Positions 1 through 64,000 of a stretch of 64,000 bases of DNA are shown one piece after another (within the stretch, counting starts at the first letter, position 1; each line of letters starts with the position of its first letter). The notes under the pieces were generated by a model. That model ran no database searches. It had not been told where the DNA came from and saw only the letters and a list, made by a program, of their open reading frames with translations. A program made the translations under genes and the position numbers. Source of the stretch: an uncultured Spirochaetota bacterium (GTDB taxonomy: Bacteria; Spirochaetota; Brevinematia; Brevinematales; JAOACQ01); assembly GCA_963768055.1 (NCBI GenBank), contig CAVYGN010000001.1, forward strand, positions 288,001 to 352,000, in the 5' to 3' direction.

Positions 1-5
1 AAAGC

Positions 6-2288
6 GTGCTAAAAGAAAGCGAGGAAAAATTCCGGCGCATCTTTGAAAATATACAGGAAGTGTACTTTGAAGTATCTTACGACGGTAAGGTCATCGAGAT
101 CAGCCCTTCCATAGAGATTTTAACGAAAGGGCAGTATCACCGCAATGATTTTATTGGAAACTTGCTGTACAAAGTATGGGCTGATGACGGTGACCGGCAG
201 GTATTTCGTTCGGCATTACTGGAGCGCGGAAGTGTTGTGGATTATCAAGTTACCCTGAAGAACCGCGACGGTTCATTGATTTTCTGCTCTGTGTCGGCTA
301 AGATGCGTTTTAAAACTCCCGGAAATCCGGAAACGATTATAGGCAGTATACGCGATATAACAAAACGCAAACAGGCAGAAGAAGAGATAAAGGCTTCCGA
401 ACTTCGATACCACCGTCTTTTCGAATCGGCTAAGGAATCGGAAGAAAAATTCAGGACTATTTTTGATAACGCAAGCGACGGGATTTTCCTTATCAATCTT
501 GATAACAATAAATTTATACTGTGCAATAATGCTTGCGCCGGAATGCTGGGCTATACGAAAGAGGAGTTTATCAATTTAAATATCGATGCTATTCATCCGG
601 CAGAGGAATTATCTTATATCAATGAACAAATCTGGAAATTCTTCCGGGGTGAAATGGGAATTCGCAGCGATATAAGTTTTAAGAGGAAAGACGGTAGTAT
701 TATTTTCGCCGACCTCAACCCCGCAATGATTACAATTTCCGGGGTAAGATGTTTAATTATTATATTCAGGGACATCACCGAACGCAAGCGCACTGAAAAA
801 AAACTAATCGAGTACCGGGATCATCTGGAAGAAATTGTAAAGAAGCGTACGGCCGAACTTACAATAAGGGGAAAAGAATTAAAACAAGCCAGTGAACAAG
901 CTGAGGCAGCAAATAAAGCAAAGACAACCTTTCTCTCCAGCATGTCCCATGAAATCCGTACCCCTCTGAATGCGATACTCGGCTTTTCACAATTGATGCT
1001 GAGAAATGAATCTTTGACAGACCAATATAAAGAATGGCTCCAGACCATCAATCGCTCGGGCGAGCACCTGTTGTACCTGATAAACGATATCCTGGAAATA
1101 TCGAGGATTGAAACCGGAAGAGCGTCGCTCAATCCGGACATTTTTAATTTAAGAGAATTACTGGATGACCTTGAAAAAATGTTCCATTCCCAGATAATTG
1201 AGAAAAATTTGTTATTGTTCATGGAAATCGCCCCTGATCTACCCCGATTTATCGAGCTGGACGGAAATAAACTGCGGCAGATATTTATCAATCTAGTAGG
1301 GAATGCAGTCAAATTTACCGATGAGGGGAAAATAACAGTCCGGGTGTTTACAAAAAAGATAAAGAACAAAAAAATGCGCCTTTTTGCAGAAGTGGAAGAT
1401 ACCGGTCCCGGCATACCACTGGAAGATATGGAAAAGATTTTTGAAAAATTCGAAAGGACAGCCATCAGCATCAGAAAAGGCGGTACCGGCCTCGGACTAT
1501 CCATCAGCCGGCAGTTCGTCCGCATGATGGGAGGGGATATTACTGTTACAAGCGGCAAAAGTAAGGGAAGTATTTTCCATCTTGAGCTGGACTGCAAGGA
1601 AAGAAAAGAAAACGTGTTGAAAGTAAAATCAGGGGAAAGGCCTATAACCGGTCTGAAGGAAAATCAGGCTACTTACAGGATATTGATCGCTGACGACGAG
1701 CCCGCGAACCGGATGCTTTTAAAGGAATTATTGAGCGAAACCGGATTCGAGGTCAATGAAGCATCCGACGGTATGGACGCGGTAAAGAAATTTAAAGAAA
1801 GAACGCCGGACCTCGTTTTCCTCGATATAAGAATGCCGGCGATGGACGGTTATGAAGCGATAAAAAAAATGAAATTCCTGCAAAAGAATATCCCTGTCAT
1901 CGCAGTTTCAGCTTCCGCTTTTGATGATAACAGAAAAAAAATGATGGACGCCGGTTTCGACGGGTATATAAGGAAACCGTATAAACTACAAGAAATTTAT
2001 TATGTCCTGGAATCAAAACTGGGAGTCGAGTACACTTATGAGAAAGTCTCCTCGAGCAGAGCGTATAAAGCCGGGATTATCACTGAGGAAGAACTGAAAA
2101 ACCTGCCGGAAAACCTTGCCGTTCGGATGCTTGGTGCGACGGAAAGGGTCGATCTGGACCAGCTGCTTGAATTGATAGATGAAGCCGGTAAAGAGTCTCC
2201 GGGGCTCTCCCCGAAACTCCGGGCAATGGCAAAAAGCTATAGGTATGATGAATTAAAAAAAATTCTGAAAAGCAGGGGAAAAATATGA
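6..2288 (+). CDS. Hybrid sensor histidine kinase (PAS-PAS-HisKA-HATPase-REC), probably 5'-truncated by the window edge
   Basis: H-box FLSSMSHEIRTPLN, N-box NLVGNAVKF, G1 DTGPGI, G2 GTGLGL, receiver ILIADD...DIRMP; PAS ends DITKRK and DITERK. Confidence 0.93.
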   Translation: MLKESEEKFRRIFENIQEVYFEVSYDGKVIEISPSIEILTKGQYHRNDFIGNLLYKVWADDGDRQVFRSALLERGSVVDYQVTLKNRDGSLIFCSVSAKMRFKTPGNPETIIGSIRDITKRKQAEEEIKASELRYHRLFESAKESEEKFRTIFDNASDGIFLINLDNNKFILCNNACAGMLGYTKEEFINLNIDAIHPAEELSYINEQIWKFFRGEMGIRSDISFKRKDGSIIFADLNPAMITISGVRCLIIIFRDITERKRTEKKLIEYRDHLEEIVKKRTAELTIRGKELKQASEQAEAANKAKTTFLSSMSHEIRTPLNAILGFSQLMLRNESLTDQYKEWLQTINRSGEHLLYLINDILEISRIETGRASLNPDIFNLRELLDDLEKMFHSQIIEKNLLLFMEIAPDLPRFIELDGNKLRQIFINLVGNAVKFTDEGKITVRVFTKKIKNKKMRLFAEVEDTGPGIPLEDMEKIFEKFERTAISIRKGGTGLGLSISRQFVRMMGGDITVTSGKSKGSIFHLELDCKERKENVLKVKSGERPITGLKENQATYRILIADDEPANRMLLKELLSETGFEVNEASDGMDAVKKFKERTPDLVFLDIRMPAMDGYEAIKKMKFLQKNIPVIAVSASAFDDNRKKMMDAGFDGYIRKPYKLQEIYYVLESKLGVEYTYEKVSSSRAYKAGIITEEELKNLPENLAVRMLGATERVDLDQLLELIDEAGKESPGLSPKLRAMAKSYRYDELKKILKSRGKI

Positions 2289-3379
2289 GTTCGGATATTT
2301 TAAGGAATAAAACACCTGATATTATGATTGTGGACGACGAACCGGCGAACCTGCAGATCCTGGCTGAAATCCTGAAGATGAAAGGATATAAAGTCCGCCC
2401 GGCGGCTAGCGGAAAACCGGCGCTCCAGGGCGCAGGATTAGAACCGCCGGACCTTATCCTTCTGGATATTAATATGCCGGACATGAGCGGCTACGATATG
2501 TGCACATTGCTTAAAAAGGATGCAAAATTATGCGAAATTCCCGTGATATTCATCAGCGGAATGAGCGAAACCATAGATAAGGTTAAAGCCTTTGCTGCCG
2601 GCGGAGTCGACTATGTGACAAAGCCTTTTCATTACGAGGAAGTCCAGGCCAGGGTGGAAACACACCTGAAGCTCCACTTCCTGCAGATGGAACTGGAAAA
2701 ACACAATAAAAAACTTGAAGAGCTCGTACTGTCTCAGGTAAAAGAGATCTCGGAATCGCAAATGGCGACCATTTTCGCCCTTGCTAAACTGGCCGAGTCG
2801 CGCGACGACGACACGGGCAAACATCAGGAGCGCGTACAGGCTCTCTGCGGGATACTTTGCGGTCAGATGTCGGAAAAAAAGGAATTCAAAATATGGATTG
2901 ACGAATCCTTTATCAAGGATATGATACATGCCAGCCCTCTCCATGATATAGGAAAGGTGGCCATTCCCGATAGCATCCTGCTTAAACCCGGCAGGCACAC
3001 CCAGGAAGAGTTTAAAATCATGAAAACCCATGCGACATTGGGAGCTGAGACGCTCAGACAGGTCCGGATGAAATACCCCCATAACTCATTCATCAATATG
3101 GGTGTTGAAATAGCGCATTTTCACCATGAGCGGTGGGATGGAAAGGGCTATCCCGAAGGGCTATCCGGGGAAAAAATTCCGCTCTGCGCCAGAATCATGG
3201 CTGTTGTGGATGTTTACGACGCACTCCGGTCCAGGCGCTGTTATAAAGAACCTGTTTATCATGAAGAAAGCTGCGGCATCATAGTGAAAGAAAGCGGAAT
3301 GCAGTTTGATCCCGGGATTGTAGAAGCGTTCAGTGAAATAAATGATCGTTTCGATAAAATTTCCGGCGATCTAATATAA
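2285..3379 (+). CDS. Response regulator with HD-GYP c-di-GMP phosphodiesterase domain (RpfG family)
   Basis: N-terminal REC (IVDDEP...DINMP); HDIGK and HHERWDGKGYP motifs; overlaps the upstream stop by 4 nt. Confidence 0.93.
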   Translation: MSSDILRNKTPDIMIVDDEPANLQILAEILKMKGYKVRPAASGKPALQGAGLEPPDLILLDINMPDMSGYDMCTLLKKDAKLCEIPVIFISGMSETIDKVKAFAAGGVDYVTKPFHYEEVQARVETHLKLHFLQMELEKHNKKLEELVLSQVKEISESQMATIFALAKLAESRDDDTGKHQERVQALCGILCGQMSEKKEFKIWIDESFIKDMIHASPLHDIGKVAIPDSILLKPGRHTQEEFKIMKTHATLGAETLRQVRMKYPHNSFINMGVEIAHFHHERWDGKGYPEGLSGEKIPLCARIMAVVDVYDALRSRRCYKEPVYHEESCGIIVKESGMQFDPGIVEAFSEINDRFDKISGDLI

Positions 3380-3390
3380 AGGTTGGAATT

Positions 3391-4923
3391 ATGAATGATG
3401 AAAATAATAGATCAAAACAGCCTTCCGTGATGATTGTCGACGATACGCCGGACAACCTGAACCTGCTATCTGCCATTCTTAAGGAATGCGGGTATCATGC
3501 CCGCCCTGCGCCCGGTGGAAAGCTGGCCCTGGCGGCCATAAATTCGGACCTTCCCGACCTGATCCTTCTGGACATAGTGATGCCAGATATGGACGGATTC
3601 GAGGTCTGCCGTGTCCTTAAAAGCAACAGGAAAACAAAAGATATCCCCATAATATTTCTTACAGCCCTGGACCGCCGGGAGGATGAAGAAAAGGGTTTGA
3701 AATTAGGCGCGGTGGATTATATCACAAAGCCGTTCAATAGCGAGGTAGTAAAGGCCCGCGTCAATACGCACCTCCAGCTGAAGTACCATCAGGAAAGGCT
3801 TGAACATATTGTAAGTGAGCGCACTGCAGAACTGATAAAGACCAATAAAGACCTCCTTTTAGAAATAGACGAAAGGAGGCGTACGGAAGAGGAATTAAAA
3901 TTCAGGAATGTAATTTTAACGACACAGGAGGAAGCTTCGATCGACGGCATCCTTATCGTTGACGGAAATGGAAAAATGATATCAATGAACTCACGTTTTA
4001 TAAAGATGTGGGGCATTCCGCCTGAAGTTGTGGCATCGAAATCCGATGAAAAAGCCCTTAATTCGATTATAACCAAGCTAGCCGACCAGGAGCAATTTCT
4101 GAATAAAGTACGTTTTCTGTATGAGCATCATAACGAGACAAGCCGGGATATAATAATCCTTAACGACGGCTCATATTTTGACCGTTATTCGGCCCCGATG
4201 GTCGGCCTTAACGGGACTTATTACGGACGAGTCTGGTATTTCCGCGATATCACGGAGCATATTAAGGATGAAAAAATCAGCAAGGATTCTTTAATGGAAA
4301 AGGAAGCTCTGATCAAGGAACTCTACCACCGGACTTACAACAATATGCAGGTCATAAGTTCTATGCTGAATGCCCAGGCTTATTATTTTAAAGATGAAAA
4401 AGTAATAACCGTGTTCCATGAAATGTCGGACAGGATCAACTCTATGGCTAAGGTTCATCAGAAACTCTATCAATCGAAGGACCTGTCAAGCATAAACCTC
4501 AGGGAATATATCATTGAAATATCCGGCCTTCTGGTGCAGAGCTATTCCGGACAGGAAAATAAGATCGGCGTCAGCATGGATCTTGATGATGAGAAAGTAC
4601 TTATGGACACAGCCGTCCCTTGCGGCCTTATCATAAATGAACTGATGACGAACGCCCTAAAATACGCTTTTCCGGCCGGCAGGAAGGGCATGATAAAAAT
4701 CTCGCTCCATAGGATGGATAATGAAAATCTGGAATTGCGGGTATCCGATAATGGAATCGGAGTCAATAGGGATTTTGACGCTAAAACAAACCGGGGAATG
4801 GGCCTGAATATTATTTATGATATAGCCGAAAAACAGCTTGCCGGAAAAGTGAGCTTTGAATCTGGCGATGGATTGACCGCTGTAATCCGGTTCAATGACA
4901 AACTATATCATAAAAGAATTTAA
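3391..4923 (+). CDS. REC-PAS-HisKA_2 sensor histidine kinase
   Basis: REC (IVDDTP...DIVMP), PAS, H-box ELYHRTYNNMQ, NELMTNALKYAF, DNGIG, GMGL. Confidence 0.9.
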   Translation: MNDENNRSKQPSVMIVDDTPDNLNLLSAILKECGYHARPAPGGKLALAAINSDLPDLILLDIVMPDMDGFEVCRVLKSNRKTKDIPIIFLTALDRREDEEKGLKLGAVDYITKPFNSEVVKARVNTHLQLKYHQERLEHIVSERTAELIKTNKDLLLEIDERRRTEEELKFRNVILTTQEEASIDGILIVDGNGKMISMNSRFIKMWGIPPEVVASKSDEKALNSIITKLADQEQFLNKVRFLYEHHNETSRDIIILNDGSYFDRYSAPMVGLNGTYYGRVWYFRDITEHIKDEKISKDSLMEKEALIKELYHRTYNNMQVISSMLNAQAYYFKDEKVITVFHEMSDRINSMAKVHQKLYQSKDLSSINLREYIIEISGLLVQSYSGQENKIGVSMDLDDEKVLMDTAVPCGLIINELMTNALKYAFPAGRKGMIKISLHRMDNENLELRVSDNGIGVNRDFDAKTNRGMGLNIIYDIAEKQLAGKVSFESGDGLTAVIRFNDKLYHKRI

Positions 4924-4945
4924 AAAATGTTTATGGAGACTGCGA

Positions 4946-6310
4946 ATGAACAATTTTTTTGATTTTCTGAGTAATCCAGACTCTCAGTTCGTATTTATCT
5001 TACTGCTTTTTATAATAGGAGCCGCGATTGTTTTCTTTATCATTCTAAAGATGATCAATAAAAATCTATCGATTTCTGTAATTGAAAAAGCGGTCAATGA
5101 AAAAAACTATAAGCAGGCTCTCGAATCGGCTTTCAAATATTTAAAGTCAAAATCATCCAACTATTTTATTTATTATTACATGGGCAAGGCATACGAGGGC
5201 CTTTTTCAATACCATATGGCGATCGAATCCTATGAGAAGTCGCTGGTTCAGGTTGGTAAAACATCCGCGCAGAGTAGAGGTGTTGAAATACAATTGAAAC
5301 TGGCTAATCTATTCCGCATTATTAAAAAATTCGATTCGGCCTTCGGATATTATAAAATGGTTCTGACAAAACAATCTAATAATAAGGACGCCCTCTGGAA
5401 TATAGCCGGGCTTTATTTTGAACAGAAGAAATATGTCCCGGCCAAGCAGTGCCTGGAAAAAATCACAGTCCTTCAGCCTAAATTCGGCAAGGCAAAGTTA
5501 TTACTTGCAAAAATTTATTTCCAGCTTGGCGAATATCAGAAATCTATTGTTGAGCTTAAGAAATTCTTTGCAGTGAATGATGAGGTATCCCTGACTGTTG
5601 GCAGTGAAACCTCCCTTCTGCTGGCAGATAATTATATCGCTTCAAAGCGGTACGGTGATGCTATCAAAACATTAAAGCCGCTATTGAATGATAAAAATGC
5701 TTCAGGGACTATATTATTAAAAGTAGTAACATGCCTTATCAAAGACAATAAATCCGAAGAGGCGATAGCGCTGACTGAGGACTACCTGCTCCGTATACCG
5801 GTCCTGGAAAGATGCGGAATCCTTTATACGATCGGATCAGCATACAAAGATATCGGGGAAATTTATAAAGCGATTTTAGTCTGGAAGGCTGCTTACAGCC
5901 TTAACCCGAATTATCTTGATCTGAACAATATATTTTCACGCTATAGTAAATTGGTAAACAATCCATGGCTTGAAAGCTATTTTACTTCAAACGACTTTAC
6001 TTTTGAGAAATACGTTCGCAGGAAACTTGAAATTTTCATGCAGGATAATCTGATAGAAAAACAGCAAATATTCTGGATTTTTAAAAATGGGAATAACTGC
6101 TCAGTACTATACAGGCCGCCGGAAATCATAAGCCTGCTCTCGCTGGAGAGGATTGAGGACTTCTTCAACAGTACCGGTTATTCCAATATCTCCATCGATC
6201 TTTACACCCTTTTCGGGGTGGAAGTTGACGGAAAGACAAAGAGCCTTTTTTATAAAAAAATCAAGGAAATTTCCGAGGATGGTTTTCTGCATGTTTTTAA
6301 TAAAGATTAG
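4946..6310 (+). CDS. Membrane-anchored tetratricopeptide repeat protein
   Basis: N-terminal TM helix, repeated TPR-like helices (YYYMGKAYE..., ALWNIAGLYF...); start moved to ATG 4946, which follows a GGAG RBS. Confidence 0.8.
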   Translation: MNNFFDFLSNPDSQFVFILLLFIIGAAIVFFIILKMINKNLSISVIEKAVNEKNYKQALESAFKYLKSKSSNYFIYYYMGKAYEGLFQYHMAIESYEKSLVQVGKTSAQSRGVEIQLKLANLFRIIKKFDSAFGYYKMVLTKQSNNKDALWNIAGLYFEQKKYVPAKQCLEKITVLQPKFGKAKLLLAKIYFQLGEYQKSIVELKKFFAVNDEVSLTVGSETSLLLADNYIASKRYGDAIKTLKPLLNDKNASGTILLKVVTCLIKDNKSEEAIALTEDYLLRIPVLERCGILYTIGSAYKDIGEIYKAILVWKAAYSLNPNYLDLNNIFSRYSKLVNNPWLESYFTSNDFTFEKYVRRKLEIFMQDNLIEKQQIFWIFKNGNNCSVLYRPPEIISLLSLERIEDFFNSTGYSNISIDLYTLFGVEVDGKTKSLFYKKIKEISEDGFLHVFNKD

Positions 6311-6348
6311 ACTGTCAGTAAAAGAATGAAAAGGGGAGGAAATATTAT

Positions 6349-7038
6349 ATGCTGAAAAGGAAAATACTCATTGTGGAAGACGAGATCATGATAGCAAGAG
6401 AAATAGAACGACTGCTTGAAAACCTGGGTTACGAAACAGCTGAAATTGCCGGATCGGGAGAAGAAGTAATTGAAGAGGTTAAAAAAGGAGATGTCGATCT
6501 GATCCTTATGGATATAGTCATTAAGGGAGAGCAGGACGGCATACAGACAGCCCAGACTATACAGGAACAATTTGATATCCCGGTCATTTTTTTGACCGCA
6601 TATTTCGACGATAATACACGGGAACGGGCTAAACTAACGGAACCCTTCGGGTATATCATAAAACCTGTTCAGAAGAAGGAACTGCAGATAGCGATTGAAA
6701 TGGCATTTTATAAGCATCAGGCAAACGCTCTTATAAAAAAAGAAAAGGAATGGCTCCATACAATCATTGACAGCATCAAGGACGGCCTGATAGCAGTGGA
6801 TACCGACGACAAAATAAAGTTCATCAATATACAGGCCGCTTCACTCTGCGGATACAGCCCTGAAGAAGCGGCCGGAAAAGAACTGGGAGATATCCTGAAG
6901 ATGAAGATAAGCGACTCGAGCAATGAAGCATCGCTTATTCATAAAAACGGAGAAAAAAAAAGCATATCATATTTCCTTAAAGACACTTTTGATAAAAAAG
7001 GGGAGCGAATCGGCGCAGTAATATTTTTCAATGCTTAG
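6349..7038 (+). CDS. Response regulator receiver + PAS protein without an output domain
   Basis: ILIVEDE...LMDIVI...FLTAY...YIIKP, followed by a PAS start (IIDSIKDGLIAVD). Confidence 0.85.
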   Translation: MLKRKILIVEDEIMIAREIERLLENLGYETAEIAGSGEEVIEEVKKGDVDLILMDIVIKGEQDGIQTAQTIQEQFDIPVIFLTAYFDDNTRERAKLTEPFGYIIKPVQKKELQIAIEMAFYKHQANALIKKEKEWLHTIIDSIKDGLIAVDTDDKIKFINIQAASLCGYSPEEAAGKELGDILKMKISDSSNEASLIHKNGEKKSISYFLKDTFDKKGERIGAVIFFNA

Positions 7039-7114
7039 TACTACCCCGCCGGTAAAGTAATGAAGAGAGGCAGCCCAACCCCTTCAGGTCATATGTCCCT
7101 TCTTATTGATTGGG

Positions 7115-7609
7115 TCACCCAATATTAAAACAATATCCCGCCTCTGTATATTTTTTATTCCCAAGTATTATTTCTTTATATTTTTTTTCGATTCCGCCAT
7201 GTTTTTTATAAAAGTTATTAAATTTTGTCGTACTTAATGTCCATACGATTAATTTTTTTCGGTTATTCTTTTTAAAGTAAGAAACCATTTTATTAAATAA
7301 CTTTGAACCTATTCCTTTATTCTGGCAATCAGGATCGACATAAAATTCGATTATTTCCGAATCATATTCCGACAGCCTCAGTTTGCCGGAAATAAAACCT
7401 GCTATTTTATTATTTTGTTCATAAACGAATGCTTTAATTAAATTAAAATTGATTTCTTTAGTAAGATTTTTTGTATATTTATTTTCATTATATTTTAATT
7501 CCATCAAAATGTCAGGATAATTTTTACTGGTAAATACTTCTTTTTTCCAAACTTTAGTAATTATTGAAGTCATTGAATTAATATCGTCTGCAGCAGCTTC
7601 TCTGATCAT
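7115..7609 (-). CDS. GNAT family N-acetyltransferase
   Basis: MIREA start, FYVDPDCQNKGIGSKL acetyl-CoA motif, FYKKHGG. Confidence 0.88.
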   Translation of the reverse strand: MIREAAADDINSMTSIITKVWKKEVFTSKNYPDILMELKYNENKYTKNLTKEINFNLIKAFVYEQNNKIAGFISGKLRLSEYDSEIIEFYVDPDCQNKGIGSKLFNKMVSYFKKNNRKKLIVWTLSTTKFNNFYKKHGGIEKKYKEIILGNKKYTEAGYCFNIG

Positions 7610-7799
7610 ATTCTATTACTCCGGATTTACGGAACTAAACAGACACGCTAAATTTTAAAAACATTTAACATATATAATACTGATCCTTATTTCCCGGTAA
7701 GTCAAGATGAAAATTATTATATTTTTGTCATGATGTTCATTAAAGCTGACAAATCATTTGTTTATTATGAAACAAGTTTTTTAAAAATTTATGACTTAA

Positions 7800-7869
7800 G
7801 GGCGCCTCTAAAATACCCTGCGGGCACAAGCCCTTCGGATAGGAATCCACTAACGGGGACAGGGCGCCC
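7800..7869. repeat. GC-rich 70-bp element bounded by the inverted repeat GGGCGCC/GGCGCCC
   Basis: gggcgcc at 7800 and ggcgccc ending at 7869, internal hairpin gggc-acaa-gccc, inside an AT-rich intergenic region. Confidence 0.4.
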
Positions 7870-7908
7870 CATAGGCAAATTTATAGAATTAAGCAATAAA
7901 TTATTTAT

Positions 7909-9912
7909 TTAAGGTAAAATTCTTGAGTTATTAATACTGCCCTTAATACACTCTTTCGGCTCGCTGAAATAAAACCCCTGGGAATAATCAATACCCAGTT
8001 CCAGGCATTTTTCATACACTTCTTTGGAATGGACGAATTCCGCTATGGTCAAAATACCGAGTTCTTTCGCGGCGTTGACTATCATTTTCGCAATAATGTA
8101 ACTTTCTCGATCTTTATCGATGTTCTTTATTATGGAAGCGTCGATCTTGATATAATCGACTTTCAGTTTGATGATATATTCAAAATTCGAATAACCGGCG
8201 CCGAAATCATCTATGGCGAACTTGCACCCCAAAGCTTTAACTTCACTGATAAAATCGGTCATAACTTTAAAATTGAAAATGCCCTCCGATTCAGTTATCT
8301 CAAAGACCGTGCGGCGGGCAATGCCGGCATTTCGGTAGAGCATATGTTTAATGAGACGGTTCGTATCCTGGTTTAGGATATCTTTTACCGTAAGATTGAT
8401 CGAAAACTCGTCGGCGGTATCTTTAAAAATTCTGAAAGCCTTTTTGATTACGATGCTCGTTATCTGGCTATAAAGCCTGATTTTCTGAGCTATAACGAGA
8501 AAATTATACGGACCGATCACTTCCCCATCGGTATCAATCATTCTGACAAGGCATTCATAATTACTGACTTTTCCGTTTTTATTATTGACAATCGGCTGGT
8601 AGTAGACTGTAATACGGTCATCTTTTAATGCTTTCTTCAATTTGTCTGCCCACAGGATATTTTTCTCATATTCCTTATTGATCTCCATTGATTCCTCATA
8701 AACAAGGAAGGATTTTTTAATTTTTTTAGCCTCTTTGAGCACCATATCGGCGTTATTGATAATTTTGCTCTTCAGGGAATTAGCTGAAGAGTATTTATCC
8801 AGGCAGCTATAATCGGCAACACCGATCGTAACGCGGATATTGATTTCATGATTTTCAAATATAAAAACATTGTCATTAATCAGTTCAAACAGGTATTGAA
8901 CAATATAGTCAACCGATTTTCTGCTGGAATAGGTCGAGTCCAGCGGCAAATCCATTAATATGGCAAATTCATCCCCATGCATTTTATAGATATGATAATC
9001 ATAGCCGAAAGACAGCTTATTCAATCGGGCGGACATTTCCAGCAGGATATAATCCCCCGCTTCGTTCCCAAAAAAATCATTGATCTCTTTAAAAGAATCT
9101 ATATTGATCAGGAGTATCAGGGGATTTTTCATATTCTCAATATCCAAGATAAGTTTTTCACGGTTAGGCTGTCCGGTCAGTGAGTCGGTATAAAGCCTTC
9201 GGGAAAGCGACTCTTTTAAATCAACAAATTTATTGATCAGTGAGCCGTTCATGGATAAAATGAGTATCAGAAAAGCATATTCCATAGTATAAATGAAAAC
9301 ATATATTTTATTTGAAACCATGACATCGTTCATAATAAAGAAGAAAAAAACAACCAATGCGCCGATTATCGGCCTTGTATATTTGTTATAATCCGATTTA
9401 TTTGTTTTTATCAGGGCATAGAGAAATAGAAAATAACATAAAATCTGAAATGCATATTCGATAATATAAATTATGCCGGGAGTCGCTTCATAGTATGTGA
9501 ATTTGCGGTTAAATATTGAAAAATGCTTTATGGCCGTGTTGTTTATTGAAAATGTCAGGTCGTTCTGGACAAAAATGCCTAATAAGAATAAAACCAGGTT
9601 TATTATTATAAAACAAATAAGAAATGGTTTATATTTTTTTCCCAATAAATAATAAATAAACAAACCCAGGGCGATGCTGATGAAATTCGTAATGGAAAGC
9701 TGAAGCCTTTGCCAGATAATTCCCTGCTCAAGGGAATTTGAATTATAGAGACCGGAACAGAATATATCGTATATACAGACAGTTACTGACAAAAAAGCGA
9801 ACGCAAAATATTCCATTTCTTTCCGTTGCTTCAGGTAGAGGAAAAAATGGTATATTGCGGTATAGAAGCAGACCGCAGCCATTAAGAGAGGCGGTATAGA
9901 TAATATAGACAT
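7909..9912 (-). CDS. 7TM-GGDEF-EAL protein (probable c-di-GMP phosphodiesterase)
   Basis: About 7 N-terminal TM helices, DSLTGQPNR, degenerate HGDEF, ECLVR, EITESE, IDDFGAGYSNF, IKIDAS, QGFYF. Confidence 0.9.
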   Translation of the reverse strand: MSILSIPPLLMAAVCFYTAIYHFFLYLKQRKEMEYFAFAFLSVTVCIYDIFCSGLYNSNSLEQGIIWQRLQLSITNFISIALGLFIYYLLGKKYKPFLICFIIINLVLFLLGIFVQNDLTFSINNTAIKHFSIFNRKFTYYEATPGIIYIIEYAFQILCYFLFLYALIKTNKSDYNKYTRPIIGALVVFFFFIMNDVMVSNKIYVFIYTMEYAFLILILSMNGSLINKFVDLKESLSRRLYTDSLTGQPNREKLILDIENMKNPLILLINIDSFKEINDFFGNEAGDYILLEMSARLNKLSFGYDYHIYKMHGDEFAILMDLPLDSTYSSRKSVDYIVQYLFELINDNVFIFENHEINIRVTIGVADYSCLDKYSSANSLKSKIINNADMVLKEAKKIKKSFLVYEESMEINKEYEKNILWADKLKKALKDDRITVYYQPIVNNKNGKVSNYECLVRMIDTDGEVIGPYNFLVIAQKIRLYSQITSIVIKKAFRIFKDTADEFSINLTVKDILNQDTNRLIKHMLYRNAGIARRTVFEITESEGIFNFKVMTDFISEVKALGCKFAIDDFGAGYSNFEYIIKLKVDYIKIDASIIKNIDKDRESYIIAKMIVNAAKELGILTIAEFVHSKEVYEKCLELGIDYSQGFYFSEPKECIKGSINNSRILP

Positions 9913-10213
9913 ATACTCTATTATAAATAATATTTATAAAATATCAATACTTCAGTCAATTAATTGTTGTTGAAAAATAATTATTCATTGGCCTTTTTTG
10001 TGGTACCGTCTATCTTTTCAATTTTATCCGGTGCAGTATTATCCCCGAGGACTCCGGGATGGATGTTCAGAACTTATTTCACCCTTCATTACATGCACGT
10101 TTTTTTGAATAAAATCCATATCCATGCCATAATATGGACTGATAGGATTTATTAATCTTTCCTTTCCGAATTATTCCAATCAATATATTTTCTTATCAGC
10201 CGGGAGATTATGA

Positions 10214-12034
10214 ATGTTAAAGAATAAATTCCGAAATATAGCCATTATTGCACATGTGGACCATGGTAAAACCACGCTGGTCGACGCAATGCTCCGGCAG
10301 AGCGGTGTTTTCAACGGCCATCAGGAACTTCAAGAACGTGTAATGGATTCCATGGACCTGGAAAAAGAACGGGGCATCACTATCGCTGCAAAGAATACAG
10401 CCGTTTATTACAATGGGATCAAGATTAATATTATAGATACTCCCGGGCATGCCGATTTCGGCGGTGAAGTTGAAAGAAGCTTGAATATGGTTGAAGGGGT
10501 GCTTTTGCTGGTTGACGCCAGCGAAGGCCCTCTTCCCCAGACCAGGTTTGTACTCAGGAAAGCCCTGGCGAAAAAGCTTCTTGTAATTCTGGTAATAAAT
10601 AAGATCGACAGGAAAGATGCCCGGATAGAAGAGGTTGTAAGCGAAGTTTATGACCTTTTTATCGACCTGGGCGCAGATCACGATCAAATAGAGTTTCCGA
10701 TCCTTTATACTGTAGCGACTGATGGAGTTGCGTATAAAAATATTGGCGACGATTCAAAAGATCTAAAACCACTGTTTGAAACTATTATCGGATACATACC
10801 GGCACCGGAAAGCGGCATCCGGGAACCCCAATTCCTTATAACCAATCTGGATTATGATTTTTATGTCGGGCAGGTCGCCCTGGGAAGGATGTTCAACGGA
10901 AAACTGGAACTGGCAAAAACTTACGCCCTCTCCAGCGGCGATAAATTAACAAAGAACATAAGGTTCTCCAACCTTTTTACCTACCACGGATTGACAAAAA
11001 AACAGGTGAATGAAGTTGAAGCCGGTGATATTGTCGCCGTATCCGGCGTGGAAAATGTCAGCATCGGCGATACAATTACATCGGAAGATAATCCGATGCC
11101 GCTTCCCGGAATCCGTGTCGATGAGCCGACGGTATCCATGATCTTCTATGTCAATTCGAGCCCTATCGCCGGAAGGGAAGGCAAGTACCTTACTACCCGG
11201 AATATTAAAGCGAGACTTGAAATTGAGTCATTACGGAATGTTTCCATCCGTGTTGAAATAACCGACCGTGCCGATGCTTTCAAGGTATCCGGCAGGGGAG
11301 AACTGCAATTGGGGATCCTTATCGAAACAATGCGCCGGGAGGGATATGAACTGATGGTCTCCAAACCTACTATAATTACAAAAACAATTAATGGACAGAT
11401 ACAGGAACCGTTTGAAAGGGTCTTTTTCGATATCCCGGAAGAGTACATAGGGGTGGTGTCGGAAAAAATGGCCCAGAAGAAAGGAAAAATGGAAAACATG
11501 AAGCACAGCGGCTCCGGCAGAGTGATCATAGAATGCGTCTGCCCGACCCGCGGGCTCATCGGCCTTCGGAGCCAGTTTTTAACCGATACCCGCGGCCTGG
11601 GCATAATAAACTCGATATTTGAAGGTTACAGGGATTGGGCCGGAACGATCCGGCACAGGATTAACGGTGTACTGGTCGCCGACAGGGCCGGCAAATCAAA
11701 TTCTTATGCACACCTGGCCATGGAAGACCGCGGAGAGCTTTTCCTGAATGTCGGAACAGAAGTTTACGAGGGCATGATCGTCGGAGAGAATAACCGGGAT
11801 CATGATCTGGATGTCAATATTACAAAAGAAAAAAAACTCACCAATATGCGAAGTTCAACGTCGGATCAGACAGTCGTTCTGAAAACCCCCAGGCTGCTGT
11901 CTCTTGACGAGGCGATCGAGTTCATCGCCGAGGATGAACTGGTCGAAGTTACGCCGGGCAGTTTCCGGATGCGTAAAATGGAAATGGATCAGAACAAAAG
12001 GGCCATTCTCAATAAAACGCATAATCTGAAATAG
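10214..12034 (+). CDS. typA: Translational GTPase TypA/BipA
   Basis: NIAIIAHVDHGKTTLVD, DTPGHADFGGEVER, GRGELQL, KKLTNMRS, DELVEVTP. Confidence 0.97.
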   Translation: MLKNKFRNIAIIAHVDHGKTTLVDAMLRQSGVFNGHQELQERVMDSMDLEKERGITIAAKNTAVYYNGIKINIIDTPGHADFGGEVERSLNMVEGVLLLVDASEGPLPQTRFVLRKALAKKLLVILVINKIDRKDARIEEVVSEVYDLFIDLGADHDQIEFPILYTVATDGVAYKNIGDDSKDLKPLFETIIGYIPAPESGIREPQFLITNLDYDFYVGQVALGRMFNGKLELAKTYALSSGDKLTKNIRFSNLFTYHGLTKKQVNEVEAGDIVAVSGVENVSIGDTITSEDNPMPLPGIRVDEPTVSMIFYVNSSPIAGREGKYLTTRNIKARLEIESLRNVSIRVEITDRADAFKVSGRGELQLGILIETMRREGYELMVSKPTIITKTINGQIQEPFERVFFDIPEEYIGVVSEKMAQKKGKMENMKHSGSGRVIIECVCPTRGLIGLRSQFLTDTRGLGIINSIFEGYRDWAGTIRHRINGVLVADRAGKSNSYAHLAMEDRGELFLNVGTEVYEGMIVGENNRDHDLDVNITKEKKLTNMRSSTSDQTVVLKTPRLLSLDEAIEFIAEDELVEVTPGSFRMRKMEMDQNKRAILNKTHNLK

Positions 12035-12112
12035 TTAACCCTGCCAGTTTCATAGCTGTTTAAAACGCAATATTGATAATTATCATTGAAAAATCAATAA
12101 TAAAATTTAAGT

Positions 12113-12141
12113 TTGACTATTCGTTATATTATAGTTATATA
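12113..12141 (+). promoter_or_regulatory. Putative sigma70 promoter of the ackA-like operon
   Basis: TTGACT-17 bp-TATATA; palindrome TGATAATTATCA just upstream at 12074-12085. Confidence 0.4.
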
Positions 12142-12367
12142 TAGTTGTAATTATTAATTTTCTTTTTGTATCAAGGGTACACTCTAATTGTAAAAATGCC
12201 TTCATGTATGAAAGACGACACCGCATAGCAGAATATGTAATCGTAAAAATCAAAGCTAAAATAACCTCTGTTTTTAAATACAAAAAAAGTTTAAGTGCTT
12301 TATAATAAGTGAGAGTTGGAGTAATGACCGGAGGGAGATGGATGAATCCCTAAAAAAAGGATTTAAA

Positions 12368-13585
12368 ATGAACATTTTGGTTTTTAATTGCGGGAGTTCA
12401 TCTGTATCTTACAAAGTTTTTAAGGTTACAGATTTAGATAAATTTGATGTTATCATCGCCGGTAAAGCTCATAGAGTAGGGGTAACAGGCAGCGAACCTT
12501 CATTTATTGAGCATGAGTATAAAGAAATAATTCATAAAGATGTTTTACCAATAACCAGTTACGGGCAGGCCGCAAAGCTGATATTAAAATTCATTAAAGA
12601 AAATAATGTAGTAATTGATTGTATAGGCAATAGATTTGTTCACGGCGGGACTTATTTCAATAAATCAGTTTTCGTTAATGAGGAGAACTTGAAAAAACTT
12701 AAATTGTGTCTCCCGCTGGCGCCTCTTCATAATCCGATAGCCTTAAGGGTTATTTTTGAATCAAGGAAAGTTTTTACTAATATAAGTCAATATGTGGTTT
12801 TTGATTCTGCATTTCATTCAACTATTCCTGATTACGCCTATACTTACGCTTTGCCGAAACGTATAGTGGAAAAATACAATTATCGGAAATATGGTTTTCA
12901 CGGGCTTTCATATTCATACGTTATTAAAACTGTTTCTGATTTTTTAGAAATACCGTCTGAAAAACTGAAAATCGTAGCATGTCACCTCGGAACAGGCGGC
13001 TCAAGCGTTGCGGCTATTAAAAATGGTTATTCTGTTGACACTTCTATGGGTTTTTCTCCTTTATCAGGTCTTGTAATGAGTACAAGAAGCGGGGATATTG
13101 ACCCTATGATTATGATATATATGATGGTATTTTATGGATATAGGAATGACGATCTGTTGAATTTTCTCAATAAAAAAAGCGGTCTGCTTGGCGTTTCCGG
13201 ATTTTCAAGCGATATAAGAGATATTATAAGCAGGATTTCCGTAGAAAAACAGGCGGGACTGGCTTTCAAAATGTATATACAACGCTTAAAAAAATATATT
13301 GGAAGTTATATTATTGCTGCATTAGGAGGGATTGATGTTTTAATTTTTACGGATGATATAGGCGTTAAGAATCCGCTTGTCAGGGAAAAAGTATGTGAAG
13401 ACATGGAATGGTGCGGGATTGTACTGGACAAAGAAAAAAATAAAAAATACGGAATGAAAAAGCCGGAGCTTTTGAATTCAATGGACTCAAAAGCCCGTAT
13501 TATTGCTGTTCCGACAGATGAGGAAGTTGTGATAGCCTGGGAAGGATTAAAATTGTTAAAGGAAGAAAAAAATGCTGCTCTTTGA
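12368..13585 (+). CDS. ackA: Acetate kinase with Entamoeba-like (putatively PPi-dependent) motif variants
   Basis: NCGSSS, RFVHGG, LAPLHNP, FDSAFH, YGFHG, CHLGTGGSS, TRSGD, FTDDIG, PTDEE; alternative start at 12338. Confidence 0.88.
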   Translation: MNILVFNCGSSSVSYKVFKVTDLDKFDVIIAGKAHRVGVTGSEPSFIEHEYKEIIHKDVLPITSYGQAAKLILKFIKENNVVIDCIGNRFVHGGTYFNKSVFVNEENLKKLKLCLPLAPLHNPIALRVIFESRKVFTNISQYVVFDSAFHSTIPDYAYTYALPKRIVEKYNYRKYGFHGLSYSYVIKTVSDFLEIPSEKLKIVACHLGTGGSSVAAIKNGYSVDTSMGFSPLSGLVMSTRSGDIDPMIMIYMMVFYGYRNDDLLNFLNKKSGLLGVSGFSSDIRDIISRISVEKQAGLAFKMYIQRLKKYIGSYIIAALGGIDVLIFTDDIGVKNPLVREKVCEDMEWCGIVLDKEKNKKYGMKKPELLNSMDSKARIIAVPTDEEVVIAWEGLKLLKEEKNAAL

Positions 13586-14618
13586 ACCTGAAGCTCCTTA
13601 TTTGAATTGGTTTTTGATAAATAAAGGAAAAATTGAAGAGGGCAAATTCATTTTTGATAGAAAATGCATGGACGCAGTGAGTGAGAAACTTGGCGGAATT
13701 GAAGATGTGAAAAAAATAGGGTATATTTTATATCATGGAGGTGAAGAAATTAAATCACCGGTAAGTCGTTTAACGGATAATAATATTATTGATTTTGAGA
13801 AGTGTGTTAAATACAACCCCGAACTTAATGATATAACCTTCAAGACTGCGAAATACTGGATGAAAAGAATTCCCGGTGCTGAGCATTTTTTGTTTTGCGA
13901 CACTGCATTCTTTTTAAAACTTCCGCAAGAGTCCAGTTCTTATGCCATTCCATATGAGCTTAGCAGGATAGGTGTAAAAAGATATGGAGGATATGGCTTA
14001 CTCCACCGGTGGGTTTACAAAAAAACCGAACATTTGAATAAAAATGGTATTCATAGATTGATAAGTGTTTATTTAGGAAATAATACTAACTTAGCCGCCA
14101 TAAGTAATAATAGGCCACTGGATACAAGCATGGGTTTTACCCGAATAGAGGGGATAATGTCATCGGGAGGGTGCGGTGATATTGATCCTACGATTATATT
14201 TAATCTTAATTCCGCAGGTTTGGAATTTAAAGAAATTAACAAGCTGCTCAGCCGGGAAAGCGGGTTTTCAGCTTTTCCAGGCAAAAATAACGATTTTTTT
14301 AATGTTATAAATAGAATTAATAAGAGGACTTCAGCGGATGTAAAAGAAGTTTTCTGCTATAGTATAGTAAAATACATCGGGGCTTTTATTGCCGAGCTCG
14401 GGGGTGTTGATTCAATAGTTTTTTCAAGTGAAAATCTGCGGGCTGCCGGCAGTTTTATTATGGAAATAATAAACAAACTTCAATTTTTAGGGGTTAAATG
14501 TAAATTAAAAGAAGAAGGGGATAAGGATTTTTTAAAAATATCAGAAACACGCTCGAAAATTAAAGTATATTGTTTTAATTACAAAAAGTGGAATATTCTT
14601 GATCAAAAATATATTTAA
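13572..14618 (+). CDS. Degenerate acetate kinase paralogue
   Basis: Keeps DTAFF, YAIP, DTSMGF, GDIDP, LGGVD; catalytic motifs are replaced (GYILYHGG, YNPELN, YGGYG, VYLGNN, SSGGCGD) and the N-terminal NxGSSS and C-terminal TxEE are absent. Confidence 0.78.
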   Translation: MLLFEPEAPYLNWFLINKGKIEEGKFIFDRKCMDAVSEKLGGIEDVKKIGYILYHGGEEIKSPVSRLTDNNIIDFEKCVKYNPELNDITFKTAKYWMKRIPGAEHFLFCDTAFFLKLPQESSSYAIPYELSRIGVKRYGGYGLLHRWVYKKTEHLNKNGIHRLISVYLGNNTNLAAISNNRPLDTSMGFTRIEGIMSSGGCGDIDPTIIFNLNSAGLEFKEINKLLSRESGFSAFPGKNNDFFNVINRINKRTSADVKEVFCYSIVKYIGAFIAELGGVDSIVFSSENLRAAGSFIMEIINKLQFLGVKCKLKEEGDKDFLKISETRSKIKVYCFNYKKWNILDQKYI

Positions 14619-14629
14619 GGAGTGAAGGA

Positions 14630-15421
14630 ATGATTAAAGAAAAAGCATTTTTAGAAGATGTGGGAATGAGAGACCTTCCATTTCCAATGAAGGTAATCTC
14701 GAAATTTAACGCGGATGGACAGCCTACTATCGCGAATATTTCCATTAATGCGCGCATTATGCGGGATTTTGAACCGGAATGGATAGATAAGTTTATAAGG
14801 ATTCTGCATTCTCATAGGGAAAAAATAGGAACCAGCACACTAACCACGAATATTTTAGATTATCTTAAAGAATTGAATGCGTCAATGGTTGTTATTGATT
14901 TTAGTTATCCATTTTTTATTGAAAAAACAACCCCTGTATCAAAAGAAAAATGCCTTGTCAGATACATGTGCTCTTACAGCGTAAAAGCTTATCTCACTAT
15001 GGATAAACCTGATATACTTTTTAAAATATCGGTTCCGGCCCTTACTACATATCCACTTTCAAATGAAGAACTGAAAGGGGGTTTATTCGCACAATTAAGC
15101 ATTGTAAATATTGAGATTGAGCCTAAAAAACAGATCTTTCCGGAGGATATTGTAGATATTGTCGATAGGCATGCAATAGCCCCGGTTTATTCTTTTCTGA
15201 CAAAAGAAGACCAGAATTTCATCATTAACAAATTACATACCGAGAAAAAAACAAGTGTTATTCTGACCGATGAAATAAAGGATGAATTTGCACATAATAG
15301 TGAAGTTGAATGGTATAAAGTCAGCTGTACGAATTATGGAATGATGCATTCATACCTCACTTTAATCAGTACTGAAAAAAGTATGTGGATTCCATTCAGC
15401 GGTATCGAAGAAGAGATTTAA
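14630..15421 (+). CDS. GTP cyclohydrolase FolE2 (GCYH-IB)-like protein lacking catalytic motifs
   Basis: DVGMRDLPFP, QPTIA, FSYPFFIEKTTPVSK, PVYSFLTKEDQ are collinear with FolE2; the CPCS, HNQR and ESIH motifs are absent. Confidence 0.75.
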   Translation: MIKEKAFLEDVGMRDLPFPMKVISKFNADGQPTIANISINARIMRDFEPEWIDKFIRILHSHREKIGTSTLTTNILDYLKELNASMVVIDFSYPFFIEKTTPVSKEKCLVRYMCSYSVKAYLTMDKPDILFKISVPALTTYPLSNEELKGGLFAQLSIVNIEIEPKKQIFPEDIVDIVDRHAIAPVYSFLTKEDQNFIINKLHTEKKTSVILTDEIKDEFAHNSEVEWYKVSCTNYGMMHSYLTLISTEKSMWIPFSGIEEEI

Positions 15422-15443
15422 TTTTTAAATTCGCGGACAATAA

Positions 15444-15740
15444 TTAGGCTGTGGGATTAGACATTTCCAATACAAAAGCGAACATATAGTCGAGCTTTTC
15501 CTGGGGAACATCCTTGTAATGGATCTCTATTTTTTCACCGTCAACCCGTGATACGGTGGCCGATAAATTTTCATTGCCCACTTTTATATTGATCAAATCC
15601 CCGATGGCAAGACAGCCTTTAACCAGCATCTCGATGCCGGTCGAGGTTATATTTGTGATTAAACAGGGGCATCTGATGCCGTTCCATTCATAAAAAGAAC
15701 TTATTTCATGAATTTTTTTATCGAAATTTCTTTTTTCCAT
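15444..15740 (-). CDS. PilZ-like domain protein
   Basis: EKRNFDK and TNITSTG resemble degenerate RxxxR and DxSxxG motifs; ATG 15740 follows a GGAGGGA RBS. Confidence 0.6.
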   Translation of the reverse strand: MEKRNFDKKIHEISSFYEWNGIRCPCLITNITSTGIEMLVKGCLAIGDLINIKVGNENLSATVSRVDGEKIEIHYKDVPQEKLDYMFAFVLEMSNPTA

Positions 15741-15792
15741 TAATTCCCTCCAAATTTGATGTGAATAATACTGACCTGTTTTGAGCGGCAAG

Positions 15793-16161
15793 TCAAGATT
15801 TCCTGCCCTTCCAGTAACTATCTTCTACGCGCAAGTGCTCTATAAGCGCCTTGAGGGGCCAATGGATATTCTCGTTTGTCGGAGTGCAGAATATCGGACG
15901 CTTTACTTTTGCAACAGAAACAGCCTGCAGGGCTTTTTGAATATCTTCGTCCGAGAAAGCGAGGAACATCATAATGGGGGTCCCGTTTTCCTCGAAATTC
16001 GAACATTCGGCCAGTTCAAGCACCTCCTGGAGGGTCTTTTCCTCCATTCCGGAAGCACTCAGCAGGACGATGTCCCTGTTCAGGCAGTCCTCGACAGCCT
16101 TGCGAAGGCTCATGGCGTCAGCTTCGCTGTATCCGTAAAGAAGGATGCCGGTTTTATCCAT
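15793..16161 (-). CDS. DUF3783-like protein
   Basis: ILLYGY...MMFLAFSDEDI...PIFCTPTNENIHWPLKALIEHLRVE. Confidence 0.7.
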   Translation of the reverse strand: MDKTGILLYGYSEADAMSLRKAVEDCLNRDIVLLSASGMEEKTLQEVLELAECSNFEENGTPIMMFLAFSDEDIQKALQAVSVAKVKRPIFCTPTNENIHWPLKALIEHLRVEDSYWKGRKS

Positions 16162-16345
16162 GTAGAAGCCTCCGGGGGTTCTTATCCCCTAGCCACGCGA
16201 ATAAACTTTCCATATTATTATGAGATAATTTCACAGATATTTCAAAAATTATTTCCTCATAGGGATTATCTGTGCCATCAGAAATCAGCAGGTGGTTCGA
16301 GGGCCCCATCAGTAGTAGATGAAAATTTAACCTTTGCATTGAACC

Positions 16346-16374
16346 TTGTCAAAACGGCATATCTATTATAAAAT
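16346..16374 (+). promoter_or_regulatory. Putative sigma70 promoter of the heptose/Gtr operon
   Basis: TTGTCA-17 bp-TAAAAT, about 65 bp before the GT2 start. Confidence 0.45.
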
Positions 16375-16440
16375 ATTCCTTAGGTTTTAATGATTGTATT
16401 ATAAATACAGTTGAAGCCGATATAAGGATGAAAGAAAAAA

Positions 16441-17400
16441 ATGATTAACAACTTTAAACTTTCAGTCATCGTTCCCGTTTACAATGAAGAAAAAAATATT
16501 CCCCCATTGCTTGAAAGACTGAATAAAGTCATATCCGAAATCGGATGTGAATATGAAATAATATTCTGCATGGACCCCTGCAGGGATAAAACCGAAGAAT
16601 TAATACTGAATTACAGGAAAAAAGACGCCAATATTAAATTGATAAAAATGTCGCGCCGTTTCGGCCAGCCTGCCTGCACGCTGGCGGGGATCCATTACTG
16701 CACGGGCGTTATCTGCGTTGTGATTGACGCCGATCTCCAGGACCCGCCGGAATTGATTAAAGAAATGATTGCAAAATGGAAGGAAGGCTACCATGTTGTC
16801 TATGCCCAGCGGAAGAGCAGGAAGGGTGAAACCATTATAAAAAAACTCGTGGCCTTTCTAGGCTATAAAATCATCAACAGGATATCCGATGTGAGTATTC
16901 CGAGAAATACCGGAGATTTTCGGCTTATAAGCAGGGAAGTAATAGATAATTTAAAGGTATTAAAAGAAAACGACGCCTTTTTAAGAGGGCTGGTCGGTTA
17001 TATAGGGTTCAACCAGATAGGTATTTTATATGAAAGGGATTCAAGGCTGAACGGTAAAGGTAAATATAACAGGTTTTTCGGTTCTCTTAAAATCGGTTTG
17101 AACGGCGTTCTAAGTTTTTCCAAGTATCCGCTGGATTTGATATCGATTTCAGGTTTAATAGTCGCTTTATTCAGTTTTTTATTGGGAATTGCATATATCA
17201 TATTCAGCCTGCTGCATATTAAGATTCCCTGGGGAAATCCCACTCTTGTTATTTTAATTTCCTTTTACAGCGGAATCCAGCTGTTAAGCCTTGGAATCAT
17301 CGGCCAATACCTCGCGAGAATGTTCGACGAGGTCAAAAGGAGACCGATTTTTATTGTCCAGGAAGCGCATGGGTTTGAAATTATCTGGGAAAAAGAGTAG
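16441..17400 (+). CDS. GT2 polyprenol-phosphate glycosyltransferase (GtrB-like)
   Basis: SVIVPVYNEE, SRRFGQ, IDADLQDPPE, GDFRL, two C-terminal TM helices. Confidence 0.9.
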   Translation: MINNFKLSVIVPVYNEEKNIPPLLERLNKVISEIGCEYEIIFCMDPCRDKTEELILNYRKKDANIKLIKMSRRFGQPACTLAGIHYCTGVICVVIDADLQDPPELIKEMIAKWKEGYHVVYAQRKSRKGETIIKKLVAFLGYKIINRISDVSIPRNTGDFRLISREVIDNLKVLKENDAFLRGLVGYIGFNQIGILYERDSRLNGKGKYNRFFGSLKIGLNGVLSFSKYPLDLISISGLIVALFSFLLGIAYIIFSLLHIKIPWGNPTLVILISFYSGIQLLSLGIIGQYLARMFDEVKRRPIFIVQEAHGFEIIWEKE

Positions 17401-17412
17401 TTTGTATAAATT

Positions 17413-17877
17413 ATGTGGAATAGCATTATTACACTTTTTCAAAATATAATATCCGATAAAATAGAAATTTATAAAAAAATTAAATTCCTGTTCATAGGCG
17501 GGACCACCGCCCTGGTGAATTTTTCTCTTATCTATCTGACCAACGGAATTTTAAAACTTAATCATAATTTATCGATTTCAATTTCTTTTTTCTCTGCGAT
17601 GATTTATCATTTCATGATGAACAAAATGTTTGTTTTCCAGGAAAAAAAATTATCGAGGCTCAAGTACCAGATCATTCAATACCTGATTTTATCATTTATA
17701 AATTATTTGATCAATCTGGGGGTCGTAAACTTATTACTCCTGTTCAAGATCAATATTTACATCGGGGTTGCGGCCGCGACAATAATAACAATGCTGTTGA
17801 CATATTTTATCATGAATAGATTGATTTTTAACAAAAAAGCCGCCGGCTTTATAAATTTATCCAGGAAAACGGAGTAA
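17413..17877 (+). CDS. GtrA family flippase-like membrane protein
   Basis: KFLFIGGTTALVNF...FMMNKMFVF, 4 TM helices, follows the GtrB-like gene. Confidence 0.85.
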   Translation: MWNSIITLFQNIISDKIEIYKKIKFLFIGGTTALVNFSLIYLTNGILKLNHNLSISISFFSAMIYHFMMNKMFVFQEKKLSRLKYQIIQYLILSFINYLINLGVVNLLLLFKINIYIGVAAATIITMLLTYFIMNRLIFNKKAAGFINLSRKTE

Positions 17878-17881
17878 TAAA

Positions 17882-18835
17882 TTGAAGTATTTTGTTACCG
17901 GCGGCGCCGGATTTATCGGGAGCAATATAACCGACAGGCTCCTTGACACTAATAATTCAGTAACCGTTTATGATAATTTTTCCACCGGATTTGAAGAGTT
18001 TTTAAACAGTGCGAAAAGATCTCCCGGCCTTAAAATAGTCGGGGGAGACTTGTTAGACCCGGAAACGCTTGCAGCCGCAATGCGGGACTGCGACTTCGTA
18101 ATACATTTTGCGGCAAATGCCGATGTAAGGTTCGGGATGGAACACCCGCAAAAAGATTTAAATCAGAATATCATCGCGACTTATAATGTTCTTGAAGCAA
18201 TGCGGAAAAATAATATTAAAAAAATCGCTTTTTCATCGACAGGCTCGATTTATGGAGAATCAAAAATTATTCCCACCCCTGAGGATGCGCCCTTTCCGGT
18301 TCAGACCTCCCTTTACGGAGCCTCAAAATTGGCCGGCGAAGGCTTGATCCAGGCTTATTGCGAGGGTTTCGGGTTTCAAGGGTGGATTTTCAGGTTTGTA
18401 TCAATCCTGGGGGAACGGTACACGCATGGGCATATTTTTGATTTTTATAAAATGCTCCTTGAAAATCCCGATAAACTCAGGGTTTTAGGGAACGGACATC
18501 AGAAGAAGTCTTATTTATACATCCAGGACTGCATCGACGCGATTTTTTTCGCCCTGGAAAAGTCGGACGATGAAGTAAATATTTTCAATCTCGGTACAAA
18601 CGAATACTGCGAAGTAAACGATTCGATCGGCTGGATTTCCGGCAATCTTGGCCTGAAGCCGGCACTGGATTATACCGGCGGAGAGCGCGGCTGGATAGGG
18701 GATAATCCTTTTATATTTTTAGACTGCTCGAAAATAAATAAACTTGGCTGGAAGCCCGGATTATCTATTAAAAGCGCGGTTATAAAGACTCTTGAATATT
18801 TAAAGGAAAACAAATGGATTATGGAAAGGAGATAA
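17882..18835 (+). CDS. NAD-dependent epimerase/dehydratase
   Basis: VTGGAGFIGS, FSSTGSIYG, YGASK; TTG start. Confidence 0.9.
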   Translation: MKYFVTGGAGFIGSNITDRLLDTNNSVTVYDNFSTGFEEFLNSAKRSPGLKIVGGDLLDPETLAAAMRDCDFVIHFAANADVRFGMEHPQKDLNQNIIATYNVLEAMRKNNIKKIAFSSTGSIYGESKIIPTPEDAPFPVQTSLYGASKLAGEGLIQAYCEGFGFQGWIFRFVSILGERYTHGHIFDFYKMLLENPDKLRVLGNGHQKKSYLYIQDCIDAIFFALEKSDDEVNIFNLGTNEYCEVNDSIGWISGNLGLKPALDYTGGERGWIGDNPFIFLDCSKINKLGWKPGLSIKSAVIKTLEYLKENKWIMERR

Positions 18836-18839
18836 ATAA

Positions 18840-19673
18840 TTGAAATCTGTAATTGTTTTCGGCGGAAGCCTGGGAATCGGCAAAAAGATAGCTTTTCATT
18901 TTTTAGAAAATAAATATAATGCTACAGTGTTTGCAAGGGCAAAAAGCAACCTGGAATTATTCCGCAGAGAAGCTGAAGATAAAGGGATGCATGCTAACAT
19001 TCAACAGGGAGATGTCGGAAATATCGATGATGTGAAAAATGCTTTTAAAGAACATAAAAAGAATTATGGCTCATTCCCTTCTTATGTGATAAATACCGCG
19101 GGGATCCAGGGGGCGCTGGGGCCGGCCTGGTCGCTGTCGCAGGCGGATTTTGAAAATGTAATTAAAGTAAATCTAACCGGAAGTTTTAATGTTTCAAAAA
19201 CGGCGATCGAGAATTTAATCGGGGAAAAGAAATCCGGGTCGATCATACTTTTTTCAGGCGGAGGATCATGCTACGCGCGTCCGAATTTTTCTTCATACGG
19301 GGTTTCAAAAACCGGGGTGATCAGACTTGTTGAAACAATAGCGGAAGAGCTGAAACAAAACGGCCTTAAAGGTATAATAATTAATGCAGTCTCGCCCGGC
19401 GCTGTAAGAACCAGGATGACGGAAGAAGTATTAAACTCGAAAGAAAGAGCCGGGGATAAAGCCTTCGGAGAAGCAAAAAAAACTATGGAAAACGGCGGGA
19501 CCCGTCTGAAAGACGTGATCGAACTGGTCGATTTTTTATGCAATAATGATTTAAACAAGGGTTTAAGCGGCAGATTGATACATTTCAGGGACGATTATAA
19601 AAAATTCGCAGAAATTCAAAAAGATAAAATCCATGATGATGCCGGGAAGCTCCGGAGAGTAAAATTGATATAA
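18840..19673 (+). CDS. SDR family oxidoreductase
   Basis: GGSLGIG, NTAG, YGVSK, NAVSPG; TTG start. Confidence 0.88.
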   Translation: MKSVIVFGGSLGIGKKIAFHFLENKYNATVFARAKSNLELFRREAEDKGMHANIQQGDVGNIDDVKNAFKEHKKNYGSFPSYVINTAGIQGALGPAWSLSQADFENVIKVNLTGSFNVSKTAIENLIGEKKSGSIILFSGGGSCYARPNFSSYGVSKTGVIRLVETIAEELKQNGLKGIIINAVSPGAVRTRMTEEVLNSKERAGDKAFGEAKKTMENGGTRLKDVIELVDFLCNNDLNKGLSGRLIHFRDDYKKFAEIQKDKIHDDAGKLRRVKLI

Positions 19674-19683
19674 AGAGGTACCG

Positions 19684-20658
19684 ATGAATGTCGCTATAAT
19701 CGGCTGCGGACTGATCGGGGAAAAGAGGGCGAGATCGCTCTGCGGCCATAAATTGGTGATCGTATCCGATAAAGACGGGAAAAGAGCCGATATTGTCAGC
19801 CGGATAAATAATCAGAACGCTATTGTCGCCAGGCATTGGGAAGAAGCGGCCGCTCATCCGGAGGTTGATATTGTCATTGTTTCAACAACGAACGATTCTT
19901 TAACGAGGATCGGATCATACGCCCTGGGCCATGATAAGCATGTTTTGATAGAAAAACCCGGGGCAAGGAATTCCGCAGAAATAGAACCCTTTTATAGGCA
20001 AAGCCTCAGTGTAAAAAAGAGGGTAAAAGTAGGTTTCAATTTACGGTATCATCCGGCGCTTTCAAAGGCTAAAAACATAATCGATTCGGGGGGGATCGGC
20101 GGATTGATGTTTATTCGAGGGCGGTACGGCCATGGCGGCAGGGCCGGGTATGATAAAGAATGGAGGGCAAACCCGGAAATTTCCGGGGGTGGAGAACTGA
20201 TCGACCAGGGCATTCACCTGATCGATTTATCCCGCTGGTTTATGGGGGATTTTGATATTATCGAAGGTTTCGCGTCTACATTTTTCTGGGATATGAAAGC
20301 GGACGATAACGGTTTTATTTCTTTAAGGAATGGGTCGGGCAGGGCTTCTTGGCTGCAGGTAAGCTGTACGGAATGGAAAAATATGTTTTGTCTTGAAATT
20401 TATGGGAAATATGGAAAACTCCAGATCGACGGACTTGGAGGAAGCTACGGGATTGAAACGCTCAAATTTTATAAAATGCTTCCGGAAATGGGGCCGCCTG
20501 AAACGACTATATGGGAATATCCGCAGGAAGACAGGTCCTGGGCGCTGGAGTTAAATGATTTTGTCGAAGCGATAGAAAAAAAAAGGGCTGTAAACGGCGA
20601 TTTAAACGATGCGTACCAGGCTCTGAAAATTGTCGATAAAATCTATGGGAGAATTTAA
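19684..20658 (+). CDS. Gfo/Idh/MocA family oxidoreductase
   Basis: IIGCGLIG, HVLIEKP, GFNLRY, GGGELIDQGIH. Confidence 0.9.
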   Translation: MNVAIIGCGLIGEKRARSLCGHKLVIVSDKDGKRADIVSRINNQNAIVARHWEEAAAHPEVDIVIVSTTNDSLTRIGSYALGHDKHVLIEKPGARNSAEIEPFYRQSLSVKKRVKVGFNLRYHPALSKAKNIIDSGGIGGLMFIRGRYGHGGRAGYDKEWRANPEISGGGELIDQGIHLIDLSRWFMGDFDIIEGFASTFFWDMKADDNGFISLRNGSGRASWLQVSCTEWKNMFCLEIYGKYGKLQIDGLGGSYGIETLKFYKMLPEMGPPETTIWEYPQEDRSWALELNDFVEAIEKKRAVNGDLNDAYQALKIVDKIYGRI

Positions 20659-21642
20659 ATGATAATTACCAGAAGTCCGCTGAGAATAACATTAGGAGGC
20701 GGAGGAACAGATCTCGCTTCTTATTATAATGAATTCGGCGGGTTTGTGATCGCTGCCGCGATCGATAAGTATATTTATATAACCCTGCATAAAACTTTTC
20801 AGCCCGGATATATAATAAAATACTCCCTGATGGAAAAAGTCATGGAAATTTCGGATATACAACATCCGATAATCAGGGAATCGCTGAAATTATTAGACTT
20901 GAAAGATAATTATATAGAACTTACAAGTATGGCGGATATTCCTTCCGGTACAGGCCTTGGCTCATCGAGCAGTTTCACGAGCGCTCTATTGAAAGCCCTT
21001 CATGTCTATAAAAGGGATTTTATTCATCCGAAAGAACTTGCCGAAGAGGCCTGCGATATTGAAATTAATAAACTCGGAGAACCGATAGGAAAGCAGGACC
21101 AGTACATTTCAACGTACGGAGGTTTAACCTGCTTCGACTTTAACCGGGATGGAAGTGTAGGGTCATATCCTTTAAGGATCGATAAAGAGACATTATATGA
21201 CCTGGAGGATAATCTGCTGCTGTTTTTTACAGGTTTTTCCAGAAGCGCTTCTTCGATATTAAAGGAACAAAACGATAAAAGTATTGAAAAAAATATCGAT
21301 ATGATAGAAAACCTTCATTTTGTAAAAGACCTGGGATTAAAAAGCAAGGAGGCTTTAGAAAAGGGCGATTTAACTAACTTCGGAGAATTGATGAATATTC
21401 ATTGGGAACATAAGAAAAAAAGATCGGGTTCTATTTCGAACCCGAAGATAAATGAATGGTACGACCTTGCCTTAAAGAACGGGGCTGCAGGAGGCAAACT
21501 TATCGGCGCCGGCGGAGGAGGTTTTCTGATGTTTTATGCCAAAGATAAGATCAAGTTAAGACATGCATTAATGAACGAAGGCCTTGAAGAAATCCGCTTC
21601 AGATTCGATTACGAGGGAACAAAGGTTGTTACGGAATCATGA
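20659..21642 (+). CDS. hddA: GHMP sugar kinase (HddA-like heptose-7-phosphate kinase)
   Basis: PLRITLGGGGTD, PSGTGLGSSS, GKQDQY, GGKLIGAGGGGF. Confidence 0.85.
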   Translation: MIITRSPLRITLGGGGTDLASYYNEFGGFVIAAAIDKYIYITLHKTFQPGYIIKYSLMEKVMEISDIQHPIIRESLKLLDLKDNYIELTSMADIPSGTGLGSSSSFTSALLKALHVYKRDFIHPKELAEEACDIEINKLGEPIGKQDQYISTYGGLTCFDFNRDGSVGSYPLRIDKETLYDLEDNLLLFFTGFSRSASSILKEQNDKSIEKNIDMIENLHFVKDLGLKSKEALEKGDLTNFGELMNIHWEHKKKRSGSISNPKINEWYDLALKNGAAGGKLIGAGGGGFLMFYAKDKIKLRHALMNEGLEEIRFRFDYEGTKVVTES

Positions 21643-22361
21643 TAAATGATATCGCCGTTTTAGCAGGCGGCCTTGCGACCCGCCTTTATCCTGTAACACA
21701 AAAGATGCCTAAATCGATGATAGATATTAACGGGAAGCCTTTTGTGCATCATCAGCTGGAATTATTAAAGAAAAACGGTCTGGAGCATGTAGTATTGTGC
21801 ATCGGATATATGGGCGGGATGATACAGGATTACGTTAAGGACGGGAGGCGATTCGGTTTAAAGGTCACATATTCTTTTGACGGGGATAACCTCCTTGGAA
21901 CAGGCGGGGCGATAAAAAAAGCCCTTCCGGAACTGCACGAAGTCTTTTTTGTGATGTACGGAGATTCTTATTTACCGGCAGGCTTTCTACCCGTATCGGA
22001 TTATTTTTTGAGGCATAATAAAAAAGCGCTGATGACGATTATAAAAAACGATAATAAATGGGACAAAAGCAACGTTGTTTTCAATAACGGGGCAATTACC
22101 GGGTATAATAAGAAGGTTACGGTACCTGAAATGAAATATATTGATTACGGACTGGGCATTTTCAGGAGAGCATGTTTTGACGGGATTAAAGAAAATGAAA
22201 TTGCGGACCTTGCAGATGTTTATAAGGGCCTGGCGTCTGAAAACGAACTTATAGGATACGAGGTTGAAGAAAGGTTTTACGAAATAGGATCGTTTAAGGG
22301 CATAGAAGAAACAAAAAAGCATTTAAGCAGCTTAAACACCGAGCTTGAAATTAAAGCATGA
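21639..22361 (+). CDS. hddC: Sugar-1-phosphate nucleotidyltransferase (HddC-like)
   Basis: LAGGLATRL, PKSM, LGTGGAI, YGDSY; heptose operon context. Confidence 0.8.
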   Translation: MINDIAVLAGGLATRLYPVTQKMPKSMIDINGKPFVHHQLELLKKNGLEHVVLCIGYMGGMIQDYVKDGRRFGLKVTYSFDGDNLLGTGGAIKKALPELHEVFFVMYGDSYLPAGFLPVSDYFLRHNKKALMTIIKNDNKWDKSNVVFNNGAITGYNKKVTVPEMKYIDYGLGIFRRACFDGIKENEIADLADVYKGLASENELIGYEVEERFYEIGSFKGIEETKKHLSSLNTELEIKA

Positions 22362-22383
22362 ATTTAAAATTACGGAGACCGGA

Positions 22384-22989
22384 ATGGATATTAAAGCATA
22401 CATTGAAACATTCTTGATGAATGTAATTAAAATCGCTGAAAAAATCGATAAAAGCTCCATAGAAAAGGCGGTTAATGTTCTTCTTGAAATAAAAAAGAAA
22501 CAGGGAAGGCTTTTTATACTCGGGGTGGGGGGGAGCGCCGGAAACGCCGGCCATGCCGTTAATGATTTCAGAAAACTGGCCGGCCTGGAATCTTATGCTC
22601 CGACCGATAATGTTTCCGAACTGACCGCGCGTATAAACGACGACGGCTGGGATACTGTTTTTGTAAATTGGCTGAAGGGAAGCCGGCTCAATTCTAACGA
22701 CGGAATTCTTGTTATTTCAGTGGGCGGCGGGAGCGAGGAAAAAAATATAAGCGTAAATATAGTTAAAGCCTTGAAATATGCCAAAGAGGCCGGTTCAAAG
22801 GTGATAGGACTTGTAGGCAGGGACGGCGGTTTTACGGCTAAGGCGGCGGATGCGTCTGTTTTAATCCCGGTTGCGGATGAGTGCATGGTTACGCCTTTGA
22901 CGGAGTCGTATCATGCCGTCGTATGGCACATGCTGGTTTCCCACCCCGCATTAAAGGACAATGACGCGAAATGGGAGTCGACAAAGTAA
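22384..22989 (+). CDS. gmhA: Sedoheptulose-7-phosphate isomerase (SIS domain, GmhA-like)
   Basis: GVGGSAGNAGH, LTARINDDG, GLVGRDGG; ATG 22384 follows a GGAG RBS. Confidence 0.82.
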   Translation: MDIKAYIETFLMNVIKIAEKIDKSSIEKAVNVLLEIKKKQGRLFILGVGGSAGNAGHAVNDFRKLAGLESYAPTDNVSELTARINDDGWDTVFVNWLKGSRLNSNDGILVISVGGGSEEKNISVNIVKALKYAKEAGSKVIGLVGRDGGFTAKAADASVLIPVADECMVTPLTESYHAVVWHMLVSHPALKDNDAKWESTK

Positions 22990-23568
22990 ATGATTAAAGC
23001 TATTTTTCTTGACAGGGACGGGGTAATAAACAAGCCGGTATTGAACCTTTCTAACGGCGAATTTGAGCCGCCGCACAGGGTAAAGGATTTAAATTTGTAT
23101 CCATGGGCCCTGGAAAGTTTAAAATTAGCCCTTGAAAACGGTTTTTCTCTTTTTTTGGTCTCCAACCAGCCGGATTATGCGAAAGGAAAATGCAGCCTTG
23201 AAGATTTGACGGAAGTCCATAACAGGCTGGATGAAATACTTAAGCAAAACGGAATAAACTTTAAGGAATATTACTATTGCTACCACCATCCTGCAGGAAT
23301 AACGGCAGGATATAAGGGGCAATGCGGCTGCAGGAAACCCGAGCCCTATTTTTTGAAAAAGGCCGAAAAGTCATATGGAATCGATATGAGTTTATCCTGG
23401 ATGATAGGCGACAGGGAAACGGATATTATCTGCGGAAAAAATGCGGGCGTGCGCACGATCCTCGTCAGTAGCGAAGAACAGACTCTTTCTTCCGGCAGCG
23501 TCAGCGATTTTACCGCGGATAATCTCCTGGATGCGGTAAGGCTGATTATCGATAAAAAGAAATTATAG
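22990..23568 (+). CDS. gmhB: Heptose-1,7-bisphosphate phosphatase (HAD, GmhB-like)
   Basis: FLDRDGVIN, SNQ, CYHHP...CGCRKP, MIGDRETD. Confidence 0.9.
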   Translation: MIKAIFLDRDGVINKPVLNLSNGEFEPPHRVKDLNLYPWALESLKLALENGFSLFLVSNQPDYAKGKCSLEDLTEVHNRLDEILKQNGINFKEYYYCYHHPAGITAGYKGQCGCRKPEPYFLKKAEKSYGIDMSLSWMIGDRETDIICGKNAGVRTILVSSEEQTLSSGSVSDFTADNLLDAVRLIIDKKKL

Positions 23569-23578
23569 GAATGAGATT

Positions 23579-24286
23579 ATGTTAAATTTAAAGATTAAAA
23601 TCTTCTCGGACGGAGCGAAGATCGACGATATGCTGAAAGCCTATAAAGAAGGGTCGGTAAGCGGCTTTACAACAAACCCGACGCTTATGAAGCAGGCCGG
23701 GGTCTTTGATTACGAGGCTTTCGCCAGGGAAGCGTTATCTGAGATAAAAGACCTGCCGATTTCCTTCGAGGTTTTCTCCGACGACTTCGAATCCATGGAA
23801 ATGGAGGCGAAAAAGATCGCCGGCTGGGGAAAAAATGTTTACGTCAAGATACCTATAACCAATACGAAGGGCGAATCCTCGATACAGTTGATTAAAAAGT
23901 TGAATGACGAGGGGTTATCTTTAAATATTACGGCAGTTATGCCTATAGAACAGGTTGAAGCCGTTGCAAAAGCGGTAAATCCCGGGGTTAAGAATATTGT
24001 TTCAATATTTGCCGGTAGAATAGCCGATACGGGCCGCGATCCGGTGCTTATCATGAAGAAGGCGGTTGAAATATGCAGAAAAAACCCTAACCTGGAAGTG
24101 TTATGGGCCAGCCCCAGGGAGCTTTTAAACATATTCCAGGCGGAAGAAGCAGGCTGCCATATTATCACGGTATTGCCGGATGTTTTGAAAAAGCTCGCGC
24201 TTGTCGGCAAGGATCTTAATGAATATTCGCTCGATACAGTGAAAATGTTTTATAACGACGCGAAGAGCGCAGGGTATAAGATTTAA
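23579..24286 (+). CDS. tal: Transaldolase (short TalC/Fsa type)
   Basis: GFTTNPTLM, YVKIP, NITAV, SIFAGRIAD, LWASPR. Confidence 0.9.
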   Translation: MLNLKIKIFSDGAKIDDMLKAYKEGSVSGFTTNPTLMKQAGVFDYEAFAREALSEIKDLPISFEVFSDDFESMEMEAKKIAGWGKNVYVKIPITNTKGESSIQLIKKLNDEGLSLNITAVMPIEQVEAVAKAVNPGVKNIVSIFAGRIADTGRDPVLIMKKAVEICRKNPNLEVLWASPRELLNIFQAEEAGCHIITVLPDVLKKLALVGKDLNEYSLDTVKMFYNDAKSAGYKI

Positions 24287-24426
24287 ACTCAATCATCATA
24301 CTAATCTTTGTACGAAGACAATTTTTTATCTCGCGTATTCGAAAACTTGAACTGCATCATCTCAAAACGGCGGCAGCGTTTGATTCAATACTTTTAAACT
24401 TTTATAAGCTATTTAGTAGAAATTAT

Positions 24427-25269
24427 CTATTTTAATAATTCCGAAAGAATTTCTGAATTTATTAATAATTCATTATTCATTATTTCTTCAAAAGAACCGT
24501 TTTTTTTAATTATATTAAGAATTGTATACATTGATTTTAATGATGAAGAAATTAAAATCGAAGGAAGGCTTACCCTTTCAACCCCGTATTCAATACAGTC
24601 GTTTATACTGAATTCAGTAATATTATACGGCATCCCTGCCGCAATACTGATACGTCCCTTGATTTCCTTTTTAAGAAGCCTGATTTCATCTTTCGTTCTT
24701 ATATTAGTAACAAAACAAATATCTGAACCTGATTCCAGATATTTATTTCCCCTGTCAATGGCTATTTTTAGCGCCTCATTCCTGTTTTCAGTGGATTTTA
24801 AAGCGTCAGTCCTCGCATTTAGAATGAAATCAGGAATATTTAATTCTTTTTTAATTTCAATTATTTTATTGATTTTATCGGTCATTGTATTTATAGATAC
24901 AATTTTTTCAATTTTATCAGTGTTCCATAAATTTTGATCCTCAATATTAATTCCGGAAATACCGGTGTTAATAAATTTAATTAAGTTATTTTTGAAAAAC
25001 TCGTTACTTCCATATCCGTCTTCACCGTCCGCCATTACAGGTATATTAACGGCATTTACAATTTCCCGGGTGATTGAAATGTTTTCATCAATTGATATAA
25101 GATCCTCATGCTTATATTTTTTTGAAACCGAGAAACTATAACCGGAACATTGAACCGCTTTAAACCCCGCAAGTTCTATCAGCCTGGCAGAAATACCATT
25201 ATAGGCATCCGGTACTATCAGTGTTTCCTTATTTGATAACAGATTTTTGAGCATTTTGTATTTATTCAT
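24427..25269 (-). CDS. Isocitrate lyase/PEP mutase superfamily protein
   Basis: PDAYNGISAR, PVMADGEDGYG, GINIEDQ, LNARTDA; no KRCGH loop; very AT-rich. Confidence 0.85.
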   Translation of the reverse strand: MNKYKMLKNLLSNKETLIVPDAYNGISARLIELAGFKAVQCSGYSFSVSKKYKHEDLISIDENISITREIVNAVNIPVMADGEDGYGSNEFFKNNLIKFINTGISGINIEDQNLWNTDKIEKIVSINTMTDKINKIIEIKKELNIPDFILNARTDALKSTENRNEALKIAIDRGNKYLESGSDICFVTNIRTKDEIRLLKKEIKGRISIAAGMPYNITEFSINDCIEYGVERVSLPSILISSSLKSMYTILNIIKKNGSFEEIMNNELLINSEILSELLK

Positions 25270-25526
25270 TATCTGTCTCCCAAAAATATAATTTTATATC
25301 TAAATCGGAATTTCCCATTTAGCATCCTGGAACTCCAAAATTATGGTTCAAAGTCCTTGATTTTTTTATTTTAATTAGCTAATTTTCCATTGTCAATGAT
25401 TTATGATTCATTAAGCCATTGGTATTCATAGTTCTTCTTCAATATCAATAATTTTCTTAAGACCAATAACAGTTACCTCTTCGCTTATTCATTTCACTTT
25501 GAAATCACCGGTTCCGCCGCTTTTAC

Positions 25527-25555
25527 TTGAGAATTTTCATATTTTGCCATATAAT
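25527..25555 (+). promoter_or_regulatory. Putative sigma70 promoter of the glutamate synthase operon
   Basis: TTGAGA-17 bp-TATAAT, 26 bp before ATG 25582. Confidence 0.55.
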
Positions 25556-25581
25556 ATCGAACCTTTTTTCAGGAGAAAACA

Positions 25582-26409
25582 ATGAATTCCATAGATGCGG
25601 CTAAATTGCATTATAAAGTCCTGAACACGATGATATTCGACTCGATAAACGGCGGCGAAAACCATATCGAGGTCAGGAATGTCATGGGCCACAGGTATAT
25701 CGGGGACGGACTTCGAGGAAACGGCATTAAAATAGACATTTACGGAACGGCCGGAAACGACCTGGCCGCTTTCATGAACGGCCCGGTCATCAATGTGTAC
25801 GGAAACGCCCAGGACGGCATCGGAAATACTATGAATTCAGGCAGGATATTCGTTCATGGGGACGCCGGGGACGTCCTTTTTTACGGCATGAGGGGCGGCG
25901 AGGTATATATCAAGGGCAATGTGGGCTACCGCGTAGGGATACACATGAAGGAGTACATGAATTTCATACCCAAGGTCGTGATCGGCGGCTGCGCCGGCGA
26001 CTTTTTCGGGGAATATATGGCCGGGGGGAATCTTGTCATTCTCGGCCTCAATGCGGGGAAGGCCCCGGTCCTCGGAAATTATGCGGCTACCGGAATGCAT
26101 GGCGGCCGGATTTATATCCGGGGGAAGGTCGATCCCTCCAGGACAGGAAAGGAGACAAAGTCGTTCGATATCGATGAGGAAGATTTGAAAATATTAAAGC
26201 CTCTTATCGGGGAATTTTGCTCCGCTTTCGGGTATGACAGCGGGAAGATCCTGAAAGACAGGTTTACAAAACTCATTCCCGTGAGCAAGAGGCCGTACGG
26301 AAAGCACTATGTGCCAAGCTGGCACACGATCACCGACAGGAAATCGATAGTGCCCGGCTCTTTTGAAGATAACGGTTATCCCGCCGTCAGGAATGTAAGG
26401 GACAGATAA
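25582..26409 (+). CDS. Glutamate synthase C-terminal GXGXG beta-helix subunit (GltB domain 3/GlxC-like)
   Basis: GNAQDGIGNTMNSG, YGMRGG, GDFFGEYMAGG, GMHGG. Confidence 0.88.
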   Translation: MNSIDAAKLHYKVLNTMIFDSINGGENHIEVRNVMGHRYIGDGLRGNGIKIDIYGTAGNDLAAFMNGPVINVYGNAQDGIGNTMNSGRIFVHGDAGDVLFYGMRGGEVYIKGNVGYRVGIHMKEYMNFIPKVVIGGCAGDFFGEYMAGGNLVILGLNAGKAPVLGNYAATGMHGGRIYIRGKVDPSRTGKETKSFDIDEEDLKILKPLIGEFCSAFGYDSGKILKDRFTKLIPVSKRPYGKHYVPSWHTITDRKSIVPGSFEDNGYPAVRNVRDR

Positions 26410-26425
26410 ATTTCAGGAGGAAACG

Positions 26426-27904
26426 ATGCTCTATCAGCCTAATGTTTCCAATTATTACGATTTTAAGGTTGTAAGAGATCAGGATAGATGCCTTAAATGC
26501 CAGGGTTGCGTGACTCAATGCTCGTATGATGCGAATTTCTGGGATAAAGACAGGCAGAAAATAGACTCGATACACAGCAAGTGCGTAGGCTGCCACCGCT
26601 GCGAGGCGTACTGCCCGACCGACGCAATTTCTATTCAGCGAAATCCGTCGGAATTCAGGGAAAACGGATACTGGTCGAAAGGGGACATAAAGAACATATA
26701 CCTGAACGCCGAATCGGGGGCTATAGTGGTAACCGGAATGGGCAACGATCTTGCCACCCAGCCCGTGTATTTCGACAGGATACTCTTCGACGCCTGCCAG
26801 GTAACGAATCCTTCCATCGATCCCCTGAGGGAACCGATGGAACTCACAACACATCTTGGCAATAAATCGGGAAAGCTGCTAAGGCTTGAAGTGCCTATTA
26901 TATTCGGGCCCATGTCTTACGGTTCGATCAATTTAAACGTACAGAAAGCGCTTGCAGCGTCCGCCAGGCGACATGGGACGTTATGGAGCACCGGAGAGGG
27001 AGGTCTTCACAGGGACCTTTACGAGTACGGCCCTAACACGATCGTTCAGGTCGCTTCGGGAAGGTTCGGGGTCCATGAAGAATACCTGAAAGCAGGCGCT
27101 TCGATAGAGATAAAGATCGGCCAGGGGGCTAAACCCGGGATAGGCGGCCATCTTCCCGGAGAAAAGGTAGTCGAGGACGTTTCAAAAACAAGGATGATCC
27201 CGCTGGGCAGCGACGCTATATCGCCGGCGCCCCATCATGATATATATTCGATCGAAGACCTGAGGCAGCTTATATACGCTTTAAAGGAAGCGACGCGTTA
27301 TGAAAAACCGGTAGGTGTCAAGGTTTCCGCAGTTCATAATATCGCGGCCATAGCTTCGGGCATCGCCCGTGCAGGGGCCGATATAATCGTAATAGACGGA
27401 TACCGCGGCGGTACGGGGGCGACCCCCCTTATCGTCCGGGACCATACCGGCATTCCTATCGAACTTGCAATCGCGGTTGTCGACGAGAGATTGAGGCAGG
27501 AGGGCATCAGGGAGAACGTGGGCCTTATAGCCGCAGGCGGCATCAGGAGCGCGGCCGATTCGCTGAAAGCAATCGGGCTGGGAGCAGACGCGGTTTACAT
27601 ATCCACCGCGGCTTTGATCGCCGTGGGCTGCACCCTCTGCCAGCAGTGCCATACAGGGCGCTGCGCCTGGGGGATTACCACTAACGATTCATGCCTTTCG
27701 AAAAGGCAGAACCCTGAAATTGCCGCGGAGCTGATCTCAAACCTCTTAAGGGCATGGGAGATCGAAATGAAAGAAGTCCTCGGCAGCATGGGTTTGAACG
27801 CTATAGAAAGCCTCAGGGGCAACAAGGAAAGGCTCCGCGCCGTCGGGATGACCGAAAGCGAAATGCAGGTCCTCGGCGTCAAACAGGCCGGACTGGGAAT
27901 GTAG
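26426..27904 (+). CDS. Glutamate synthase FMN-binding subunit with N-terminal 2x[4Fe-4S] (archaeal-type GltB2)
   Basis: Two CxxCxxCxxxC motifs, MSYGS, QVASGRFGV, EIKIGQGAKPGIGGHLPG, SPAPHHDIYSIEDL, CTLCQQCHTGRC. Confidence 0.93.
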   Translation: MLYQPNVSNYYDFKVVRDQDRCLKCQGCVTQCSYDANFWDKDRQKIDSIHSKCVGCHRCEAYCPTDAISIQRNPSEFRENGYWSKGDIKNIYLNAESGAIVVTGMGNDLATQPVYFDRILFDACQVTNPSIDPLREPMELTTHLGNKSGKLLRLEVPIIFGPMSYGSINLNVQKALAASARRHGTLWSTGEGGLHRDLYEYGPNTIVQVASGRFGVHEEYLKAGASIEIKIGQGAKPGIGGHLPGEKVVEDVSKTRMIPLGSDAISPAPHHDIYSIEDLRQLIYALKEATRYEKPVGVKVSAVHNIAAIASGIARAGADIIVIDGYRGGTGATPLIVRDHTGIPIELAIAVVDERLRQEGIRENVGLIAAGGIRSAADSLKAIGLGADAVYISTAALIAVGCTLCQQCHTGRCAWGITTNDSCLSKRQNPEIAAELISNLLRAWEIEMKEVLGSMGLNAIESLRGNKERLRAVGMTESEMQVLGVKQAGLGM

Positions 27905-27912
27905 GAGGAACA

Positions 27913-28443
27913 GTGAAAAGAGTTTATCCGATAGAGGACTATTGCGTCGCCTGCCATCTGTGCGAAGTTGCCTGCATAGTCGAACATTCGAAATCAAGGA
28001 ATTTATTTTACGCTTTTTCTGAAAAACCCAAGGTAAATTCTAAAATAGAAGTAGAAATGGAAGGACCGCTCTCGTTTTCAGCTAACTGCAGGATTTGCGA
28101 GCATGCCGAATGCGTCGAGGCATGTCCGGTCGCCGCGATGTGGCGGGACGATTCGACCGGGCTTGTCAGGGTCGAGGACAAACGCTGTATCGGATGCTGG
28201 ATGTGCGTAATGGCCTGCCCTCAGGGTTCCATTACTACCCGCGAGGACCGGGAGGAAAATCTCCGCATTGCCGATAAATGCGACCTCTGCGCCGGGAGGG
28301 ACAGCGGGCCGGCATGCGTAGAAGCCTGCCCGAACGACGCACTCGTTTTCGAGGACAGGGATGAGATGGCGAAGGACAGGCGGACTCTCAAGGGGTCCAT
28401 GCATGCCTTTATCGAAGGCGACGATATGGCGATCCAGGAATAA
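27913..28443 (+). CDS. 4Fe-4S dicluster ferredoxin-like subunit
   Basis: CVACHLCEVAC, CRICEHAECVEACP, CIGCWMCVMACP, CDLC...CVEACP; GTG start at 27913 follows an AGGAGG RBS. Confidence 0.88.
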   Translation: MKRVYPIEDYCVACHLCEVACIVEHSKSRNLFYAFSEKPKVNSKIEVEMEGPLSFSANCRICEHAECVEACPVAAMWRDDSTGLVRVEDKRCIGCWMCVMACPQGSITTREDREENLRIADKCDLCAGRDSGPACVEACPNDALVFEDRDEMAKDRRTLKGSMHAFIEGDDMAIQE

Positions 28444-28458
28444 CGGAGGAGTGCGGCA

Positions 28459-29751
28459 ATGAAAACGAAGTATCTCAGCATAGGCTATTCCGCCGGCGCC
28501 ATAGGCATGATCGAAGCGATAAGGCAATACGATAAAAAATCAAAAATTCTCGCCCTCACGAAAGAGAATTTCACGGCCTATGGAAGGCCCGCAATCGTCG
28601 ATTACGCTATGGGAAAGATCGGCGATGACGGCATAGCATATAAAGGTAAAGATTACTCTGAATACAGGGGGGTCGAAGCGATGCTCGGCAGGGAGGCCCT
28701 TAAGATAAATCCCGGCCTTCATACCGTCGAAATTTCCGGGGGAAAGACCGTAGAATATGAAAAACTGCTTTTGAATATGGGCGGAAAGCCTATAAGCCCG
28801 CCGATCCCCGGAAAGAACCTGCCCGGAGTCATGTATTTTTTCAGTATTGACGACGCCAGGAAAATGAGGAAAATGGTCATCGAAGAAAGGGCAAAAAGGG
28901 CGGTAGTTATCGGCGGAGGCCTGATCGGCCTGAAAGCCACCGAAGCCCTTTCCCATTTAGGAGTAAAGGTATCTATAGTCGAGCTTGCGCCGGTTATACT
29001 TTCAAGGGGACTCGACCCCGTGGGCTCGGACCTGATGACAAAAAAGCTCTGTGAATTCGGGGTCGATATTTACACTAAAGACGAGGTTGTCGAGATAACC
29101 GGGGATAAAAAAGTCAGGAAAGTAAGACTTAAAAGCGGCCTGACTATAGATACCGACCTGGTCTTTATATCTATAGGAGTAACTCCCGATACCCTCCTGG
29201 CCGAGAATTGCGGAGTCAAGGCCTCGAAGGGGATCGAAGTCGACAGGAAAATGAAAACCAATATAGAGGACATATATTCTGCGGGGGATGCCGCAAAGGG
29301 TTATAATTTTGTGTCGAAGGAGAACATGGTAATAGCGATCTGGCCGGTCGCCAGAAAAATGGGCTATTTCGCGGGCTTGAATATGATGGGGATCGATTGC
29401 GAATATGACGGTTCGATACCGATGAATTCCCTTTATTTCGACGATCTTTATACGATCTCTTTCGGCGAAACAAACCCCCCTTCGGGCTCTTCGTCCTATG
29501 AAATCCTGGAGAGATTTTACGATAAAAAGACTTACAGGAAAATTTTCATAAAGGACGGCCTTATCGCCGGGGCGGTATTCGTCGGCGATATTTCAAGGTC
29601 CGGAATCGTTAAGGGCCTTATTTATGAAAAGATCCCGGTTGCTCCATTCAAGGATAAATTGCTTAAAAAAGATTTCTCCTTTATAAACACGCCGAAAAAG
29701 TACAGGGAACTTATATATACCTTTCCATTCAAGGACCTTGAAGCTAAATAA
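28459..29751 (+). CDS. NAD(P)/FAD-dependent oxidoreductase (pyridine nucleotide-disulfide family)
   Basis: VVIGGGLIGL, IYSAGD; context of the split glutamate synthase. Confidence 0.88.
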   Translation: MKTKYLSIGYSAGAIGMIEAIRQYDKKSKILALTKENFTAYGRPAIVDYAMGKIGDDGIAYKGKDYSEYRGVEAMLGREALKINPGLHTVEISGGKTVEYEKLLLNMGGKPISPPIPGKNLPGVMYFFSIDDARKMRKMVIEERAKRAVVIGGGLIGLKATEALSHLGVKVSIVELAPVILSRGLDPVGSDLMTKKLCEFGVDIYTKDEVVEITGDKKVRKVRLKSGLTIDTDLVFISIGVTPDTLLAENCGVKASKGIEVDRKMKTNIEDIYSAGDAAKGYNFVSKENMVIAIWPVARKMGYFAGLNMMGIDCEYDGSIPMNSLYFDDLYTISFGETNPPSGSSSYEILERFYDKKTYRKIFIKDGLIAGAVFVGDISRSGIVKGLIYEKIPVAPFKDKLLKKDFSFINTPKKYRELIYTFPFKDLEAK

Positions 29752-29773
29752 GGCTTTAGGGCGGAAGCACCCA

Positions 29774-30292
29774 TTATTTAGTACAGGTCTTATCCAGGAA
29801 ATTGTTGAGCGAATCGGCAAGGTCCTGCAGTTCGTCACGTTTTCTCAAACGGAAGCGCAGGGTGCATAGATCTATCTTGCCTGTCGAGGCTTCTTCGAGA
29901 GTCCTCTTTATCCTGTATACAGGGCCGGCCATCTTGTGTGAAATGAACAGGCCGAAAACTATGATTATTACGACGTATATGGCGCTCATCCCTACAAGCG
30001 GTTTCCAGTACAGCTCGAATAGATTCAACTGTTTGCCCATGTCAAAATACTTGTTGAGGACTTCCGCGTCCCTGGTCTTATCCGCTGTCGATTCCGTGTC
30101 GATCTGTTTTAATTTATCGGGGTTCATCGTATACTGGACATACAGGCCTTTATTATATCTGTAATAATTGACTACTCCCAGGGCGACAAGAAAGATGCCA
30201 AGGCTGATAATGATAAGAACAGAAAACCTATAAATAAACCTTATCTGGAAAGGCTTGTCGATAAAATATCGCCACCTGAACTTCTTATTCAC
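29774..30292 (-). CDS. 2-TM membrane protein with a C-terminal HAMP domain
   Basis: RYFIDKPFQ, two TM helices, SHKMAGPVYRI...RLRKRDELQDLADSLN. Confidence 0.75.
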   Translation of the reverse strand: MNKKFRWRYFIDKPFQIRFIYRFSVLIIISLGIFLVALGVVNYYRYNKGLYVQYTMNPDKLKQIDTESTADKTRDAEVLNKYFDMGKQLNLFELYWKPLVGMSAIYVVIIIVFGLFISHKMAGPVYRIKRTLEEASTGKIDLCTLRFRLRKRDELQDLADSLNNFLDKTCTK

Positions 30293-30469
30293 AGTAGCCT
30301 CCTTATAATTTTACTTATCATTTATGATCGGCATCGGCATTGCAATAGTTTAAAAAAAGGGACTTCCTGCGATAAGCGATTAAAATTTTATGCTGACACA
30401 TATGTTCACCTTTTTGAAATATCGGAAGTATATTATATAGTGTCATAAAGTTAAGTCCGGAGGGCAGAT

Positions 30470-31399
30470 TTGAGCATATATTCCTTACTCTCGACCGTTG
30501 CGTTTACAATCTATATCGAATTGTCCCTGTTCGTACTCTTCAGAAGCCCTAAATCTCGTCTAAACCTTTTAGCAGTAGGCTCTTTTACCTTGCTTGCCGT
30601 TTTTTCATTATTCCAAATATTTAGATATTCCGCCGCGGACATGGAAGCCGCGCTTTATTGCCACAGGTTCAGTATAATTTTTTTATATTTGACGGTACCG
30701 GTATTGGTTCATTACCTGATGCTGCTGACCCATGTAAAAAGGTCCACATTCCGGATACCATTAGTAATGGCATTGTATCTGCCATGGATTTTATTATGCC
30801 TTAAAAACATTTTCATAGGAGGAATAGTTAAAGGCTTCGAAAAAATTGACGGGACCTGGTTCGAGATCATTAAACCTCTCAATTTCTGGGATATTGCTTA
30901 CCTATCGTTATATTGTTTGTATTTCCTCGGTTCAATATTGTTGTTGATAAAATTGAAGATAGAGGCGAAAATTTTAAAAGAAAAAAAGATGGCCAGGACA
31001 ATGCTGACAGGTTTTATATTAAGTTTCAGCCTTGTTACGCTGATTCAATTTATCCAGCCGTTTATTTTCAAAAGGGTGCTGATACCGGGGATGCCGCATA
31101 TTTCTTTCCTGTTTTTCAGCGTATCGATCTGGTATTCCATCGTCAGGTACGGATTTATGGGAAAGACCCCCGCTTTTATCGAATCCAACCCGCTTTACCG
31201 GAAATTGTCCCAGCGGGAGAGAATGATATTGGCTCCGCTTTGCGAGGGCCTGACGTACAGGGAAATCGGCAGGATCCTTAATATATCGGAGGGCACTATA
31301 AAAAAGCATGTTGAAAACATTTACAGGAAAACCGGGATTAAAAGGAAAGTCGAACTTATAAGCGAGATGTACAGCAGGGAGCCGCGGGCATTTAAATAA
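30470..31399 (+). CDS. 7TM membrane sensor fused to a LuxR HTH
   Basis: About 7 TM helices, then LSQRERMI...GLTYREIG...ISEGTIKKHVENIYRK; TTG start after GGAGG. Confidence 0.85.
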   Translation: MSIYSLLSTVAFTIYIELSLFVLFRSPKSRLNLLAVGSFTLLAVFSLFQIFRYSAADMEAALYCHRFSIIFLYLTVPVLVHYLMLLTHVKRSTFRIPLVMALYLPWILLCLKNIFIGGIVKGFEKIDGTWFEIIKPLNFWDIAYLSLYCLYFLGSILLLIKLKIEAKILKEKKMARTMLTGFILSFSLVTLIQFIQPFIFKRVLIPGMPHISFLFFSVSIWYSIVRYGFMGKTPAFIESNPLYRKLSQRERMILAPLCEGLTYREIGRILNISEGTIKKHVENIYRKTGIKRKVELISEMYSREPRAFK

Positions 31400-31437
31400 A
31401 GTCCTTCCCTTTCCGATAAGTATAGGAAGGGGATGGA

Positions 31438-32271
31438 ATGCAAAAAAAAATTTTAGCCCTTTTCATGCTTTTGATCGCGGCAGGCTGTGCGCAGGGGCCT
31501 AAAAACACGGTAATGACTCATGAATTCGGGCCGTATTTCCTTCCTGCGAATGAATGCCTCAATGCAATTTCGATCAATTATTTCACCGAACGGGAGCTGC
31601 CGACTTCAGTTTTCTTCTCCATGGTGGGCGATATAGACTGGCTTCGCTGCGATTCCAGGCTTGCCTCGTACCACCGAATGGTCTTCAGCGGCCTTGAGGA
31701 GAGCGCCGTTTACCAGTTCAGGGTCAACAGCCTGTCGGCCTCATTCTCGGAAAGGTCATATATAAAAACGCCTCCATACGGTAGTAATTACAAGTTCGAT
31801 TTTGCCGTTGTAAGCATAAATTCGCCCCTCGAGCTTGACAAAAGCCCGTATTTCCTTATCCTTTTATCCAAAAAGCCCTCGGTAGGGGAAGATGAATTCT
31901 CACAATATTATTCAAAAAATAAAAAAATATTATCTTCCACTATCCTGGTCCCGTTATTCGATATAAATATCGGGGGTGAAACGTATTCCCTTTCCAGGGG
32001 CGGATTTTTTATCCTTAAATATAAAACCGCAAACATCATCCTCCTTTACAAGGATTTTTCGGACCTGGGGCGCCTTGCGCGGACGGCGCTCGATTGCAGT
32101 TCCGACAATAACTATATTGTTGCCTCTATTTCGGACCAGGCTGCACTTTTAAGATTGAAAGCGGAATACCATTCAAGGGTTAAGGCCATTTTCGCCTTCA
32201 ATGGGGATTCCGAATTTAATTCCGAATGGATAACAGTGGAGCAAAAGAACAAATTTGCCTTAAATAATTAA
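31438..32271 (+). CDS. Lipoprotein with a purple-acid-phosphatase-like FN3 N-terminal domain
   Basis: Lipobox AAGC; HRMVFSGLEESAVYQFRV...KTPP...FDFAVVS; no metal-binding motifs. Confidence 0.55.
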   Translation: MQKKILALFMLLIAAGCAQGPKNTVMTHEFGPYFLPANECLNAISINYFTERELPTSVFFSMVGDIDWLRCDSRLASYHRMVFSGLEESAVYQFRVNSLSASFSERSYIKTPPYGSNYKFDFAVVSINSPLELDKSPYFLILLSKKPSVGEDEFSQYYSKNKKILSSTILVPLFDINIGGETYSLSRGGFFILKYKTANIILLYKDFSDLGRLARTALDCSSDNNYIVASISDQAALLRLKAEYHSRVKAIFAFNGDSEFNSEWITVEQKNKFALNN

Positions 32272-32286
32272 CCTCAGGGGTTTATA

Positions 32287-32736
32287 ATGGATACTATTCT
32301 CTTTGTCAACGGGCCGAACCTGAATATGCTCGGAATCAGGGAACCGGACAGGTACGGGCATATGAGCCTGGCGCAAATCGAAAGCGGCATGAAAGACAAA
32401 GCGCATGCCCTGGGTTTTATACTTAAAACTTTTCAATCCAACGGCGAGGGAGAGCTTGTAAGCTTCATACAGGCCGAGGGACGGAATGCGAAGGGGCTAA
32501 TTATAAACGCCGGCGCTTATACCCACACCTCCATAGCGATAAGGGACGCGATCCTTTCCGTGCAATTGCCCTTTGTCGAAGTGCATATGTCGAACATCTT
32601 CTCCAGGGAACAATTCAGGTCGCTGTCTTATCTCTCGGGAATAGCTGTTGGAATTATTTCCGGTTTCGGTGCTTATTCTTATGAACTGGCGGTCGAGGCC
32701 ATGGCGCAATATTTAAAAAGGGGCGGCAATGCTTAA
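32287..32736 (+). CDS. aroQ: Type II 3-dehydroquinate dehydratase
   Basis: NGPNLNMLGIREP, QSNGEG, INAGAYTHTS, VEVHMSNIFSRE. Confidence 0.96.
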   Translation: MDTILFVNGPNLNMLGIREPDRYGHMSLAQIESGMKDKAHALGFILKTFQSNGEGELVSFIQAEGRNAKGLIINAGAYTHTSIAIRDAILSVQLPFVEVHMSNIFSREQFRSLSYLSGIAVGIISGFGAYSYELAVEAMAQYLKRGGNA

Positions 32737-33490
32737 AATTGGAGGATTAATAATAATACTGGCCCTCTTCGCGGCTACCCTGTCGAGAGCCCAGGACATC
32801 GGAGATGTAAGAAAAAAATACCTTGACGGTATGACATATTTCGCGAATAACGATCTTAAAAGGGCCGAAGCGAATTTTAAAAACATAATCGGCATGTCCC
32901 TTCCGAGGGGAACCCTTTTCGACCCGTTCATGGCGAAATCGTATTATTTTATGGGAGATATCGCATTTATCAAACAGGATTACCAGGGTGCGATAGATAA
33001 TTATAAAACCGTCGCCCGGGTGTATTACAACGAGGACATTTATTCCCGGGATATGTACAAACTAGGGAGGACCCTGGTTTTATCCGGCCGTCCTAACGAA
33101 GGCATAGCGATGTTAGAAGACTATATCTCCCGCTACGGCGATAAAGATTCCCTCGCAGACCATAGCTATTACTGGCTGGCAAAGGGTTACGCTAAAAATA
33201 ACGATTACTTCAAGGCTCTTTCGACATACCAGTTCATTCTTTCGAATTACGCGACAAGCGCGATGACTTTCGAGGTCAGAAATTCAATTTCGATCCTTAA
33301 GGATATTACGGAGAGGCAGAGCACTAACAGCGTCAACACCCTTCTTTTGAATAGCGGGAAACTTGACATGGAAAAAGAGATACTTGAAAAAATGTCGCGT
33401 CTCCTGGTTATCAAGCAGAGGCTTCTTGAGATAAAGGCAGCTAAGGTCGAGGCGCTTTCCAGGCTTAAAGAACAAAACGGGGTGGAATAA
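32729..33490 (+). CDS. Exported TPR protein (BamD/CpoB-like)
   Basis: Signal peptide, TPR helices (SYYFMGD, MYKLGR, SYYWLAKGY), C-terminal coiled coil. Confidence 0.75.
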   Translation: MLKIGGLIIILALFAATLSRAQDIGDVRKKYLDGMTYFANNDLKRAEANFKNIIGMSLPRGTLFDPFMAKSYYFMGDIAFIKQDYQGAIDNYKTVARVYYNEDIYSRDMYKLGRTLVLSGRPNEGIAMLEDYISRYGDKDSLADHSYYWLAKGYAKNNDYFKALSTYQFILSNYATSAMTFEVRNSISILKDITERQSTNSVNTLLLNSGKLDMEKEILEKMSRLLVIKQRLLEIKAAKVEALSRLKEQNGVE

Positions 33491-34999
33491 ATGAAATTAC
33501 CCTTTTTAATTGCAATATTTATATTTATCGCGGGAAGCCTTTTCGGTGAATGGATCGAGTTGTCTAACAGGTATGTAAGGATCCTGGCCGATTACGATAC
33601 GGCGAGGCTTACAATGTACGCCGCGACAGCCGGTACCAACGCGAAGACAGCGGCCTATAAGCCCCTGCTTTATTATTCAAATCCCTTGGCTTCCTTTGCG
33701 ACCATATCCATTAATAACCAGTACGGCATATTCGGGAGCGGCACGGGCTTTTTCAAGAAAAAGCCCTATATCCTGAAGGATAAAATAGTCTCAGAATGGG
33801 TGATGAAGGGAGTAACCGTGGTCCAATCGGCGGGCATCGTTGAGGGGCCCGTTTCAGGCGTTCCCGATACTATGAGCCTGACTTACTCATTATTAAACAA
33901 CACCCCTATGGATGTGACTGTTCAGATGAGGGTGGTCCTGGATCCTGTCCTTGGGACTTCTGTTCCAAAGAGGTTCAGCACGCCCGGGTACGGCAACATT
34001 ACTAAAGAGACATTGCTTTTTGACGATTCTATCCCGTCATTCTGGTATTCTTTCGATGATTACGACAATCCGGTTATTAAGGTCCAGGGAACATTCGATA
34101 ACGCGACAAAACCGGAAAAGATAATTTTTTCTTCGTGGGAAAAATTTTATGAAAACAAGTGGGATTTCCAGATCGATTCGTCGATGGATTTCAGGAGGCA
34201 AGGAACCGTGCAGTATGACAGTGCGGTGGGGATTTTCTACAAACCGGTTACTCTTTCAGGAAATATTTCAAACCAGATTACCCTCCTGTACGGCCTCTAC
34301 TTGCCTGGAATTATCAATGAAAAGGGAATGACATTGTCGGTTTCTGTCCCAAAGGAAGTTAACAGCCTGCCTGTGACGGTCGGCGCCGAACTAAAAAATT
34401 CGGGAAATTTTCCGCTTGCAAGGCTTACCCTGGAACTTGTAGCCCCAAGTAATTTCACACTGGCCCAGGGTGAAACAAACGTTATAAAATTTCTCAAAGT
34501 GGATACGAACGAATCGAGAAAGGTTTCCTGGAACCTGTCGGGCACAAGCAGTTTTAACGCCAATGCCCTCCTGGTCCGTGCTACGGCTTTGACTAACAGC
34601 AAAGCTACAAACGCGCTTATCATACAATCTGAAAAATTCTTCACTTACTACCAGCCGTCACAGACTTTAATCACGAATGCGGTCAATACCAACACTGCGG
34701 TACAGATTCCTCAGACTAACCTCACCAATCCCCTGACAAATGCAGCCACGACTTACGTTACCCCGAACCCGGCAATTTCAGCGGAGGAAAAAACCATCCT
34801 GAATGAGATCAAGGGCCTGGATAACCTTATCGATAAAATAAGCATTAAATATGAGATTTTGAAAGGAATATACAGGAATACCTACATAACCAACAGCAGC
34901 TTTTTAAGCGACCTGGACGACGATATAAAATATTTTGAAGAAAGGCTTAAAGGAGAAGAAGAAAGCCTTACTAATGATATGACGTACCCGAGAGAATGA
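33491..34999 (+). CDS. Secreted hypothetical protein (beta-rich domain, Ig-like domain, Thr/Asn linker, coiled coil)
   Basis: Signal peptide; long ORF abutting both neighbours. Confidence 0.7.
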   Translation: MKLPFLIAIFIFIAGSLFGEWIELSNRYVRILADYDTARLTMYAATAGTNAKTAAYKPLLYYSNPLASFATISINNQYGIFGSGTGFFKKKPYILKDKIVSEWVMKGVTVVQSAGIVEGPVSGVPDTMSLTYSLLNNTPMDVTVQMRVVLDPVLGTSVPKRFSTPGYGNITKETLLFDDSIPSFWYSFDDYDNPVIKVQGTFDNATKPEKIIFSSWEKFYENKWDFQIDSSMDFRRQGTVQYDSAVGIFYKPVTLSGNISNQITLLYGLYLPGIINEKGMTLSVSVPKEVNSLPVTVGAELKNSGNFPLARLTLELVAPSNFTLAQGETNVIKFLKVDTNESRKVSWNLSGTSSFNANALLVRATALTNSKATNALIIQSEKFFTYYQPSQTLITNAVNTNTAVQIPQTNLTNPLTNAATTYVTPNPAISAEEKTILNEIKGLDNLIDKISIKYEILKGIYRNTYITNSSFLSDLDDDIKYFEERLKGEEESLTNDMTYPRE

Positions 35000-35003
35000 T
35001 GCG

Positions 35004-36083
35004 ATGCGTAATTATTTTCAGGACCGGCTTTTAAAAACCTGCAAAAAACTTAAAGAGGGGGAAGCCCTCTATGTCAATCTTCCCGAAGAGGTTTACTACC
35101 TGTCGGGGTTTACGGGCGAAGATTCAAGCATCCTTATCATTCCGGGAGGGGCTTATTTTATTACAGACGGGCGTTATGTAGAACAATTCAATATCGAAAG
35201 AAAAATAGACGCCTCTCTCGAAGAGGTAAAGCCGGGCAGAAGGCTTATTCCGATTCTTAAATCGCTGATATGCGGGCTGAAGATCTCAACTCTTCTGCTG
35301 TCCCGGAGGGAAATAAGCCTTGAATTCGCCGATGAACTCAGAAAGGCTCTCGCCCCTGACGAACCCGAACTCAGGGACTCTAAAATAATCAAGGATATGC
35401 GCATCCGGAAGGACGACTACGAAATCGAGATAATCAGGAACAATCTCATGATAACTGAGCTGGGCTATAACATTGTGCTCCCCCTGATAAAAGAAGGGTG
35501 CAGTGAAAACGAAATAGCCGCCGAACTGGAGTTTTTCCTGAGAAAAAAGGGGGCTAAAGGCCAGGCCTTCGATACGATAGTGGCTTCCGGCCCCAGGAGC
35601 GCGATGCCCCATGGCACTGCTACAGGCAAAAAAATCCAAAAAAACGAAATAATCCTCCTCGATTTCGGGATAAAAAAAGATGGATATTGCTCAGACTTTA
35701 CAAGATGCTATAATTTAGGTAAAATAATCGACCCGAAAATCATTGTCATCCATAAAATTGTGCTTAAAGCCCTAAAAAAGGCCGAGGCGATGGTTAAAGA
35801 CGGCGTTAAAGCCGGCGAAGTTCATGGAGCCGTTTCCGATTTGATTCGGGACGCCGGGTACGGGGAATTTTTCACGCATTCCACCGGGCATGGCGTCGGC
35901 CTTCAGGTGCATGAAGCCCCTTCGGTGACGTCCGGCGAAGAAACGGTCCTTTCAGAAGGAATGATCATCACGATCGAACCGGGAATCTATCTTCCGGGGA
36001 TAGGGGGCGTAAGGCTCGAGGATATGGTCCTCGTGAAAAAAGAGGGGTGCGAGGTTTTGACAACTTCGGACTATGAACTATAA
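35004..36083 (+). CDS. Xaa-Pro aminopeptidase (M24 family)
   Basis: YLSGFTG, FDTIVASG, DFG, SDFTR, HSTGHGVGL, TIEPGIY, GVRLED. Confidence 0.93.
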   Translation: MRNYFQDRLLKTCKKLKEGEALYVNLPEEVYYLSGFTGEDSSILIIPGGAYFITDGRYVEQFNIERKIDASLEEVKPGRRLIPILKSLICGLKISTLLLSRREISLEFADELRKALAPDEPELRDSKIIKDMRIRKDDYEIEIIRNNLMITELGYNIVLPLIKEGCSENEIAAELEFFLRKKGAKGQAFDTIVASGPRSAMPHGTATGKKIQKNEIILLDFGIKKDGYCSDFTRCYNLGKIIDPKIIVIHKIVLKALKKAEAMVKDGVKAGEVHGAVSDLIRDAGYGEFFTHSTGHGVGLQVHEAPSVTSGEETVLSEGMIITIEPGIYLPGIGGVRLEDMVLVKKEGCEVLTTSDYEL

Positions 36084-36095
36084 ATTGGAGGATAT

Positions 36096-36656
36096 ATGGT
36101 TTCATCTAACGACCTGAAAAAGGGGATTGTGCTTAAAATAGACGGCGATCTCTACTCGGTGCTCTGGTACCAGCACCATAAGCCGGGCAAGGGGGGCGCT
36201 ATAGTAAGGACAAAACTGAGGAATATCATTAAAGATACCGTAATAGAAAAAACATTCCGTGCCGGCGAAACTCTCGAGGATGTTTTCGTTGAAAGCAAGG
36301 AAGCCCAGCTACTTTACAGGGAAGACGATCATTTTCTTTTCATGGACAATGAATCCTACGAACAGTATTCCGTTCCCGAAGATATCGTGGGAGAAGCCTC
36401 AAAATACCTGAAAAACGAAATGGTATGCACTCTTTCTATTTACAAGGAAGAGATCATCGGCGTAGAGCCGCCGATGTTCGTTGATCTTGTCATTACCGAA
36501 ACAGACCCCGGGCTCCGAGGCGATACTGTAAGCGGAGGGTCTAAACCGGCGACTCTTGAGACAGGGGCGGTGGTACAGGTGCCCCTTTTCGTCGGAATAG
36601 GAGAGAAGGTCAGGGTGGATACAAGGGACGACCGCTACATAGAAAGGGTCAAGTAG
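36096..36656 (+). CDS. efp: Elongation factor P
   Basis: HHKPGKGGA, PGLRGDT, KPATLETG, VPLFV. Confidence 0.97.
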   Translation: MVSSNDLKKGIVLKIDGDLYSVLWYQHHKPGKGGAIVRTKLRNIIKDTVIEKTFRAGETLEDVFVESKEAQLLYREDDHFLFMDNESYEQYSVPEDIVGEASKYLKNEMVCTLSIYKEEIIGVEPPMFVDLVITETDPGLRGDTVSGGSKPATLETGAVVQVPLFVGIGEKVRVDTRDDRYIERVK

Positions 36657-36664
36657 GAGGGGGG

Positions 36665-37144
36665 ATGATAGATATAAAGGATATCAAAAAACTTCAAAGC
36701 ATATTTATGGAAAGCGGCATAGGCGAGATCGAGGTGCGGCATGGCAGGGACGCCGTAAGACTTACGATCGGGCAGGTTAAGGGAAAAGCCCGGATCGTGA
36801 AGGCGGCAGCTGCGCCCGTACCTATCCAGGGCCCTTCGGGCCCTTTAACAAACGCTCAGAAGGCCCTTAATACCGATGAAACCAGGGCCGATTCCGGAAT
36901 TTACGAGCTCCGCTCAAAATGGATAGGTTTTTTTACAAGGCTTAATTCCAAAACCGGAGAGAACTATATAAAACTCAGGGACGTTGTAAAAAAGGGGGAC
37001 CTGGTGGGCCATGTAAGGGTCCTCGGGGTCCTGCAGGACATCAAATCGGAAATTAACGGCAAAGTCAAGGAAGTATTGGTGGAGGAAGGCCAGCCCATAG
37101 AATACGGCCAGCCTGTTATGCGCTTTGAAATTCAAGGAGAATAA
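36665..37144 (+). CDS. AccB/BCCP-like protein lacking the biotin-accepting lysine
   Basis: BCCP-like N-terminus, Ala/Pro linker, biotinyl/lipoyl fold ending VEEGQPIEYGQP; EAMKM is replaced by RVLGV; lies between efp and accC. Confidence 0.82.
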   Translation: MIDIKDIKKLQSIFMESGIGEIEVRHGRDAVRLTIGQVKGKARIVKAAAAPVPIQGPSGPLTNAQKALNTDETRADSGIYELRSKWIGFFTRLNSKTGENYIKLRDVVKKGDLVGHVRVLGVLQDIKSEINGKVKEVLVEEGQPIEYGQPVMRFEIQGE

Positions 37145-37146
37145 TA

Positions 37147-38490
37147 ATGTTTAGAAAAATACTTATTGCCAACAGGGGTGAAATCGCTGTCAGGGTCATT
37201 CGGGCGGCAAAGGAGCTGGGAATACCGACAGTTTCAGTCCACTCCGAAGCAGACGAAAAATGCCTTCACACTCAATTGTCCGACCAGGATGTCTGTATCG
37301 GCCCCGCTCTTTCCAGCGAAAGTTACCTGAATATTCTTGCCATAATCAGCGCGGCTGAGATAACCGGAGCCGACTCAATTCATCCGGGATACGGATTCCT
37401 TGCCGAGAATTCGAAGTTTTCAGGCATCTGCAAGGACCATAAAATCACCTTCATCGGCCCTTCGGCCGAGGTGATCGACCTGCTCGGGAACAAGGCCGCC
37501 GCCAGAAAAACAATGAATGAGATCGGGGTCCCTATAACCCCCGGTACGGATATAATCACAAACCCGGCTGAAGCTGTTCAATTTGCCGGTGTATCCGGCT
37601 ACCCGGTCATTGTTAAAGCGGTCGCCGGCGGGGGCGGTAAGGGAATGAGGGTCGCATGGTCCGACGAGGAACTGACCAATATCATCCCGATCGCCCAGGC
37701 CGAGGCGAAATCCGCATTCGGAAACCCGGATGTTTATGTTGAAAAATATTTAAGGGAACCGAGGCATATAGAAATTCAATTCCTGGCCGATAATTTCGGC
37801 AACGTGGTGCACCTTGGCGAACGTGACTGCTCGATCCAGAGGAGACATCAAAAGCTTGTTGAAGAATCTCCGAGCCCCAGCCTTTCCCAAAGGATCCGCG
37901 AGGAAATGGGCGAGGCGGTCAAGAAGGGGGTTAAAAAAGTCGGCTATTCCGGCGCGGGAACAATGGAATTTCTCTTCGATACCGATGGTAAATTTTATTT
38001 TATGGAAGTGAATACGAGGATCCAGGTAGAGCATCCGGTCACTGAAATGGTAACCAACGTTGACATTGTTAAAGAACAGATAAGGATTGCGATGGGCGAA
38101 AAACTTTCTTTTACCCAGGAGGACGTAAGAATCAACGGAAACGCCATCGAATGCCGCGTTAACGCCGAGGATCCGTCTATGAATTTTATGCCGATGCCGG
38201 GCGTCATTACAGATTTCCATCTGCCCGGAGGGCCTGGGATCAGGGTGGATACCCATGGCTATGCGGGTTATGAAATCCCTAAGTATTACGATTCCCTGCT
38301 TGCGAAAGTCATCGCGTGGGGCAGGGACAGGAATGAGGCTCTCGCGAGGATGAAGAGGGCGCTCCAGGAATTCACTGCCTCAGGTATTAAAACGACCATA
38401 CCCTTTTATGAAAAGCTGCTTGAAAATCCCGATTTTCAGAGGGGCAGCTATTCGACAAAATTTCTGGACAATTTTAAATTCACCTGCTGA
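37147..38490 (+). CDS. accC: Biotin carboxylase
   Basis: ANRGEIA, HPGYGFLAEN, GGGGKGMR, ERDCSIQRRHQK, EVNTRIQVEH, YDSLLAK. Confidence 0.96.
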   Translation: MFRKILIANRGEIAVRVIRAAKELGIPTVSVHSEADEKCLHTQLSDQDVCIGPALSSESYLNILAIISAAEITGADSIHPGYGFLAENSKFSGICKDHKITFIGPSAEVIDLLGNKAAARKTMNEIGVPITPGTDIITNPAEAVQFAGVSGYPVIVKAVAGGGGKGMRVAWSDEELTNIIPIAQAEAKSAFGNPDVYVEKYLREPRHIEIQFLADNFGNVVHLGERDCSIQRRHQKLVEESPSPSLSQRIREEMGEAVKKGVKKVGYSGAGTMEFLFDTDGKFYFMEVNTRIQVEHPVTEMVTNVDIVKEQIRIAMGEKLSFTQEDVRINGNAIECRVNAEDPSMNFMPMPGVITDFHLPGGPGIRVDTHGYAGYEIPKYYDSLLAKVIAWGRDRNEALARMKRALQEFTASGIKTTIPFYEKLLENPDFQRGSYSTKFLDNFKFTC

Positions 38491-38502
38491 TCAAATGTTA
38501 AT

Positions 38503-39699
38503 ATGAATTCCATCATAATTAAACCCGGAAAGGAAAAGTCCATTCTCCGCCGCCATCCCTGGATTTTCAGCGGAGCCGTACTTCGGACTGAACCGATGGC
38601 GCCGGGGCCTGGACCGGGAGAGATTGTACAGATCAGGGACCATAAAGGCTCTTTCCTCGCGAAAGGATATTACAACCCCGCTTCAAAAATCTGCGCCAGG
38701 ATCCTTGAATTCAGGGAGGACGTTGCCATTGACTCCGCCTGGTGGGAGAGTTCGATAAAGTCCTCCATAGGCAGAAGGTCTTATCTTGCGGCGGATTCCG
38801 ATGCAATGAGACTTGTCTATGCCGAGGCGGATTTCCTTCCGGGACTTATAGTCGACCGGTACGGTAAAACAATAGTGATCCAGGCGCTTACCGCGGGCAT
38901 CGATAAAGTAAAAAATATGATCGCTGAAATCATCGATTCTATTTTAAAACCCGGGGCTATTTATGAAAAAAGCGATCCGGACATCCGGGCGCTTGAAGGC
39001 CTGCCGCCTTTGTCGGGCCCCCTTTCCGGCGGCAGCGTGCCCGCCTCCGGTGACATTGTAATAACGGAGAATGGCATACGCTACATCGTCGATCCGGTGC
39101 ATGGCCAGAAAACAGGGTTTTACCTCGATCAGAGGGACAACAGGATGATCCTGTCTTCTTACGCTTCCGGCAGAGAGGTCCTGGATTGTTTCTGCTACAC
39201 GGGAGGGTTCACCCTTGCGGCGTTAAAGGGCGGCGCGGCGTCGGCAGTATCCGTCGATACTTCTGAAGAGGCGCTTGAAGCCCTTAAAAAAAACCTGCTG
39301 AATAACAATATCCCCGCCGGGCGCTGCCAGGCTTTACGGGAAGACGCATTTACCCTCCTCAGAAAATACCGGGACGAAGGGAGGTTATTCGATATGATCG
39401 TACTCGATCCCCCTAAATTTGCGCCCTCCCGCAAGCACAGGGATAAGGCCATGAGAGCCTACAAAGACATAAACCTTCTCGCCATGAAGGCGCTCCGGCC
39501 CGGAGGCCTTCTCGCAACATTTTCATGTTCCGGAGGGATAAGTTCAGCCGATTTTAAAATGGCCTTAGGCTGGGCGAGTATAGACGCGGGAAGGGAAGTC
39601 CAGGCCGTTCGTACGCTGACACAGGCCCCCGACCATCCTGTACGGCTTTCTTATCCTGAATCGGAATATCTTAAAGGACATATCTGCCTGGTCATATAG
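38503..39699 (+). CDS. rlmI: 23S rRNA m5C1962 methyltransferase RlmI-like
   Basis: PUA domain RRHPWIF, GQKTGFYLDQR, DCFCYTGGF, LDPPKF, FSCS. Confidence 0.9.
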   Translation: MNSIIIKPGKEKSILRRHPWIFSGAVLRTEPMAPGPGPGEIVQIRDHKGSFLAKGYYNPASKICARILEFREDVAIDSAWWESSIKSSIGRRSYLAADSDAMRLVYAEADFLPGLIVDRYGKTIVIQALTAGIDKVKNMIAEIIDSILKPGAIYEKSDPDIRALEGLPPLSGPLSGGSVPASGDIVITENGIRYIVDPVHGQKTGFYLDQRDNRMILSSYASGREVLDCFCYTGGFTLAALKGGAASAVSVDTSEEALEALKKNLLNNNIPAGRCQALREDAFTLLRKYRDEGRLFDMIVLDPPKFAPSRKHRDKAMRAYKDINLLAMKALRPGGLLATFSCSGGISSADFKMALGWASIDAGREVQAVRTLTQAPDHPVRLSYPESEYLKGHICLVI

Positions 39700-39711
39700 G
39701 GGAGATGCCGA

Positions 39712-40536
39712 ATGGAATTCAAACCCGGATATAAGATACTTTCAGGCCTGCCTGAAAACTGCCTTGCCTTTCTTTTTAAAGGGGAACTTATGCTCCTCAG
39801 CGGAATAAGGGGTTTATATACGGTCCCTGAACTTCACGGAGAAGAGATCGCCAAAATGAACGCGGCGGACATTCAATTCATCGGTGAGATAGATGGAATT
39901 CCATGCATAGCCGGCGACCTTCCCGCCGATTTTCCGGCCGCCTCTCAAGCGCTTTTAAGGCTCTTTGAACTTTACGGCAAAACAGGCGACGCTATTTTCA
40001 AGGCCGCCTGCCTGGCTTATCATCTCGTGTACTGGATGAGGAACAATAAATACTGCGGAAAATGCTCTCACCCCATGTACGATTACGAACCCGACAGGGC
40101 CAGGCATTGTAAAAACTGCGGATATGTCGCTTATCCGAGAATTTCGCCGGCCGTCATAGTGGCTGTAGTGAGGGACGGCAGGCTGCTCCTGGCAAAGGCT
40201 TCCAGGTTCAGGAATAATTTCCACAGCGTTCTTGCGGGGTTTATAGAAGCGGGCGAGTCCGCCGAAGAGTGCTTAAAGAGGGAAGTTATGGAAGAGACAG
40301 GCATAAGCATAAAAGATATAAAATATTTCGGGAGCCAACCCTGGCCTTTTCCGGATTCCTTAATGCTGGCATATACGGCGAAGTATGAGTCGGGCGAGAT
40401 CAGCATCGACGGAAAGGAGATACTTGACGCCTCCTGGTATTCGCCGGAGGAGATTCCTGACGTGCCGGGCAAGATGAGCGTAGCGAGGAAGCTGATAGAC
40501 TGGTTTGTCGGGAAGTATTCGAAGGGGGCCGTTTAA
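39712..40536 (+). CDS. nudC: NAD(+) diphosphatase NudC
   Basis: Zn ribbon CGKC/CKNC, YPRISPA, Nudix box GFIEAGES...REVMEETG, SQPWPFP. Confidence 0.95.
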   Translation: MEFKPGYKILSGLPENCLAFLFKGELMLLSGIRGLYTVPELHGEEIAKMNAADIQFIGEIDGIPCIAGDLPADFPAASQALLRLFELYGKTGDAIFKAACLAYHLVYWMRNNKYCGKCSHPMYDYEPDRARHCKNCGYVAYPRISPAVIVAVVRDGRLLLAKASRFRNNFHSVLAGFIEAGESAEECLKREVMEETGISIKDIKYFGSQPWPFPDSLMLAYTAKYESGEISIDGKEILDASWYSPEEIPDVPGKMSVARKLIDWFVGKYSKGAV

Positions 40537-40669
40537 ACAACCACGGCGGATCAGTGCGGCGGCAGCTACTCCTATCGGCCCTATCGAAAGACAGTTTGCT
40601 TATTTTTTTCGGCTTAATTAGTATATTTTCAAAAAATAGGATTTAATTTCGATAATAAAGGAGTATTTT

Positions 40670-41641
40670 ATGAAAAGAAAGATCTTCGTTCCCGGAATAT
40701 TGATTTATATTGTATTTATTATCACTCTTGCCTGCAATATTACACCGGCTGAAGATTTAAAAATAGCCTGGACGCAAAGAGCCATACCTTCGGCTAACTG
40801 GAATTCTGCGGCCTATGGAAACGGAGTTTTTGTCGCAGTGGCTTTTAAATCCGACAGGGCTGCGACATCGCCCGACGGGATAACCTGGTCGTCCCAAACC
40901 ATACCTGAGGGCCGTTGGTCATCTATAACCTGGGGTAACGGTATATTTGTCGCAGTAGCAGGCGTCGGAAAAATCAGAAAAGAATTTGACGAATCCTTCG
41001 GAACAATAGCCGCGACTTCACCTGACGGGATTAACTGGACTGCGCGAACCATGCCCAAGGGAGAATGGTCGTCGGTAACATGGGGAAATGGAATTTTTGT
41101 CGCAGTTAGCTTTAGCGCACAAGCCGCGACTTCACCTGACGGAATAAACTGGACTTCGCGAAATATGCCTAAGAATCAATGGTGGTCGTCGGTAACATGG
41201 GGAAACGGAGTTTTTGTCGCAGTTAGCTACGGCAGCGAAATAGCGGCGACTTCATCAGACGGGATAACCTGGACGGTCCGGACCCTTCCGATTTCCGATG
41301 GATGGCAGTCGGTCGCATACGGGAAAGGAGTTTTTGCGGCTATTGCCGACGGCTTATCGGTGGTATGCTCGCCGGACGGGATTACCTGGTCGAAAAACGA
41401 CCTTTCAGGCATTTCATCCATATGGGGGCGTAATAAAAACTGGCAATCAGTAACCTGCGGAAGCGGCTTGTTTGTCGCGGTTGACGATGCGTCCAATTTC
41501 GGTGCGGTATCGATTGACGGCATAACCTGGACGCAAACGGACTTTCCGGATGACGGCTGGTGGCATTCAATCGCTTACGGCAAAGGAACATTTGTCGTGG
41601 TCGGCGAGGGCAAAACATCATTGGTTTCTCAATCGAAATAG
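40670..41641 (+). CDS. Lipoprotein with about 7 WxSVxxGNGxFVAV...SPDGITW repeats (predicted beta-propeller)
   Basis: Lipobox TLAC; the repeats are visible in the protein. Confidence 0.8.
   Translation: MKRKIFVPGILIYIVFIITLACNITPAEDLKIAWTQRAIPSANWNSAAYGNGVFVAVAFKSDRAATSPDGITWSSQTIPEGRWSSITWGNGIFVAVAGVGKIRKEFDESFGTIAATSPDGINWTARTMPKGEWSSVTWGNGIFVAVSFSAQAATSPDGINWTSRNMPKNQWWSSVTWGNGVFVAVSYGSEIAATSSDGITWTVRTLPISDGWQSVAYGKGVFAAIADGLSVVCSPDGITWSKNDLSGISSIWGRNKNWQSVTCGSGLFVAVDDASNFGAVSIDGITWTQTDFPDDGWWHSIAYGKGTFVVVGEGKTSLVSQSK
41008..41228 (+). repeat. Highly similar intragenic tandem repeat (period about 114 bp)
   Basis: agccgcgacttcacctgacgg...tttttgtcgcagttagct at 41008-41111 and 41122-41228. 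Confidence 0.85.
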
Positions 41642-41668
41642 GGGTACGGCAGCTTAAATCGATTTTCG

Positions 41669-42052
41669 TTATTCGGACTTATTTACGAAATCGAGCACCT
41701 TGTCGCAGCCGGCGCCTATTATAAGGTCGTTTATAAGTATTTTCTTGCTGTTTATCCTGGGAGCGGTAAGGTTTGCGCTTTTTATGAGCTTTTCCCTTGT
41801 CTTATTCAGGATATCGACGATAAAATCGTAAAACCACAGCTTGAGGTGCACCTTATCCTCTGCGCTGTATTTATAAATAGCGCCTTTTTGCTTCAGAAGG
41901 GTGTCGCAGCCGTTTTTGATGACAAACTCGTTAAAAAGCCGCCTTTTCCCTGCAAAATAATCCTTCATGTACTTTTTTTGAAGCGAAAAAAACCTTTTAT
42001 AAACGTCCTTCGAAACCGTGAATGTGCTGAAATTTAAATCCATATCAGTCAA
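41669..42052 (-). CDS. Small basic protein with an internal duplication, tandem RHH-like
   Basis: KRRLFNEFVIKNGCDTLL versus KKILINDLIIGAGCDKVL; TTG start with a GGCGG RBS. Confidence 0.6.
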   Translation of the reverse strand: MTDMDLNFSTFTVSKDVYKRFFSLQKKYMKDYFAGKRRLFNEFVIKNGCDTLLKQKGAIYKYSAEDKVHLKLWFYDFIVDILNKTREKLIKSANLTAPRINSKKILINDLIIGAGCDKVLDFVNKSE

Positions 42053-42058
42053 ACCGCC

Positions 42059-42250
42059 TTAAAAAAGATTCAGGCTTGCCACTCTCTTTTTCGTGGCTTC
42101 TTTGAGCGCGGGTATAACTTTTTTCATTATCAATTTGTCCAGTATGGAAGGATCGCAATCGCGGATCAGAATCCTGCGCATCGCCTTATACTCGGACTCT
42201 AATTTTCTTTCCTCTTCGTTATCCGCATAGTCGGGAAGATTGATGGGCAT
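42059..42250 (-). CDS. Small hypothetical protein, paralogue of 42271-42483
   Basis: Strong AAGGAGG RBS; KLESEYKAM versus KIEKEYKAV. Confidence 0.65.
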   Translation of the reverse strand: MPINLPDYADNEEERKLESEYKAMRRILIRDCDPSILDKLIMKKVIPALKEATKKRVASLNLF

Positions 42251-42270
42251 AAGATCCTCCTTAATTAATA

Positions 42271-42483
42271 TTATTTTTTAACAGCCGTTTTAGCGGCTTT
42301 TGATTTATTCTTTACCTGGATGTCTTTCATCGCTTCGATGGCGGTTTTTATGAAGAGTTTTTTAGCATCCCTGTAGGACATGAACTTCAGGAAGTCCTTC
42401 ATAACGGCCTTGTATTCCTTCTCGATCTTTACGGCCTCGGTGTCTTCGGGATGCTTGTAAGTCAGAGATAAAAATATTGACAT
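42271..42483 (-). CDS. Small basic hypothetical protein with a Lys/Ala tail
   Basis: GAGGTGG RBS before ATG 42483; ends KNKSKAAKTAVKK. Confidence 0.65.
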   Translation of the reverse strand: MSIFLSLTYKHPEDTEAVKIEKEYKAVMKDFLKFMSYRDAKKLFIKTAIEAMKDIQVKNKSKAAKTAVKK

Positions 42484-42754
42484 AACCACCTCTTTTTCCG
42501 GGATTGAAACCCGTTAATTAAATTTACAAACTAAAACATGAAAAGGCAATTAAATTTTTGTCTTTTCAACCCTTGACAAAAAAAGCTCAAAAAAACGCAA
42601 AACTAATAGCTTCGATAATCCGTAACATAACCCCGGTTACGGAAAAAAAACCTTGAAAATAAACCCCATAGAATTATAATAGATATCTGTTAGAAAATCA
42701 ACAAAAATTTATTACAGGAAATATTACAGATTAAAGGCTTATCGCAAAAGCCGG

Positions 42755-43732
42755 TTAAACCGTCCTTCTCTGTTTTAGCTGGTCCAGGAGGACTGCGATT
42801 AGCAAGATTATCCCTCTTACGACATATTGATAAAATGTTTGAATATTTAAAAGATTCATTGCATTTTGAATCGTACCCATTATCAATACGCCGACTATCA
42901 CGCCGAGTATAGTCCCTATGCCTCCGGAAAGGGATACTCCTCCCAGCACGCAGGCTGAAATAACATCCAGCTCAAAACCCTGGGAAGCATTCGGCTGACC
43001 GCTTGTCATCCTTGAGGCCAGAACTACGCCCGCTATGCCGGCGACAATTCCCTGTACCATAAAAATAATTATCCTTATCTTATCGACATTAATACCGGCC
43101 AGTCTTGCGGCTTCTTTGTTGCCCCCGACTGCCAGCGTATTACGGCCGTAAACGGTCCTGTTGAGAAGAACAATAAAAGTTACAAAACAGGTTATCATGA
43201 TCCATACCGGTATCGGAATACTCAGGAAGTCGGTGTTTCCTATGACATAAAAACCGGTATTGGTAATTCCTACAGCGATGCCTCCGGATAAAATGAAGCA
43301 CAAACCTCTAACTATCTGCATCATCGCCAGCGTAGTAATCAGCGCGTTGATCTTAAGTTTCGCCACGATAACGCCGTTCCCCAGCCCGACGACTCCGCCC
43401 GATAATACGCCGCATAAAGTCCCGAATAAAACATTATTCGTAGCCCTGATCATGACCGCGGCCATAACGCCGGTAAAAGCGACGACCGCGCCTACCGAAA
43501 GATCTAAATCGCCCGAAGCAAGGCTGAATAACATAGTACAGGCGACAAGCCCTATCGTCGATACGGCAAGAAGAATTCCTACGATATTTTCAAAACTGAA
43601 AAAATAAGGCACGGTTATAGAAAGGATAGCGCATAATATCAGGTAAATTATTAAAATACTCGCATTATCCCAGATGCTGAATTGAAGGGATTTTTTTTTA
43701 ACTGCCGCGGATTTATTTACAATTGTATTCAT
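42755..43732 (-). CDS. araH: L-arabinose ABC transporter permease
   Basis: GDLDLSVG, ALITTLA, YGRNTLAVGGN, SRMTSGQP, ISACVLGGVSL. Confidence 0.88.
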   Translation of the reverse strand: MNTIVNKSAAVKKKSLQFSIWDNASILIIYLILCAILSITVPYFFSFENIVGILLAVSTIGLVACTMLFSLASGDLDLSVGAVVAFTGVMAAVMIRATNNVLFGTLCGVLSGGVVGLGNGVIVAKLKINALITTLAMMQIVRGLCFILSGGIAVGITNTGFYVIGNTDFLSIPIPVWIMITCFVTFIVLLNRTVYGRNTLAVGGNKEAARLAGINVDKIRIIIFMVQGIVAGIAGVVLASRMTSGQPNASQGFELDVISACVLGGVSLSGGIGTILGVIVGVLIMGTIQNAMNLLNIQTFYQYVVRGIILLIAVLLDQLKQRRTV

Positions 43733-43750
43733 GAGATCATCTCCCTTTCT

Positions 43751-45241
43751 TTAAACAACGGGCAGGGCCAGCCTGAGCAATTTTTCTTCGGTAGCCTCGG
43801 AATGATCCAGCGAGGCATGAAGTTTTCCATCCCGCATTACGATTATCCTGTTGGAAATTCCTAATATCTCGGGAAGCTCGCTCGATACGACTACAATACC
43901 CATACCCTGTAAAGCCAGCTGCGATATGATCGAATAAATTTCCGATTTCGCTCCGATATCGATGCCCCTCGTAGGTTCGTCAAACAGGATCACTTCGACC
44001 CTTTCGGAAAGCCAGCGGGCTAAAATCACCTTCTGCTGGTTCCCGCCGGAAAGGTCCCTGACCAGCCGTTCGAGCGAAGGAGTTTTGATATTCAGCTTTT
44101 CGACAAAAAGCCTCGCATTCTCATTATCTTTCTTTTCATTGATAAACCCGAACCTTGTCATCAATCTCCTAACGCTTATATTGATATTTTCTTTAACGGA
44201 CCTGATCGGTATGACGCCCTCTTTTTTCCTGTCCTCGGGGCAGTAAACAATGCCGTTCTTTATAGCCTCCTCGGGGCTGTTGATTTTGACCTCTTTTCCT
44301 TTTAATTTTATTTTTCCAGCCTTTAATTTCATCGCTCCGTAAATCAGCTTTAAGAGTTCCGTCCTTCCGGCACCCACAAGTCCGAATATCCCCAATACCT
44401 CTCCCCTGGAAACCGAGAAACTGGCCGGCTCCGCCAGCCCCTTTCCCATTAAGCCTTCGGCTTCAAGCACTGGTTCCCCCCCGGGGCGCGGCGAATAATT
44501 ATAAATATCCTCAATGGAACGGCCTACCATTTTATTGATCAGCGTATCCTCATTGATCTTTGAAACATCGTTATAGGTTTCTATCCTGACCCCGTCGCGG
44601 AAAACGGTTACCTTTTCGCAAATCCCGAATATCTCTTTCAACCGGTGTGAAACATAAAGTATGACCCTGCCCTGCCTCTTCAATTCTTTGATAAGTTCGA
44701 AAAGCTTGTGGACCTCCCGGTCGGACAGGCTGCTCGTCGGTTCGTCGAATGCTATGACCTTGACATTCCGGATTAGGGCTTTTGCAATCTCCAGCATCTG
44801 TCTCTGGGCGATCGAAAGCGCGCCTACCTTTGCGGACGGATTGATTTTTTCCTCCATTGCCGCCAACTGCTTTAAAGCGTCTTCGCGCATCTCCTTTTTA
44901 TCGATAAAACCGAATTTTCCGGGCATATGTCCGAGCAGAAGATTTTCAGCGACCGTCAAATCGGGGACCAGGTTCAATTCCTGATAAATAACCGTTATTC
45001 CCGCATTGATCGCTTCCGCTGTGGACTGGAAAACCTGGGGCAGGCCGTTAAGCCTGATAACGCCTTTATCGGGCTGATAGAGCCCGCTTAATATTTTTAA
45101 CAGCGTCGATTTACCGGCTCCATTTTCCCCTACCAGGGCATGAGCGGTCCCTTCCTCAACGCCGAACGTTATATCGTTAAGGGCTAAAACCCCCGGAAAC
45201 CTTTTGGTTATTCCTTCGAATTGAAGATAGCTTTCCTGCAT
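43751..45241 (-). CDS. araG: L-arabinose ABC transporter ATPase (tandem NBD)
   Basis: GENGAGKSTL, IAFDEPTSSLS, CPEDRKKEG, LSGGNQQK, DEPTRGID. Confidence 0.9.
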   Translation of the reverse strand: MQESYLQFEGITKRFPGVLALNDITFGVEEGTAHALVGENGAGKSTLLKILSGLYQPDKGVIRLNGLPQVFQSTAEAINAGITVIYQELNLVPDLTVAENLLLGHMPGKFGFIDKKEMREDALKQLAAMEEKINPSAKVGALSIAQRQMLEIAKALIRNVKVIAFDEPTSSLSDREVHKLFELIKELKRQGRVILYVSHRLKEIFGICEKVTVFRDGVRIETYNDVSKINEDTLINKMVGRSIEDIYNYSPRPGGEPVLEAEGLMGKGLAEPASFSVSRGEVLGIFGLVGAGRTELLKLIYGAMKLKAGKIKLKGKEVKINSPEEAIKNGIVYCPEDRKKEGVIPIRSVKENINISVRRLMTRFGFINEKKDNENARLFVEKLNIKTPSLERLVRDLSGGNQQKVILARWLSERVEVILFDEPTRGIDIGAKSEIYSIISQLALQGMGIVVVSSELPEILGISNRIIVMRDGKLHASLDHSEATEEKLLRLALPVV

Positions 45242-45269
45242 GATCTCCAGCCTCTAAAATCTTATTTAG

Positions 45270-45296
45270 ATCCGGCCGGGACATCCCCGGCCGGAT
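45270..45296 (-). other. Intercistronic stem-loop between araF and araG
   Basis: Perfect 11-bp inverted repeat atccggccggg/cccggccggat with a 5-nt loop and no U-tract. Confidence 0.75.
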
Positions 45297-45307
45297 TCCA
45301 TAGCCCG

Positions 45308-46306
45308 CTATTTCGGAAGAGAGTCCGCCAGCCCTAAATCAGTCATAATCTTTACATATGTTTCCCTTGTTACGATAAAACCCGAGGTCAATGTCTTCAT
45401 AGGAGGCTGCTTCCCGTCCTTTACCCATTCGTAAAGCAATTTTGTAGTTTCATAACCATGTCTGTAAGGGCTTATTGCGCTAGTCGCATAGAAACCGTTA
45501 ACTCCCTCTTTTTTAAACTCGAGCAGGCCCGCTCCTGCGCCAAGGCCTATGCCTATCGTTGTCTTTCCATCGAAGCCCTTCCCCTCCAGCGCACGCACCG
45601 CGCCAATAACCGATTCCTCATTGCCGCCGGTGACGATCCATTTTTTTATCTTAGGGTTCTGGGTTAGCGCGACATTCGCCCCTTCCATTCCGCCGGGAAC
45701 ATCGAGAGTTTTGTTTACGGCGATGAAAATCTTATTTGCGGGGAAACCGGATTTTATCAGAGCATCTTTTTCAGCGTCGGTCCTCTGCTTGATGGTTTCC
45801 AGTTCGTCATGGGTAACTATCAAAGCGCCGGTATCGTTGACGTCCCAGCCGCGTTTCAGCATTTCATTATAGCAGGCCTTGCCGATATCGCTGCCGATCT
45901 GTGCCGAAGATATGCCCATATAAACGACTTCCTCCATTGGCTTGCCGTCCGCTCCGACGAACCTGTCATCCACGGTGATGACCTTCATGTTTTTGGAATT
46001 CGCCTTTTTCATGATAGCGGGCCCGAGCCTTACGTCAGGGGTGCAGATAACGAAACCCTGAACTTTCTGCGCCGCAAGGTTGTCGATAGCGGCCATGACC
46101 TTTTCCCCGTCAGTCGCGCCGATCTTGATCAAAGTCACGCCATTTTCATCGGCAAACTTCTGCGCGAACTTCCATTCGTTCTGGAACCAGAGTTCTTCCG
46201 GCTGTTTCACCAGGAACCCGAGCTTGATCTTTTCATCCGGGTACCCGAGGCCGGCGATAACAAACAAAACAACAAGCGCCAAACACAACTTCTTACCTAA
46301 ATTCAT
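45308..46306 (-). CDS. araF: L-arabinose ABC transporter substrate-binding protein
   Basis: Signal peptide, KLGFLVKQPEELWFQNEW, GFVICTPDVRLGPAI, VITVDDRF. Confidence 0.92.
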   Translation of the reverse strand: MNLGKKLCLALVVLFVIAGLGYPDEKIKLGFLVKQPEELWFQNEWKFAQKFADENGVTLIKIGATDGEKVMAAIDNLAAQKVQGFVICTPDVRLGPAIMKKANSKNMKVITVDDRFVGADGKPMEEVVYMGISSAQIGSDIGKACYNEMLKRGWDVNDTGALIVTHDELETIKQRTDAEKDALIKSGFPANKIFIAVNKTLDVPGGMEGANVALTQNPKIKKWIVTGGNEESVIGAVRALEGKGFDGKTTIGIGLGAGAGLLEFKKEGVNGFYATSAISPYRHGYETTKLLYEWVKDGKQPPMKTLTSGFIVTRETYVKIMTDLGLADSLPK

Positions 46307-46482
46307 AGGCTTCCTCCTTTTTTTATTTCGAAGTATAGTGTCCGATTTTAAGCCCGTTAATAACTTCAGATCGTTTCAGGAAACATTATAATAAAATTTA
46401 AGGGAGGAATCCCATATATGATATGTGTAAAATGATGGATGTTTTGAGAAAAAAAAGGAAAAGCGGGCGCTTTTCCGGCTGT

Positions 46483-47553
46483 TTACCCGGTCTGAAAGGA
46501 GTCAAGCCGCCTTCCTCTATAATTCGCAGGCGAAACCTTTACCTTATCTTTGAAAATCCTGGAAAAGTAATACGGGTCCTCGAAACCCAGTTTTTCAGCT
46601 ATTTCTTTTATTTCAAGGTTCGTATAGAGGAGCATCTCCTTGGCCTTTTCTATTTTTGTCTTGATAAAATACTGGTTGGGGGATAACCCCACCTGGATCT
46701 TAAACCGTCTCCTGAAATTTTCATAGCCCATATAAACGCTGCCGGCGACATTCTGGAAATCCAGCTCCCTGGAATTGACCTTTTCCTCTATAATTGCCTT
46801 CGCCCTGTAGATCGGATCGTAAACCTGGACAAATTGCGATTTTTCAGAAGATAGCAGCAGCTCGTTCAATCTCTCATTGCTTAGTTCCCTGCTGTTCTCA
46901 AGTTCCACGATCTTTGAATTCTTTAAATAAAACAGCTTATCTATCAGATTTTTCACATCGTCGGCCGTGCTGGGTATGACTATTATCCCCTTGCCTTTGT
47001 TTTTAAGCTCCCTTAAAATTGAAATAAAGGTATCGTACTGGCGAAGGCTCAAATATCTTGTTACATGATCGAAAATATAGTATTCGCAGTCCATGACCAG
47101 GACCCTCGATAATTCCACAATCATCTTTTCATTCGGGTTCAGGTCTTTTACTTTTATATTCAAATTAATAGGGACCTGGAGTTCCCGGAGGATTTGTTCA
47201 GCCCTTTCACGCATCGTTTTTTTGCTTATAAATCCGAATCTGGAATATTTATTTAAAGCGCCTAAAAAGATATTATCGAGAACTGTCAATTTATCGACTA
47301 ATTTATAATTCCCCCTGGCGATTCCTATCATCCTTATCCTTTCTTCCGCCGGAATATTTTTCGACTTAAAATAAATCTTTCCGATATCCTCTTTTTCTAT
47401 TCCGCAGAGAATATTTATCAAAAGGTTTAATTTATCGATGTTGTCCGATATGATGCCGCAGATCTGACCCTTGCCGACCTCGAAATTCACCTGATCCAGC
47501 ATCAGGGTATTTTCCTTGGTCATCAGCAAGCCTTCGACTTTCAATATTTTCAT
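46483..47553 (-). CDS. Fusion of a degenerate sugar-ABC ATPase domain and an AraC-type HTH
   Basis: N-terminal about 240 aa collinear with AraG NBD1 but with degenerate Walker A/B; C-terminal FRRRFK...GLSPNQY...IKEIAEKLGFEDPYYFSRIFK...SPANYR; start placed at ATG 47553. Confidence 0.85.
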   Translation of the reverse strand: MKILKVEGLLMTKENTLMLDQVNFEVGKGQICGIISDNIDKLNLLINILCGIEKEDIGKIYFKSKNIPAEERIRMIGIARGNYKLVDKLTVLDNIFLGALNKYSRFGFISKKTMRERAEQILRELQVPINLNIKVKDLNPNEKMIVELSRVLVMDCEYYIFDHVTRYLSLRQYDTFISILRELKNKGKGIIVIPSTADDVKNLIDKLFYLKNSKIVELENSRELSNERLNELLLSSEKSQFVQVYDPIYRAKAIIEEKVNSRELDFQNVAGSVYMGYENFRRRFKIQVGLSPNQYFIKTKIEKAKEMLLYTNLEIKEIAEKLGFEDPYYFSRIFKDKVKVSPANYRGRRLDSFQTG

Positions 47554-47890
47554 ATATTTTCCTGTTTTACGATCATGCGCCCGGCATGCAGAAAATAAAT
47601 ATAAACTTCGCCTATTATGATAAATCAAGAATTTATTTTGTCAAATGGAGGGATTGTGATTATTTCATTTATCCCTAATTCTTCAGCTAATATTATCAAT
47701 GATACAGCAACTCCGCCTCCGGCGATCCATTTCAAGGATAACGCCCGCGGCAGCAATCGCGATTTCTTTAGCAGCATTATCAGTAAATCGGTATTATTTT
47801 GCAATTTTTATGACTTAACAATATTCTATCCCTGGTTGGAATTGTAAAATTCTGTCAATCATCCTGCAAAAGGGGAGGGCGGATTGGATT

Positions 47891-49195
47891 ATGAGGAGCC
47901 GAAAACTGTTGCAACTGTTATTGGGACTGATACTGATAAGTGCTTGTCTTACCGGGTGTGGGAGAAGTGTCGTCGAAACTTCCTGGAAGGATTATCTCAA
48001 CACAAATTTCAGCGCAGTTCATTTGTCCGTTAATGGCGATGCGAATGAGCATCTGATCTTTGGGGCGATACCCATTTCTCAGCCGGCACAGAACCTCTCA
48101 CCGGAGTTAGCCGCCTTTCTTGGAAGATGGGAGGGCTATGATTACAGTCCGCCCGTTAAAAAGGATAACAAGGGCATACTGGTCATCCGGGAAATTACAC
48201 CGCAGGGAGGCACAGCCTTCCTCTGGGCAGGCGCCAATCTTCAGTTCCCGTTCTGGGTTAAAGAGATTAAATTCAAAGTTGTGCCCGGTACAACGCCCTT
48301 GATTCAATGGCAAGGCGATCTGGCCGGTGGGCCGAATGGCCTGCGTGGGATGGGAACCTTCATGTTTACTTATGACCGCGATAAGCACGTCCTCAAAGGC
48401 GGCATTAATCTTCCAAGCGGAGCCGCGCTCAACGGGCCGTTCGAACTCAGCCGGAATAAGTCCTTCTATGTTTACCGGGACTACGCCAAATATCTGGCAA
48501 GCAAACGAATATATCCCAAGGAATTTCTCACGAGTAATCTGAAGCGCTATGGCAGCGGTTATCTGCTTTATTTGCCTGAAGGCTACGAAGCCAATTCCAC
48601 ACAGATCTGGCCGCTGATTATTTTTCTGCATGGCTGGGGCGATCGAGGCGATAACCTTTTCCTGCTGGCAAAAGCCAGCCCCTTCATGATGATCCGCGAG
48701 AAAGGCCCGCTGCCTTGCATCATCGCAGCGCCGATCTTGAATGTATCCGGCTCATATCGATCGTTTCCCCAAGAATATATGGATGGAGTGCTTAAAGAGA
48801 TCCTGATGAATTACCGGATCGATAAGAAACGGATTTACCTTACCGGCTTGAGCATTGGTGGCGAGGCAACCTATCGATTTGCACTACACCAGCCCGATAC
48901 ATTCGCGGCGATTGCGCCTCTGGCAGGCTTCGACGCCAGGTATTATCCAGCCGCGGGCTTCGTGCCATCGACCGAGCCTCTGGAACGACTCAAAAATTTG
49001 CCGGTATGGGCCATTCACGGTTCTGACGATATGGTTGTACCTTTAAAGGCCGATCGAAACACAGTTGATGCACTTAAGAAGGCCGGCGTGAATGTACGCT
49101 TTAGCATTCTTGAGAATCACGACCACGATGTTTGGACGGATACTTACTCGGATCCCAAGTTCTACGCCTGGTTGCTTCAGCATCGACGACCATAA
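47891..49195 (+). CDS. Lipoprotein with a C-terminal alpha/beta-hydrolase (esterase/peptidase) domain
   Basis: Lipobox LTGC; FLHGWG, GLSIGG nucleophile elbow, HGSDD, HDVW. Confidence 0.85.
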   Translation: MRSRKLLQLLLGLILISACLTGCGRSVVETSWKDYLNTNFSAVHLSVNGDANEHLIFGAIPISQPAQNLSPELAAFLGRWEGYDYSPPVKKDNKGILVIREITPQGGTAFLWAGANLQFPFWVKEIKFKVVPGTTPLIQWQGDLAGGPNGLRGMGTFMFTYDRDKHVLKGGINLPSGAALNGPFELSRNKSFYVYRDYAKYLASKRIYPKEFLTSNLKRYGSGYLLYLPEGYEANSTQIWPLIIFLHGWGDRGDNLFLLAKASPFMMIREKGPLPCIIAAPILNVSGSYRSFPQEYMDGVLKEILMNYRIDKKRIYLTGLSIGGEATYRFALHQPDTFAAIAPLAGFDARYYPAAGFVPSTEPLERLKNLPVWAIHGSDDMVVPLKADRNTVDALKKAGVNVRFSILENHDHDVWTDTYSDPKFYAWLLQHRRP

Positions 49196-49385
49196 AATTC
49201 ATTCTCGATCAAACTCTCTTATACTGGCAGAATTAGCTGGATCGCAAAATAATTAAAAATGAATATGCTTCGTCAAGTGAATAGTTCAGTAAAGTTTTTT
49301 AGTTTAAGCTCTGATTTTCTCGCCTTTAATTTATTTTAAACCAATTTACGGGATTTGTCAATAAACGCTAATTTGTTGCACCGTA

Positions 49386-49414
49386 TTGACATACGATAAA
49401 ATATCCATTATAAT
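49386..49414 (+). promoter_or_regulatory. Consensus sigma70 promoter
   Basis: Perfect TTGACA-17 bp-TATAAT upstream of 49482. Confidence 0.7.
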
Positions 49415-49481
49415 ATGTTCGCTTTTTTGATTTCGAACCATAATTAAATGTGTCGTTATATTATATAGAAAAGGGGATAAT

Positions 49482-50465
49482 ATGATTCCTGAAACAAAAG
49501 TTATTGCCGTTAAAAAAGCTTTGCAGGAAGCCTTTGGGGTAGATGAATACGAAGATATCAGGAAGTTGACCGCCGGTCTCTCACCCGACCTGATTTTCCG
49601 AATAGTCGTGAATGGAAAGCCGTACCTGCTCCGCGTCATCACCCGCCCAGCAACCGATTACGAACCGCGCCATTTCGCATGCATGAAGGCAGGCGCCGAG
49701 ATCGGCATTGCTCCCCGTATCCGGTACATGAGCGTACCGGACAGAATTTTGATAACGGACTTTATAGAAGCCAGGCCGTTTCCGCTCAATAAGGCAAAGA
49801 CCCTGATGGCCGATACTATCCGCCGGCTGCATGAACTGCCGCCTTTTCCCAGGGTGGTGAATTGGCTTGATTATGCCAATGGTTCCGTTCTGAGAATTCA
49901 GGAAGCAAAAATCCTTCCGGAGTCTGCGACTGGAGAAATCTTCCGGCTTTACAAGCGGCTTATGGATGTTTACCCGCGTGACCAGGATCTGGTTTCCTCT
50001 CATAACGACCTGAAGCCTGAAAATTACATTTTTGACGGGGAGAAACCCTGGCTGGTAGACTGGGAAGCGGCTTTTTTAAACGACCGCTATATGGACCTGT
50101 CCGTTGTAGCGAATTTTGTTGTCAAGAACGATCAGGATGAAGCGGAATATCTTCAGGCTTATTTCGGAAAACCTGCCGACGAATACATACGGGCCCGGTT
50201 TTTTCTGATGCGTCAGGCAGTCCATATGGCCTACTTCAGTTTTATCATGATGCTGGCCTCTATAGGAAAACCGGTCGATCCGGGCAATGAAAAAATAGAT
50301 TTCAGGGACTACCATGACCGCATGTGGGCAGGCGAAATCATCCTGTTTTCAGACGAAGATAGAATACGGTATGCCCGGGTCCATATGGAACAGGCTTTGA
50401 AGAATATGCAGACAAAGCGGTTTGAAGATTCGCTGAAAATTGTTTCCGATTACCGCAGGAAATAA
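49482..50465 (+). CDS. APH/choline kinase-like phosphotransferase
   Basis: HNDLKPEN Brenner motif, LVDWE, DRYMDL. Confidence 0.88.
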   Translation: MIPETKVIAVKKALQEAFGVDEYEDIRKLTAGLSPDLIFRIVVNGKPYLLRVITRPATDYEPRHFACMKAGAEIGIAPRIRYMSVPDRILITDFIEARPFPLNKAKTLMADTIRRLHELPPFPRVVNWLDYANGSVLRIQEAKILPESATGEIFRLYKRLMDVYPRDQDLVSSHNDLKPENYIFDGEKPWLVDWEAAFLNDRYMDLSVVANFVVKNDQDEAEYLQAYFGKPADEYIRARFFLMRQAVHMAYFSFIMMLASIGKPVDPGNEKIDFRDYHDRMWAGEIILFSDEDRIRYARVHMEQALKNMQTKRFEDSLKIVSDYRRK

Positions 50466-50492
50466 TTTCGGAAAACCCGGCTTCCGGCGTTA

Positions 50493-50966
50493 TCAAAAAC
50501 CGGAGAGGGCGTTTTCCAGGATCAAAACCTTCATGCCCGAATGCCGGTATATTTTATTTTCAATATCATCTACATATACTATCGATGTTTTCAAACCGGC
50601 TTCGAGTTTATAACTTTTCCATGACGGATGAATTTTCCTGAACCTGTCCCAATATTCGGGGGCAGGGATCGATAAATATCCGGCGGTTTTAAAAGCGGCG
50701 CGGATAACGCCCGATGCGGCAATCGCGATTTCCGCCGATAAACCGGAAACGAGGCTGTTTACATTATCATCTGCACTGAGCAGCGAACAGTCATCCTTAC
50801 CGAAACTGATAAAAGCGCCGGATTCGATATTTTTTACTATAATCCTGCCTTTTAACATAGAATAAATATAATGCAGGCGAAGGGGGAATGAACCTGCTAT
50901 TGTCTTTTTGTCTTTAAATCTTAAGACGGCTTTTCCGATTCCTATAAATATTTCTTTATCGGGCAT
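50493..50966 (-). CDS. Hypothetical protein
   Basis: ORF with a GAGG RBS before ATG 50966. Confidence 0.55.
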   Translation of the reverse strand: MPDKEIFIGIGKAVLRFKDKKTIAGSFPLRLHYIYSMLKGRIIVKNIESGAFISFGKDDCSLLSADDNVNSLVSGLSAEIAIAASGVIRAAFKTAGYLSIPAPEYWDRFRKIHPSWKSYKLEAGLKTSIVYVDDIENKIYRHSGMKVLILENALSGF

Positions 50967-51156
50967 GATAACTCTTCCTACCTCAGTTAGATTTGAAAAT
51001 ATCCTTTGAGAATCCTTAAATAAAAGATTAAAGAATTTTGAGTTCAATGTCAATAAAATAAATGTCAGCCCGGCAAATTCGACCGGCATTTTTTTTGCTA
51101 ATACAAAGTTTTGTAATATAATAAAGTCCATTGCATATTTTTAAAAGGAAATATTT

Positions 51157-51606
51157 ATGGATTACGCCCCACTTATCTGGCTGGCTGTCGGCCTTATCGT
51201 CTGCGGCCTTGAAATATTAGTCACGGGATTTATAGTTTTCTGGTTCGGGGTAGGGGGCCTGTTAACGGCATTCTTCACACTAATAGGCGTGCTGCCCACA
51301 TTCGAGCTGCAGATAATTTTCTTCTTCATTTCCTCGCTTGCATTCCTTTTTGCATGGTTTTTCTACTTCAAAAAGCTGTTTAAAACCAACAAACATAACG
51401 ATTCCAGGGATCCTACGCTCGACGGCCTGACAGGCACCGTAATAAGCAGAATAGAACCGGGCAAACCCGGCAGGATAAGCCTGCATAAATCCTATCACAG
51501 CATCACCGAATGGAAGGCCGAATCGGAGGATATAATAGAAGAGGGCAGGGAAATAACAGTCACCGAGGCGAAGGGCATTTCCCTTACCGTTAAAGAAAAT
51601 AAATAA
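51157..51606 (+). CDS. NfeD family membrane protein
   Basis: N-terminal TM helices (WLAVGL...LEI), C-terminal OB-fold (GTVI...GRI...WKAES); upstream of the SPFH gene. Confidence 0.85.
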   Translation: MDYAPLIWLAVGLIVCGLEILVTGFIVFWFGVGGLLTAFFTLIGVLPTFELQIIFFFISSLAFLFAWFFYFKKLFKTNKHNDSRDPTLDGLTGTVISRIEPGKPGRISLHKSYHSITEWKAESEDIIEEGREITVTEAKGISLTVKENK

Positions 51607-51621
51607 AGGAGCGTATTTCTT

Positions 51622-52512
51622 ATGGGAATTATTTTAATTATCGCCGCAGTTGCATTTATCGCACTTGTACTGGTTTTGAAAGGGGTAAGGATAGTCCCGC
51701 AGGCCCAGAACCATATAGTAGAGCGGTTCGGCAAGTACGCGACAACCCTCAAACCCGGTCTGAACCTTATAAACCCCCTGTTCTCGAGGATCGCCGACAA
51801 GATCGATATCAGGGAACAGGTATTGGGGCTCCCGAAACAGAGCATAATAACAAAAGACAACGCGACCGTCCTGGTGGACGCCGTGGTTTTCTACAAGGTC
51901 ATGGACCCTTACAAGGCGGCGTACGGAATAGAGAACCTGGAGAACGCGATAATCAACCTCGCCATAACGACCCTCCGCTCCCTGATGGGCAAACTAACGC
52001 TTGACGAGTCGTTTTCCTCGAGAGACACGATAAACCAGGAACTTTTAAAGGCCCTTGACGAGGCTACAGATTCCTGGGGAACTAAGATCACCCGCGTCGA
52101 AATGAAGGACGTAAACCCGCAGGAGGACCTTGCCATCGCAATGGCCCTCCAGAAAAAGGCGGAGCAGGAAAAAAGGGCCACCATCCTGAACGCGGAAGCG
52201 AAAAAACAGGCGGCAATGACGGAGGCCGAAGGCTTGAAACAGGCGCAGATCCTGCAGGCCGAAGGACGCAAGGAAGCCGCTTTCAGGGACGCGGAGGCGC
52301 GGGAAAGGCTCGCCCAGGCGGAGGGCAACGCGATCAAATTCGTCTCCGAAACGCTGGCCCCTTCCGAGGGGAGCCCCCTAACATACCTTTTAGGGCAGGA
52401 ATACATAAAGGGCCTAACCAGGCTCGGAGAGTCGCAGAACTCGAAGTTCGTGGTATTTCCAGCGGATATTCTCGAAACTATTGGGAATATATTCAAGGAT
52501 AAAAATAAATAG
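51622..52512 (+). CDS. SPFH/band 7 (QmcA/stomatin-like) protein
   Basis: VERFGKY, ITKDNATV, TTLRS, WGTKITRVE, AEQEKRA. Confidence 0.93.
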   Translation: MGIILIIAAVAFIALVLVLKGVRIVPQAQNHIVERFGKYATTLKPGLNLINPLFSRIADKIDIREQVLGLPKQSIITKDNATVLVDAVVFYKVMDPYKAAYGIENLENAIINLAITTLRSLMGKLTLDESFSSRDTINQELLKALDEATDSWGTKITRVEMKDVNPQEDLAIAMALQKKAEQEKRATILNAEAKKQAAMTEAEGLKQAQILQAEGRKEAAFRDAEARERLAQAEGNAIKFVSETLAPSEGSPLTYLLGQEYIKGLTRLGESQNSKFVVFPADILETIGNIFKDKNK

Positions 52513-52618
52513 GCTGCGGAAAAAGATTTGCGGATTGCGCAGATGGGTCGCTAGGCCAAAGCCCCCTGCCTTTGCTTTATCAAAATCGAGAGGCTGTTTG
52601 ATAACAATATTGACGACT

Positions 52619-53365
52619 TCAAAAATCTTTTTTATTGGATTTGAATATTGACAAATAATTTATCAGCATTTCTTTTTCCAATCCGGCTACCAGATTATAA
52701 ATATCTTTATAATCCCCTTTTGAATCCGCTTCTCTTATTGCATGATAGTAATCCAGGCGTTTTTCATTTTTTATTATAATAGGGACATAATCGTTTTTCA
52801 TTAGTTCGAAGTTTAATAACAGCCTCGCTGTCCTTCCGTTTCCGTCTACGAACGGATGGATCTGTACAAAATCGGTATGAAGTCTGGCTGCTTTTTCAAT
52901 AGGGTGAAGATCTGAATTTTTATGCCATTCCATCATTTTTTCGATTTGCCCTTTAACCAAATAATGGTTCGGCGGCTTAAATTCCGATCCCTTAATATAA
53001 ACATCAACATTTCGATATTTACCCGCATTATCTCTGTCAATTCCTTTGAGAACAAGCTGATGAATATTTTTAATTGTCCACTCCGAGAAACCTTCTTTAT
53101 TTTCTATTATATCATAAACATAATTAATCGCCTCGAGATGATTGACCGCCTCAAGATGCTCTCTTAAAGATTTTCCTCCTACAGTAATACCTTCAAGGAC
53201 GACTTGAGTTTCTCTTAACGTTAACGAGTTTCCTTCAATAGCGTTTGAATTATAAGTCCATTTGAGCGAAATATTTTCTCTAAGACTTTTCAGACTTTCC
53301 ATTGAAAAAGGTCTGTATGAATCAAGTTCTTTTTTAAGATTATCAATTTCCTCATATTTTGCCAT
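52619..53365 (-). CDS. Fic family protein (class II, with N-terminal inhibitory motif)
   Basis: HPFVDGNGRTAR catalytic motif and SNAIEGN inhibitory motif. Confidence 0.93.
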   Translation of the reverse strand: MAKYEEIDNLKKELDSYRPFSMESLKSLRENISLKWTYNSNAIEGNSLTLRETQVVLEGITVGGKSLREHLEAVNHLEAINYVYDIIENKEGFSEWTIKNIHQLVLKGIDRDNAGKYRNVDVYIKGSEFKPPNHYLVKGQIEKMMEWHKNSDLHPIEKAARLHTDFVQIHPFVDGNGRTARLLLNFELMKNDYVPIIIKNEKRLDYYHAIREADSKGDYKDIYNLVAGLEKEMLINYLSIFKSNKKDF

Positions 53366-53458
53366 TTTATTATTTCCTTAATTAATTCCCGCCGGTGTCA
53401 CCTGCCTTTCTATAAAGAATTATAATACTGTAATATTCTTTTTTCAACAGATTCGAAC

Positions 53459-53554
53459 TATTTTAACGGTGTAATAAGCGATGTAAGAATATATAATAGA
53501 GCGCTGTCGGCAAGTGAAGTAGGGGCATTGTATAACGAAAATAACCGTAAATAG
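53459..53554 (+). pseudogene. Orphan 3' fragment of a LamG/concanavalin A-like domain gene
   Basis: Translates to YFNGVISDVRIYNRALSASEVGALYNENNRK*; in-frame stop at 53423 and no start codon. Confidence 0.75.
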
Positions 53555-53685
53555 GCGAATAAAAATGATGCCGACAGATCCTTCTTTGTAATGGGCGTTT
53601 TTTAAATTACTTTCTCTGCGGGCCCGGTTCAGAGCTTCATTATTCTGTACATAATATTGTACAGATAGATTTAATATCCGTCAAG

Positions 53686-55863
53686 CTACTGCACCGCTGC
53701 CGCATTTTCGCCGTTCCCGAGCGGCAGGGGATAGATCAGGTACGGCGCATCGGCCGGGCCGTAGTACGAGTTCATCAGATCCTGGGCCGACACTTTTATA
53801 TAGTAAGTCCCCGCAGCCAGGTTAGTGTTTATCTCGATAAACGCCATGTTGTTATACTCATTGGTCGTCGACGATACGGATATCGAGCCTTCGCCTGAAT
53901 ACTGGACTGTAGACAGCGCCGAGCTGTCCCCGCTGCTTGCCGACCGGAATGCCCCTCCTGCCTGATCGAAATTCTGCAGGACGTTCTGAGAACCGTCAAG
54001 CAGCTGCACATTTGACACAGGAGGGTTTCCGGCGACAGGGGTACAGAAAGTAAGCCTGAGACGTATATAACCTGATGAAGTCACTGTAATTTTATAATAA
54101 TCCGCCTGGCCTTCGCCCGCGATGAAGGCGACATTGGTCCGGACTATGATCGACGATGAAAGGGAGATCGACGTCGCAGGGGTCTGGTCCTCGGAACTTT
54201 GGTCTATTATACAAGCTTTGTATCCTCCAGTTACAATTGCAGTATCGCCTGATTCTATGCTTAAAGCACTCCATAAGTAATATGCTGAAAAATTTCCTTG
54301 GACCAATTGTGGAGTAAAATGATAAACCGAATTCTGTGTCTGCCCCCAGGCGGCGTTAGTGAACATGTCCGCGACCTGAGGATAGTCCTTGAACAACTGA
54401 ATATTAGAAGCGTTATGCCAGGTCTTTACGAAAGAGTTGTAGTACTGCTTAGGGAATAACGGGACCCATACCCCCATGTTCGTGGCGGTTTCCTGCCAGA
54501 TAGTAGTCTTCGCGTCGCTTAAATACTGGCTGAATAAACCCGCCAGTGTCGGGTCGAATTTCTGGAGATCGTTCAGGATATCGTAAAGCCTTACATAATG
54601 GGCCGCCGGATCGTTCGAGGGCTGGATGTACTTTCGCATGTTCGTGATATAAAACGCTATATCCGACGGTATCGATGTGAATGTATTATAAAATCCCTTT
54701 ATAGTGTTCGGCATGGAGGACGGAATATTCTGCTGATAGTTACCCATATCGCATTGTATAAGGTTTACGTTGACCTGGGTTGCGCTTGCCGCGTCCTGCG
54801 CTCCGTTTAAATAATTGGAATAGTTCCATCCCTGATTGGCTTCAGGTCCGGGAGAACCTATAAGAAAAGGCGTTACATTATAATAAGCGTAAATATCCTC
54901 CAGGTTTCCGCTGTAGCATGTATCGAACCCGAGTTTTCCCACCTGCCCGAATATAGTCGATATCGCCTTGTTTATCTGTGAATCGAAGAGGGTCATTCCT
55001 GTATTATCGTTAAAAAGTACTGATCCGAACTTTTTAAGGCTGGAATAAGGGTTGAAATTTCTCGGTTTTCCTATATTTCCTGTATAATAAGCCGACTCCT
55101 GGCCGGGCTGGATACTGCACGAGGTAAACATTCCGCCTAACGGGATCGACAAAATGCCTAAGGCGATCTCCTCATAGTCTATGTCAATCTTCGATTTCTT
55201 TTTAAAAGATATTCCGCCGTTAAGCGGCCAGATCCCGTCCCCATGTCCCCACATAATAAGAGTTATGCTGCTTCCCGGATAATTATAATTCGTCTTGAGA
55301 TAATTCAATACGTTTGATAATGTAACCGGGTTGCATGCGTCCGGATCGGGGGGCATATACACCCTGTCGAACCGTTCTATGCCTGCTGCAGAAGCCGTAT
55401 TATTGTTATTCGAGTTATTGTAATTTATGGTAAATAGTCCGCCGGGCTTGACCCAGGCCGGAAACACGTTGTAATCAACGGAAGCGTCGATATATATGAA
55501 TATCTTGGTGTTCCAGCCATTATAATAATTATAATCCCATACATTCTGCGAATAATTAAGACTATCGGCTACAAAAGTCTGGTTTATATTCTGAATCGCG
55601 TAAGACTGTAGATTACAGCCCGAACCCATATAAATCAGAATTATGTTATTCACTGGGTTACCGGTTGATTTCTTGAAGCTGTCCAGGCTGTATAAAAATG
55701 TATCCTTCCATATGGCTGGATGCTGAATACCGGAAGGCGTGGATGACGAAGAGGACGAGCTGCTTCCCCCGCTATTTCCGTTATTTCCCGGGGTTACCCC
55801 GCAAGCCGTATACGTTGAAAGTATTATCCCCATTAAAATAAAAACAATCGATATACTTTTCAT
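53686..55863 (-). CDS. Clostripain-like (peptidase C11) lipoprotein with a C-terminal PPC-like beta domain
   Basis: Lipobox YTAC and Ser-rich linker; LIMWGHGDG (His), LGFDTCYSGNLE (Cys), LIGSPGPE...GWNY; C-terminal DYYKITV...LAAGTYYIKVS. Confidence 0.75.
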   Translation of the reverse strand: MKSISIVFILMGIILSTYTACGVTPGNNGNSGGSSSSSSSSTPSGIQHPAIWKDTFLYSLDSFKKSTGNPVNNIILIYMGSGCNLQSYAIQNINQTFVADSLNYSQNVWDYNYYNGWNTKIFIYIDASVDYNVFPAWVKPGGLFTINYNNSNNNNTASAAGIERFDRVYMPPDPDACNPVTLSNVLNYLKTNYNYPGSSITLIMWGHGDGIWPLNGGISFKKKSKIDIDYEEIALGILSIPLGGMFTSCSIQPGQESAYYTGNIGKPRNFNPYSSLKKFGSVLFNDNTGMTLFDSQINKAISTIFGQVGKLGFDTCYSGNLEDIYAYYNVTPFLIGSPGPEANQGWNYSNYLNGAQDAASATQVNVNLIQCDMGNYQQNIPSSMPNTIKGFYNTFTSIPSDIAFYITNMRKYIQPSNDPAAHYVRLYDILNDLQKFDPTLAGLFSQYLSDAKTTIWQETATNMGVWVPLFPKQYYNSFVKTWHNASNIQLFKDYPQVADMFTNAAWGQTQNSVYHFTPQLVQGNFSAYYLWSALSIESGDTAIVTGGYKACIIDQSSEDQTPATSISLSSSIIVRTNVAFIAGEGQADYYKITVTSSGYIRLRLTFCTPVAGNPPVSNVQLLDGSQNVLQNFDQAGGAFRSASSGDSSALSTVQYSGEGSISVSSTTNEYNNMAFIEINTNLAAGTYYIKVSAQDLMNSYYGPADAPYLIYPLPLGNGENAAAVQ

Positions 55864-55905
55864 CAAATTACCCTCCGAATAATTTGTCGATAAATAAAAT
55901 AATTG

Positions 55906-55932
55906 CCCCGCCCCTATTTAAAAGAGGCGGGG
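55906..55932 (-). terminator. Probable intrinsic terminator/stem-loop
   Basis: Minus strand ccccgcctct-tttaaat-aggggcgggg (10-bp stem with one GU pair) followed by a U-rich tract. Confidence 0.6.
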
Positions 55933-55945
55933 TATCAGGTTTTAT

Positions 55946-58129
55946 TTAATTTCCCTGTACGATAGGTACTGCGGTTATATGTATGCATGCATTAGGGAAA
56001 TACTGCATACCGCTATAATCATAAGTTACATTTCCCGATGTTACTGAATAAACATTATAATCGGTAAACCCACCGCCCTGGTTATAAATTCTTTGGGTCC
56101 CGGTCTGGGTATAATTTGTAAATATATCTCCTTTTATAAGTGCTAAAGGTACATAATATATGGTATGGTTTGGGTCTTGGTATCCGCTAAAAGCACCGTA
56201 AGTACCGTTAGCGGCCGAAGTGAGTGGAGTGATGATACTCCAATTCCCGGTATATGTGTTGTATGTATTATTAGGTTGAGGATTACTTTGGGGAATATTT
56301 GTTGACGAGGTGCTCTGCGATCCCGACTGGCTTGGATAAGGCGGCAGATTTAAAGCCGGGAATGATACGGGCTTATAATTATACAGAGTTTTCCATACCC
56401 CTGTATAACGGTCAGTAAATAAATTATTGTTCGCAGACCTTGCATATGAACCACTTGATTGAAGATTTACAGTAGTCCTCATCTGGGCGCATACTATACC
56501 CCTGACTGAGTCGTTCATAGTGATAGACGGCCATTCGATCGCTTCTTCTGATATCGAGGGGCCCGTATATTGGCAATTTGCAGGGGCTATAAATATCAAT
56601 CTACCATTATTATTCACAGTTAATGCCGCATTCATGCTGACACTTCTACCATAAATATATACGTTATCATATATTTTTATTCTGTCGCAATTGAGAGCCT
56701 GCGGGCTGGACCATGTACCGGGATAAATAAGCTGAAAGGCATTGATTGATCCCGATATAGCTGTTATTTGCTGCGAAGGATTATCGATCCCCAGGTATGA
56801 AAAACCTATATTATTAACATTAGAGATATCGATCACTGAACTGAATTCCTGTGAAACATAATTGTTTCCTATTGCCGGCCATACCTGTATCGTTATATCC
56901 CCCCATTTTGCAAAAGGAAATCCGCCTACTGGGATATAATAACCGTTGGTATTTACTGTAAGGTCGTAGGTGATATTCGTAGTAAGTCCTGCAGTAAAAG
57001 GAGTTTTAACCGTCAATATGGTATTTCCCGAAGTATTGTCGATCAGAACGAACTTTGATGCGTTTACGACGCTTATTTTAAGATTCCAGTTGACCCACTT
57101 TTGCAGGGAGTTTAATTTTGTCCAGGTGTCAATAGTAGGCCTTCCATAGCCGTCGACCGCACCGAGATAATTATTATTCGTTAAATAAGCCATTGTCCAG
57201 ATCGGCGCTGCGTTCGAATAGAACAAAGCAGTCGTCGATGTGTCTTCCGGGTTCTTGCTTAAGAGGTTTAACGTAATGTATCCCTCCGGTGCAAAATTGT
57301 TAATGACCGGAGCCGGAAGCTGTGATACCGGCAATACCAGGTATGTGATGGAATTGTTGCTTATAAAATAAAGGTTGTCAATTTCAATAAGCGGATAATC
57401 GGGCAGATATGGTTGATTGGTTATGTATAGACTATACCTGTCGGCGGACATTATCGTACAGGAGCCGTTTATTTTCGTTTTCGAACCTGCTATTGAACCG
57501 CTGGCGTTTGTGTAGTAAATGTATAAAACCAACGCCGGCGAACTTACCATCTGGTTAGGCATTGAAAGGACGATCCTTGAATTATCCACATCATACGATG
57601 CCGTAGGACTGTTTGTGAGGGTAGTATTGCCGAAGTAATAGTTCGTACCCTGGTACGCCGTCCCGTTCAGGTCAATAAAACCTGTTACGCTTAATTCCGA
57701 ATACTGATTATACGAACTGCCGTTAGTTCCTGTGATTACGATCTGGTTTGCGCCCGCCCCGCCCTTCCCGCCATACCCGACATTAAAACCCTTTGTCGAG
57801 ACAGCGCCGCCAGCGCTTCCGGAGAAAACAAGAAGAGATTGGCCATTCCCCGTAAATACTGCCGTTCCCGTGGTCCAGTTTACGCCGTTTCCGTTGAAAG
57901 TGATCTGCACCTGGCCTGCGGATGGTACGGTTGTGATCGTAGGCGGGGCTATATTCTGCCCTTTCGATGGATTCGGGGCTGCCGATGAGCTTGTTGTAGT
58001 AATACTGTTTGTCGAATTGTTCATGCTCGGATCGTTCATATGGCAGGATGATGAAACAAGGAGCATAAGAACGCCGAATAAAGAAGAGAAATAATAAACC
58101 AAAAACTTTTTCACTTGTGGTGTAACCAT
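55946..58129 (-). CDS. Large Asn/Thr/Ser-rich beta-structured lipoprotein of unknown function
   Basis: Lipobox SSSC, low-complexity linker, GGAGG RBS. Confidence 0.7.
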   Translation of the reverse strand: MVTPQVKKFLVYYFSSLFGVLMLLVSSSCHMNDPSMNNSTNSITTTSSSAAPNPSKGQNIAPPTITTVPSAGQVQITFNGNGVNWTTGTAVFTGNGQSLLVFSGSAGGAVSTKGFNVGYGGKGGAGANQIVITGTNGSSYNQYSELSVTGFIDLNGTAYQGTNYYFGNTTLTNSPTASYDVDNSRIVLSMPNQMVSSPALVLYIYYTNASGSIAGSKTKINGSCTIMSADRYSLYITNQPYLPDYPLIEIDNLYFISNNSITYLVLPVSQLPAPVINNFAPEGYITLNLLSKNPEDTSTTALFYSNAAPIWTMAYLTNNNYLGAVDGYGRPTIDTWTKLNSLQKWVNWNLKISVVNASKFVLIDNTSGNTILTVKTPFTAGLTTNITYDLTVNTNGYYIPVGGFPFAKWGDITIQVWPAIGNNYVSQEFSSVIDISNVNNIGFSYLGIDNPSQQITAISGSINAFQLIYPGTWSSPQALNCDRIKIYDNVYIYGRSVSMNAALTVNNNGRLIFIAPANCQYTGPSISEEAIEWPSITMNDSVRGIVCAQMRTTVNLQSSGSYARSANNNLFTDRYTGVWKTLYNYKPVSFPALNLPPYPSQSGSQSTSSTNIPQSNPQPNNTYNTYTGNWSIITPLTSAANGTYGAFSGYQDPNHTIYYVPLALIKGDIFTNYTQTGTQRIYNQGGGFTDYNVYSVTSGNVTYDYSGMQYFPNACIHITAVPIVQGN

Positions 58130-58152
58130 AAGACCCTCCGATATATATTGTT

Positions 58153-58812
58153 TTAATGTGCTGTCGCATTTCCGGTATTCAGGAGATATCTGCTGCCCTT
58201 TATCGAAAGCCAGATATCGTAATGTCCGAAGGAATTAATCATAATACCTGACCCTCCCGTGCCAGTTATCTGCGTGTCAATAATGGTCAAGCCGTCAGAC
58301 CCGTATCCGTTGATAATAAATATTACGTTATTGTCCGCATCATAATAATTCCATTTTACCGTAATATGCTGAGTGTCGTTAGTAAACACTGCGCTGTTTC
58401 CTAATGCTGTTAGTGTTACAGTAATGGATTGAGACTGCATAACAGGCGAAGCTATTGTCAGGAACTTTTTTTCAGTAGTGATGCCGTCATACGTATAAAA
58501 AAATATATACGGTAGTTCGTCTGAATTAGAAATCCAGGAAATGTTCGAGCTTCCGTTCGCCGCAGTCGGTGATAACTGATAATATAAATCTGTTGAAGTA
58601 GTTATAATATCGCAATTGATCGAACATATTTGATAATAAGGATCGGTTGTCGGGCCTGTCCAGGTTATTGCGTATACATTAGGTGATGTTGTATTCGTAT
58701 TTGTATTGTTCTGAGGGCCCGGATCGGTATTGAAAAGACCGCAGGATGTAATAGATATTGAAGAAAGAAAAAAATAAATAATTAAGAAATAGATTATTGT
58801 AATATTTCTCAT
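58153..58812 (-). CDS. Hypothetical lipoprotein
   Basis: Lipobox ITSC, Thr/Asn-rich linker. Confidence 0.7.
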   Translation of the reverse strand: MRNITIIYFLIIYFFLSSISITSCGLFNTDPGPQNNTNTNTTSPNVYAITWTGPTTDPYYQICSINCDIITTSTDLYYQLSPTAANGSSNISWISNSDELPYIFFYTYDGITTEKKFLTIASPVMQSQSITVTLTALGNSAVFTNDTQHITVKWNYYDADNNVIFIINGYGSDGLTIIDTQITGTGGSGIMINSFGHYDIWLSIKGSRYLLNTGNATAH

Positions 58813-58821
58813 AAAAGTATA

Positions 58822-59574
58822 TTAATCAAATTTTCCGAAGCTATAAAACAATTCAATCCATAATCCGTTTTCTGTATAAGGATCGATGGCTTTTTTGTCC
58901 GTACCGAATTTTGTATTCCATTTATTTTCAAAAACAGGCCAATCAAAAGATCTTTTATTTATGTAATAATCTATTTCAGTATAATTTTCAATACCGGTCA
59001 GGTTATAATAATAAATCTCAGGAGCAGGCAGATTAATAAATATTAATAAGGGATCGGAATCAGGAATGGGATTAAAAGGGTCTTCAGGCTCAGATATAAG
59101 ATATTGATCACCAAGTTTAGCGCCGCAGCATATACAATGGTTCATCCAATATGATTTTCCAGCCTCTTTTGAGCGGTCCTTGTAAAAATATGAAAAATAT
59201 TTTCTGATGATCAATACGATTGACGGATCTATTAACAATGTATGTGAAATCAGGGCATTTTTATGAATGTTAGAATTATTATAAGTATCAGAATCTTCAT
59301 TGTAAATTATTGATTTAGCATTATCCTTTATAACGAACATCAATACAGGGCTCGGATTATCACATTTCCAGCAAGATTCCCAACTCCAGGCAAGTGCTAG
59401 TTTTCTTGAAAAAAGGTATATTGAATCCAAATCATCTTTGCCGAGCCATTTTTGGAATTTTGCTCTGGAAAGGTTTTCGGTTATATACCATGTATTATTT
59501 GTCTTGTCCCATAAAGCACCTGATTTTTTTGCCACATCTTTCTCATCGAATGGTACAAATAATCTTGTATCCAT
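58822..59574 (-). CDS. DUF5710 domain protein with a Cys-rich C-terminal domain
   Basis: LFVPFDEKDVAKKSGALWD...WY; CWKC and YWMNHCICCGAKLGD. Confidence 0.8.
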   Translation of the reverse strand: MDTRLFVPFDEKDVAKKSGALWDKTNNTWYITENLSRAKFQKWLGKDDLDSIYLFSRKLALAWSWESCWKCDNPSPVLMFVIKDNAKSIIYNEDSDTYNNSNIHKNALISHTLLIDPSIVLIIRKYFSYFYKDRSKEAGKSYWMNHCICCGAKLGDQYLISEPEDPFNPIPDSDPLLIFINLPAPEIYYYNLTGIENYTEIDYYINKRSFDWPVFENKWNTKFGTDKKAIDPYTENGLWIELFYSFGKFD

Positions 59575-59607
59575 AAAATACTCCTAAAAAATCCAAATCA
59601 ATACTAA

Positions 59608-60084
59608 TTAAAATTCATATCCAACCCCGGCTGTACCATCTAAAAAGGAATAAGCGGCAACTTCAGTAGTCATATCCATGAAAAATACTGAAGCATAAAT
59701 AAACGGACCATCCAGCATGCTTTCTCCTATAAAATATTTAGGCATTAACCCTGCAGTAAAAAATGCATATTGTAGAGGACTTCCATCCACGCTTGCAAGC
59801 CCTCCACCTGCGCATAAGTCTAGCTTAAGTCGCCATCGTTCGGGGAGGATCCTTATGACGCTAATTGCAGCGAGTCTTTGAAAATTATCCTGATAATCAT
59901 ATTTTAAACCAATGAATATCGGATAACCGATACCATACAGCAATGTTCCGTCAATACAATACGAATATGTAAAATTTGTTGTCGTGATATCAAATTGCAG
60001 GGATGTCCCTAAACTTATTTCGATATTGCCGAAAATTTTTTCGCAAATACATGATAGAATTAATAATATCAGCAGAACCTTCAT
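59608..60084 (-). CDS. Predicted small outer-membrane beta-barrel protein
   Basis: Signal peptide, amphipathic strands, C-terminal AGVGYEF. Confidence 0.6.
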   Translation of the reverse strand: MKVLLILLILSCICEKIFGNIEISLGTSLQFDITTTNFTYSYCIDGTLLYGIGYPIFIGLKYDYQDNFQRLAAISVIRILPERWRLKLDLCAGGGLASVDGSPLQYAFFTAGLMPKYFIGESMLDGPFIYASVFFMDMTTEVAAYSFLDGTAGVGYEF

Positions 60085-60103
60085 AATGTTTCCTCCCGAT
60101 TCA

Positions 60104-62566
60104 TCATTTTAAATCAAAATTGTTTGATCTTATATATTGTGCAATTGCATTTCCGGTTATTCTGCTTTTATTCGAATCGAACCCCGATTTTAAAAGTCCT
60201 GTTGAATCGAGCCCTGATCGGATCAGATCAAATGAGCTTACTTCAGAGTTGTAGCTTATTGCGTGCCATTCTCTTTTTGCTTGTTCTGTAATATTTTTTG
60301 ATCCATATATAGCCGAATCAACGGTTTTCATTATTTCCTTATCACTTGAAGACATGTTTATTCCTGATTTATTCCAATCAATATTCTTTACTACATTGAA
60401 TAATTCCCCTGACAACTTATCCAGGTTCTGAGAATACGAATAGTGATCCCCGGAAGAAAAACTTTCATTTAGTCCGGAATTTAACAATTTATTTTGAATG
60501 CTCAAACCGAAATTCGAGGTAAAACCATCTGTGTAATCCTGATATGGTTGATATTTTTGCGCAGCAAAATCGGTTATCAGACGCCGCCAGCCATCTAATT
60601 TTGTCATACCATTATCATTGAGCATTTTATCTACAGATCCTTCGCTAACCGTTTTTACAACATCGGTGTTGCCTCTGTAACCACTCAGCTCAGTTTGACC
60701 GTTCAAAATACCCCTGTTCAGAATTGAACCTTCTTGCATCAATCTCATGTATTCCGGCCTGTTTTCGATGCCTCGAAGATAATCAGCTGCTTGTATCCTT
60801 TCCGTATTATTATTTTTAATAATCCAGCGGCCTTTTTCATCCATCATGAAGCCGTTTGCTGATAATTCATCCTTTTCGGTTTTTTTCAAGCCTCTTTGAT
60901 CATGATTCAGCGCTGTTAAAAAATCATGTGCTTTGTTCATTGAGAAACCCATTAATGACATATCTCCAAAGTTCTTTGAAAATCCCGATTGCGTCATAGA
61001 GGCCAGAGTCCCATAAGCTCTGTTCCCGAAAGACATATTATCAGTCAACACAGACGCGGTGTTAGCGGTTACAGACCCTGTGGATTCCTGGAACAGCTGT
61101 TCCCCGATCACATTCAGAGTCCTTGAACCCAGGCCGAATAAAGCGGCCATTGCTCCGCCGTAAACTATCGTCGTAACCCAGGGCATTACATTGTAAGTAT
61201 TTAATATTCCCGCCTGGGCCCTCTGGCTGAGGCCCGCTGCCGCACCGGCGAGGTTCATTGCAAAAACACCGTCCGTATATACGTCAGACGCGCATTCCAG
61301 GAAGTAACTTAAAGGCCCCGCGAATGACAATACAAAAAACGACACGAAATAAGACTTTACCACTCCTAACATATTCGGGAAAAACGATGCTATGAATATT
61401 GCCGGGAATATGAATATGAATAATAAAATGACGACATTGATAATCCCGCCTACTATCAATTTTAAAGTCGCCGCTTTTACGGCTGCCCCGGTTGATGATT
61501 CGATACTTGATTCAGTAAAGTCGAACATGCTGCGTGCGCCGTACAATCCGGATATTTTGTCCGAGTTAAGGTTAAATACTGTGGAAGTAAGCATATCTTT
61601 AAATGAAGAAATCTGGTTTATATCCGAATTGCTGTAACTAATTGCCTCAGCGATAATGTTTTTGTAATCCTCAGTGGTTAAAAAGTCCGGGTAGCTTGTA
61701 GAAAGATTGGATATCTGGCTGTCATAATATGTTGAAAGGTCTGATTTTAATTGATTATAGAAAGCTCCCTTTGATAACCATGTATGTATTTTATTAAGCC
61801 TGATGTCGTCATTAAACTGTGATATGTTTATTACATAAGATTGCATCCCTCTTTTCGGGTCGTAATCCTGAACCAAAATGTTGCTTTCCTGGGAATGGTC
61901 AGTCAGGCCCGGAACTCCGTTGTCATTCAAATAGTACATTTCCTGCAGGGCTTTTGACATATCGTTGTTAGCCAGGAAGCTGATATCGTTATTTCCGAGA
62001 TTGGAATGGAGATCGGGGAGCGCTATGTTTTTTAAAAACGAGGTGTAGCGCAGGGCCAGGTCCCCGTTATGGATATTTCCGCTGAGCAAGTCGCTGTATT
62101 CATCTACTTTATCAAAGAACTTGCCTCTCGCTCCGTCGTCGCTCATATTCCTCGCTGTATAAAACACCTTATCGATCACTATTTTCATGTTATAATCAAG
62201 GTCGTAGATAACTTTTAACATAAGCGCAGGGGCGAAAGGCATATTTTTTACATATATAGATGAAGCACCTGCTTCGGTAGTCAGATCGATAGGATTATAT
62301 TTAATTATCTGCACGTTGACTGTTTTCGAGAATAATAATATATATAAACCGATTATAGCAGCATAATTTCCTACCTTTACACGCTTGAAATCGCCATAAT
62401 TAAGAAGTATTTCACCGAAAAAAAACACCATTGTTATAAGAACAAGAGTATCTGTCATGCCATTATTCGTAAGAGCGGTCATAATATTCGAAGCCGCCTG
62501 TAAAACCGTCTGGTAAGTAGACAGATCCCCGTTATTCATGAATATGGAAATATCTCCATTTCCCAT
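60104..62566 (-). CDS. traG: F-type conjugative TraG-like protein (TraG_N)
   Basis: N-terminal TM helices then VKNMPFAPAL, periplasmic region, second TM cluster and long polar C-terminus; adjacent to a TraF-like gene. Confidence 0.7.
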   Translation of the reverse strand: MGNGDISIFMNNGDLSTYQTVLQAASNIMTALTNNGMTDTLVLITMVFFFGEILLNYGDFKRVKVGNYAAIIGLYILLFSKTVNVQIIKYNPIDLTTEAGASSIYVKNMPFAPALMLKVIYDLDYNMKIVIDKVFYTARNMSDDGARGKFFDKVDEYSDLLSGNIHNGDLALRYTSFLKNIALPDLHSNLGNNDISFLANNDMSKALQEMYYLNDNGVPGLTDHSQESNILVQDYDPKRGMQSYVINISQFNDDIRLNKIHTWLSKGAFYNQLKSDLSTYYDSQISNLSTSYPDFLTTEDYKNIIAEAISYSNSDINQISSFKDMLTSTVFNLNSDKISGLYGARSMFDFTESSIESSTGAAVKAATLKLIVGGIINVVILLFIFIFPAIFIASFFPNMLGVVKSYFVSFFVLSFAGPLSYFLECASDVYTDGVFAMNLAGAAAGLSQRAQAGILNTYNVMPWVTTIVYGGAMAALFGLGSRTLNVIGEQLFQESTGSVTANTASVLTDNMSFGNRAYGTLASMTQSGFSKNFGDMSLMGFSMNKAHDFLTALNHDQRGLKKTEKDELSANGFMMDEKGRWIIKNNNTERIQAADYLRGIENRPEYMRLMQEGSILNRGILNGQTELSGYRGNTDVVKTVSEGSVDKMLNDNGMTKLDGWRRLITDFAAQKYQPYQDYTDGFTSNFGLSIQNKLLNSGLNESFSSGDHYSYSQNLDKLSGELFNVVKNIDWNKSGINMSSSDKEIMKTVDSAIYGSKNITEQAKREWHAISYNSEVSSFDLIRSGLDSTGLLKSGFDSNKSRITGNAIAQYIRSNNFDLK

Positions 62567-62576
62567 GTTAAGACCT

Positions 62577-63407
62577 TCACCTGGTAAAATTTACTTTTCT
62601 GAATGCCAATGATCCGGTTACATAGATCTTGTATAGTTTCATCAAGGAACTTTCTATCTTGTCAGCGTAATCTTTTCCCTCATAAAGATTGAGTACCGAT
62701 CCATCCTTTATGACAAATCCGACGCAAGCGGGCCATTTACCGATACCGAATTCCGAGGCTATCCTTCCATCATTGTCAATGATTATGTCAGATACCTTGT
62801 TTAATACCTCATCCCGGATGTCTGTCTTTTCCGAGAATGAAGGGACAATAACAAATATTTTGAATCCATTATAGGAAAAATAACCGATGAGTTCTTCCGC
62901 GAACCTGGATAATTCCGACCTTCCTGCCTCACTATAAGACAGGAAAAAACCGAGTCTTACATTCCTTTTTATTTCTTCCAGGTCTTTAAACCTCGCCGGA
63001 TCTATATACCCGGACTCTTCCTTAATTTTATTATAAGCTTCTTTAAGTGTTTCTTCCGCTGCAAGCCTTCTATGGGCTATTTCGGCGGTGTACAATAAAT
63101 AATTCTCGGCGTCTTCAATCGAGGTAGGATTTACGGCTAATGATTCTTTAAGGTTTTTGTAAGCATCCCTTAGTTCCATTGCTGACATGCTTTTAATCTT
63201 GTCAATAATCTTCGATCTTTCATTAGGCAGTTCGGTATTCGTTTTTTCTTCTATCAGGTCGACAGTTTTATTGGCCCCTGTAAGGTAGAATCCCATTCTC
63301 GGGTCTTTTTGATAAAAACCAGTCCCTGAATTAACTGTATAGAAACCTGCGTAAGAATACACTATGGATAATATAAATGGGGTGATGGTCATAATTATTC
63401 TTTTCAT
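62577..63407 (-). CDS. traF: F-type conjugative TraF-like protein (thioredoxin-like fold, no CxxC)
   Basis: Signal peptide, FYQKDPRMGFY, AVNPTS...NYL, FGIGKWPA. Confidence 0.62.
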   Translation of the reverse strand: MKRIIMTITPFILSIVYSYAGFYTVNSGTGFYQKDPRMGFYLTGANKTVDLIEEKTNTELPNERSKIIDKIKSMSAMELRDAYKNLKESLAVNPTSIEDAENYLLYTAEIAHRRLAAEETLKEAYNKIKEESGYIDPARFKDLEEIKRNVRLGFFLSYSEAGRSELSRFAEELIGYFSYNGFKIFVIVPSFSEKTDIRDEVLNKVSDIIIDNDGRIASEFGIGKWPACVGFVIKDGSVLNLYEGKDYADKIESSLMKLYKIYVTGSLAFRKVNFTR

Positions 63408-63424
63408 AAATATCCTCTCAAATT

Positions 63425-63940
63425 TTATTTTATAGGTATGACGTCAATATTAAAGTCATGCATGGCTGTTCTTAATTCCTTGCATACGTTTTCGGCAGTT
63501 GTTCTATCTCCCGTCTGTGTCAATATTTTTGAAACAAGGTCTATGGTCACTATAGTATTCATGATCACGTCATGATATACACCGTACATAAAATCCCGTG
63601 TTATTTCATCAAATTCTTTGCCATGTCCTGAATAGTTCTTTTTCCATTGTTCTATCCTGTCATCGATCCCGTAGCGGACTATTACGTCGGAATATGTATT
63701 GATAAAGTTCTTAACCGGGGTTTCCAGGGTCTTCCCAAGGGCTTTATCATAGCAATATTGCTGGAACATGCTTTTCGTATCGTACATTGAAGCAAGCAAA
63801 CCGCCTTTTGTTTTCACATTATAATTTCTATCCAATGTAACCTGGTAAATGGTTACAAGATTCGACACTATCATATATCTGAAACCTTGATATTCATTAT
63901 TAGGGTCCATGAATATATTTGTTGAATTGTTCGTTTTCAT
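63425..63940 (-). CDS. Hypothetical protein in the tra region
   Basis: ORF co-oriented with and close to the traF-like gene; start uncertain. Confidence 0.55.
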   Translation of the reverse strand: MKTNNSTNIFMDPNNEYQGFRYMIVSNLVTIYQVTLDRNYNVKTKGGLLASMYDTKSMFQQYCYDKALGKTLETPVKNFINTYSDVIVRYGIDDRIEQWKKNYSGHGKEFDEITRDFMYGVYHDVIMNTIVTIDLVSKILTQTGDRTTAENVCKELRTAMHDFNIDVIPIK

Positions 63941-64000
63941 TAAATTTATTAAATTGATCGCGTCATCGGAATAGTTGTTTACTATCTTCCCTTTTATTGC

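Follow-up and report, generated by a model that had tools for sequence, protein, structure and literature searches.

Here, we propose that positions 12368-15421 of the window (the whole 64,000-nucleotide stretch of DNA analysed, from an uncultured Spirochaetota bacterium) encode an acetate kinase system of the type known from Entamoeba. These positions form a three-gene operon in which an Entamoeba-type acetate kinase (ACK1) is followed by a catalytically dead paralogue (ACK2) and by a protein with the fold of GTP cyclohydrolase IB (FolE2L). We hold the reading as a whole, including a probable use of Pi/PPi, with moderate confidence. Its features, in order of position, are these:

12035..12367, + strand: AT-rich intergenic stretch ahead of the operon, the presumed location of the promoter.
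12368..13585, + strand: ACK1, a 405-aa Entamoeba-type acetate kinase and presumed catalytic subunit, with Thr and an extra Gly in PHOSPHATE2 and Asp-Asp in ADENOSINE.
12392..12421, + strand: PHOSPHATE1 region GSSSVSYKVF, intact, with G9, S10, S11 and S12 invariant in 23 relatives.
12980..13006, + strand: PHOSPHATE2 motif CHLGTGGSS, with Thr for Asn and one Gly inserted; HLGTGGSS is identical in the Entamoeba enzyme.
13346..13372, + strand: ADENOSINE motif FTDDIGVKN (Entamoeba, FTDQMGLEV; ordinary enzymes, FT[AG]GIGEN).
13572..14618, + strand: ACK2, a 348-aa acetate kinase paralogue that has lost catalytic and phosphate-binding residues (PF00871, 170.3 bits).
14630..15421, + strand: FolE2L, a 263-aa protein with the GTP cyclohydrolase IB (FolE2) fold and without its active-site motifs.

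By its sequence, ACK1 belongs to the Entamoeba-type subfamily and is a genuine acetate/acetyl-phosphate phosphotransferase. In profile searches it scores 376.9 bits against Pfam PF00871 (cut-off 22) and 389.3 bits against TIGR00016 (cut-off 293.4), and so belongs to the acetate/propionate kinase family. The original prediction had described its catalytic residues as intact, and N7, R89, H121, D146, H178, R240 and E385 are indeed invariant in 23 relatives. In the 1g99 alignment these correspond to N7, R91, H123, D148, H180, R241 and E384 of the Methanosarcina thermophila enzyme, a list that we in part presume to be the catalytic set. Of the two possible starts of the reading frame (12338/12368..13585, + strand), the upstream ATG at 12338 is disfavoured, because the ATG at 12368 gives the 405 residues found in 13 of the 15 closest relatives (P0002-P0016) and has an AGGA 8-11 nt upstream. 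The acetate pocket is also kept, as V91, L120, F177 and P231 (M. thermophila V93, L122, F179 and P232; PMC5517563).

Where ACK1 departs from ordinary acetate kinases is in the motifs around the nucleotide. Direct translation bears out the CHLGTGGSS, FTDDIG and GSSSVSYKVF motifs that had been read from the DNA, and the HLGTGGSS and FTDQMG that had been attributed to the Entamoeba enzyme are both seen in the 4h0o alignment and in P0125, a protein that we assign to Entamoeba on the basis of its 834-bit, full-length match to 4h0o_A and its Entamoeba source name. We counted the signature in 189 bacterial clade members, from more than 20 phyla and nearly all from uncultured genome bins, against 20 ordinary acetate kinase representatives. 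All 189 have Thr at the PHOSPHATE2 Asn position and the inserted Gly, which is present in none of the 20. The first ADENOSINE Asp is likewise universal among the bacterial members (ordinary enzymes have Ala or Gly), and the second is found in 186 of 189, at a position that is Gly in 20/20 ordinary representatives. In addition, the bacterial clade has a hydrophobic residue in place of a Glu (20/20 in ordinary enzymes), and a Tyr in place of a His (18/20). Both the Glu and the Asn of GIGEN are replaced. As the signature is fixed across the clade, chance can be ruled out as its origin.

Both PPi-type features of PHOSPHATE2 in the Entamoeba enzyme (the extra Gly203 and Thr201) are present in ACK1, whereas of Asp322, Gln323, Met324 and Glu327 in its ADENOSINE motif ACK1 (Asp, Asp, Ile, Lys) shares Asp322 alone, although position 323 is still not Gly. 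Five residues are reported to close off the ATP site in the Entamoeba enzyme (T201, D322, Q323, M324 and E327; PMC5931981); at these positions ACK1 reads T, D, D, I and K, with two identities only. The same holds more widely, in that position 323 differs from the Entamoeba Gln in 189/189 bacterial members, position 324 is Ile in 176/189, as in ATP enzymes, and position 327, a Glu in Entamoeba, usually carries a basic residue (His in 63, Arg in 42, Lys in 22). Since swapping residues at these positions between enzymes never converted specificity or transferred PPi use (PMC5517563), we regard the motifs as markers and not as proven determinants.

Might ACK1 then be an ordinary ATP-dependent isozyme with unusual surface residues? 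Its passing score with the general ackA model, its intact catalytic residues, the Ile at position 324 and the phosphotransacetylase (Pta) gene adjacent in some relatives would all fit. The pocket does not, as the Gly at the Gly331 position, GIGEN and the PHOSPHATE2 Asn of ATP-dependent enzymes are replaced by Asp330, DDIGVKN and Thr, and PHOSPHATE2 is one residue longer. In the M. thermophila enzyme, Gly331 strongly affects nucleotide use and the G331Q-I332M variant has a kcat 50- to over 100-fold lower; changes at these sites damage ATP use in the E. coli enzyme as well (PMC5517563). Since the Gly shared by all ATP-dependent enzymes examined is an Asp in ACK1, ordinary ATP use is unlikely. 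The presence of an ordinary AckA close by in at least 10 of 80 related loci (below) also speaks against such an isozyme, and we consider this explanation very unlikely.

The Entamoeba-type assignment is further supported by comparison with solved acetate kinases and by phylogeny. The best solved match of ACK1 is the Entamoeba histolytica enzyme 4h0o, at 366 bits against 321 for the next. A phylogeny with the Entamoeba and ATP-dependent enzymes had been suggested as a check; in our careful tree, the 12 rows of ordinary acetate kinases fall into a single clade (100/99), separate from the signature-bearing rows in which ACK1 groups with Entamoeba, and one long signature-bearing row (P0128) attaches beside the ordinary clade. 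Quick trees also place Entamoeba among the signature-bearing rows. The predicted kinship therefore stands, and these comparisons support placing ACK1 in the same subfamily as the PPi-forming Entamoeba enzyme; by analogy, its dependence on Pi/PPi is likely. The further suggestion that the lineage of ACK1 donated the Entamoeba gene is not supported. Entamoeba branches inside the signature-bearing clade, yet outside the 27-row clade (97/93) that holds ACK1, and a constraint uniting it with the window lineage is 38.8 log-likelihood units worse and is rejected by the AU test (p 0.0237). With the listed bacterial members the Entamoeba protein shares 44-49% identity, whichever group they come from (ACK1 relatives, 46-48%). 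The Entamoeba clade has P0127, P0137, P0222 and P0276 as its nearest relatives.

The second gene, ACK2, begins within ACK1 and shares its last 14 nt. Its model (pLDDT 85.5) has the acetate kinase fold, with a TMq of 0.78-0.86 to solved acetate kinases, and the catalytic residues have been lost. Among 54 family members, Asn7 is kept in 4, the Arg91 position is Arg in 4 and the Arg241 position is Arg in 1; in 36 a Lys or Arg occupies the Glu384 position, the His180 position is mostly Tyr, Asp, Phe, Asn or Gln, with His outside the five commonest residues there, and a Pro-rich sequence stands in place of the GSSS motif. Asp148 is retained as Asp in 44/54 and as Glu in 8/54. As the best blastp match of ACK2 is an ordinary acetate kinase, and not ACK1, in 53 of 55 cases, it did not arise by a simple recent duplication of ACK1. 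We infer that ACK2 is a non-catalytic partner of ACK1 that replaces the second subunit of the usual homodimer.

The third gene, FolE2L, starts 11 nt past the end of ACK2. It matches the FolE2 family (Pfam PF02649, 76.3 bits, cut-off 25) and falls well below the cut-off of the NCBIfam FolE2 equivalog (62 bits against 215). The model (pLDDT 84.4) is a T-fold, with a Foldseek TMq of 0.73-0.78 to GTP cyclohydrolase IB. In a profile alignment with 2r5r, 3d2o and 8g6c, the motifs CPCSK, GAHNQRS and ESIHNHS, which we take to hold the metal and catalytic residues of FolE2, have become TTYPxSx, GLFGQLS and GMLHSYS, and what is presumably the guanine-anchoring Glu of the Neisseria gonorrhoeae FolE2 structure aligns with an invariant Val. 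The family has an invariant set of its own (H60, H62, R63, E98, K99, C108, C114, E172, H203, K207, H240 and E249) and a conserved C-terminal tail, modelled with low confidence; a look-up in the ESM Atlas gave clusters named FolE2 only. FolE2L, at 53-85% identity among relatives, counts as better conserved than ACK1 (56-85%) and ACK2 (27-75%), and is therefore under strong selection. It is best regarded as a probable neofunctionalised T-fold protein working with the ACK1-ACK2 pair.

The arrangement of the three genes, overlapping or closely spaced in the window, is widely conserved. An ACK1-type gene is carried by at least 80 and at most 376 of the 185,579 species genomes in the collection scanned, across more than 20 phyla. 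We compared 80 related loci with 10-kb flanks, 74 of them assessable for FolE2L. ACK2 immediately follows ACK1 in 78 of the 80, the exceptions being two Chloroflexota loci (L053 and L068), and FolE2L is present in 61 of the 74 (61/80 of all) and absent in 13. The partners are therefore not universally required, and their near-constant presence makes ACK1 probably part of a larger enzyme system. A search for FolE2L fused into longer proteins gave two candidates: a clean ACK2-FolE2L fusion of 623 aa (P0271), found on 2 contigs, and a protein joining ACK1 1-303 to roughly the last 180 residues of FolE2L (P0122), whose make-up suggests a deletion or a chimeric assembly and which was set aside. A complex prediction for ACK1 1-397, ACK2 1-343 and FolE2L 1-258, with FolE2L scored, returned "no answer" and a score of zero, which counts neither for nor against binding. 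The original prediction had made no mention of the two conserved genes directly downstream of ACK1.

Clustering of 1,190 neighbouring ORFs (80 loci and the window) found, besides ACK2 and FolE2L, Pta alone to recur (14 loci), with no PPi-dependent enzyme or other conserved partner among them. In 7 loci a Pta gene (PF01515, 323-353 bits) adjoins the ACK1 start or runs into it, and 2 further loci have one upstream on the same strand; this arrangement links ACK1 to acetyl phosphate. Wherever a same-strand Pta is upstream, FolE2L is absent (6/6 assessable loci). At distances of up to 10 kb, ORFs reveal an ordinary AckA (HLGNG.S, FT[AG]GIGEN) in 6 loci and tblastn adds 4 further loci; the two that were scanned score 455-514 bits in Pfam. 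The proximity of AckA to ACK1 points to a differentiated function.

The conservation of FolE2L bears on a second explanation, namely that the phosphoryl acceptor or donor is neither ATP nor PPi: it could be another nucleotide, polyphosphate or a FolE2L-bound metabolite, which would receive the phosphoryl group of acetyl phosphate from ACK1. The usual ligands of T-fold enzymes are purine- or pterin-like, and here a strongly conserved protein of this fold accompanies the kinase in most loci, whereas the recombinant Entamoeba enzyme needs no such partner for its activity. The uniform difference from Entamoeba at position 323 and the mostly basic position 327 are in keeping with this option, which Dang and Ingram-Smith raise for the Asp-Asp bacterial forms (PMC5517563). 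It must contend with the loss from FolE2L of the very motifs and guanine-anchoring Glu described above, with the Pta-ACK1-ACK2 loci, where the kinase pair evidently can do without FolE2L, and with the lack of a candidate ligand. We consider a different acceptor possible, if on balance doubtful.

Scans for promoters and terminators gave nothing above shuffle expectation; promoter-like hexamers at 12059-12101 are no commoner than in shuffles (16 found, 16.4 expected). None of the 59 window ORFs scanned matched Pta, phosphoketolase, PPi-phosphofructokinase, pyruvate phosphate dikinase or membrane pyrophosphatase, and no PPi-using enzyme was recognised among them. Two 727-aa ORFs at 53689-58129 were considered and are not pyrophosphatases. 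As a possible sign of transfer, the G+C content of the operon (0.32-0.36) is below that of its immediate neighbours (0.40-0.49), although other stretches of the window are equally low. TypA, upstream in the window, is not conserved beside the module in any of the loci. Signalling genes also lie upstream of the operon.

With two of its three proteins pseudoenzymes by their residues (ACK2 and FolE2L) and signalling genes upstream, the trio might not be chiefly metabolic; it could sense or regulate acetyl phosphate or phosphate status, with the dead subunits as its ligand-binding modules. Set against this are the strict conservation of every ACK1 catalytic residue, the coupling to Pta, which suggests metabolic flux, and the neighbourhoods, since the signalling genes are not conserved in the 80 loci and ACK2 and FolE2L alone recur in more than 14. 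A sensor is the least probable of the explanations that we consider.

In light of the Entamoeba-type reading, which we prefer, how might the system work? Two Asp would fill the adenosine pocket of ACK1, beside a PHOSPHATE2 loop that is one Gly longer, and ATP/ADP would most likely go unused. By analogy with the Entamoeba enzyme, ACK1 would probably convert acetyl phosphate and Pi to acetate and PPi, so that the acyl-phosphate bond is saved as pyrophosphate. ACK2, its fold kept and its catalytic residues lost, may sit beside ACK1 as the second subunit. FolE2L presumably works with this pair and, as a leading guess, may provide or process acyl phosphate in genomes with no adjacent Pta. A bacterial requirement for ACK2 and FolE2L, set against an Entamoeba enzyme that is active alone, hints that the bacterial system may differ in its action. 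In a bolder version, which we think unlikely, the three proteins would form one heteromeric, self-contained system for substrate-level PPi formation, widespread in uncultured anaerobes, with ACK2 replacing the second kinase subunit and FolE2L being either a new acyl-phosphate-forming enzyme, which takes the place of Pta without being homologous to it, or a subunit that presents the acceptor.

The idea of a bacterial PPi-dependent acetate kinase is not new, having been in print since 2017, when Dang and Ingram-Smith described four Anaerolineaceae sequences with the same motifs (from Ornatilinea apprima, Longilinea, Flexilinea and Leptolinea) as "possible PPi-dependent ACKs" (PMC5517563). Our literature search found this paper alone to be relevant, with no assayed enzyme of the bacterial clade and no later characterisation, and found no paper describing the ACK2 and FolE2L partner genes or the three-gene module; the partner genes go unmentioned in the portions of PMC5517563 consulted. 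The Entamoeba enzyme is still called the only known PPi-forming acetate kinase (PMC5517563, PMC5931981), and neither the determinants of its specificity nor the source of its acetyl phosphate is understood (PMC9983610).

Our findings show the Entamoeba-type subfamily, whose ACK1-type genes are now annotated merely as acetate/propionate family kinases, to be common in bacteria, which provides hundreds of natural variants for work on specificity. If the proposed use of PPi is true, many anaerobes may conserve the acetyl-phosphate bond in PPi and not in ATP, and estimates of energy yield in metabolic reconstructions would change. The conserved dead paralogue and T-fold partner are unexpected and offer a direct experimental handle. 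Should the heteromeric PPi-forming reading be true, the FolE2L class would become a concrete candidate for the long-missing acetyl phosphate source of the Entamoeba enzyme.

Among known systems, the Entamoeba enzyme (PDB 4H0O, EC 2.7.2.12) is about 50% identical to ACK1 over 388 columns and shares HLGTGGSS with the extra Gly, Thr201, Asp322, the Asp272/Arg274 pair, Tyr176 and a hydrophobic residue at 326. The two differ at 323, 324 and 327 (Gln, Met and Glu in Entamoeba; Asp, Ile and Lys in ACK1). The Entamoeba enzyme has been assayed, whereas ACK1 is known from its gene alone; it is active by itself as a recombinant protein and was compared here as a protein only, whereas in bacteria ACK2 and FolE2L accompany the gene. 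Ordinary ATP-dependent AckA (M. thermophila 1G99, Thermotoga maritima 2IIR) has the fold, catalytic residues and acetate pocket in common with ACK1, which is about 36-44% identical to ordinary-type 50%-cluster representatives. Such enzymes differ in having Asn and not Thr, no inserted Gly, FT[AG]GIGEN and not FTDDIGxxN, and a separate clade; they are homodimers without a dead paralogue. GTP cyclohydrolase IB (PDB 3D2O, 2R5R and 8G6C) resembles FolE2L in its bimodular T-fold, with profile E-values of 2e-33 to 1e-24, at 18-21% identity. The previously flagged Anaerolineaceae forms share the extra Gly and FTDD with ACK1; that of the cultured O. apprima P3M-1 (L074/P0290) is among the signature-bearing rows and is 49% identical to ACK1. 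The Anaerolineaceae forms nevertheless branch outside the 27-row clade of ACK1, and their operons are less complete: the O. apprima locus has a divergent ACK2 (27% identity) only, with no FolE2L within 2.5 kb, and that of an Ornatilinea sp. (L053) has neither partner.

ACK1, the acetate kinase encoded in the window, adds a new member to a subfamily previously flagged in print, and both the breadth of its clade and the conserved three-gene module to which it belongs (with ACK2, a catalytically dead paralogue, and FolE2L, a FolE2-like protein) appear to be undescribed. The features of the module are as follows.

12338..13585, + strand: ACK1 open reading frame, with a second ATG at 12368
12392-12421, + strand: GSSSVSYKVF of ACK1
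12980-13006, + strand: CHLGTGGSS of ACK1
13346-13372, + strand: FTDDIGVKN of ACK1
13572-14618, + strand: ACK2, acetate kinase-like (Pfam, 170.3 bits), its first 14 nt shared with the 3' end of ACK1
14630-15421, + strand: FolE2L, FolE2 fold, beginning 11 nt after ACK2

Translated from 12368, a start also found in relatives and preceded by AGGA 8-11 nt 5' of the ATG, ACK1 has 405 residues (N-terminus MNILVFNCGSSS), a length common to 13 of its 15 closest relatives (P0002-P0016). Profiles identify it as an acetate kinase (Pfam PF00871, 376.9 bits; TIGR00016, 389.3 bits with the cut-off at 293.4), and its best match among solved structures is 4h0o_A (366 bits), the E. histolytica enzyme (PMC5517563), followed by those of Thermotoga (2iir, 321 bits), Porphyromonas (6ioy, 319 bits), and M. 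thermophila (1g99, 279 bits). Direct translation confirms all three motifs of the original prediction, whose account of the Entamoeba motifs was also accurate (4h0o_A aligned to ACK1 reads HLGTGGSS and FTDQMGLEV), as was its reading of the catalytic residues as intact: every catalytic and acetate-pocket residue is retained.

The 120 best homologues of ACK1 are 56-100% identical to it (the first being the window's own protein), with 119 matching HLGTGG[SA]S, and the labelled bins among them are Brevinematales, Omnitrophota, Elusimicrobia, Phycisphaerae, Sedimentisphaerales, Kiritimatiellae, and Bacteroidota. Scanning a single genome of each species for two peptide motifs, CHLGTGG[SA]S and [FY]RKYGFHG, turned up 376 stretches that code for a relative, an upper bound because the second pattern is non-specific. 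The best 80 of these at most 376 loci, drawn from more than 20 phyla, have 49-85% identity, the motif being HLGTGG[SA]S in 79 and YLGTGGAS in one. Among 189 aligned bacterial members, the signature (Thr and an extra Gly in PHOSPHATE2, Asp-Asp in ADENOSINE) is fixed.

Table. Residues in 189 bacterial members and 20 representatives of ordinary AckA (EhACK numbering)
Position 201: bacterial Thr 189/189; ordinary Asn 15/20
Inserted Gly: bacterial present 189/189; ordinary present 0/20
Position 322: bacterial Asp 189/189; ordinary Ala or Gly 20/20
Position 323: bacterial Asp 186/189; ordinary Gly 20/20
Position 324: bacterial Ile 176/189; ordinary Ile 18/20
Position 326: bacterial Val/Leu/Ile 177/189; ordinary Glu 20/20
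Position 327: bacterial His 63, Arg 42, Lys 22 of 189; ordinary Asn 16/20
Position 176: bacterial Tyr 181/189; ordinary His 18/20

Some ordinary acetate kinases (P0138, P0152, P0159, P0162, and others; 570-776 aa) are fused forms that carry about 165 extra N-terminal residues, some also being extended at the C-terminus. Separately, a bin labelled Bacteroidetes (L002) is as close to the window module as the Brevinematales bin L001 (ACK1 83%, ACK2 77%, and FolE2L 83% identical to the window), and phyla are intermixed in the ACK1-clade trees; this points to movement of the module between phyla or else to wrong labels on some bins.

In EhACK, the extra Gly203 of PHOSPHATE2 and Gln323-Met324 of ADENOSINE have been described as occluding the adenosine pocket (Dang and Ingram-Smith 2017, PMC5517563), and five occluding residues have been listed (T201, D322, Q323, M324, and E327; PMC5931981), at which the window ACK1 has T, D, D, I, and K. 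When residues were exchanged reciprocally between the enzymes of Entamoeba and Methanosarcina, activity was harmed and specificity never switched (PMC5517563); the motifs are markers of specificity, not established determinants. The same paper flags Anaerolineaceae sequences that have an extended loop, the conserved Asp, and a second Asp where EhACK has Gln323, so that a bacterial PPi-dependent kinase, as put forward in the original prediction, has been open speculation in print since 2017 (PMC5517563). Our literature search for an assay of any bacterial clade member found none.

What, then, is the relation of ACK1 to the Entamoeba enzyme? P0125, the Entamoeba protein in our representative search, matches 4h0o_A over its full length (834 bits), and the sources name it as Entamoeba acetate kinase. 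In two quick trees, all signature-bearing rows, ACK1 and Entamoeba included, split from the ordinary representatives (47 versus 20 rows, SH-aLRT 99; 42 versus 12 rows, SH-aLRT 100, the second set omitting three long representatives, six near-duplicate loci, and eight ordinary representatives). A more careful tree (54 rows, LG+C20, ultrafast bootstrap and SH-aLRT support) places the 12 ordinary rows in a single clade (100/99), beside which P0128, a long signature-bearing row, attaches. Four Entamoeba-type rows (E. histolytica/dispar, E. invadens, E. marina, and a 57%-identical protein) form a clade (100/100) with three representatives as its sister (98/90), and the window pairs with L001 (99/91) within a 27-row clade (97/93) that leaves Entamoeba and Anaerolineaceae outside. 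A tree constrained to unite Entamoeba and the window lineage is worse by 38.8 log-likelihood units (AU p 0.0237), in a test whose rows were picked after the tree was seen although the hypothesis was that of the original prediction. With the Entamoeba protein as query, bacterial members among the matches listed are 44-49% identical, and no group stands out. The original prediction is thus supported in part: the trees bear out the placement of ACK1 in the clade of the Entamoeba enzyme but do not favour the window lineage as donor of the Entamoeba gene, and the donor lineage cannot be named from these data.

Conservation of the module was scored by tblastn on the best 80 loci. ACK2, which like FolE2L is a partner gene missed by the original prediction, lies directly 3' of ACK1 in 78 of them, and was absent from L053 and L068 (both Chloroflexota) when 10 kb of downstream sequence was searched by tblastn. 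Its model (pLDDT 85.5) has the full two-domain fold, with a TMq of 0.78-0.86 to solved acetate kinases. Functional residues are lost across 54 aligned family members: a Pro-rich sequence stands in place of GSSS, Arg is found at the Arg91 position in 4/54 and at the Arg241 position in 1/54, the Glu384 position holds Lys or Arg in 36/54, and the five commonest residues at the His180 position do not include His. Asp148 is kept (Asp 44/54, Glu 8/54), and the inserted Gly is found in 0/54. ACK2 does not derive from a recent copying of ACK1, since in 53 of 55 cases blastp matches it best to an ordinary acetate kinase and not to a sequence with the signature.

The third gene, FolE2L, matches Pfam PF02649 (76.3 bits; model pLDDT 84.4) and resembles GTP cyclohydrolase IB in structure (Foldseek TMq 0.73-0.78, 18-21% identity), but it scores only 62 bits against a FolE2 equivalog cut-off of 215. 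The FolE2 motifs CPCSK, GAHNQRS, and ESIHNHS, which carry metal and catalytic residues, are replaced at the aligned positions by TTYPxSx, GLFGQLS, and GMLHSYS. Across phyla, FolE2L is very highly conserved, at 53-85% identity, and its family has its own invariant set of His, Cys, Glu, and Lys and a conserved C-terminal tail (residues 240-263, where model confidence is low). FolE2L is found in 61 of the 80 loci (57 downstream of ACK2, 4 just upstream of ACK1), or 61/74 assessable loci because six end too early to be scored; tblastn did not find it in the other 13 of the 74 (two Syntrophales, seven Chloroflexota, and four of one Omnitrophota subclade). In a Sumerlaeota bin, ACK2 and FolE2L are fused into one 623-residue protein with both Pfam domains (L004:11200-13071, = P0271), seen on two contigs. 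A metagenome protein (P0122, 483 aa) joins the first ~300 residues of ACK1 directly to the last ~180 of FolE2L, with ACK2 missing, and resembles a deletion product or assembly chimera.

Beyond ACK2 and FolE2L, no neighbour among 1,190 clustered ORFs occurs in more than 14 loci, and the cluster that reaches 14 is Pta (PF01515). In 7 loci this gene adjoins or overlaps the ACK1 start, and 2 Syntrophales loci have it 0.8-1.8 kb 5' of ACK1, on the same strand; in the other 5 its position differs, four of these (L006, L042, L046, and L065) having it beside a nearby ordinary AckA. FolE2L is present in 0/6 assessable of the 9 loci with Pta abutting or upstream on the same strand, a complementary pattern drawn from no more than two or three independent lineages. 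Within 10 kb of the module there is an ordinary AckA in 6 of the 80 loci by ORF and motif (Pfam 455-514 bits, two scanned) and in 4 further loci by tblastn.

The remainder of the window holds the following.

3-9912: dense signalling cluster upstream of the module (hybrid PAS histidine kinase, response regulator with HD domain, second response-regulator/histidine-kinase protein, TPR protein, response regulator with PAS domain, GNAT acetyltransferase, 7TM-GGDEF-EAL protein)
16441-24286: same-strand run of sugar-nucleotide genes (family 2 glycosyltransferase, GtrA, epimerase, short-chain dehydrogenase, GFO/IDH/MocA oxidoreductase, GHMP kinase, nucleotidyl transferase, SIS isomerase, HAD phosphatase, transaldolase/fructose-6-phosphate aldolase family protein)
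25582-29751: split, archaeal-type glutamate synthase-like genes (GXGXG domain protein, Glu_synthase protein with 4Fe-4S clusters, ferredoxin-like protein, pyridine nucleotide-disulphide oxidoreductase)
52622-63940, - strand: gene run of lower G+C (0.39; Fic protein, two ~727-aa ORFs, one with a clostripain (C11) domain, DUF5710 protein)

In the 80 related loci, the signalling cluster is not conserved beside the kinase module. Within the sugar-nucleotide run, the SIS, GHMP, nucleotidyl transferase, and HAD genes together resemble a nucleotide-activated heptose pathway. Five ORFs of the last run (up to 820 aa) have no Pfam match, and the run may be a mobile or defence island.

What might the module do? 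Judging from sequence, the acyl substrate of ACK1 is almost certainly acetyl phosphate/acetate, because the catalytic and acetate-pocket residues are kept and Pta is linked in some genomes. Ordinary ATP use is unlikely, because the Ala/Gly-Gly of the adenosine pocket has given way to two acidic side chains, the PHOSPHATE2 loop is longer, and at least 10 of the 80 loci also carry an ordinary AckA. The usual acetate kinase is a homodimer; the near-universal and tightly spaced dead paralogue suggests that a putative ACK1-ACK2 heterodimer would replace it, and the fusion and gene order suggest that FolE2L may act with ACK2. Our guess, based only on the complementary distribution, is that FolE2L might supply acetyl phosphate where Pta is missing, an idea made attractive because the acetyl phosphate source for the Entamoeba enzyme is described as still unknown (PMC9983610). 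The broad clade and conserved three-gene module make the system worth an experiment. By analogy, Pi/PPi is the best candidate for acceptor/donor of ACK1, since the sole assayed clade member uses Pi/PPi, although the bacterial members differ from the Entamoeba enzyme at positions 323 and 327.

Follow-up and report, generated by a model that had tools for sequence, protein, structure and literature searches.

The window analysed here, a 64-kb stretch of DNA, encodes beside an araFGH-type sugar-uptake operon a protein that joins an ATP-binding cassette nucleotide-binding domain (NBD), with its catalytic residues gone, to the DNA-binding domain of an AraC/XylS-family regulator. This raises the question of what such a regulator does and from where it takes its signal. 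Its reading frame lies on the minus strand, with an ATG at 47553 and a stop codon at 46483-46485 (356 aa); we take this ATG rather than an upstream TTG at 47628 as the start because the homologues begin with the same MK(I/L)L. The gene and the parts of its product are as follows:

46483..47553, minus strand: regulator gene, coding for a pseudo-NBD plus AraC DNA-binding domain, 356 aa plus stop (reading frame and translation, Pfam)
46846..47553, minus strand: catalytically dead ABC NBD of the CUT2 NBD1 type, residues 1-236 (BLASTP, NCBIfam, AlphaFold2, Foldseek, column conservation)
46816..46845, minus strand: interdomain linker, residues 237-246, with a family-conserved DP motif at its end (pLDDT, conservation)
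46495..46815, minus strand: AraC/XylS double helix-turn-helix DNA-binding domain, residues 247-353 (Pfam, profile matches to structures)

Residues 1-236 adopt the ABC NBD fold, with its RecA-like core and helical subdomain, in the AlphaFold2 model (mean pLDDT 88.6 for the whole protein, about 90 for the NBD), and they account for a Pfam ABC_tran match (residues 19-165, 30.3 bits against a cut-off of 25, E 7e-7). The best Foldseek matches of the regulator in the PDB are all ABC NBDs (E down to 1e-15; TM-score normalized to the target 0.72-0.88 for single-NBD chains). Linker residues 237-244 are modeled with low confidence (pLDDT <50), and at the end of the linker P247 is invariant and D246 nearly so across the family. 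Residues 247-353 are all-helical in the model, with seven helices, and form the roughly 100-aa C-terminal domain, with its pair of helix-turn-helix motifs, that typifies AraC/XylS regulators. The intact double helix-turn-helix that the first-pass annotation had read there is borne out by Pfam matches to HTH_18 (residues 272-347, 63.6 bits, cut-off 33.6) and HTH_AraC (51.8 bits, cut-off 26.6), and by profile matches to solved AraC-type domains (6swi, 2e-21; 2k9s, 3e-18; XylR 4fe4, 1e-13); the Btr model also matched the regulator in the NCBIfam search (E 2e-13).

Comparisons with the neighboring AraG place the N-terminal half among the ATPases of CUT2 sugar importers: BLASTP aligned it with both the first (27% identity, 231 columns, E 3e-20) and the second NBD (26%, 241 columns, E 4e-15), and its best partial NCBIfam matches are the first halves of YtfR, AraG, RbsA, and XylG. 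It is nonetheless no CUT2 tandem ATPase, the top NCBIfam score, 99.6 bits, being far below the cut-off of 850, and the chain carries a single NBD versus the two fused NBDs (~500 aa) of those enzymes. The first-pass annotation had seen in it a catalytically degenerate relative of the first AraG NBD, and the BLASTP alignment upholds this together with each of the changes then named: Walker A GENGAGKST to SDNIDKLNL, the Q-loop Gln to Gly, the signature LSIAQRQ to LNPNEKM, Walker B FDEPT to FDHVT, and the H-loop VSH to IPS, alongside the retained LTVLDNIFLG...FGFISKKTMRE. In all, 29 of the 42 columns conserved in CUT2 NBD1s are altered, with all catalytic motifs among them. Across 42 aligned family members, Leu stands at the Walker A Lys position in 90% and none of the three Gly remains, Gly or Glu takes the place of the Q-loop Gln, neither the Leu nor the Gln of the signature is retained, the Walker B Asp survives in only 55%, the catalytic Glu has given way to His, Ser, or other residues, and the H-loop His is variable next to a Pro194 kept in 98%; an acidic residue is conserved at the phosphate position of the former P-loop. 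We conclude that a CUT2-type NBD without catalytic function makes up the N-terminal half and that the AraC DNA-binding domain joined to it is intact; the residues of the NBD predict that it has lost both binding and hydrolysis of ATP while retaining the fold.

Loss of catalysis has left a distinct pattern of constraint. Some 25 NBD positions vary little or not at all even when members as distant as 25-29% identity are included, and surface motifs outside the dimer interface are among them. We compared the family with 141 CUT2 NBD1s of similar diversity (mean pairwise identity 0.41 versus 0.39). Residues 89-125, in the helical subdomain, are conserved at 1.06 times the average in the family against 0.76 times in the real ATPases, and are also among the stretches most similar between the two groups (1.30 times, with 1.31 times for the helix at 177-192). 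The most conserved NBD stretch of the family comprises the Walker B/D-loop region and the following helix, with residues of the family's own.

The architecture recurs beyond the window. We recovered 39 sequence clusters that share it, the window's protein among them, at 41-100% identity and with lengths of 338-377 aa in 37 of the 39; these score at least 261 bits in the cluster search as against at most 112 bits for CUT2 ATPases, and a profile search again set 33 family members, none below 373 bits, apart from ATPases, none above 211 bits. Five further, more distant members lie at 29-37% identity. The clusters come from independent metagenomes and show the same dead motifs throughout. The first-pass annotation had held that its reading would fail if the fusion were unique to one assembly, and 38 further clusters share it. 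A genome scan with patterns from the helix-turn-helix part found, among the 80 loci kept from the matches listed, 77 ordinary AraC genes matching only from residue 177 onward and at least three loci with true family members (hereinafter L001, L002, and L003), on three independent MAG contigs. A misassembly, or a decaying ATPase remnant run into an AraC gene, has next to no probability in the face of an uninterrupted architecture in 39 clusters from several sources, its presence on three independent MAG contigs, a confident fold prediction, and family-specific invariant residues; the weak ABC_tran score (30.3 bits) is the sole hint of decay, and we regard the artefact reading as refuted for practical purposes. 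In phylogenetic analysis the family forms one clade (SH-aLRT 96) separate from both CUT2 NBD1 and NBD2, and it has a single, old origin; the design is rare but conserved. We also considered a recent duplication of the neighboring araG as the source of the pseudo-NBD; this is rejected because the window's AraG NBD1 groups with MglA NBD1s rather than with the regulator family, and the pseudo-NBD is only 27% identical to AraG NBD1. The ESM Atlas returned generic ABC ATPase clusters and none with the pseudo-NBD/AraC architecture among clusters of at least 50 members, a result that is uninformative because only clusters of that size are covered.

In the window, the genes next to the regulator are:

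45308..46306, minus strand: araF-like gene for a periplasmic sugar-binding protein (Peripla_BP_1, 128 bits)
43751..45241, minus strand: araG, an intact tandem-NBD ATPase (NCBIfam AraG 754.7 bits, cut-off 689; two ABC_tran stretches)
42755..43732, minus strand: araH, a permease with a conserved cytoplasmic EAA loop, GGNKEAARLAGINV (NCBIfam AraH 466.9 bits, cut-off 378)
42736..42752, minus strand: terminator-like hairpin directly after araH (consensus scan only)

The position upstream of araFGH given in the first-pass annotation holds, with AraG and AraH both above their NCBIfam cut-offs. The AraG product has canonical Walker A, Walker B, and H-loop motifs, and across 56 AraH sequences the columns of the EAA loop show little or no variation. 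The binding protein reached no equivalog cut-off in NCBIfam and is 45% identical to the one adjoining AraH in L002; its name is our assumption from its place in the operon and from E. coli AraF. No arabinose catabolic gene was found among the 19 flanking ORFs scanned.

A neighborhood analysis, which the first-pass annotation had suggested, found CUT2 sugar-transporter genes adjoining the regulator in all four loci inspected (the window, L001, L002, and L003), four out of about 45 family members. The neighborhoods concern related sugars: araFGH in the window, mglBAC-like genes in L001 and L002, and a GH2 β-galactosidase in L003. The regulator of L001, 75% identical to that of the window, stands beside MglC where the window has AraH; these permeases are 29% identical overall and have the EAA loop in common, and an intact MglA-like ATPase gene is present in L001. 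In L002 the regulator is followed directly by an araF-like gene and araH (418.5 bits, cut-off 378), the araF-like stop codon overlapping the araH start. This operon has no araG, so that the regulator is its only NBD-like product; beside it, in divergent orientation, lies a full mglBAC-like set that includes an ATPase.

Around the regulator and araF we found the following candidate control elements:

47617..47644, minus strand: promoter-like site of the regulator gene, TTGACA/16 nt/TATCAT, 11 of 12 consensus positions (consensus scan only)
46457..46476, minus strand: terminator-like hairpin with a T-run, 7 nt past the regulator stop, an 8-pair stem followed by TTTTTTTT
46407..46447, minus strand: candidate operator, a 41-bp block with arms TCCAT/19 nt/ATGG(G)A, conserved in L001 and L003
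46385..46390, minus strand: TATAAT, the -10 hexamer of the presumed araF promoter, which has no good -35 (read from the sequence; conserved in L001)

The hairpin suggests that the regulator is transcribed apart from araFGH. The arms of the candidate operator form an inverted repeat, and since the block ends about 16 nt upstream of the -10 hexamer it would overlap the -35 position of the araF promoter. It is conserved in three loci (window, L001, L003) ahead of non-orthologous genes: 40 of 41 positions are identical upstream of an mglB-like gene in L001, and 30 of 41 upstream of the GH2 gene in L003, where the next best site has 23 and the background is 10.3 ± 2.9. Elsewhere in the 64-kb window there is no second copy (best other site 25 of 41), and in L002 we do not claim the weak candidates, with 20-22 of 41, in the divergent spacer. 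Searched against Rfam with E values up to 1, positions 42500-48000 matched no family, which leaves no known leader RNA near the regulator or araFGH. Like AraC, RhaS, and XylR, the AraC/XylS regulators of sugar genes, the protein has a C-terminal double helix-turn-helix and is encoded beside sugar-uptake genes, and its candidate operator lies over the -35 position, in a promoter that lacks a convincing -35 hexamer, as is expected for a class II activator of this family. By its identity and regulatory role, then, it is very probably a local activator of sugar-uptake genes, which would bind the candidate operator as a dimer and activate araFGH.

Some AraC-family members function without known ligands, and one reading of the present regulator would make it blind to any signal, the pseudo-NBD being a constitutive dimerization scaffold and control being exerted through the amount of regulator. 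The promoter-like site and terminator-like hairpin of its own gene are consistent with this, as are the relatives with no known ligand; about 25 near-invariant NBD positions, surface motifs included, exceed what a scaffold needs, and we consider this reading improbable.

The first-pass annotation had proposed that the dead NBD docks on AraH or AraG, so that transport state would control DNA binding. Our preferred account of the input, offered tentatively and by comparison with other importers, is that the dead NBD docks on the EAA loops that the permease dimer (AraH here, MglC elsewhere) exposes to the cytoplasm, and there replaces or competes with the real ATPase. The signal would then not be a free ligand: the loading or conformation of the transporter would set the DNA-binding ability of the regulator. 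As circumstantial evidence, the surfaces that the family retains would be those for protein contact, and the conservation of the helical subdomain and the araG-less operon of L002 lean toward a contact with the permease over one with AraG. Such docking is made feasible by the finding that related regulators (75% identity) serve divergent permeases (29%) that share the EAA loop. A search of the PDB by sequence returned no CUT2 permease, and for the CUT2 tandem ATPases the nearest entries were NBDs of the P-glycoprotein type; the contact surface is accordingly assigned by analogy with other importers.

An ordinary soluble one-component regulator, in which the dead NBD would serve as a dimerization and small-molecule module with no transporter contact, is a serious though somewhat doubtful contender. 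It would sense a galactose- or arabinose-type sugar or metabolite, in the manner of the cupin of AraC or the binding-protein-like domain of XylR. Most AraC-family input domains do bind small ligands and dimerize, and the family has recruited transporter-derived folds as ligand sensors before (XylR, Btr). The related sugars that tie the four loci together fit this reading as well as they fit docking, or almost; the conserved D-loop and following helix correspond to the NBD-NBD interface, consistent with dimerization, and the inverted-repeat arms of the operator with a symmetric dimer. Against it, the only known ligand pocket of the fold is destroyed (P-loop Gly lost, Lys to Leu, an acidic residue at the phosphate site), and we know of no NBD that binds a sugar. 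It also leaves unexplained both the better-kept, permease-facing helical subdomain and the araG-less operon of L002.

Transporter coupling might instead run through the ATPase. MalK sequesters MalT, and with this precedent the pseudo-NBD, homologous to both AraG NBDs and strongly conserved around its D-loop, could pair with an NBD of AraG or MglA in the idle transporter and be held or released by the ATPase cycle. Such pairing, however, needs ATP between a Walker A and the partner's signature, both of which are dead in the pseudo-NBD; the two NBDs of AraG, on one chain, already pair with each other; and in L002 the regulator's operon lacks araG. We therefore think this route has a small chance of being correct.

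Several observations also bear against docking on the permease. In the window an intact AraG, and in L001 the MglA-like ATPase, would be produced together with the permease and would be a competitor for its loops. An operon lacking araG was seen only once, and there the ATPase of the adjoining mglBAC-like set might energize the L002 AraH. For the helical subdomain, the extra conservation is small and may be purely structural. Regulators, too, commonly adjoin the genes that they control, so adjacency alone is uninformative on physical coupling.

A bolder form of the docking proposal, which we consider on balance unlikely, would make the family the output subunit of a sensor in the shape of an ABC importer, with a path from periplasm to promoter that needs neither a kinase nor a free cytoplasmic ligand. 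The complex would be built like a transporter, combining a binding protein similar to AraF or MglB with a dimer of the permease and two pseudo-NBD-AraC chains, but could not hydrolyze ATP. A loaded binding protein outside would act through the coupling loops of the permease to close the dead NBDs, which would position the DNA-binding domains on the inverted-repeat operator. The regulator-araF-araH operon of L002 would represent the pure sensor form, and the window, where araG is intact, a mixed one, with the permease shared between ATPase and regulator.

Set against known systems, the regulator departs from the AraC/XylS family in its input, which is a cupin, receiver, or binding-protein-like domain there and, here, an ABC NBD whose nucleotide site is defunct. 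With the first NBD of the CUT2 ATPases (AraG, MglA, RbsA, XylG, YtfR) it shares the fold, the C-terminal helix, and, in the helical subdomain, the LSV.(D/E)NIFLG motif and the FGF(I) loop, whereas those ATPases have two NBDs and here the DNA-binding domain replaces the second; none of the Walker A, Q-loop, signature, catalytic Glu, and H-loop features survives, and the clade is separate. XylR of E. coli and Btr of B. subtilis, which couple an AraC domain to the fold of ABC binding proteins (for Btr, in the available part of PMC3333878), have likewise recruited an importer component. Theirs is the ligand-binding component, which binds the substrate directly, whereas the present regulator has taken the motor component, with no substrate site of its own.

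Regulation coupled to transporters by separate proteins is known from MalK-MalT, PtsG-Mlc, LysP-CadC, BceAB-BceS, and UhpC-UhpB, and the logic proposed here would be common to them, in that the state of the transporter rather than the free substrate sets transcription. Those systems use separate proteins with dedicated contacts, whereas here a copy of the motor domain would be built into the regulator and would occupy the motor's own docking site, an arrangement for which our literature search found no case and of which we know no other example. A protein signal to the N-terminal domain of an AraC-family activator has precedents in InvF-SicA, MxiE-IpgC, and ExsA-ExsD, where protein partners control the activator; these partners are secretion chaperones or anti-activators, and the partner proposed here is a membrane permease.

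The first-pass annotation knew of no description of the architecture, and a full-text literature search for it likewise found none. In the accessible text of PMC5882156, which gives 106 companion domains for AraC/XylS, ABC is unmentioned; the part of its supplement that we retrieved has eight weak "ABC transporter ATPase domain-like" rows (family E-values 0.06-0.08) not tied to AraC/XylS, and these neither show nor exclude earlier sightings. PMC6055005 was set aside as a possible earlier sighting, as the two Pfam names stand in separate rows of its table in the portion available. If the regulator is indeed coupled to a transporter, this would be categorically new. Docking would wire a transporter directly to a promoter, adding a class of signal transduction beside one- and two-component systems; it would also provide a natural tool for studying the conformational relay from ABC permease to ATPase, and show a use for a pseudo-ATPase after the loss of catalysis. 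Even on the plainer reading, one of the largest regulator families gains an unexpected input domain. The case further illustrates why domain databases under-count such an architecture: precomputed ABC_tran assignments exist for only 22 of the 39 clusters, and the automatic names call family members sugar-transport ATPase subunits or plain helix-turn-helix proteins.

The homologues of the regulator share an MK(I/L)L N-terminus that matches the ATG at 47553, and AGGAAA lies 5 nt upstream of this codon; the coordinates given in the first-pass annotation (46483..47553) are therefore correct. A longer reading would be possible from a TTG at 47628, and the public gene call P0002 (the database copy of the window protein) has 346 aa, beginning 10 residues inside the ORF (97% coverage); the homologues favor the longer form, with its start at 47553, over this call. 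The gene, its putative signals and the domains of its product are as follows.

47644–47617, minus strand: promoter-like site of the regulator, predicted from sequence
46483–47553, minus strand: regulator ORF, 356 codons, ATG at 47553
46407–46447: 41-bp block between the terminator-like hairpin of the regulator and araF, candidate operator on the basis of conserved sequence
Residues 19–165: ABC_tran (Pfam, above curated cut-off)
Residues 272–347: HTH_18 (Pfam, above curated cut-off)
Regulator: HTH_AraC (Pfam, above curated cut-off)
Residues 1–236: NBD (AlphaFold2 model)
Residues 237–244: floppy linker (AlphaFold2 model)
Residues 247–353: helical DNA-binding domain (AlphaFold2 model)

In BLASTP comparisons with the neighbouring 496-aa ATPase, the regulator aligned with NBD1 (27% identity, E 3e-20) and NBD2 (26% identity, E 4e-15), and every motif change listed at first pass is visible in the alignment. 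The AlphaFold2 model, built from 37 family sequences, has a mean pLDDT of 88.6, and all of its best 50 PDB matches in Foldseek are ABC NBDs. Pfam, BLASTP, predicted fold and Foldseek thus agree with the original reading of a degenerate NBD fused to an AraC domain. By its DNA-binding domain the protein is a member of the AraC/XylS regulators; it has the fold of an ABC ATPase, but every catalytic motif fails and it is not one.

A word-indexed search across 5.8 billion proteins with the regulator as query recovered 39 family clusters (P0002–P0040, of which P0002 is the window protein itself; 261–744 bits, 41–100% identity), all of them with HTH_18 and 37 of them 338–377 aa long, the other two being shorter; the next matches were CUT2 tandem ATPases at no more than 112 bits. 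Only 22 of the 39 carry a precomputed ABC_tran assignment, so that domain-architecture look-ups would overlook many members. An exhaustive phmmer search of 1.84 billion representatives added five remoter members of the same layout (P0122–P0125 and P0131; 29–37% identity), and a profile built from 42 family sequences found no further ones, scoring 33 family proteins at 373 bits or more and ATPases at 211 bits or less. These proteins go by the names 'ABC-type sugar transport system ATPase subunit' (JGI) or 'helix-turn-helix domain-containing protein' (NCBI), and their named sources are Spirochaetales, Brevinematales or 'Deltaproteobacteria' MAGs. The suspicion that the fusion might be unique to this assembly is contradicted by the 39 clusters and five distant members, which rule out an artefact or one-off. 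P0128 (708 aa), matched via its helix-turn-helix only, reads as a tandem of two cupin-type AraC regulators and is unrelated to the family.

For the origin of the pseudo-NBD we used a tree that places 23 of the 42 family NBDs alongside 31 NBD1 and 31 NBD2 halves, the halves being taken from a random 28 of 140 CUT2 representatives and the three ATPases of the window and of the MAG loci L001 and L002. A branch with SH-aLRT 96 separates these family NBDs from the rest, and the NBD1 of the window AraG clusters apart from them with MglA-like NBD1s; the fusion is thus an old one of single origin, not a recent copy of the neighbouring araG. Scores favor NBD1 as the likely ancestor, while the tree leaves NBD1 versus NBD2 undecided. 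No description of an NBD-AraC fusion was found in full-text literature outside subscription journals, and the first-pass annotation likewise knew of none; the text of a census listing 106 companion domains of AraC/XylS regulators does not name an ABC NBD (PMC5882156), and eight rows of its supplement carry a weak 'ABC transporter ATPase domain-like' assignment (family E-values 0.06–0.08) for proteins that may or may not be AraC/XylS members. We accordingly take the fusion as a new form within the AraC/XylS regulators, like them in its DNA-binding domain and unlike them in having an ABC NBD, a companion domain undescribed in the literature found.

When 42 family NBDs are aligned with the first NBDs of 141 CUT2 ATPases, 42 columns show conservation of 80% or more among the genuine ATPases; of these columns the family has changed 29 and kept 13. 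Walker A is wholly changed (Lys to Leu in 90% of members), as are the Q-loop Gln, the signature Leu and Gln, the catalytic Glu with the following Pro, and the H-loop His, whose preceding Ser is replaced by Pro194 in 98%; the Walker B Asp is kept in only 55%. Judged from these residues, no member of the family can bind or hydrolyze ATP, and with its pocket lost the pseudo-NBD can hardly use the one ligand site known for it as a sensor.

Diversity is equal in the two sets (mean pairwise identity 0.41 in the family, 0.39 in CUT2 NBD1s), and we express conservation as a multiple of the average over the respective set. Walker A stands at 1.78-fold in ATPases versus 1.13-fold in the family, whereas residues 89–125, which open the helical subdomain with LSVLDNIFLG, the FGF loop and the helix after it, rise from 0.76-fold to 1.06-fold; the first-pass annotation had described this subdomain as well kept. 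This stretch (1.30-fold) and the 177–192 helix (1.31-fold) are most alike between family and ATPases. The best-conserved NBD stretch of the family is residues 157–176 (Walker B, D-loop and following helix; 1.31-fold), with family-specific residues (FD.VTR.MSLRQYEAF). In solved importers the permease coupling helix sits in a groove made by the Q-loop and helical subdomain, and the D-loop is part of the interface between the NBDs. The ligand site has thus decayed, and the two classical protein-contact surfaces, assigned here by analogy, are under constraint; the effect is moderate and may in part be structural. A PDB sequence search found no solved CUT2 complex; a single-chain ATPase-permease fusion such as P0157 (913 aa; tandem-NBD sugar ATPase plus permease) could be a modelling proxy for this structurally unsolved NBD-permease interface. 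Another natural fusion, P0164 (810 aa), joins a tandem-NBD sugar ATPase to a periplasmic-binding-protein-like domain.

The conservation pattern fits our tentative proposal, which we lean towards at somewhat under an even chance, that the pseudo-NBD docks on the EAA loops (conserved cytoplasmic loops) of the permease dimer, whereby the regulator would read the transporter; if true, it would be categorically new. The conserved dimer-interface stretch is also consistent with an only slightly less probable soluble sensor, in which the NBD fold now serves for dimerization and for binding a sugar of the galactose or arabinose type. Less likely than either are pairing with AraG, improbable in that it requires contacts bridged by ATP, for which the regulator side is dead, and a signal-blind scaffold, an unlikely role for which fewer invariant surface positions would suffice.

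In the window, araF-araG-araH follow the regulator on the same strand. An 8-pair hairpin with a T-run, terminator-like, begins 7 nt past its stop codon, and the regulator is predicted to have transcription signals of its own. Of the araFGH assignment made at first pass, AraG and AraH stand, reaching their NCBIfam equivalog cut-offs; the binding protein reaches none, and is called AraF-like from its operon position and its likeness to E. coli AraF. The 19 flanking ORFs scanned include no arabinose catabolic genes. A genome-contig scan yielded at least three family loci among the 80 loci listed, the other 77 being ordinary AraC genes.

L001: Brevinematales MAG, regulator 75% identical to that of the window
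L002: Spirochaetales MAG, regulator 43% identical
L003: Spirochaetales MAG, regulator 54% identical

In L001, mglB-, mglA- and mglC-like genes come after the regulator (MglC 445 bits, cut-off 386), with the binding proteins only 21% and the permeases 29% identical to those of the window. In L002, a complete mglBAC-like set (3938–7718) and a glycosidase lie divergently upstream, and the regulator is directly followed by an araF-like gene (product 45% identical to the window's) and araH (418.5 bits, cut-off 378), an operon pair (9083–11052, plus strand) in which the stop codon of araF overlaps the start of araH; there is no araG between or after them, a radical-SAM gene coming next. The L003 contig opens with a divergent araF-like gene, of which it contains the first 58 codons (54% identity, E 1e-16), and its regulator precedes a GH2 beta-galactosidase (1758 aa; 1771–7047, plus strand) with F5/8 type C (galactose-binding) modules and an operator-like site in front; from this arrangement the regulon appears to extend beyond transporters. 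In the neighborhood comparison suggested at first pass, a CUT2 binding-protein gene thus adjoins the regulator in all four loci inspected, out of about 45 family members.

Docking on the permease gains from L002, where the regulator is the sole NBD-like product of its operon, and from the 75%-identical regulators beside AraH (window) and MglC (L001), permeases that share little except the EAA loop; against it, the araG-less case is single, intact AraG in the window would compete, and adjacency to transporter genes is trivial. The sugars implied by the four loci (arabinose, galactose, galactosides) are chemically close, and this common chemistry fits direct sugar sensing, as does the habit of the AraC family of borrowing transporter parts (XylR, Btr). 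The L002 AraH (10081–11052, plus strand) departs from consensus at 20 of 146 columns at least 90% conserved among 56 AraH (median 2), seven or eight of these departures, including N205G and L211R, lying around the EAA loop at window-AraH positions 186–223; it is the most distant of the 56, and its EAA-loop departures serve as a lead only.

The 41-bp block is 40/41 identical in L001, ahead of a non-orthologous gene, and matches at 30/41 in L003 between the regulator and the GH2 gene (next best match there 23; background 10.3 ± 2.9). Three-way alignment of window, L001 and L003 shows invariant arms, TCCAT(C) and ATGG.A, 19 nt apart, and this palindromic form likewise fits a soluble, sugar-binding dimer. 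In the window and L001 a TATAAT lies ~16 nt downstream and a good −35 is absent, the usual picture for an activator that would overlap the −35. The 64-kb window has no second copy (best other 25/41), L002 only weak candidates, and the region matches no Rfam family. We infer that the regulator binds this block.

Elsewhere in the window, ORFs at 33491–34999 (502 aa), 31438–32271 (277 aa) and 40670–41641 (323 aa), all on the plus strand, have no Pfam match with an E-value of 1e-5 or lower. On the minus strand, a few kb away from the cluster, lie genes for a Fic/DOC-domain protein (52619–53365) and for a protein of 726 aa that is serine-rich at its N-terminus and matches clostripain (C11) peptidases (53686–55866).
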